Below, piece after piece: positions 1-20,000 of a stretch of DNA of 20,000 nt (position 1 is the stretch's first letter; each line of letters opens with the position of its first letter). Source of the stretch: an uncultured virus (IMG/VR IMGVR_UViG_2788500088_000017) (Duplodnaviria > Heunggongvirae > Uroviricota > Caudoviricetes). The position numbers and the translations under genes are program-made. Where the stretch lies: the IMG/VR virus record IMGVR_UViG_2788500088_000017, one strand, 5' to 3'. The notes under the pieces were generated by a model. That model saw nothing but the letters and a program-made list of their open reading frames with translations, ran no database searches and had not been told where the DNA came from.

Positions 1-154
1 CGGTTGTCTTTCCGAGACCGGGGCGACCCTCAAAGAGCAAGCAAAGGTTGCTATCACGCTCCCACTCGTCAAGGTAGAAGAGCGGGTTGTTCGGGTCATC
101 GTTGCCGATGTATTCGTCAGTTGTTGCTGGGATAAATTGTTTCAATTTTTTCAT
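1..154 (-). CDS. Clamp-loader (RFC-like) AAA+ ATPase, N-terminal 51 aa, runs off the window
   Basis: Not in the ORF track. Manual translation MKKLKQFIPATTDEYIGNDDPNNPLFYLDEWERDSNLCLLFEGRPGLGKTT shows the RFC-type PxTxxExIGN box, then LLFxGxPGxGKTT Walker A. AAGGAG RBS upstream. Confidence 0.8.
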   Translation of the reverse strand, partial: MKKLKQFIPATTDEYIGNDDPNNPLFYLDEWERDSNLCLLFEGRPGLGKTT

Positions 155-328
155 CTCCTTCGTGCCGATTTCACCTCATTTGGCGCGTCATATATAAAGG
201 GGTCAAAAATGACCCCTTGGTTTTATTGATAATCTCATTGTCTCATTTAACAAATAAAGATAGTAACCTTCTTTGTCTAAATTGATAATGAGATTATTGA
301 TAATGAGAACAGGCTTTGCGCCTATGCT
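155..328. promoter_or_regulatory. AT-rich intergenic control region (TATA-like box, hairpin, repeats); possible promoter and/or origin
   Basis: TTTATATA on the minus strand at 191-198. Perfect inverted repeat AAGGGGTCA-AAAA-TGACCCCTT at 197-218. ATTGATAAT three times (225, 281, 296). TCTCATT twice opposing AATGAGA twice. Confidence 0.55.
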
Positions 329-682
329 CTACTTTGACATATCAATCATGCCAATGATTTTTTCAATCTCTTCGTGCGTAGGCGCACGCCCTTTGTAGTC
401 CATCAGTTGAACCATTTTGTTCATGTTGTCAAGGTCTTTCACATGCTCCTTGACAGGCATGAGCAGGCGGATAAGCACCCAAATGCGTTCGGGTTTTTTG
501 ATGATGCGCGAATTGATACCTTTCGTAGAGAGCCACATGTTCAGCGCAGGTTCGTCCTTCATGCTGACCAGCACCCGTCGTTCCACCCGGTATCCGATTC
601 GTGTTTTTGGTGCGAAGTGAACGCTCAATTGAAAGCGACATTCTCGTGCGAGGAAGCCGAGGAAGAAGGCGTCCTCATCCAT
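329..682 (-). CDS. Single-motif LAGLIDADG-like protein, degenerate (117 aa)
   Basis: Start re-called to ATG 682 (GAGGTGG RBS, overlaps ligase-like stop). FFLGFLARECRFQLSVHFAPKTRIGYRVERRVLVSMKD follows the I-CreI-like pattern YLAGFxDGEGSFxIxI...GYxVxxxFxIxQKD. Confidence 0.55.
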   Translation of the reverse strand: MDEDAFFLGFLARECRFQLSVHFAPKTRIGYRVERRVLVSMKDEPALNMWLSTKGINSRIIKKPERIWVLIRLLMPVKEHVKDLDNMNKMVQLMDYKGRAPTHEEIEKIIGMIDMSK

Positions 683-2003
683 TCGTTCCACCTCGTTCAA
701 TGAGGTCGCCGATTTGAATTGCGTCGCTTTGTCCCAGCGTCGTGTCAAGTCGTGTGAGATACGGTGCGCGGAGCGTTTTCGTTTCGTGTTCGTAGCCGAG
801 TGAATGAAAAATGCCGACCAACCCTTCATCCACATCAAGCATGACCTGTGCGTCGTAGAGGCGCGCCAGCCTGTCGGGGATGTCGTCGGCTTTGACATAC
901 GCATAGCCCACGGGGAACAGGTCAAATCCGTCAAGCGCGGCCACCTTGATGCGGATGCCCTCGCCATCACGAAATCCTCCAAGTATCAGCAACGGTATGT
1001 CAAATGTTCTTCTCGGCACAATAAATCCTCCCACACACCCGCTATGGAAGTATGGACGGTCAGCATCAACGAGACGCAAGACTTCGTCTCTTCCCAAGGA
1101 CTGGACGAGCGCACGCAGATGAGCGCGGTCTTCAACCTTCTTCGGATTGGTGGCGCGCAACTCCCGACCTTTCATCCATAGGTCCGGTGCGTCCTCACGA
1201 TACAACCACTCAATGATGTTATTCTCACCGTCCATCTCGCAGACGCAATCCTCTTCGGGCAGACGCTCCGCGCACATCGGACCGGCCACCACCATACGCG
1301 CGGCTGAATCGTAACGGAAGACGGAGTCTCCCCTTCTGTGCGCGTAGTATCGTTTTCCTTTGATGATGTCGTAGTGAGTGTTCGTGAAGGGGACGGACCA
1401 TTTGTTCCATCGTGAGTAGTGCGGGGCCATGAATGGATAGGCCGGTTGGATAATGAAATCATGAGGGAGCGTTTCGTTCAACGCACGCTGGATGACATCT
1501 CCCGTCGGCATGATGGCGCGCATTTGTTGGAGGTGTTTTGTATCATAGCGTGTGAGAGACGCAACCGCTCGCATGATTCGTCGGTGGTTGATAACGGACT
1601 TGCCAAAAGCGAACCCCCAAAACACCATCGCACTCAATTGCGACATGGACTTGAATAGAATGTCAGCGTTGATTTCGCCGCGCAGTATCATTTCTTTGAA
1701 CTCAATGGCTTCCCGAACTGATATGGATTCGTTCACCTCCCGCGGCGATTCACTCGCAAGGAGTAAAGGCATTTCGTGTTCGTCCATCAAGGACTCATAC
1801 TCTTCGGGGAACAATCCGTAGGACTGCGCCAGCATTTTGACAACATGGTGGGGTTTGATTGAACCCCTTGGACTTGCGCAACATAAGGTTATGATGTCGT
1901 GTGCGCTATCGGCGTATCGTTTGAACAGGACGGTGAGATGACTTGCGTTGTTCGGTTCAGTTTGTGCGGCGTGAACCGCGCTCGCCAAATCCTCAAACCT
2001 CAT
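675..2003 (-). CDS. ATP-dependent DNA ligase-like protein, probably catalytically inactive
   Basis: Ligase layout in the expected order: N-terminal MRFEDLA, QPAYPFMAP, motif I-like DIIKGKRYYAH, III MDGE, IIIa IEWLY, IV EVLRLVDADRPY, TFDIPLLILGG, VI LRAPYLTRL. KxDG lysine is absent. Confidence 0.7.
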   Translation of the reverse strand: MRFEDLASAVHAAQTEPNNASHLTVLFKRYADSAHDIITLCCASPRGSIKPHHVVKMLAQSYGLFPEEYESLMDEHEMPLLLASESPREVNESISVREAIEFKEMILRGEINADILFKSMSQLSAMVFWGFAFGKSVINHRRIMRAVASLTRYDTKHLQQMRAIMPTGDVIQRALNETLPHDFIIQPAYPFMAPHYSRWNKWSVPFTNTHYDIIKGKRYYAHRRGDSVFRYDSAARMVVAGPMCAERLPEEDCVCEMDGENNIIEWLYREDAPDLWMKGRELRATNPKKVEDRAHLRALVQSLGRDEVLRLVDADRPYFHSGCVGGFIVPRRTFDIPLLILGGFRDGEGIRIKVAALDGFDLFPVGYAYVKADDIPDRLARLYDAQVMLDVDEGLVGIFHSLGYEHETKTLRAPYLTRLDTTLGQSDAIQIGDLIERGGTNG

Positions 2004-2650
2004 TCTTCCTCATCATCCCGAACTGCCTTAAAAATGAGGCCGCGCAGATGTGGAGGAACCAAGTCTCCATCAATATCGTGAGTCGTCATGATGATGATTC
2101 GTTCATCATTCAGCGCGACTTGAAACATACGGTCATCAGCGAGGGTGATGATTTCTTCACGCTCAAGAACAGGCATGCCTTTCCAAGAGAAGAAAAGTTC
2201 GTCTCCCGCAACGAGGTGATAATCCATTGGAGCCATCGTGACTTCGTGTGGTTTGTCGGGGTCGTCCGATTCGTGTCGGATAATAACACCCCATGTTTCG
2301 TTCTCGCTGTCTGCGAGAATCCACTCCGCGTTTTCAAGGTCAAAGTTCGTGAGAGGGATGCCCTCGTGTTCCCATTCTTGCGCGGCTTCCTGTGCCGCCC
2401 CTTGCGGGTCGTGAATGATTTCGGCGTCGGCGGCTGTGAACTCAATGTCAAGAGCGACGCACACTTTACCGATTCGGGTAAGCGGCAATAGCGAAGAGGG
2501 AGACGCGGACACCACATTGAGGTGAGTCTCACTTTCCTTCTTGAGAACAGCGTCGGCCACGCCCCATGTGTCTCCTACTTGCATTCGCGCGAAGTGGTCT
2601 TTCGTCCATCCGATGTCGTCTTCGCTTGGTTCCCACTCTTCTTCAATCAA
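2000..2650 (-). CDS. Acidic hypothetical protein (216 aa)
   Basis: Long ORF coupled at both ends (TTGA and ATGA overlaps), with RBS. Confidence 0.8.
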   Translation of the reverse strand: MIEEEWEPSEDDIGWTKDHFARMQVGDTWGVADAVLKKESETHLNVVSASPSSLLPLTRIGKVCVALDIEFTAADAEIIHDPQGAAQEAAQEWEHEGIPLTNFDLENAEWILADSENETWGVIIRHESDDPDKPHEVTMAPMDYHLVAGDELFFSWKGMPVLEREEIITLADDRMFQVALNDERIIIMTTHDIDGDLVPPHLRGLIFKAVRDDEEE

Positions 2651-2943
2651 ACTGACTCCCCCTTGAACCAGCGAAACTTGTTACAACAGCGCGCTGGAAT
2701 GAGAATGTGTTCGCGCTTCTTGGTGAAGAGAGCGATTTGGTGAGGGTCAATTTGGTCGCCGCATGTGCAAACGATGACATCGCCCAGCAGATGAGACGCG
2801 TAATCAAATCCTTCTATCTCGTATCCCTCTCCGTCGTCGGTCTCAATGTGAATACCTTCAATGGTTTCCTCGTCGCCGTTTGGTTTCAACAACCTGCCGT
2901 CCTCCGTAAAATTGGAAACGCGTATAGTAAATGTGCCGCCCAT
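2647..2943 (-). CDS. Hypothetical protein, possible Zn-binding (CxC...CC)
   Basis: Start re-called to ATG 2943 behind GGGGTGA RBS. Contains VCTCG and ARCCNK. Confidence 0.7.
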   Translation of the reverse strand: MGGTFTIRVSNFTEDGRLLKPNGDEETIEGIHIETDDGEGYEIEGFDYASHLLGDVIVCTCGDQIDPHQIALFTKKREHILIPARCCNKFRWFKGESV

Positions 2944-2969
2944 ATTCACCCCGACGCGGGAGAACCTAT

Positions 2970-3164
2970 TTATGCTTGCGGCATGAAAATGAACGATGCA
3001 TCCCACACTCCGTTGCCTTCAACGCAATGCACCTCGGCTTTGGCAAAGACACCGTAAGGGATGGTGCGGTAGATGAAGAGTTCCGAGGGGCGCGCATGTT
3101 TACGGCAAGGGCAAGGTGCGTAGGGGATGATGATAACATCAAGCGGTTCTTGGGCTGGAATCAT
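2970..3164 (-). CDS. Small hypothetical protein (64 aa, CPC/HC)
   Basis: ATGA overlap at 3161-3164, GAGGTG RBS, begins MIPAQEPLDVIII. Confidence 0.6.
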   Translation of the reverse strand: MIPAQEPLDVIIIPYAPCPCRKHARPSELFIYRTIPYGVFAKAEVHCVEGNGVWDASFIFMPQA

Positions 3165-3472
3165 AGGTGACACACCTCGTGCAGTTCGGGGAACCAATTT
3201 GGGTCCATCAAGTCTTTGTGGCTCATCGTTCCGTAGAACTTGTCCCATTGAAGCAACTCCCTGTTCTTGTTGCTCATCTGTCCAGCGATGAGTTTCAAGC
3301 GAATGAGTTGGACCATATCCGGTTTGTTGAAGAAGACGCGGCTCGCCTCTTCCCATGTAGATTGCATACAGAAGCATTGGAAGCAGTAGTCCGCGCTACG
3401 CTGAAGGTCCGAGTCCAGCCACACATTGGAGGGTTCGTCACATGCGAAGCAAAGGCTGTTCTCGCCCTTCAT
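3161..3472 (-). CDS. Zn-finger protein (CxxC...CxxC), 103 aa
   Basis: ATGA overlap at 3469-3472, GGAGG RBS, CFAC and CFQC pairs. Confidence 0.7.
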   Translation of the reverse strand: MKGENSLCFACDEPSNVWLDSDLQRSADYCFQCFCMQSTWEEASRVFFNKPDMVQLIRLKLIAGQMSNKNRELLQWDKFYGTMSHKDLMDPNWFPELHEVCHL

Positions 3473-3813
3473 TCTTCCTCCTCCTTGACGATGGCGATAG
3501 GTGTAGACTGACCGTAGGTTCTGTTGTAGTTGTTGATGCCGAGCGCGGTGGCATGTGTCATCATTTGAAACACATTGTATTCGCGGAAGGACGCAAGGTA
3601 GGCAAGCCCTTCTGCGTATTCGCGCTTTTCCAATTCTGCTTTGATGACGCACAACTTGAGGATTTCACGACGGATGGTGCGCAAATGTTTGAGTGCCACC
3701 TTCTTGAGTTTGTTGTCTCCAAGGTCGGAGATTTTCGCTTGGTGTCCGTCGTGCATCACGACTGTGAAGTCTGCGATGGGTAGTCGTGTGTATTCTTCTT
3801 CTGTTTCGGTCAT
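3469..3813 (-). CDS. Hypothetical protein (114 aa)
   Basis: Coupled by ATGA overlaps at both ends. Confidence 0.75.
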   Translation of the reverse strand: MTETEEEYTRLPIADFTVVMHDGHQAKISDLGDNKLKKVALKHLRTIRREILKLCVIKAELEKREYAEGLAYLASFREYNVFQMMTHATALGINNYNRTYGQSTPIAIVKEEEE

Positions 3814-5771
3814 ATTTTCATCTCTCCTGTCTTCAATTTTTTCAACAATGATTTGACAATTTGGTTTCGCGTCTTTGCCGAGTCGCCATCAAGAATGCGC
3901 TGGACGAGGTCGGCTTTGCTGGCAACCACTTGGTCAAACATTGAATCAATCGTGTCAATCGCCGACAAAACAACTTTGTGGCAGGTGGATTCTTCTTGCG
4001 TCATTCTGCGAACGCGCGCCGCGGCTTGCTGTTCCCATGCAGGGACCCACTCACGCTCAACGAAGAGCGTGGTGTTAGCGTGGTCAAGGTTGACACCTTC
4101 GCGCATGGCGTTGGTGGAACAGATGAGGAAGTCCACGCTTCCTTGTTGGAAGTGAAGGATGTTCTGCTGACGGTCAGCCTCGGATGTCTCGCCTGTGATG
4201 TAGCGCGTGCTTGGGAAGTCAGCGATGAGTTCGGAGTAAATCCCTTCAATGACATTCTTGTGGTGTGCAAAAATAACGAGTGGCTTGCCGCTGTTTTGTA
4301 AGTAAGTTGTTGCCCACTTGACTGCCGCGTCTGTCTTGAGAAGCCCTGCTTGGTGGCGCAGTTCAGTCATCATGTTGAGTGTGAAGCCCGCGTCTGTTGA
4401 ACCGAAGTTCTGCTGTTGGTCCACCCATGCCTGCATCCAAGAGTTGTGCGTGTTCTTGTAGGTCGTTTTCTGCTTGTCCGTCAACTCCACAGGAATGATG
4501 GTCTCAACCAACGAGGGCATTTCACCAGCAATGCGCGGGTCGTCCATTGAACGACGCAACATGAAGTCGCGCAGGATGTGATTCAACGGTGTGATTTGGC
4601 TGTCCCACGATTGGTCAATGTTAGACGCGCCGCTGAAATCCCAGCCGAAGTGCGTCTTCTTTGCGTTGCAGTATTTCTTGGCGAAGGTGAATGAGTTGGA
4701 GAAGGTAGCAGGGAGCATCATGTTGAGGACCGGGAAGAACTCAATGGGTCGGTTGGTGACCGGCGTTCCCGACAGCGCGATGATGCCTTCTTTGTAGGAG
4801 GCCAACGATAGCGCGGCTTTCGTGGTGGCCGCCTTTGGATTCTTGATGCGGTGAACCTCGTCAAAAATGATGCAGTCAAAGCCAATCGCTTGCAGTTGAG
4901 GAAGGCGCGCTTCCAAAATGTCGTAGTTGATGATGTGGAATCGTGCTGGTTTGATTTCTCCTTGCCGTCCTTTGATGATTTGATAGTCGCCGTTGAGCCA
5001 CTTGACAATCTCGTTCCCCCAATTGTGCTTGACAATGGCGGGACAGACGATGAGAACCTGCTGGTGTTGCGCGAACTCAACACAACCAAGGGCTTGAAGC
5101 GACTTGCCAAGCCCCATCTCGTCTGCGATGAGGATGCGGTTGCGTCCACCTGTGCGATACATGATGGGAGCGATGCGTTGGTAAGGTCGCATGTTCGTGT
5201 AGACGGGCCAGTCGGGAAGTTCAAGTTCGGTATCAACCGCGCTTGACAATTCCACCCGTTGCAGGGTAGCGGCGTGCGCCTTCTTCACTTCCTCGTTGTC
5301 CTCAATCGCGTCTGCGAGAGGTTCAAAGTGAGGGCGAACAGCGTTCGCAACAGCGATGGCGACAGCAACAGGAATCATCCATGACTTAGTGTTGCCCTGC
5401 CACTTGGCGGAACCAGCGGCGGCGTTTTTCATGGACGCGTTGATGTCCTTCCAGTTGGGTTGGAAGTCCCACTTGAGAATCAACTTGTCGGGTGCGGAAA
5501 ACACAGCAGTCGCGCTACCGACGGGCGTGTCAATAGCGGACTCATCGTATTCCAATCCTTCCACCGTGATGTCATGGTCGGCGAGGAAGGTGACGGCTTT
5601 CTCTATCACATCCGCGCGGTCTTGAATTGTCCAAAGACCCTTTGCGCCATTCCATGAGAATTGGGGCCAGCCCATGTGGGCTTTCATGTCGTCTTTCAAG
5701 TTGAATGGCACTTTGTTCAGCGCGATTCGTGGTCCGTAGTCATCCGTGTATCGTTCGTATGTTATGTTCAT
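3810..5771 (-). CDS. SNF2-family helicase/ATPase, SMARCAL1/HARP-like
   Basis: ILIADEMGLGKS (I), LIVCP (Ia), DEVH (II), LSGTP (III), FMLRR, EGVNL (V), QAAARVRR (VI). Two N-terminal WxxxxxxWxI repeats. Confidence 0.93.
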   Translation of the reverse strand: MNITYERYTDDYGPRIALNKVPFNLKDDMKAHMGWPQFSWNGAKGLWTIQDRADVIEKAVTFLADHDITVEGLEYDESAIDTPVGSATAVFSAPDKLILKWDFQPNWKDINASMKNAAAGSAKWQGNTKSWMIPVAVAIAVANAVRPHFEPLADAIEDNEEVKKAHAATLQRVELSSAVDTELELPDWPVYTNMRPYQRIAPIMYRTGGRNRILIADEMGLGKSLQALGCVEFAQHQQVLIVCPAIVKHNWGNEIVKWLNGDYQIIKGRQGEIKPARFHIINYDILEARLPQLQAIGFDCIIFDEVHRIKNPKAATTKAALSLASYKEGIIALSGTPVTNRPIEFFPVLNMMLPATFSNSFTFAKKYCNAKKTHFGWDFSGASNIDQSWDSQITPLNHILRDFMLRRSMDDPRIAGEMPSLVETIIPVELTDKQKTTYKNTHNSWMQAWVDQQQNFGSTDAGFTLNMMTELRHQAGLLKTDAAVKWATTYLQNSGKPLVIFAHHKNVIEGIYSELIADFPSTRYITGETSEADRQQNILHFQQGSVDFLICSTNAMREGVNLDHANTTLFVEREWVPAWEQQAAARVRRMTQEESTCHKVVLSAIDTIDSMFDQVVASKADLVQRILDGDSAKTRNQIVKSLLKKLKTGEMKI

Positions 5772-6226
5772 TCTTTCTCGCCTCCTACATATTCGGTGTA
5801 ATCCTTCATCGTTGACTCATTGCCAAAGAATGCACCATTGACCCAATCGTATGCTCTTTTGAGTTGTTCACGCAATCGCTTGACTTCCGCGAGCAGTAGT
5901 GGTGCGTCTACGATGAGGTTCATGTCGGCTCGCTTACGAGGCAACCTTCCACTTGAATGAGAGCAGTAAGTAAAACTCTCAAGAGGTGTGTCGGTTCTNT
6001 TTCCTGTTTGACAGTNGGATGAAAGGTCAAGGATGCGCTCATCCCAATTAAGAGCATCGTGAGTTTCAAGCGGCTCTCCTGTCTTTTCATCAACCGCCCA
6101 CCACAAATCATCGGGGTCGGGTTTTACATCATCGTGCAACGGGCAAAGAATCCAATCACCATCATTAAACTCATACCACACCCATTTGTTTTCTGTATGT
6201 CCTTCGTATTTGTCTGTGTCAATCAT
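5768..6226 (-). CDS. Phage-type hypothetical protein (YEGHT...LIxDAPLLLAEVKRLRE)
   Basis: Coupled ORF. HTxxxW N-terminus and DAPLLLAEVKRLR C-terminus resemble common small phage proteins. Visibly more AT-rich than neighbours. Confidence 0.7.
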   Translation of the reverse strand: MIDTDKYEGHTENKWVWYEFNDGDWILCPLHDDVKPDPDDLWWAVDEKTGEPLETHDALNWDERILDLSSXCQTGXRTDTPLESFTYCSHSSGRLPRKRADMNLIVDAPLLLAEVKRLREQLKRAYDWVNGAFFGNESTMKDYTEYVGGEKE

Positions 6227-6732
6227 TCTTCTTCACCTCGTCCGTAGTTGGAGGGAGCGTGGTCAGCCCAGCGCAGATGTTCGCGCGTCTTCTCGTAGTA
6301 GGCGTTGTTGGAGTCCAAGGTCTCCTGCTTGAAGACAATGTCAATCTCGCCGTCAATGTAGAAGTTGCCGAAGAGCGTTTGTTGTCCGTGNGTCATGGTT
6401 TTGTCAATCATGCCAGCCACCTCGTTGAGTCGCTTCATCATTTTGTCGTAGCCTGCGATGGTGTCCGGGCTTCTCAAGTCGGGCTTGCCCCACTTAATGG
6501 TAGCGGCGCGGGTGTAGCGGTAGAGCCAGCGTGCGTTCTCGGAACTCACAACAGCCCAGCGCACAAGAGAGTGATTCATCGGCTTGGTGTTCATCTCGGA
6601 AACATCGGCCCCTTCGTGTTGGAATGCGGAGACAAGGATTCGCGCGCCTTCGTAAGCGGCAGATTCGCAGTCAAGCCAGCAAAGACTATTCGCGCTCTTC
6701 ACAGGGTTTGGGTCAAGGACGAAGAAGGTCAT
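6223..6732 (-). CDS. Divergent paralog of the endonuclease V-like protein at 7667-8212
   Basis: MTFFVLDPNPVKSANSLC vs MNIFILHEDPTIAARMHC; NHSLVRWAVVSSENARW vs NHPCTRWVGDSHYNFLW. Confidence 0.7.
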   Translation of the reverse strand: MTFFVLDPNPVKSANSLCWLDCESAAYEGARILVSAFQHEGADVSEMNTKPMNHSLVRWAVVSSENARWLYRYTRAATIKWGKPDLRSPDTIAGYDKMMKRLNEVAGMIDKTMXHGQQTLFGNFYIDGEIDIVFKQETLDSNNAYYEKTREHLRWADHAPSNYGRGEEE

Positions 6733-7061
6733 TGCTCTTCCTCCTTGCTGTTGTGCGCGTCAAAGAATTGTTGCAGGGTGTAGTCATGTTCTTTGAAAGT
6801 GACCATGATGAGACCAGCCACTTCCTTCGGGTTGCCGCGCATGTGTTCACACCATGCACCGCTTCGTGAGCAGACGAGTCGGATGCCACCGACGCGCTCT
6901 TCTGTTTCGTCAATGGAATACTGAAAAGTCCACTTGAAACCTTGAAGGAAGCAAGCGGACAACTTTTGCAAAAGGACGGCGCGGTCTTCCATCTCTTGGG
7001 CTTGACGCACCATTTCGGCTTGCTGTTCTCGCAGTTGTTCCAATGCGTCTTCGGGGTTCAT
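6729..7061 (-). CDS. Hypothetical protein with N-terminal coiled coil
   Basis: Coupled ORF with an E/Q-rich helical start. Confidence 0.75.
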   Translation of the reverse strand: MNPEDALEQLREQQAEMVRQAQEMEDRAVLLQKLSACFLQGFKWTFQYSIDETEERVGGIRLVCSRSGAWCEHMRGNPKEVAGLIMVTFKEHDYTLQQFFDAHNSKEEEQ

Positions 7062-7339
7062 TGTTCACCACATCCTGCACACTCATATTCAGTATCTCTC
7101 CAAACATTGCACTTTTGGCATATTTCAAAACCACAGTCATTCAGTAAATCATGNCAGTCTCTTAGTTCCGATTTTAGTTCTTCTATTGCGCTGTTCGCAT
7201 CTTTCAATTGCTTTTCCAAAACAACAACAGGGTTATTTTCACTACCTGCCCAACCGCAACGGCCACAAGCATAGTAATCATCATCAACTTCATTCGCCAT
7301 TCGGCCACAGTCTTCTCCTTGACATTCTATTTGTTTCAT
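7058..7339 (-). CDS. Small double Zn-ribbon/coiled-coil protein
   Basis: CxxxxC, CGRC, coiled coil, CQKC, CAGC. AT-rich gene. Confidence 0.75.
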   Translation of the reverse strand: MKQIECQGEDCGRMANEVDDDYYACGRCGWAGSENNPVVVLEKQLKDANSAIEELKSELRDXHDLLNDCGFEICQKCNVWRDTEYECAGCGEQ

Positions 7340-7494
7340 TCTTCTTCACCTCGCGGTCGTAGTGCGTCCATTACTGATGACACATCGTTGCCGCTGATGT
7401 GTCCATCGCCAACATTGGAGAGCCAGTNGCGTATGAACTNCCAATGCGTTTCCAATTGTTCAACGCGGTCTTCCAATGTCTCTTGAGGACTCAT
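7336..7494 (-). CDS. 52-aa protein, DGHISGNDV paralog A
   Basis: Not in the track. MSPQETLEDRVEQLETHWXFIRXWLSNVGDGHISGNDVSSVMDALRPRGEEE, ATGA-coupled at both ends. Confidence 0.75.
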   Translation of the reverse strand: MSPQETLEDRVEQLETHWXFIRXWLSNVGDGHISGNDVSSVMDALRPRGEEE

Positions 7495-7568
7495 TGTTCA
7501 TCACCTTGTAGTGGTTTCAAAATGGTGTCCATCACTCTTAGCACATCGTTGCCGCTGATGTGTCCATC
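7381..7568. repeat. 27-bp perfect direct repeat (7381-7407 and 7542-7568)
   Basis: CACATCGTTGCCGCTGATGTGTCCATC occurs twice, encoding DGHISGNDV in both paralogs. Confidence 0.95.
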
Positions 7569-7670
7569 AGCAACCTCGTCAAGCCAAAAGCGTAGGGTTT
7601 CCCATTTGTTTTTCAACCGTTCGTTTTCTTCTGTCAGTCGGGCCTCGTTCATATTCGTTTGTCGGGTCAT
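7491..7670 (-). CDS. 59-aa protein, DGHISGNDV paralog B
   Basis: Not in the track. MTRQTNMNEARLTEENERLKNKWETLRFWLDEVADGHISGNDVLRVMDTILKPLQGDEQ, ATGA-coupled at both ends. Confidence 0.75.
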   Translation of the reverse strand: MTRQTNMNEARLTEENERLKNKWETLRFWLDEVADGHISGNDVLRVMDTILKPLQGDEQ

Positions 7671-8212
7671 TGTTTCACCTCATTGTTTACCCACCATGAA
7701 GGCGCGGGTGTGCCTTTTTCCCACCAAGGCGGAACGAGGGAATCCCCTCGCTTGAACCGCTTGGTGAAGTAGTATTCGCGGTATGCTTCAACCGCGGTGT
7801 ATTTCTGCTCGTCCATCAAGTGGTCGTTGCCATTGAAAGCGCGAGCGAAGGGCGTGAGTCCGCCCGAAGGAACGAGATAGTCCATCTCGGACATGTGGAG
7901 TAGCGCGTCGTGACAAGCGTGCCGCCTGCCGTATCGCTTGGTGTATTCTTCATAGAGTGCGAGGCCGTGTTCAACGGCCCACAAGAAGTTGTAGTGGCTA
8001 TCACCAACCCACCGGGTGCATGGATGGTTAGGGTAGCCGCCAATCCAAGGTGTGCCTTTGCTTGTAAGCGGCATCTCCTCGTCTCGCGCGCCGTGTCGTC
8101 GTAGTGCATCGCTGACTTCTTGCGTCAGTTCAAGGGGCATCTTCACCGCGTGTTTGTCACAATGCATTCGCGCGGCGATGGTTGGGTCTTCGTGTAGTAT
8201 GAAAATGTTCAT
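7667..8212 (-). CDS. Pyrimidine-dimer DNA glycosylase / T4 endonuclease V-like family protein
   Basis: Family signature MNIFxLxxDPxxAAxxHCDKHxxKMxLE, NHPCTxW, EYTxRYGxxH, TPFA, VEAYRxYY, PxWW. Confidence 0.8.
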   Translation of the reverse strand: MNIFILHEDPTIAARMHCDKHAVKMPLELTQEVSDALRRHGARDEEMPLTSKGTPWIGGYPNHPCTRWVGDSHYNFLWAVEHGLALYEEYTKRYGRRHACHDALLHMSEMDYLVPSGGLTPFARAFNGNDHLMDEQKYTAVEAYREYYFTKRFKRGDSLVPPWWEKGTPAPSWWVNNEVKQ

Positions 8213-8439
8213 GCGTCCAGCCTCCTGTCAATCTCAACACAGTTCATCATCCAAAACATCATCACATTGCGCCAGTCCTTCATCGTGAAAGGGTTGCCCT
8301 GCGCGTCTTCTGCGTCGGGGAAGTGTTCAGCGAGGTAGAGATGCGCGCTCATCATGTTGCCGTAGTTGGTGTCGGAGTCGCGAATGACTTTGAGAAGGAT
8401 GAGGTATTCTTTCCACTCTTCGTATTTCTCTTCGTCCAT
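8209..8439 (-). CDS. Small helical hypothetical protein (76 aa)
   Basis: TGATG overlap at 8437-8441. IRDS...NMM...YL...F...WM pattern resembles small phage proteins. Confidence 0.7.
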   Translation of the reverse strand: MDEEKYEEWKEYLILLKVIRDSDTNYGNMMSAHLYLAEHFPDAEDAQGNPFTMKDWRNVMMFWMMNCVEIDRRLDA

Positions 8440-8792
8440 CAGTTCCACTCTCCTGTCGTTGGGTCAAAGGTTGGTTCGCTGGATGGCGTCGGCTCCACCT
8501 TCTTCAAAAGCGTGATGTGCATGTCCCATAACTTCGTGCCAAACGCGCGGTTGGTCTGCTTGACGATGGCCTTCGTGGATTTGATTTTCTCCACGATGCC
8601 TTCACCGTGTCCGCCATCGCGAAACCTCCAACACACGATGTCGCCAACGCGCAAGGATGCCTTGATGTTCGCTCGTCGTATCTGTCGTTTCGCCATGATG
8701 ACATCGCGCATGTATTTGTGCAGGTNGCGCAGTTCGTCTTCACTCATGTTTTCAATTTCTTTCTTCATTTTTTGTGGTATCATTTTTCTCAC
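8439..8792 (-). CDS. SH3/KOW-like beta-barrel protein with PTFDPTTG tail
   Basis: LRVGDIVCW...GIVEKIKSTKAIV...W...LLKKV pattern. GTGA overlap. Confidence 0.65.
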   Translation of the reverse strand: MRKMIPQKMKKEIENMSEDELRXLHKYMRDVIMAKRQIRRANIKASLRVGDIVCWRFRDGGHGEGIVEKIKSTKAIVKQTNRAFGTKLWDMHITLLKKVEPTPSSEPTFDPTTGEWN

Positions 8793-9286
8793 TCCATTTC
8801 TCCTGTTAGTGGATTGAATGTTTTGGCCTTCTCTTCATTGACGATGTAAGGCGCGATGAAGCAACCCCACGCACCGTCGGGACAGACAATATGCATGACG
8901 GTTCCCTTGAACCAAATGGTGAGATGGTCTTCCTTGCGCGTGTAATGTTTGATGAACATCTTGATGAACTTCGGTTCAAAGTGTGCGTCGCGATACTTCC
9001 ACAACTCTTTTTTCTCCAAAGACTTGAGAGCCATGCGAAGGTTCTCAACGGACATGGTCACAGGATTTGACATGACACTATCCATCAACTTCTCATTCTT
9101 CTCCGCGCTGTAAGGCTGACCGTGTTTGGTCATCATGTCAAGACGAGCGCGGTTGGAAAAGGGAACAATCATCATCGCATGCGATGGGTGAACGATGCCG
9201 GAGTATCTGTGCTGGGAACCGCTAAACTTGAAGGAGTTNTTCTCCCCCGCGAGCCAGTCTTCGGTTGTCATCCTCATGTCAGTCAT
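8789..9286 (-). CDS. Hypothetical protein with PCNA-like motifs (165 aa)
   Basis: Start 9286 (ATGA overlap). VHPSHAMMI resembles PCNA DPSHVAMV; DHLTIWF...MHI...GCFIAPYI resembles the PCNA C-terminal strands ending LAPRI. Confidence 0.45.
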   Translation of the reverse strand: MTDMRMTTEDWLAGEXNSFKFSGSQHRYSGIVHPSHAMMIVPFSNRARLDMMTKHGQPYSAEKNEKLMDSVMSNPVTMSVENLRMALKSLEKKELWKYRDAHFEPKFIKMFIKHYTRKEDHLTIWFKGTVMHIVCPDGAWGCFIAPYIVNEEKAKTFNPLTGEME

Positions 9287-9573
9287 CGGACTCGCCTCCA
9301 AAAGTTGCGTCGCTTTGCGAGAGTTGTGACCTTGACGAACTTGTCATCGCATCTCAAGAACATGGCAAGCGCGTCAACATTGCGCGGCAGGTCTTGATGG
9401 CCGGGGCCGTGGGTGTCAATGATTCTGTCCATGATGGTGCGCGCTTTCAAAGTCTCATCAACTTTCACGACACCGTAGACAAGACGAAGAGCATTCCGTC
9501 GCTTGCGAGCCGCCCTCGTTTCACCCGGTCGTCGGACACGGTGGTTGATGGGTTGTTGAAGTTCGCGCTTCAC
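9283..9573 (-). CDS. Basic winged-helix-like protein (96 aa)
   Basis: GTG start in a GTGA overlap behind GGAGGTGA. Similar to 15608-15952. Confidence 0.6.
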   Translation of the reverse strand: MKRELQQPINHRVRRPGETRAARKRRNALRLVYGVVKVDETLKARTIMDRIIDTHGPGHQDLPRNVDALAMFLRCDDKFVKVTTLAKRRNFWRRVR

Positions 9574-10082
9574 TCGCTCACCTCCATCGTGCTGACACCT
9601 TGGAACTCGTATCCCCAATTGATGTAGTCTGCGAGAAGACTGGCTTGCGTGTTTGCGATGGCTTGCTTGCGCTCTACCTTGTCGGAGAGTAAGTGAGCAT
9701 CAACCAACTCGCGTAGCATGAGAAGCACGCTTTGCTGGTTGCCAAGGTCAAGCGAGCCAACTGCGGCGCGTGTTATTCCTGTGGGAATGAGTGCCTTGAC
9801 CAAGTCGTAGCAAGCCATCTCCGAACTGCTTCCGCTTTCGGTGNAGCGTCCTTTGACGCGTATGACTGAACGGCTGATGTAGTCGTTCTCCCATTGAGAA
9901 CGCTCGCGAATGCTCACGCTTTCAATGCCGACTTCGCCGGTGGCGTATGTCCAAAAGTTCATCGGCCATCGTCTTCCCGTGTTCTTACAAACGACATCGT
10001 AGACCTTGCGGCGTCTTTGTTGTTCAACAAGAGCCGCGTCCATTTCTGCTTCGGTGTAGATGGGTTCGTCGTCGCCACTCAT
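9570..10082 (-). CDS. Hypothetical protein (170 aa)
   Basis: Coupled ORF with GGAGG RBS. Confidence 0.75.
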   Translation of the reverse strand: MSGDDEPIYTEAEMDAALVEQQRRRKVYDVVCKNTGRRWPMNFWTYATGEVGIESVSIRERSQWENDYISRSVIRVKGRXTESGSSSEMACYDLVKALIPTGITRAAVGSLDLGNQQSVLLMLRELVDAHLLSDKVERKQAIANTQASLLADYINWGYEFQGVSTMEVSE

Positions 10083-10654
10083 TCGGAAGCCTCCGTGGAT
10101 GGGTCGGCGTCAAGTTGCCAATGTTTGGATTGCGTGCCTTCGGCGGTGACGAGGTTGGCGACGAGGAAGTCGTCCAAGCCAGCAGTCTCACCCCATTGGT
10201 CGCGCTGGAACATGTCCCAGCGAGCAGGAGCAACACCCATCGGTGGCGGTGTCTGTTCCCCTCCGGTGGCAGGGTTGAACTCCTTGGGCATGGAAGGACA
10301 AGGTGCAGACTTGAGACTGCCGCGGTGTCCTCTCATGTTGAGGTCGCGTGCTTCGTAGACCCAGCCCCAAGCGGCGCGGCACTTGCTTCCCTTGCAGGGA
10401 CAGTCGCCAAGCGGGATGACAAGGTGGTCCATGAAGGCGAGTCCTTGAATGCGGTGGTGGCCCGTGCCGTAGTCGTCGGGCTTGCTTTCAAACTCGTCCC
10501 AGTCACCGTCGCAGTAGGTGCGGAACATTTGTTCCCGGTTGTCATCGTTGACATCAATAACAAACTGAACCTCGCGGGTCAGTTCACCATCGTTGGTCTT
10601 CTTGTTCTGTGCGTTGAGGTTCCATTGTTTTGATACATCTTCCATGTGTTTCAC
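10079..10654 (-). CDS. Hypothetical protein (191 aa; CPC...C, FNPATG)
   Basis: Coupled at both ends. Confidence 0.75.
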   Translation of the reverse strand: MKHMEDVSKQWNLNAQNKKTNDGELTREVQFVIDVNDDNREQMFRTYCDGDWDEFESKPDDYGTGHHRIQGLAFMDHLVIPLGDCPCKGSKCRAAWGWVYEARDLNMRGHRGSLKSAPCPSMPKEFNPATGGEQTPPPMGVAPARWDMFQRDQWGETAGLDDFLVANLVTAEGTQSKHWQLDADPSTEASE

Positions 10655-11358
10655 TCCACCATTTTGTTCCTAACGACTCCAACCAAGGCGCGCAGTTCGC
10701 AGACAAGTCGCGAGCGGCCGAGAGTGTTGACACCGTTGAGAGCGTCAAGCAACATCCGTTCGGCTACATCATGTTCAACGAACAGGGATTGCGCGATGTG
10801 TCCGATGACGCTCGTTGTGAATCCGAGAACGATGTCGTTCTGCATCTCAACGAAGCCACCCTCAACTTTGACGATGCGCGTCACGCCGAGAGCAGGGTCG
10901 TAGTCCTCGCCCCACTTTGCGACTTCTTCCGCAGTCGGCTTGGGGTAGAAGTCGTCGTCGGATGCACCGAGGTCAGCGAGAACCTTCTCGGCAACCTTGA
11001 CTGCGTCGGGCTTNCTGTCCGACNCAATCGCGTCAGCGGCAGGNGTCTTGGTGTAGCCACCCTTCTTCTCAAAGGCAGGGATGGGGATGCTTTCACCGGG
11101 GATGACCATACCGACAGGGTGGTAGTGGACATACGCGCGACTGTCGCCTGCGGCTTGGAAGCGTGTCTTTCCGATGAAGCCTTGCTTGGCCGCATCGGAA
11201 AGGTTGGCATGAATCTTGGATGCTTTCACATCCTTCATGCTACGCTTGTCAATTAGCGCGACGACAGCGGAGGCTGTCAAGGGGGCGTTCTCAGTATCAA
11301 CAATCCGTGCGACGAATCGTTGTTTCTTTTCTTTGTTTTCCAATGTGTATTTTGGCAT
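10651..11358 (-). CDS. Protein with N-terminal winged-helix-like domain (235 aa)
   Basis: ATG 11358 behind GGTGA. PLTASAVVALI...SKIHANLSDAAKQGFIGK...YVHY fits a wHTH pattern. Confidence 0.65.
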   Translation of the reverse strand: MPKYTLENKEKKQRFVARIVDTENAPLTASAVVALIDKRSMKDVKASKIHANLSDAAKQGFIGKTRFQAAGDSRAYVHYHPVGMVIPGESIPIPAFEKKGGYTKXPAADAIXSDXKPDAVKVAEKVLADLGASDDDFYPKPTAEEVAKWGEDYDPALGVTRIVKVEGGFVEMQNDIVLGFTTSVIGHIAQSLFVEHDVAERMLLDALNGVNTLGRSRLVCELRALVGVVRNKMVE

Positions 11359-11369
11359 GGTATTCACCA

Positions 11370-11534
11370 ACTCTTGCAGACGCGCTCATCATTCCATGAG
11401 CAACGATAGTCAAGTGGCGGGGGAGGCATGGCGAAACAAACAAAAAAGCCATACCTCCCCCATGAAAGAGAGCCGTGGTGTTTTACTTGCTTATCCACGG
11501 AGGCAAGAGTGAGAGGGCAGGGGGGTGCTACCCT
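11370..11534 (-). ncRNA. Candidate structured RNA / leader element
   Basis: Five helices: a closing stem ACUCUUGC/GCAAGAGU around three hairpins, plus a 5' hairpin. Both plus-strand mismatches become G-U pairs on the minus strand. Confidence 0.55.
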
Positions 11535-11543
11535 ATGCTGACA

Positions 11544-13556
11544 TCAAGCCGTTGCTTGAACGATGGCGAACTCTTTGAGTTGCGAAGCAGACTGCGACTC
11601 AAGCGTGACCATTTTCCCTTTGATGGGAACAACCATTTTCTCCGGGTTCTGTTGGAACCAGTCGCGCATGGCAGACAAGTCATCAACTTCACCGTTGGTG
11701 TGGTTAGCGTAGACAGCCAAGTTTTCCTGTGCGATGCGCTCAAAGAGGTTTGTCGTTGCGCCGGACTTCTTCATGAATCCTTCAACNCCTTGCTCTTGTC
11801 CTTTCATGACGCGCTTCCCGTTCTCCGATACATAGATGGGGTTGTGGGTCTGCGTGCCGGTGACTGCTTGCATGGCGTGGAACATGGTTCCCGCGGCTTC
11901 CTTGTCGGCCTCGGTCTCAAGGTTGACATAGTGGATGTCGGGGTCGCTCCAACCCTTCACCACATTGTTGTAGACTTGACCGCCAATCAAAGTGACGGCG
12001 GAGTGGTCCAACTTGAGTGGGGTAATGCTTCCGTCTGCGTTCTTGACATGGGGAAGCGAATCAAGGTCACCGACCTTGACCTTACCCTTGGGTCGGCTGA
12101 CGAGTCCGTTGTGGTCAAGCACCGTCATGAACTTGTCAAACATGTTCATCTCAATGGGTAGGAACCGACAGATGTGAGTCGCGAGAAGCGTGCGGCGAGC
12201 GTCGTTCAATGCGTGTCCAAGTTGCGTAGCAAACTGGTCCGGGTTGAACTCAGCGACGCTACCCTTCATGTGGCGAACATTGAGGATGCTTTGCGTGCCT
12301 CCACGCATAGCGAGGTTGCCACAGTAGGTGCGAAGCACAGACATGATACCGCGCAAAGCAGACTTGCCATCGTGGGAGTTCATGATGGAGACACCGATGC
12401 GGTGTCCACCCTCTTCCTCAACGAGCGCGTCGGAGATGCGGTTTGCTGACAGGTTGACATACCCAAAGTTGTTGAGACCCGCGGCTGATTCCTTGCGGGT
12501 CTTCTTGGCAAAGCCGGACAAGTCAAGGTTGAGCATGGCGCGTCCTCCATTGTTGAACGAGAAGGCGTCCCATGTGATGACTTCCTCACCGAACTGTGCG
12601 TTCATGGCCTGCACCACTTGGATAACAGGCTTGAAAACATCGGGATGCTCAACCGTTGCGAAGTTGGAACCAACTGCGCGGTTGAGAATATACCCGACGG
12701 GGTGGTCGTCGTCCTTGAGAGTGGGGTTGACGATGACGCTGATGCGGTCTTCACCCTTGCCGTTGGTGACGGGGTAGTGCTTGACATCGTGAGAGACAGG
12801 GTCTTGCACTTGGATGACGAGGGGGTATCGTTCCGTGCGGAAGTTCCACGCTCCCTTGAGGTCAGCACCACGGTTGCCGGTGGCGATGGCTTTCGCGATG
12901 GCGGTGTTCATGCCTTCTTGCGCGGCGGCATCCTTTTCAGCACGCTCCTTGCGAAGAATGGCAGTCTTCTCAGCCGCCTTCAAACGCTTCTTCATCTGCG
13001 TCTTCTTGTCGTCCTCCGGTGTCTGTGAGATGTCAACCGCGGGTCCATCAAAGGAAGGGACGGTGTCATCCCACGATTCGTTCTCATCAAACGATGGGGT
13101 GTCGTCAAACGATGGGGTGTCGTCAAACGATGGGGTGTCGTCAAACGATGGGGTGTCATCAGTCGCGTCAGCGGCAAGGTCAAGGATGGTCGGGAGTTCT
13201 GCGCTGGGCAGGTCTCCAAACTCCATCCAAGCGTCGGCTTCGTCCTTGAACGATGCATCACCGTCGGACGCTGATGCACCGTAGAGAGAGAACAGTTGAG
13301 GCGCGTCTTCCTTGAGGTCAAGGAAGAGCGTCACNGTCTCTCCGTTCATGGCACTCCATGCTTTCGTGTCGTCAAGCGCAACTTGCTCACCGTCAAGAGT
13401 GACGGCGACCATGTGCTTGCGCTGGAACCACATCGTGGTTGGTTCTTGGGTAGATGCGTTCAAGTATTTCACTTGAAGCATCGTTGGCTTCATGGCTTCC
13501 ACCGGACCGCGAATGACGGTTCGGCTTGGTTTTTGGTTTTCGTTTTCCTGTGGCAT
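11544..13556 (-). CDS. DUF932/DUF945-like protein with acidic PSFD-repeat N-terminal extension (670 aa)
   Basis: NSHDGKSAL...LRTYCGN matches the DUF932 signature NSHDGS...RxxCxN; also VGSNFATVEHPDVF and LNVRHMKG. ATG 13556 behind GAGGTGA. Confidence 0.8.
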   Translation of the reverse strand: MPQENENQKPSRTVIRGPVEAMKPTMLQVKYLNASTQEPTTMWFQRKHMVAVTLDGEQVALDDTKAWSAMNGEXVTLFLDLKEDAPQLFSLYGASASDGDASFKDEADAWMEFGDLPSAELPTILDLAADATDDTPSFDDTPSFDDTPSFDDTPSFDENESWDDTVPSFDGPAVDISQTPEDDKKTQMKKRLKAAEKTAILRKERAEKDAAAQEGMNTAIAKAIATGNRGADLKGAWNFRTERYPLVIQVQDPVSHDVKHYPVTNGKGEDRISVIVNPTLKDDDHPVGYILNRAVGSNFATVEHPDVFKPVIQVVQAMNAQFGEEVITWDAFSFNNGGRAMLNLDLSGFAKKTRKESAAGLNNFGYVNLSANRISDALVEEEGGHRIGVSIMNSHDGKSALRGIMSVLRTYCGNLAMRGGTQSILNVRHMKGSVAEFNPDQFATQLGHALNDARRTLLATHICRFLPIEMNMFDKFMTVLDHNGLVSRPKGKVKVGDLDSLPHVKNADGSITPLKLDHSAVTLIGGQVYNNVVKGWSDPDIHYVNLETEADKEAAGTMFHAMQAVTGTQTHNPIYVSENGKRVMKGQEQXVEGFMKKSGATTNLFERIAQENLAVYANHTNGEVDDLSAMRDWFQQNPEKMVVPIKGKMVTLESQSASQLKEFAIVQATA
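13087..13158. repeat. 4 x 18-bp tandem repeat (DDTPSF x4)
   Basis: TCAAACGATGGGGTGTCG units at 13087, 13105, 13123 and 13141 (last base of the final unit differs). Confidence 0.97.
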
Positions 13557-13574
13557 GTTGTTCACCTCGGAATG

Positions 13575-14156
13575 TCAAAGTGCGAAGTCCTCCATGACTT
13601 CGGCGGGGATGAATGACCCGGTGGTCGGGTCAAATGTAAGTGGTGTTTCCTCATCAAACGATGGGGCTCCATCAAAGGTTGGAACCTCATCAAAGGTTGG
13701 AACTTCTTCGTCAAAGGTCGGAACCTCATCAAAGGTTGGAACTTCCTCGTCGCGCGACATGGAAGTCGCTTCACTTGTAGGTTTATCAACTTTGGCGTCG
13801 CGCGAGATTGAAATCAAAGACGATTGTATTCGCACGCCGCACTTGGATGTGCAAGCGAGGTAGTGTTCTGTCTCATCGGTGGAGAGTCGTCCGTGAAAGT
13901 GAGCGAGTTCACCGTCGCAACGAGGACAGGTGTAGCCCTTGCTCACATCGTTGTGAAAGTAGTCCGCGTTGATGGTGAAACTCATTGATGGGTTGGTGTA
14001 ATACTTCCTCAATGTAGAATGGGGTCGTAAGTAAGCATCAACGCACACCTTCTCGGTGATGGTTTCGCGGAAGGTGATGGCGACGAAGTGGTCGCGCAAC
14101 ATCTCCTTGATGGTCGGTCGTTGTTTTGCATTTTGCATTTGGGTCTTGGTGGTCAT
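13575..14156 (-). CDS. Zn-ribbon protein with C-terminal VPTFD repeats (193 aa)
   Basis: ATG 14156 in an ATGA overlap, GGAGGAG RBS. CPRC...CTSKC. Confidence 0.8.
   Translation of the reverse strand: MTTKTQMQNAKQRPTIKEMLRDHFVAITFRETITEKVCVDAYLRPHSTLRKYYTNPSMSFTINADYFHNDVSKGYTCPRCDGELAHFHGRLSTDETEHYLACTSKCGVRIQSSLISISRDAKVDKPTSEATSMSRDEEVPTFDEVPTFDEEVPTFDEVPTFDGAPSFDEETPLTFDPTTGSFIPAEVMEDFAL
13671..13749. repeat. Alternating 18/21-bp tandem repeat (EVPTFD/EEVPTFD), 39-bp period
   Basis: TCAAAGGTYGGAAC core occurs four times. Confidence 0.95.
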
Positions 14157-14335
14157 TGTTTCTCCTCCTTGTTGGTGTCCTTGGGACTGTGAATGCGCAT
14201 TCTTGCGCGGTGTTGTTGGGCTTGTAGCCATGCTCTCGGAAACCAAGGACTGGCGACAGCCTCGGTTGAGACATCTCCGAATTGTTGGTAGACGCATTCG
14301 TCTGTGGTGATGGTGATGGTTGGCTTGTCGCTCAT
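14153..14335 (-). CDS. Small hypothetical protein (60 aa)
   Basis: ATGA-coupled at both ends. Confidence 0.65.
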   Translation of the reverse strand: MSDKPTITITTDECVYQQFGDVSTEAVASPWFPRAWLQAQQHRARMRIHSPKDTNKEEKQ

Positions 14336-14562
14336 TTGCTCGCCTCCCGGAGAACTTGCGGTAGACTGTTTGCTCCTTGTGTTTCGCAGACAATGCAGAA
14401 GTCCGCGCAGTCGCCCTCATTGTGCATTTTGATTTGCGCTTGCTCGGCGGCGTGGTCAAGGGTATGCTTGTCAACTTCGTCCAACATGTAGTTGAGGTAT
14501 TTGATTTCGTTCAACCATGCATCTATGGCTTTCATCACTATGGTGTAGTAGTCTTCGCTCAT
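14332..14562 (-). CDS. Small protein with possible HxxxxCxxxCxxC Zn site
   Basis: HNEGDCADFCIVC; coupled. Confidence 0.7.
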   Translation of the reverse strand: MSEDYYTIVMKAIDAWLNEIKYLNYMLDEVDKHTLDHAAEQAQIKMHNEGDCADFCIVCETQGANSLPQVLREASK

Positions 14563-14879
14563 TCGCTCGCCTCCTCAATGAAATAACGGAAGATGGAGTC
14601 GGGGTCCGTGTGCTTGAGCAAGGTTTGTCGGTGAGCCTTGGCCGCTTCGTATGTAGGGAATGGGCCGTCCGACTCACCACTCTTGTCATCCGTGACCAAC
14701 CACACAGTTGCCGCTTCTTCACTCGTTTTGTAAACGCGAATCTTACCAATGAATGAACAGAATCCATCGCGAAGACTGTCCGCCCAATGCTTCTCCGCTT
14801 CTTCTTTGGTGGTGAAACCGTAGTCGGTCGGTGGGTCGTAGGCGTCGTAGTAGAGAACATAGATTGTTTCGTGAGTCAT
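14559..14879 (-). CDS. Hypothetical protein with repeated FxTxEEA motif
   Basis: GFTTKEEA, YKTSEEA, PFPTYEAA; coupled. Confidence 0.75.
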   Translation of the reverse strand: MTHETIYVLYYDAYDPPTDYGFTTKEEAEKHWADSLRDGFCSFIGKIRVYKTSEEAATVWLVTDDKSGESDGPFPTYEAAKAHRQTLLKHTDPDSIFRYFIEEASE

Positions 14880-15244
14880 TGTCCCTCACCATCCGTTGGT
14901 TCAAAGCCGAAGTCAACGCAGGGCTGAATGTTGTGTTTAGCATGGGCCTCAGCCAAACGGTCAAAGGGGTGAGGTGTGATGTAGGGTGGCGCGTCGCTGT
15001 GTTCAGTTGGCTCAAAGCCGAGGGCTGATTGTAGAAGGTTGTCAGTAGCGCGGTTCTTGGGTGTGAAGTTGTCGGAGAGGGTGCGCTCAACGAAGCGTGG
15101 GATTTCCGCAGGGTCTTCCCAATCACGGAAGAAGTTGAGGCGCTCAATCTGCTTGAAGGCTTCGCTGTAAAGCCAGTCGTAGTTGGTGGGTCGCGCGGCG
15201 TAGCCTTGGTTGTAGTAGATGCTGAAGGTAGGTGCGATACTCAT
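14876..15244 (-). CDS. Hypothetical protein (122 aa; GFEPT twice)
   Basis: ATG 15244 in an ATGA overlap, GAGGTGA RBS. Confidence 0.75.
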   Translation of the reverse strand: MSIAPTFSIYYNQGYAARPTNYDWLYSEAFKQIERLNFFRDWEDPAEIPRFVERTLSDNFTPKNRATDNLLQSALGFEPTEHSDAPPYITPHPFDRLAEAHAKHNIQPCVDFGFEPTDGEGQ

Positions 15245-15438
15245 TCGCTCACCTCGCAATCAATGTTCACCATTGGAGTGTTCGCGGCATGCGCGATGTC
15301 CTCCTTGGTGCAGTTGGTCAAACGCTTGAAGCGCGTGCTTCCACATGTGGTGCAGATGAAGCGAACGGAGATGACCGTGTCGGGGAAGAAGTTGTGCAGT
15401 CTTTGGTTGTCGGTGTGGACAAACTTACACTTCATCAT
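15241..15438 (-). CDS. Small protein with CxxC (65 aa)
   Basis: FICTTCG; coupled. Confidence 0.7.
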   Translation of the reverse strand: MMKCKFVHTDNQRLHNFFPDTVISVRFICTTCGSTRFKRLTNCTKEDIAHAANTPMVNIDCEVSE

Positions 15439-15548
15439 TCTTCTTCACCTCGTGCGGCTTCTGCTTCGCGCAAGAGTCGTGCCTTGCGGAAGGATGTTGT
15501 TCGGTGTTTTGGGTTTGGGGTTTGGGGTTTCGTGTTTTGGTTTTTCAT
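15435..15548 (-). CDS. 37-aa basic peptide
   Basis: Not in the track. MKNQNTKPQTPNPKHRTTSFRKARLLREAEAARGEEE, AAGGAG RBS, ends in an ATGA junction. Confidence 0.6.
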   Translation of the reverse strand: MKNQNTKPQTPNPKHRTTSFRKARLLREAEAARGEEE

Positions 15549-15607
15549 TTCGTTTCTCTCCTTGAGATTGTTGGAATAGATTTGAAGCACGGTGTTGAAA
15601 GCGTGCG

Positions 15608-15952
15608 TCATTGTTTCACCTCATGTGCAGGGTGGGTTTCTCCCTGTTGAACAGGGCCGATGAGAAGGACGCACCATTCTTTTTGGTGCTTCGTTGTGCG
15701 ACCAGCGCGACCCAAAATGAGAGGGTCTTTCCTCAAGAACTTGATGAGTTGTTGAAGGCATGGCATTTGCGCATGACGGAAGGCACGATTGGGACCATAC
15801 TTGCGGACCCAAGAAGGAGGGTTGTAGTCCGCCAACATATCCAGCAAGGCTCGCGCCGTGTAGAATGTGTTGGGTTCTACCATGTCGTGGATGTAAGAAA
15901 GGTAGGTGCTGGCTTTGTCCTTGCGGGTTCTTGAGTTTGGTCTTTCAATCAT
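15608..15952 (-). CDS. Winged-helix-like protein (114 aa)
   Basis: TFYTARALLDML...MPCLQQLIKFLRKDP...KEW; similar to 9283-9573. Confidence 0.6.
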   Translation of the reverse strand: MIERPNSRTRKDKASTYLSYIHDMVEPNTFYTARALLDMLADYNPPSWVRKYGPNRAFRHAQMPCLQQLIKFLRKDPLILGRAGRTTKHQKEWCVLLIGPVQQGETHPAHEVKQ

Positions 15953-16338
15953 TCGTTCACCTCCAAGGCAGACTTGTTGTCAAAGTAGAAGTCCATCGCG
16001 TCAGCCATCAATGCGATGGTGTAGCGTTGGAGTGCTGATTCGTCCAAGGCTTGAACGACACACCATTGCGCGTATCCTTTGGAGCAACCAAACTTCGTCG
16101 CGATGAACGAGGTGTGTTGGTAGATGACCCAAGAACGAAGAGCGTTGTGCTTGGCCTTGGGAGACTGCCGGTTGACGATGTCGTGAAGAGTCTTGACAGT
16201 CTTGAGATGGTCGTCCATAGAACCGTTCCCGTAAGAACCTTCAATGAAGAGGCGGAAGTGTCGGCGCATGAAGTTGTCGCTGTCGTTGATGTCGTTCGTG
16301 TTCAAGGTGGTGATGATGTTCTCCTTGACGGTGGTCAT
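15949..16338 (-). CDS. Hypothetical protein (129 aa)
   Basis: Coupled, GGAGG RBS. Confidence 0.75.
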   Translation of the reverse strand: MTTVKENIITTLNTNDINDSDNFMRRHFRLFIEGSYGNGSMDDHLKTVKTLHDIVNRQSPKAKHNALRSWVIYQHTSFIATKFGCSKGYAQWCVVQALDESALQRYTIALMADAMDFYFDNKSALEVNE

Positions 16339-16559
16339 TCGGATGCCTCCTTGTTGTGGTTCACGATGAATGCATCGCGCTTCTCTTTCGTAGGGAAGAA
16401 GCGTTGATTTGAAGTTGGAAACTCCTCTTGGTTCAAAGCGCGAGAGATGTCAACAAGTCCAAAGCGAGCGAGTCTGTCGTGAGCAACAGCACCGTCGGGG
16501 GTGATGATGGCGACAAAGAACAGCGCGGTTCCGTTGTTGGTGTAGTCAATGGTGGTCAT
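16335..16559 (-). CDS. Small hypothetical protein (74 aa)
   Basis: Coupled; contains FFPTKEKRD. Confidence 0.7.
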   Translation of the reverse strand: MTTIDYTNNGTALFFVAIITPDGAVAHDRLARFGLVDISRALNQEEFPTSNQRFFPTKEKRDAFIVNHNKEASE

Positions 16560-16855
16560 TCGGATTCCTCCTCAAGTCCGCCACGGATGTGGTGCCGGGT
16601 GATGGTGTAGGTGCGAGCCTCGGCAATGAAGCCGTGAGCCAATCGGTCAATGTCGGCTTGGCCTCGGCCACGGATTGCACCCTTGGTTCGGTTTGCGCGG
16701 ATGAGATAACGCTTGAGGTATTGGTGATGGTCAGCATCTCGCTCTTTTTCTGCGGCCTTTCGGCTGTAGAAGTAGCGCGAGTCGTAGACGATACCTTGCT
16801 GGGTGATGATGAGTTCGTAAATCTCGTGTCGGATAATAACACCTGCTTCAGTCAC
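16556..16855 (-). CDS. Hypothetical protein (99 aa)
   Basis: GTGA-coupled; contains FYSRKAAE. Confidence 0.7.
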   Translation of the reverse strand: MTEAGVIIRHEIYELIITQQGIVYDSRYFYSRKAAEKERDADHHQYLKRYLIRANRTKGAIRGRGQADIDRLAHGFIAEARTYTITRHHIRGGLEEESE

Positions 16856-17331
16856 TCTTCCTCACCTCGTGGGTTGGCAACCGAGTCAACGCGGTTTCCT
16901 GTGAGGTTGGCGATGCTGATGTGGAAGAAACGCGATGGGTCAATGTCGTCACCGAGAACACCAAGAGTCAGCATGATTTCTGCGCGCCACAACAAGAACG
17001 AGAGGTAGTTGGAAAGGATGAGGTAGCATGATGCCTTCTCACCTTCTGTCGCGGAGTAAACATCGCTCGCGTTGATGACAACATCGGGTGCTGGTAGGAA
17101 GGTGGGAATCATCTCCTTCATCCACTCGCGAAACTCCCTGTTGGACATGCCGCTTCGCTTCTGCAAAGGCTTGAGGTCGCGGGAAGTGAGGATGGTCATG
17201 TGCGGTTGAGCAATGGCGATGAGGCCGTAGCGCGACTCGCAGTCCTCTTGCAGTTGTCGGACTTGGTAGTCTTGAGGGTGTCCGTTGAGAACATCCGTGA
17301 GGATGAGGGAACCTTGAATGACGAGACTCAT
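16852..17331 (-). CDS. 2H phosphoesterase superfamily protein
   Basis: Two Hx[ST] motifs, PHMTI and FHISI, about 93 aa apart in a 159-aa protein. Confidence 0.75.
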   Translation of the reverse strand: MSLVIQGSLILTDVLNGHPQDYQVRQLQEDCESRYGLIAIAQPHMTILTSRDLKPLQKRSGMSNREFREWMKEMIPTFLPAPDVVINASDVYSATEGEKASCYLILSNYLSFLLWRAEIMLTLGVLGDDIDPSRFFHISIANLTGNRVDSVANPRGEEE

Positions 17332-17603
17332 TGGTCATCGCCTCCGTCAAGGAGAACGCCGTGGTCCTCGTTGGCTTCGTCAAGAAGCGTGTCCAATTTG
17401 TCGGCGGCATCCTGCATCATCTGTTGAGCGCGCTTGTTGCGTAGCCATTCCTCGGCGTGGGCTTTCGTGGGGAACCACATTTCGCCTTCACCGTTGGGGA
17501 AGTTCAATTTGTTGCACAGACCTTGCAGTCCGGTGGTGACAGGGAACGCGTAACCCGACTTGGTGGTAGTCCAAATCGTGACTTTGACTTGCTCGTCGCT
17601 CAT
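17328..17603 (-). CDS. Hypothetical protein (91 aa)
   Basis: Coupled; contains WFPTKAHAEEW. Confidence 0.7.
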   Translation of the reverse strand: MSDEQVKVTIWTTTKSGYAFPVTTGLQGLCNKLNFPNGEGEMWFPTKAHAEEWLRNKRAQQMMQDAADKLDTLLDEANEDHGVLLDGGDDQ

Positions 17604-17704
17604 TGGGATTCCTCCGGTAGAATGAGGATGATGTGGGCGTTGCCATCAACATCAACAGCGTGGGAGAAGAAGGTGCAGTCACCTTGGTTGGTGGCGACCT
17701 TCAT
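17600..17704 (-). CDS. 34-aa peptide
   Basis: Not in the track. MKVATNQGDCTFFSHAVDVDGNAHIILILPEESQ exactly bridges two ATGA junctions. Confidence 0.6.
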   Translation of the reverse strand: MKVATNQGDCTFFSHAVDVDGNAHIILILPEESQ

Positions 17705-17904
17705 TCTTCTTCACCTCGTGAGTTGCTGGTGTCGTTCGGGTGGGCCTCGGCGTGTGCCTTGGCTCGCTGGGAGAGAGGGACGCGCTGTTGATTGGCAGGT
17801 GGATGCCAATGGTTGCGGTGTCCTCCCCGTTCGCTTTCGTTGTGTCGGATAGGACTTGCGTCCTTCCGATTGTTTTGTGTTTTCTTGCTTGTTTTCTTCT
17901 GCAT
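17701..17904 (-). CDS. 67-aa basic, disordered protein
   Basis: ATG 17904 behind GAAGTGA; ends RGEEE in an ATGA junction. Confidence 0.55.
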   Translation of the reverse strand: MQKKTSKKTQNNRKDASPIRHNESERGGHRNHWHPPANQQRVPLSQRAKAHAEAHPNDTSNSRGEEE

Positions 17905-17935
17905 GTTATCACTTCTTTTGTTTGTGTCCTGTGGA

Positions 17936-19534
17936 CTATGATTGGTCAACCAACGCTGGGTTGAATCCGTGGATGTGGTGAATAATTTTGTGGCGTTCAA
18001 GGCCGGTCTCGCGAATGAGTTGGTCAAGCATTCGCTCGTCCCCACCATGCTTGTAGTGGAGATGGAAGATGTGCTTCGTGCCGCTACCACGCATCACACG
18101 ACCGATGGTTTGGACGCGTGGACGAACAGCGTTCGTTCCATTCTGCATGATGAGAACACGAAGAGACGGGGCGTTGAAGCCCTCGCGTAGAGCCTTGCAG
18201 GTCAGCAAGACATCATCGGAGTCTCGCCAAAGACGCAACTCGCGCTGGGCAAACTCCTTCGTGTAGACAGACTCAAGACGGGAACGGAAATCGTCGTTGT
18301 CCAATTCGGGATAGGTCGCGTAGAACAAAGCCACATCATGGGGGTCGTTGCCGATGGGGTTTCCACCTCCGCTGTGATAGACGCGAGGGAACAGTCCAAT
18401 GTCCATGAGCATTTGATTCATGCGTTCAATGGTGAAAATGCTGTCGTTGAAAATGACGGTCTGCTGTGCGATGAGAGTAGGATGCTTGGCGATGTTGAGA
18501 GTCTGCGTGTTGCGGTCCTCAATGGAGTTCTCGGCACGCTTTCGCTTCATCGTCAAGGCATTGTAAATCGCGCAAGGCTCATGGTTTCTCACGCTGTGAT
18601 GTGTTGGAGACAGGTGGCCCTTGCCTATGTCGTTGAGGTGAGCCTTGGCCGCGTGGTATGAGATGCGACACTTGTTGTCCAAGTCCGCGAGGTTCATTGA
18701 TTCCGACGGAGTCGTGGTGACATTGACGACATGGAAGCGGTAGTCCAAGTCATCCTCTTCCGTTCGCGACTGCATGATGGCTTGAATCAATGGCAACTCG
18801 TAGACCACCGGTGCGTTGAGGACTTCGGTGACATCCACACCATCACCTCGTGCTGGTGTTGCGCTCAGTCCAAGCATGGCATCGCCTTGGAACTTCTTGA
18901 AAGTCTTCCTCGCGCCTTCGGCACCAGCACAATGAACCTCGTCGCAGATGAGAAGGATTCGTCCAGCCTTGCGCTTGAACAATTCGGAGTCAACCCACTT
19001 TGAAAGTGAGTTGTAAGTGACAACCAACATCTCCGTGAAGGGAGAGACGGGTTCGTCATACCTCGCGACTTGGTATTGATAGAGTTGCGCGGTGCGGAAC
19101 CAATCAGTAGCGAGAGGGACGGTGGGGACAACGATGACAACGAGGCCGTCGGTATCGTAAAGCCAATCAGCCGCCGCCATGAATCCGAGTCGCGTCTTGC
19201 CAGCACCAGTAGCGACCTTGTTGATGGCGCGCTTGTTGTCAAGACCATGCCACAGATTGATTGCTTCGGCTTGCCAAGGACGCGCCGTTGATTCCATCGC
19301 TTCCGCAGAAGCATAGGGTCGCGAGGCAACACGCTGTTTGTTCTCGGCAACCACTTCATTGAGAGGCTTGAGGGGGACGAGAGAATATCCACCGGTCGCA
19401 GTCGGCATCAACTCCCCGGCGGGGGCTTCCCAAGAGCCTCCAAAGGACGGAGGCTCATCAAAGGTGGGGACTTCACCATCAAAGGTGGGGACGACGACTT
19501 CGCCGTCAAAGGTTGGTGTGTGTTCATAGTTCAT
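17936..19534 (-). CDS. Superfamily 2 DExH helicase (XPB/Rad25/ResIII-like) with N-terminal PTFD repeats
   Basis: ARPWQAEA (Q), ATGAGKT (I), VVPTVPL (Ia), DEVH (II), LSATP (III), LREGFNAP (V), QTIGRVMR (VI). Start re-called to ATG 19534 behind GAAGTGA. Confidence 0.92.
   Translation of the reverse strand: MNYEHTPTFDGEVVVPTFDGEVPTFDEPPSFGGSWEAPAGELMPTATGGYSLVPLKPLNEVVAENKQRVASRPYASAEAMESTARPWQAEAINLWHGLDNKRAINKVATGAGKTRLGFMAAADWLYDTDGLVVIVVPTVPLATDWFRTAQLYQYQVARYDEPVSPFTEMLVVTYNSLSKWVDSELFKRKAGRILLICDEVHCAGAEGARKTFKKFQGDAMLGLSATPARGDGVDVTEVLNAPVVYELPLIQAIMQSRTEEDDLDYRFHVVNVTTTPSESMNLADLDNKCRISYHAAKAHLNDIGKGHLSPTHHSVRNHEPCAIYNALTMKRKRAENSIEDRNTQTLNIAKHPTLIAQQTVIFNDSIFTIERMNQMLMDIGLFPRVYHSGGGNPIGNDPHDVALFYATYPELDNDDFRSRLESVYTKEFAQRELRLWRDSDDVLLTCKALREGFNAPSLRVLIMQNGTNAVRPRVQTIGRVMRGSGTKHIFHLHYKHGGDERMLDQLIRETGLERHKIIHHIHGFNPALVDQS
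19440..19519. repeat. Imperfect in-frame repeats encoding PTFD x3 + PSFG
   Basis: ATCAAAGGTGGGGAC twice plus GTCAAAGGTTGG. Confidence 0.9.
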
Positions 19535-19814
19535 GGTGTTCACTTCTTTTTTCATCAATCTGTTGAGCGCGAGCATCAATCCAGTCAGCATCGCTTGGTG
19601 TAAACCAATCGCAGAATCGTTGACCGATAATGTGGAGAGGGTCAAGAGCAAGCCATTGATAGTTAATCAATTCAAGGTCTTCAATCCACTCATCGCACGC
19701 TGTGACATAAGCCTCAACGCTTGACGCATAGGTATAACCTGCTCGTTCTCTTCCTTCTTCATCAAGGGTCGCGAGCCATTCAGCCCATCCGTTCCATTGT
19801 TTTTCATTGTTCAT
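19524..19814 (-). CDS. Trp-rich acidic hypothetical protein (96 aa)
   Basis: ATG 19814 behind GAAGTGA; apparent first gene of the long minus-strand run. Confidence 0.65.
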   Translation of the reverse strand: MNNEKQWNGWAEWLATLDEEGRERAGYTYASSVEAYVTACDEWIEDLELINYQWLALDPLHIIGQRFCDWFTPSDADWIDARAQQIDEKRSEHHEL

Positions 19815-19823
19815 GTTGTTCAC

Positions 19824-20000
19824 TTCTGTTTTGTTTTTCTTATTTTTCTTAGTCTCATTTAATAGAGAAAGGAATATCATTGTAACTATCAAGGAGACAT
19901 GAGATTCGTGATAGAACCTCATGTTTGACAGCAAACAGACGCGAGTCTGTTATGTTTGTGGGGGACACAGTCAAGCGTGTGTCAAGGACTCGCTGTTGAA
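19824..20000. promoter_or_regulatory. Non-coding upstream region with palindromes; likely promoter for the minus-strand cluster
   Basis: AT-rich 19826-19890. Inverted repeats at 19898-19923 and 19934-19951. GTCTCATTTAA shared with 240-250. Confidence 0.45.

Follow-up and report, generated by a model that had tools for sequence, protein, structure and literature searches.

Why do several unrelated proteins encoded by one virus carry runs of the same short acidic peptide? This question is raised by the window, by which we mean the whole 20,000-nt stretch of DNA analysed here. A sequence-only reading of it had listed P[ST]FD motifs in four non-homologous proteins and had interpreted them as a candidate multivalent docking system.

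Identity of the virus and its replisome

The window corresponds to the replication module of a magrovirus, one of the tailed viruses that infect marine archaea of the Poseidoniales. By definition, magroviruses combine an archaeal-type replisome (PolB, clamp, RFC and AEP primase) with a chaperonin and with a structural module resembling the one in tailed viruses of haloarchaea, in about 100 kb (PMC5434244, PMC10768690). These traits of the order Magrovirales were found through a complete syntenic relative, G001 (102,931 bp), together with L033, which belongs to the window's own genome (their overlap of 5348 bases shows 0 mismatches) and carries RFC, the clamp and PolB. The SNF2 protein of G001 is 78% identical to that of the window, its MCP best matches HVTV-1 and HCTV-1/5 (33%), and it also encodes PolB, an RFC-like AAA protein, AEP, Cpn60, a portal and TerL. 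The clamp (255 aa) was modelled with a pLDDT of 92.4 and matched beta clamps in Foldseek (E about 1e-13, TM about 0.7). PolB of the window's genome ends in ...LGWDLEAAMGEPRPATYW and bears no array, and P[ST]F[DG] was absent from RFC, the clamp, PolB and neighbouring proteins of this genome.

The motifs of the window and their departure from chance

A six-frame scan of the window recovered all the motifs listed earlier, every one in minus-strand coding frames: 14 in-frame P[ST]FD and one PSFG. The features concerned are as follows.

4965-4976, plus strand: extra PSFD, antisense to the SNF2 gene and non-coding
8463..8474, minus strand: PTFD in the tail of the 8439-8783 protein, overlapping the C-terminal motif F[DN]xxTG(E/A/G)[WF][EQN]
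11544..13556, minus strand: DUF932-like protein, 670 aa, with an N-terminal beta domain, an acidic disordered linker (residues 118-182) and a DUF932 core
13047..13058, minus strand: PSFD of the terminal linker copy DDTVPSFDG (family-wide form DDS[TV]PxF[GED])
13086..13151, minus strand: array of four DDTPSFD units with an 18-nt period in the DUF932-like linker; PSFD at 13140-13151, 13122-13133, 13104-13115 and 13086-13097
13575..14156, minus strand: Zn-ribbon protein, 193 aa, start codon preceded by GGAGGAG
13617..13634, minus strand: FDPTTG in the Zn-ribbon tail, a copy of the second shared motif F[DN]x(1-2)TG
13653..13739, minus strand: array of four (E)EVPTFD and one APSFD in the Zn-ribbon tail; four PTFD and one PSFD at 13728-13739, 13710-13721, 13689-13700, 13671-13682 and 13653-13664
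17936..19534, minus strand: SF2 helicase (ResIII, DEAD, Helicase_C; phrog_16), 532 aa from the ATG at 19534, which is a choice of start codon
19439..19516, minus strand: N-terminal helicase array PTFDGEVVV, PTFDGEV, PTFDEP, PSFGG; PTFD at 19505-19516, 19478-19489 and 19457-19468, PSFG at 19439-19450

The motif is not a chance occurrence. The back-translated DNA pattern CCNWCNTTYGAY matched the window 15 times against 0.57 +/- 0.77 matches per dinucleotide shuffle, a count of 15 was attained in none of 200 shuffles, and from amino-acid composition only 0.087 P[ST]FD would be expected among the 34 called genes (6117 residues). Because tandem copies are not independent, the effective count is that of four arrays or sites in four proteins, which is still far beyond expectation. 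Fourteen of the 15 pattern matches lay in the coding frame and on the coding strand.

The PTFD at 8463-8474 had been counted as a member of the array system, and we rejected it. It sits in another conserved motif, F[DN]xxTG, and was found in none of nine orthologue tails, all of which end in ...F[DN]xxTG(E/A/G)[WF][EQN] with proline at the first x in eight. The SH3-like label given to this protein had no support from any analysis, Pfam included. The second shared motif, F[DN]x(1-2)TG, occurs in 4 copies in the window proteins (0.22 expected).

The placement of the arrays in acidic, disordered segments was confirmed. All arrays carry a strong net negative charge, with 20 D/E and 0 K/R in residues 118-182 of the DUF932-like protein, 18 D/E and 1 K/R in residues 133-193 of the Zn-ribbon protein, and 8 D/E and 0 K/R in residues 1-40 of the helicase. 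The AlphaFold2 pLDDT was 25-30 throughout the DUF932-like linker, and disorder of the Zn-ribbon tail and the helicase N-terminus was judged from composition alone. Tandem Repeats Finder reported a period of 18 x 4.2 with 98% matches at 13087-13161 for the DUF932-like array and periods of 18 and 39 at 13670-13751 for the Zn-ribbon array (82-95% matches). The helicase array was not called at score 30; its units of 27, 21 and 18 nt were read by eye. Contigs of three DNA runs span the Zn-ribbon array without a gap.

The carrier proteins and their orthologues

The SF2 helicase label was upheld by Pfam (ResIII 5.8e-15, DEAD 1e-10, Helicase_C 3.4e-05). The DUF932 assignment is borderline for the window protein itself, whose match (E 1.3e-4, 22.3 bits) falls just under the Pfam cut-off of 23 bits, and 19 of its 37 homologues (36-49% identity) carry PF06067 in their precomputed annotation; no fold match was found for this protein. 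The label "Zn-ribbon" is based on a conserved CPRC...C..C pattern, and the folded domain containing it is followed by a conserved (T/S)MxR box and the acidic tail. In 16 of 19 related loci a Zn-ribbon counterpart is encoded immediately upstream of the DUF932 gene, the remaining three loci starting at or near that gene.

In the homologues of the DUF932-like protein the arrays always occupy the linker, where other tandem peptides stand at the same position, and an exact repeated 4-mer was present inside the linker in 32 of 37. A terminal acidic-xP box is present in 35 of 37, followed by F in 30 of 37; P-x-F is kept only in this one conserved terminal copy, in which P167 and D163 are invariant (alignment A1). 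The AlphaFold2 model did not dock this conserved motif back onto the DUF932-like protein (pLDDT 25-30). The closest orthologue of the Zn-ribbon protein (P0075, 76% identity) retains PTFD in three copies versus five, which agrees with the expectation that orthologues would keep the motif in varying copy number. This expectation failed for distant orthologues, whose arrays lack P[ST]FD and keep the position and the acidic-hydrophobic character.

The peptide is shared within a genome and replaced between genomes

Across 15 related, non-redundant genomes, one tandem acidic-hydrophobic peptide is common to the Zn-ribbon tail and the linker of the DUF932-like protein in each genome. The peptide itself varies by genome (PSFD, LDIGDITI, IDWG, NPFAGL, EDMPLT and others). 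With peptides as different as PSFD, LDIGDITI, NPFAGL and EDMPLT, a single conserved pocket is hard to picture.

When Zn-ribbon tails were compared with DUF932 linkers across the 15 genomes by Smith-Waterman alignment, the mean score was 66 for same-genome and 26.5 for cross-genome pairs. The row maximum was the same-genome pair in 12 of 15 genomes, and in the other three the best match was a different pair. The observed sum was attained in none of 100000 permutations, and none of 300 composition-preserving shuffles reached the observed 995 (shuffle mean 421). The helicase N-terminus carried the own-genome peptide in five of eight non-redundant genomes and no array in the other three; in permutations over the eight genomes, the observed match was attained 221 times in 100000 for helicase against Zn-ribbon and 1571 times in 100000 for helicase against DUF932. 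In all eight loci where the first-early protein is visible, its acidic linker contains a peptide resembling the one used by that genome; the match is clear in six and loose in L008 and L016.

Units are common to three to six proteins per genome. An unbiased reduced-alphabet k-mer search of G001 ranked LD[IV]GD[IV][ST] first. This peptide occurs in disordered regions of six proteins, isolated k-mer matches in a 5109-aa protein being excluded as possible chance, and two of the six, of 2309 aa and 517 aa, belong to the structural arm, the latter adjoining the large terminase. In the window, all visible carriers are early-arm genes. The peptide turns over fast despite a mean identity of 59% in the folded domains. 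Throughout the family, it is the rule that a genome's carriers share a peptide specific to that genome, which goes beyond what the sequence-only reading had claimed.

Selection on the peptide and exchange of DNA between arrays

Matches between arrays that were selected on DNA fell in the same reading frame in 28 of 31 cases, and their mismatches were distributed over the three codon positions as 39/37/116, i.e. with a third-position excess. Where the same residue was compared, 337 of 803 codons differed synonymously, a count biased in ascertainment by the regex that defined the motif cores. The corresponding figure for L007 was 111 of 155, and in the arrays of L001 serine is encoded by TCA in one and AGT in another. 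Thus, purifying selection on the arrays acts on the encoded peptide and not on the DNA, in agreement with the earlier claim of protein-level selection; the refuting case, in which the repeat DNA would be conserved across differing frames, was looked for and not seen.

Separate expansions with different codons had also been proposed, and this did not hold. Phenylalanine is encoded by TTT in all 14 motifs versus a gene-wide preference for TTC (163:77), and the last Zn-ribbon unit has 17 identical bases in common with a DUF932 unit of the window, so the arrays have a common DNA ancestry or have exchanged DNA. In L004, about 49 bases identical to the body of its own DUF932 gene are inserted between repeat units of the Zn-ribbon tail. 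The arrays evolve in concert, by gain and loss of units and by DNA exchange between arrays.

What the arrays may do

The sharing of one peptide by otherwise unrelated proteins of a genome points, at the level of sequence, to a common binding partner. On balance, the P[ST]FD arrays are probably multivalent docking motifs that evolve in concert and would bind one putative receptor common to all carriers. They would be this genome's version of a system present throughout a magrovirus group, with a peptide core of two hydrophobic residues, roughly hydrophobic-x-[F/W/I/L/M]-[G/D/T/N]. The carriers, early and replication proteins with the arrays in disordered segments, are the first-early protein (internal linker), the SF2 helicase (N-terminus), the Zn-ribbon protein (C-terminal tail) and the DUF932-like protein (interdomain linker); all carriers of one genome use one peptide, which is replaced between genomes. 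As multivalent short-linear-motif docking sites, the arrays would bring their carriers to one putative receptor, which may have a hydrophobic pocket with a basic rim, and avidity would be set by copy number. DDS[TV]PxF[GED], the sole copy conserved throughout the family, is probably the ancestral site. Candidates for the receptor on the viral side are the sliding clamp, the single-stranded-DNA-binding protein and the variable N-terminal domain that the DUF932-like protein carries; on the host side, the candidate is a hub that would differ from one host lineage to another. The C-terminus of the viral clamp is conserved and the PolB C-terminal tail is identical in the window's genome and G001, whose arrays are different; this argues against a clamp pocket co-evolving with the arrays. 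From the docking interpretation of the sequence-only reading we retain the non-random motif, its acidic disordered setting and the protein-level constraint, and drop the separate expansions and the PTFD at 8463-8474.

Tentatively, the peptide may be a lineage-specific "barcode" in the disordered parts of early and replication proteins, read by a putative receptor that shifts its specificity in step. The putative reader could be encoded by the virus or be a hub of the host engaged in an arms race, and gene conversion between arrays would let the whole carrier set switch together. If true, the virus would possess a built-in addressing system, rapidly re-codable, by which its replication machine is assembled; the barcode might also hinder co-infecting relatives from recombining with or complementing each other.

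DNA has demonstrably passed between arrays, so some of the likeness within genomes could have arisen by molecular drive, with matching itself not selected. As the whole explanation, molecular drive is rather doubtful: slippage and ectopic gene conversion would keep the arrays alike within a genome, and the arrays, having no specific partner, would serve as acidic disordered spacers (for solubility or charge, or as DNA mimics) whose composition alone matters. Drive would account for the roughly 49-base identity in L004, the 17 bases common to Zn-ribbon and DUF932 units, the uniform TTT codon (14/14), the nearly unconstrained unit sequences between genomes and the helicases without arrays. Against it stand in-frame matches (28/31) with mismatches of 39/37/116, the same core despite many synonymous differences in several genomes (L007, L001), the fixed spacing of recurring hydrophobic residues, and a terminal P-x-F copy kept family-wide with an invariant proline.

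It is unlikely that the arrays bind each other, through strand pairing or as condensate stickers, so that carriers of the same genome co-assemble. Matching would then be required because like sequences interact, and such an interaction would predict both matching within a genome and free choice of the peptide between genomes; several units even alternate hydrophobic and polar residues as beta strands do (DITIDVGDITIDLG, EEFTFIN, VSFTFVS). However, many units have a proline every 6-7 residues (DDTPSFD, EVPTFD, EDMPLTE, NTMPDL), which disfavours strand stacking, all arrays are strongly net negative, and the conserved terminal motif is unchanged as the arrays change.

We judge equally improbable that the virus copies an acidic-hydrophobic host tail or docks on a lineage-variable Poseidoniales hub as an antagonist, in which case the peptide would track the host. 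SSB/RPA tails, the ribosomal stalk tail and the FtsZ C-terminal peptide are the candidate classes, and the arrays may resemble such tails; fast peptide turnover beside folded domains at 59% mean identity would fit an arms race, and all carriers visible in the window lie in the early arm. Known host tails of this kind, however, are strongly conserved, unlike the arrays, and a thermosome query gave 80 loci that were non-Poseidoniales.

That the peptide directs its carriers into the capsid, from which they would enter the next cell with the DNA, is very unlikely: the two structural-arm carriers of G001, one next to the large terminase, would suit such a packaging tag, but the giant-protein orthologues of L030 and L032 lack the own-genome peptide, the consistent carriers are in the replication/early arm, and the position of the peptide varies (N-terminus, linker, C-terminus). 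A DNA- or RNA-level element (iterons or protein-binding sites inside coding sequence, the shared peptide being a by-product) has a negligible probability, most of the case for it having fallen to the tests of frame and codon position: there are tandem 18-21 nt periods inside replication genes, a TTTGA core invariant in the window, and the precedent of phage lambda, whose origin is embedded in a linker-coding region, yet 14 of 15 pattern matches keep the coding frame and strand, inter-array matches stay in frame with mismatches piled at third positions, serine codon families differ between the L001 arrays, and the conservation independent of frame, strand and codon position that marks iterons was not seen.

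Comparison with known systems

The acidic C-terminal tails of T7 gp2.5 (SSB) and gp4 (helicase-primase) dock on the T7 DNA polymerase-thioredoxin complex. As in the arrays, an acidic segment is carried by at least two unrelated replication proteins of one virus, and the T7 tails have a critical phenylalanine and a common partner. In contrast, each T7 tail occurs once, forms the extreme C-terminus and has Phe last, whereas the arrays have 2-9 tandem copies in which D or G follows, lie at the N-terminus, in linkers or in tails, and have a peptide replaced in each viral lineage. An SSB- or T7-type tail is defined by its extreme C-terminal position and a terminal aromatic residue with a free carboxylate; the motifs here are internal, N-terminal or at least 13 residues from the end, with Phe followed by D/G, and this identity was rejected.

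Clamp-binding motifs, such as the PIP box Qxx[LIVM]xx[FY][FY], the bacterial QL[SD]LF and the C-terminal peptide of T4/RB69 polymerase, are likewise short hydrophobic motifs by which many clients, often through their termini, bind one ring-shaped hub, and this virus encodes a sliding clamp. They are single and conserved, whereas the arrays are tandem and genome-specific, and PolB here carries no array and has a conserved C-terminal tail of another sequence. DDTPSFD, EVPTFDE and PTFDGEV contain neither Gln nor paired aromatics, and we rejected them as PIP boxes or QL[SD]LF motifs.

Tandem SUMO-interacting motifs, as in RNF4, repeat an acidic-flanked hydrophobic core to bind a polymeric partner. 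The arrays share the short, acidic-flanked, repeated cores; SUMO-interacting motifs bind in an extended form, for avidity. These motifs are eukaryotic with a known receptor, whereas the arrays are from an archaeal virus.

In the Borg elements of Methanoperedens, in-frame nucleotide tandem repeats give rise to disordered, SLiM-like regions of fast turnover (PMC9879509). The near-perfect in-frame 18-nt DUF932-like array (98% matches), also in a disordered region, resembles them. Borg units are described as unique to each locus within a genome (PMC9879509), whereas here they are common to unrelated proteins of one genome. Two properties of short-linear-motif arrays were found here: a disordered segment (pLDDT 25-30 in the DUF932-like linker) and constrained core residues with variable flanks under protein-level constraint (28/31; 39/37/116; P167 invariant).

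Acidic P[ST]FD motifs in the window

A six-frame scan of the window detected 14 P[ST]FD motifs and one PSFG in coding frames of the minus strand, and all motif positions named in the sequence-only reading were found again at their exact places.

P[ST]FD-type motifs in the window
13047-13151, minus strand: five P[ST]FD, DUF932-like protein
13653-13739, minus strand: five P[ST]FD, Zn-ribbon protein
19439-19516, minus strand: three P[ST]FD and PSFG, SF2 helicase N-terminus
8463-8474, minus strand: one P[ST]FD, tail of the 8439-8783 protein
4965-4976, plus strand: extra PSFD in a non-coding frame

The back-translated pattern CCNWCNTTYGAY matched 15 times, against 0.57 expected, and at least 15 matches were reached in none of 200 shuffles; from composition, 0.087 motifs were expected over the 34 called genes (6117 residues). 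All three arrays are highly acidic, with D/E to K/R counts of 20:0 in the DUF932-like protein, 18:1 in the Zn-ribbon protein and 8:0 in the helicase. The scan, the shuffles and the composition counts therefore confirm the original observation that the motifs are non-random and lie in acidic segments. The window sequence includes 14 N.

The motif in the tail of the 8439-8783 protein had been counted with the arrays. However, it belongs to a different element, an F[DN]xxTG tail: nine orthologues of this protein end with ...F[DN]xxTG(E/A/G)[WF][EQN], with proline at the first x in eight of them, and PTFD is present in none of the nine. Window proteins contain F[DN]x(1-2)TG four times (0.22 expected), one of these copies being in the Zn-ribbon tail. 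This second shared motif, (K/P)(T/E)F[DN]PxTG, is carried by small unrelated proteins, usually three residues ahead of the C-terminus, and in G001, a whole relative genome, it was detected six times against 1.33 expected. It may represent a structural hairpin or a further docking tail, and its TGE part is forced, because the ribosome-binding site of the next gene overlaps it. No Pfam family was found for the 8439-8783, Zn-ribbon and 10079-10645 proteins.

Copies of the second shared motif
Window: 8445-8462
Window: 8795-8815
Window: 13617-13634
Window: 10262-10279 (approximate)
G001: proteins at 11502-11993, 27226-27579 and 22498-23505

All window genes are on the minus strand, with ATGA overlaps and ribosome-binding sites of the GGAGG/GAGGTGA type. 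Many window proteins end with ...RGEEE, ...EASE or ...GGEE (for example 15435-15611, 16852-17331, 6223-6732, 7336-7494). Such acidic ends arise because the GAGGTGA/GGAGG site of the next gene and the ATGA overlap sit in the last codons, and the GGxE ends of the Zn-ribbon tails in relatives have the same cause.

Relatives of the window genome

Families were found for few window proteins, namely the SF2 helicase, an SNF2 helicase, a borderline DUF932 and two phrog_624 paralogues. No match to a cultured relative was obtained among 50,697 phage records, either by tblastn of the DUF932-like protein or by megablast of the whole window. For the DUF932-like protein, 37 homologues (36-49% identity) were found in metagenomes, and 19 syntenic loci on IMG/VR contigs as long as 105 kb; relatives among viral contigs were missed by a single-protein scan and recovered by an alignment-based one. 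The sole relative available whole, G001 (102,931 bp, 98% complete, 96 called ORFs), encodes PolB, an RFC-like ATPase, an AEP primase, PD-(D/E)XK and ERCC4 nucleases, a Cpn60-family chaperonin, portal, terminase and prohead protease, and the best matches of its capsid protein are haloarchaeal HVTV-1, HCTV-1/5 and other archaeal viruses. This content matches the published gene set of magroviruses, the viruses of marine group II (Poseidoniales) archaea (PMC10768690, PMC5434244). The structural arm of G001 carries giant ORFs on the minus strand at 42893-58222, 72014-78061 and 94996-101928 (5109, 2015 and 2310 aa), and no Pfam or NCBIfam family was found for the latter two.

A metagenome contig, L033, matches window bases 1-5348 with 0 mismatches and adds 6.9 kb to the genome, encoding RFC, three unknown proteins, a 255-aa protein and PolB. 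The model of the 255-aa protein (L033 2572-3339, minus strand; pLDDT 92.4) matched sliding (beta) clamps in Foldseek (E about 1e-13, TM about 0.7), which identifies it, at the level of predicted structure, as a two-domain sliding clamp encoded by this genome. For the G001 counterpart, an ESM-Atlas look-up pointed to gp45-type clamps, and Pfam, NCBIfam and PDB sequence searches with this counterpart returned nothing. The clamps of the two genomes are 56% identical, compared with 68-81% for neighbouring replication proteins. P[ST]F[DG] occurs in no coding frame of the RFC-to-PolB extension. NCBIfam and PDB phmmer searches gave no names to the divergent replication proteins, and the 442-aa protein (675-2003), suspected by eye to be a ligase, was dropped as such since nothing supported it. 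Two neighbouring paralogue pairs are also present: small proteins 7336-7494 and 7491-7670, which have ...DGHISGNDV... in common, and the phrog_624/Pyr_excise-like 6223-6732 and 7667-8212 (E 6.1e-50 and 2.6e-06).

The linker of the DUF932-like protein

In every DUF932-like orthologue a variable acidic linker lies at one fixed place. Its final copy, ahead of the helical part, follows the family-wide pattern DDS[TV]PxF[GED] (DDTVPSFDG in the window); D163 and P167 do not vary among 24 aligned sequences, and the terminal acidic-xP box is present in 35 of the 37 homologues, followed by Phe in 30. Upstream of the terminal copy each lineage has a tandem peptide of its own, such as NPFTAPP, DGIDPFA, DDDFG, MTLDFG, TFAFDDD, EALSF, NTMPD(I/L) or DxPLTDD, and an exact repeated 4-mer is found in 32/37 linkers. 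Only in the window genome is the conserved terminal motif itself tandemly repeated. Averaged over pairs, identity amounts to 0.14 for the linker, compared with 0.38 for the N-domain and 0.59 for the core.

AlphaFold2 gave a pLDDT of 25-30 for residues 118-182 of the window protein, and on these grounds we set aside intramolecular docking of the conserved linker motif. The fold had no Foldseek match in PDB at E <= 0.001, and the best wide VIA-align score was Z = 4.5; likeness of the N-domain to a small beta barrel (Z 3.2-3.6) was too weak for use. Among 13 papers mentioning DUF932, no title or abstract start addressed its function. Three pieces of the DUF932-like gene are covered by short contigs from a single RNA run, which is no proof of transcription.

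The Zn-ribbon tail carries the peptide of its own genome's DUF932 linker

The Zn-ribbon gene is the immediate upstream neighbour of the DUF932 gene in all loci that reach that far, and the peptide of its tail is that of the DUF932 linker in the same genome. Related viral loci syntenic with the window are designated L001-L019.

Peptides of the Zn-ribbon tail and of the DUF932 linker in the same genome
Window: Zn-ribbon EVPTFD; DUF932 DDTPSFD
L002: Zn-ribbon LDIGDITIDVGDITIDLGG; DUF932 LDIGEVSLDLDLDIGTIDIGG
L003: Zn-ribbon IDWG; DUF932 IDWG
L004: Zn-ribbon NTMPDL; DUF932 NTMP(D/S/A/E)
L005: Zn-ribbon FDMTG; DUF932 FDMTG
L007: Zn-ribbon EDMPLTE; DUF932 D(A/E)PLT(D/E)D
L009/L011: Zn-ribbon EEF(T/V)FINEN; DUF932 EEEFTFNE
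L010: Zn-ribbon NPFAGLIAI; DUF932 NPFAGLS
L012: Zn-ribbon NNDDMFIDFG; DUF932 NNDDMTIDFG
L013/L016: Zn-ribbon MFDL(I/T)L; DUF932 MFDLTL
L014: Zn-ribbon PFIEEDMP; DUF932 TFVEEDMP
L017: Zn-ribbon VLDFD; DUF932 (V/E)DFD
Weaker matches: L001 (VSF), L008 (FDM), L015 ((I/M)DF)

The match was evaluated by Smith-Waterman comparison of the last 60 Zn-ribbon residues with the DUF932 linker minus its conserved terminal copy. From 20 genomes we removed L006, L018 and L019, where no Zn-ribbon gene is visible because the locus begins at or near the DUF932 gene, and the near-duplicates L011 and L016, leaving 15. The mean score was 66 for same-genome pairs and 26.5 for cross-genome pairs, and the same-genome pair was the row maximum in 12 of the 15 (the exceptions being L001, L008 and L015). 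The observed sum of 995 was reached in 0 of 100000 permutations and in 0 of 300 composition-keeping residue shuffles (mean 421, maximum 489). Ahead of the variable tail, every Zn-ribbon protein has a conserved box, KV(D/N)(I/K)P...(T/S)Mx R, in which R135 does not vary (window 13760-13800).

Other carriers of the genome-specific peptide

Among eight non-redundant genomes with a complete helicase N-terminus, the own-genome peptide was present there in five (window, L002, L003, L008, L009) and absent in L007, L013 and L014; the permutation counts were 221/100000 against the Zn-ribbon tail and 1571/100000 against the DUF932 linker. The first-early protein, encoded by the first gene of the early arm (353-390 aa, no Pfam family), has an internal acidic linker with a peptide resembling that of its own genome in all eight loci that show it. 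A clear match is seen in L003 (VDFGD, two copies), L007 (PLTEE, two copies), L014 (EFVEEDIAP), G001 (APTLEV(D/G), two copies), and L009 and L011 (DDEF(E/S)F, DEFDINFINEN), and a looser one in L008 and L016. The window's own first-early gene lies beyond the window end, the last 60 bases of which matched no viral or genome contigs; the acidic linker it encodes is predicted to carry P[ST]FD.

When reduced-alphabet k-mers common to different G001 proteins were ranked with no prior motif, the genome peptide came first. Six proteins contain it within disordered regions. Two of the six belong to the structural arm, namely a protein of 2309 aa, which has EEKPTLDVGDINIG three times in tandem, and one of 517 aa beside the terminase. 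Isolated k-mer matches in the 5109-aa protein may be due to chance and were disregarded. As query in a single-protein scan, the 2309-aa giant protein found itself only. Its orthologues in two other genomes, L030 (2203 aa, with a single DEDAPEFQG) and L032 (2369 aa), are without the own-genome peptide, and thus the G001 giant is no general carrier.

Conservation of the peptide and turnover of the arrays

DNA matches between Zn-ribbon tails and DUF932 linkers were picked by nucleotide identity alone. The reading frame was kept in 28 of 31 such matches, and mismatches at codon positions 1, 2 and 3 numbered 39, 37 and 116; the repeats kept as DNA in other frames that would speak against the sequence-only reading were thus not seen. 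When motif cores were compared between genes, synonymous differences were present at 337 of 803 same-residue codons, although non-synonymous differences are under-counted here because the cores were set by peptide regular expressions. The same serine in L001 is even encoded by TCA or by AGT, depending on the array. These codon patterns indicate that what is kept is the peptide and not the DNA.

The proposal that each array expanded separately did not hold, as the arrays are no independent inventions. All 14 Phe codons of the window motifs are TTT, whereas TTC is preferred gene-wide (163:77), and the last Zn-ribbon unit and the fourth DUF932 unit have 17 identical bases in common. In L004, the Zn-ribbon tail (gene 3157-3858) contains ~49 bases identical to the body of its own DUF932 gene (3861-5966), FRTKTYDMVARSVDPL, inserted in frame between repeat units; this is either a template-switching or gene-conversion footprint or, less likely, an assembly chimera. 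The TTT codons, the 17-base identity and the L004 copy together imply that DNA moves between arrays.

Retention of the motif by orthologues at variable copy number had been named as a check, and P0075, the closest Zn-ribbon orthologue (76% identity), has three PTFD units versus five in the window, the sole alignment gap (13 residues) falling inside the array. The Zn-ribbon array is spanned gap-free by contigs of three independent DNA runs, and the helicase array by contigs of two of these, the public runs X2 and X4. In the DUF932 array the X2 and X4 contigs break (13116/13128) and X6 leaves it uncovered, so that the DDTPSFD copy number is not fixable from short-read assemblies.

Proposed docking, receptor candidates and rival explanations

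In these viruses unrelated proteins carry tandem copies of one short acidic peptide in which two hydrophobic residues are spaced i, i+2 or similarly, and the copies within a genome, located in disordered segments, evolve in concert under selection on the peptide. We lean towards the view that the arrays dock multivalently onto a single receptor. On this view the terminal DDS[TV]PxF[GED] copy would be the ancestral docking site, and array copy number would tune the avidity for that receptor. The docking interpretation of the earlier reading is partly supported in this way and much extended by the within-genome matching; the mechanism itself is what we infer.

The viral clamp is an obvious receptor candidate, yet a clamp pocket co-evolving with the arrays is unlikely, because the clamp C-terminus is conserved and two genomes with different arrays have the same PolB tail. 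The DUF932 N-domain, more variable than the core, is only a lead as a co-evolving reader. A host hub varying between host lineages would account for the fast peptide turnover; regarding such host mimicry, a thermosome query gave 80 archaeal loci, none labelled Poseidoniales.

Pure molecular drive acting on acidic spacers and self-recognition between arrays are two rival explanations, both less probable than multivalent docking. That the arrays serve as a packaging tag is countered by the L030 and L032 giant-protein orthologues. A DNA-level element is contradicted by the frame-keeping matches and the third-position excess.

Significance and comparison with known systems

Magroviruses are among the most abundant archaeal viruses in the surface ocean (PMC5434244). 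They have a nearly complete replisome of their own, none is in culture, and most of their early genes are without known function. A genome-specific peptide offers a direct handle on which of their proteins work together, and it unites the first-early protein, the helicase, the Zn-ribbon protein and the DUF932-like protein as one functional set. The arrays are ready bait peptides, for which arrays of other genomes are natural specificity controls. If true, this clearly exemplifies how short linear motifs in different genes can evolve in concert, with repeat dynamics, gene conversion and peptide-level selection acting together.

As to genome-shared arrays, there is no mention of repeats or DUF932 in PMC5434244, none of tandem repeats, disorder, PCNA, PIP or DUF932 in PMC11706807, and nothing on shared arrays in the whole text of PMC10768690. 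Among the papers retrieved by a full-text search on motifs, repeats and concerted evolution, none described the phenomenon in its title or at the start of its abstract.

In evolutionary terms the nearest analogue is provided by Borg elements, which have in-frame tandem repeats as found here; however, Borg repeat units are reported to be virtually all unique within a genome (PMC9879509), whereas magrovirus units are shared between proteins. The magrovirus arrays would combine shared docking motifs with repeat-driven disordered regions. For function, the nearest analogue of the arrays is the pair of acidic, Phe-dependent C-terminal tails of T7 gp2.5 and gp4, and clamp-binding motif networks are another.
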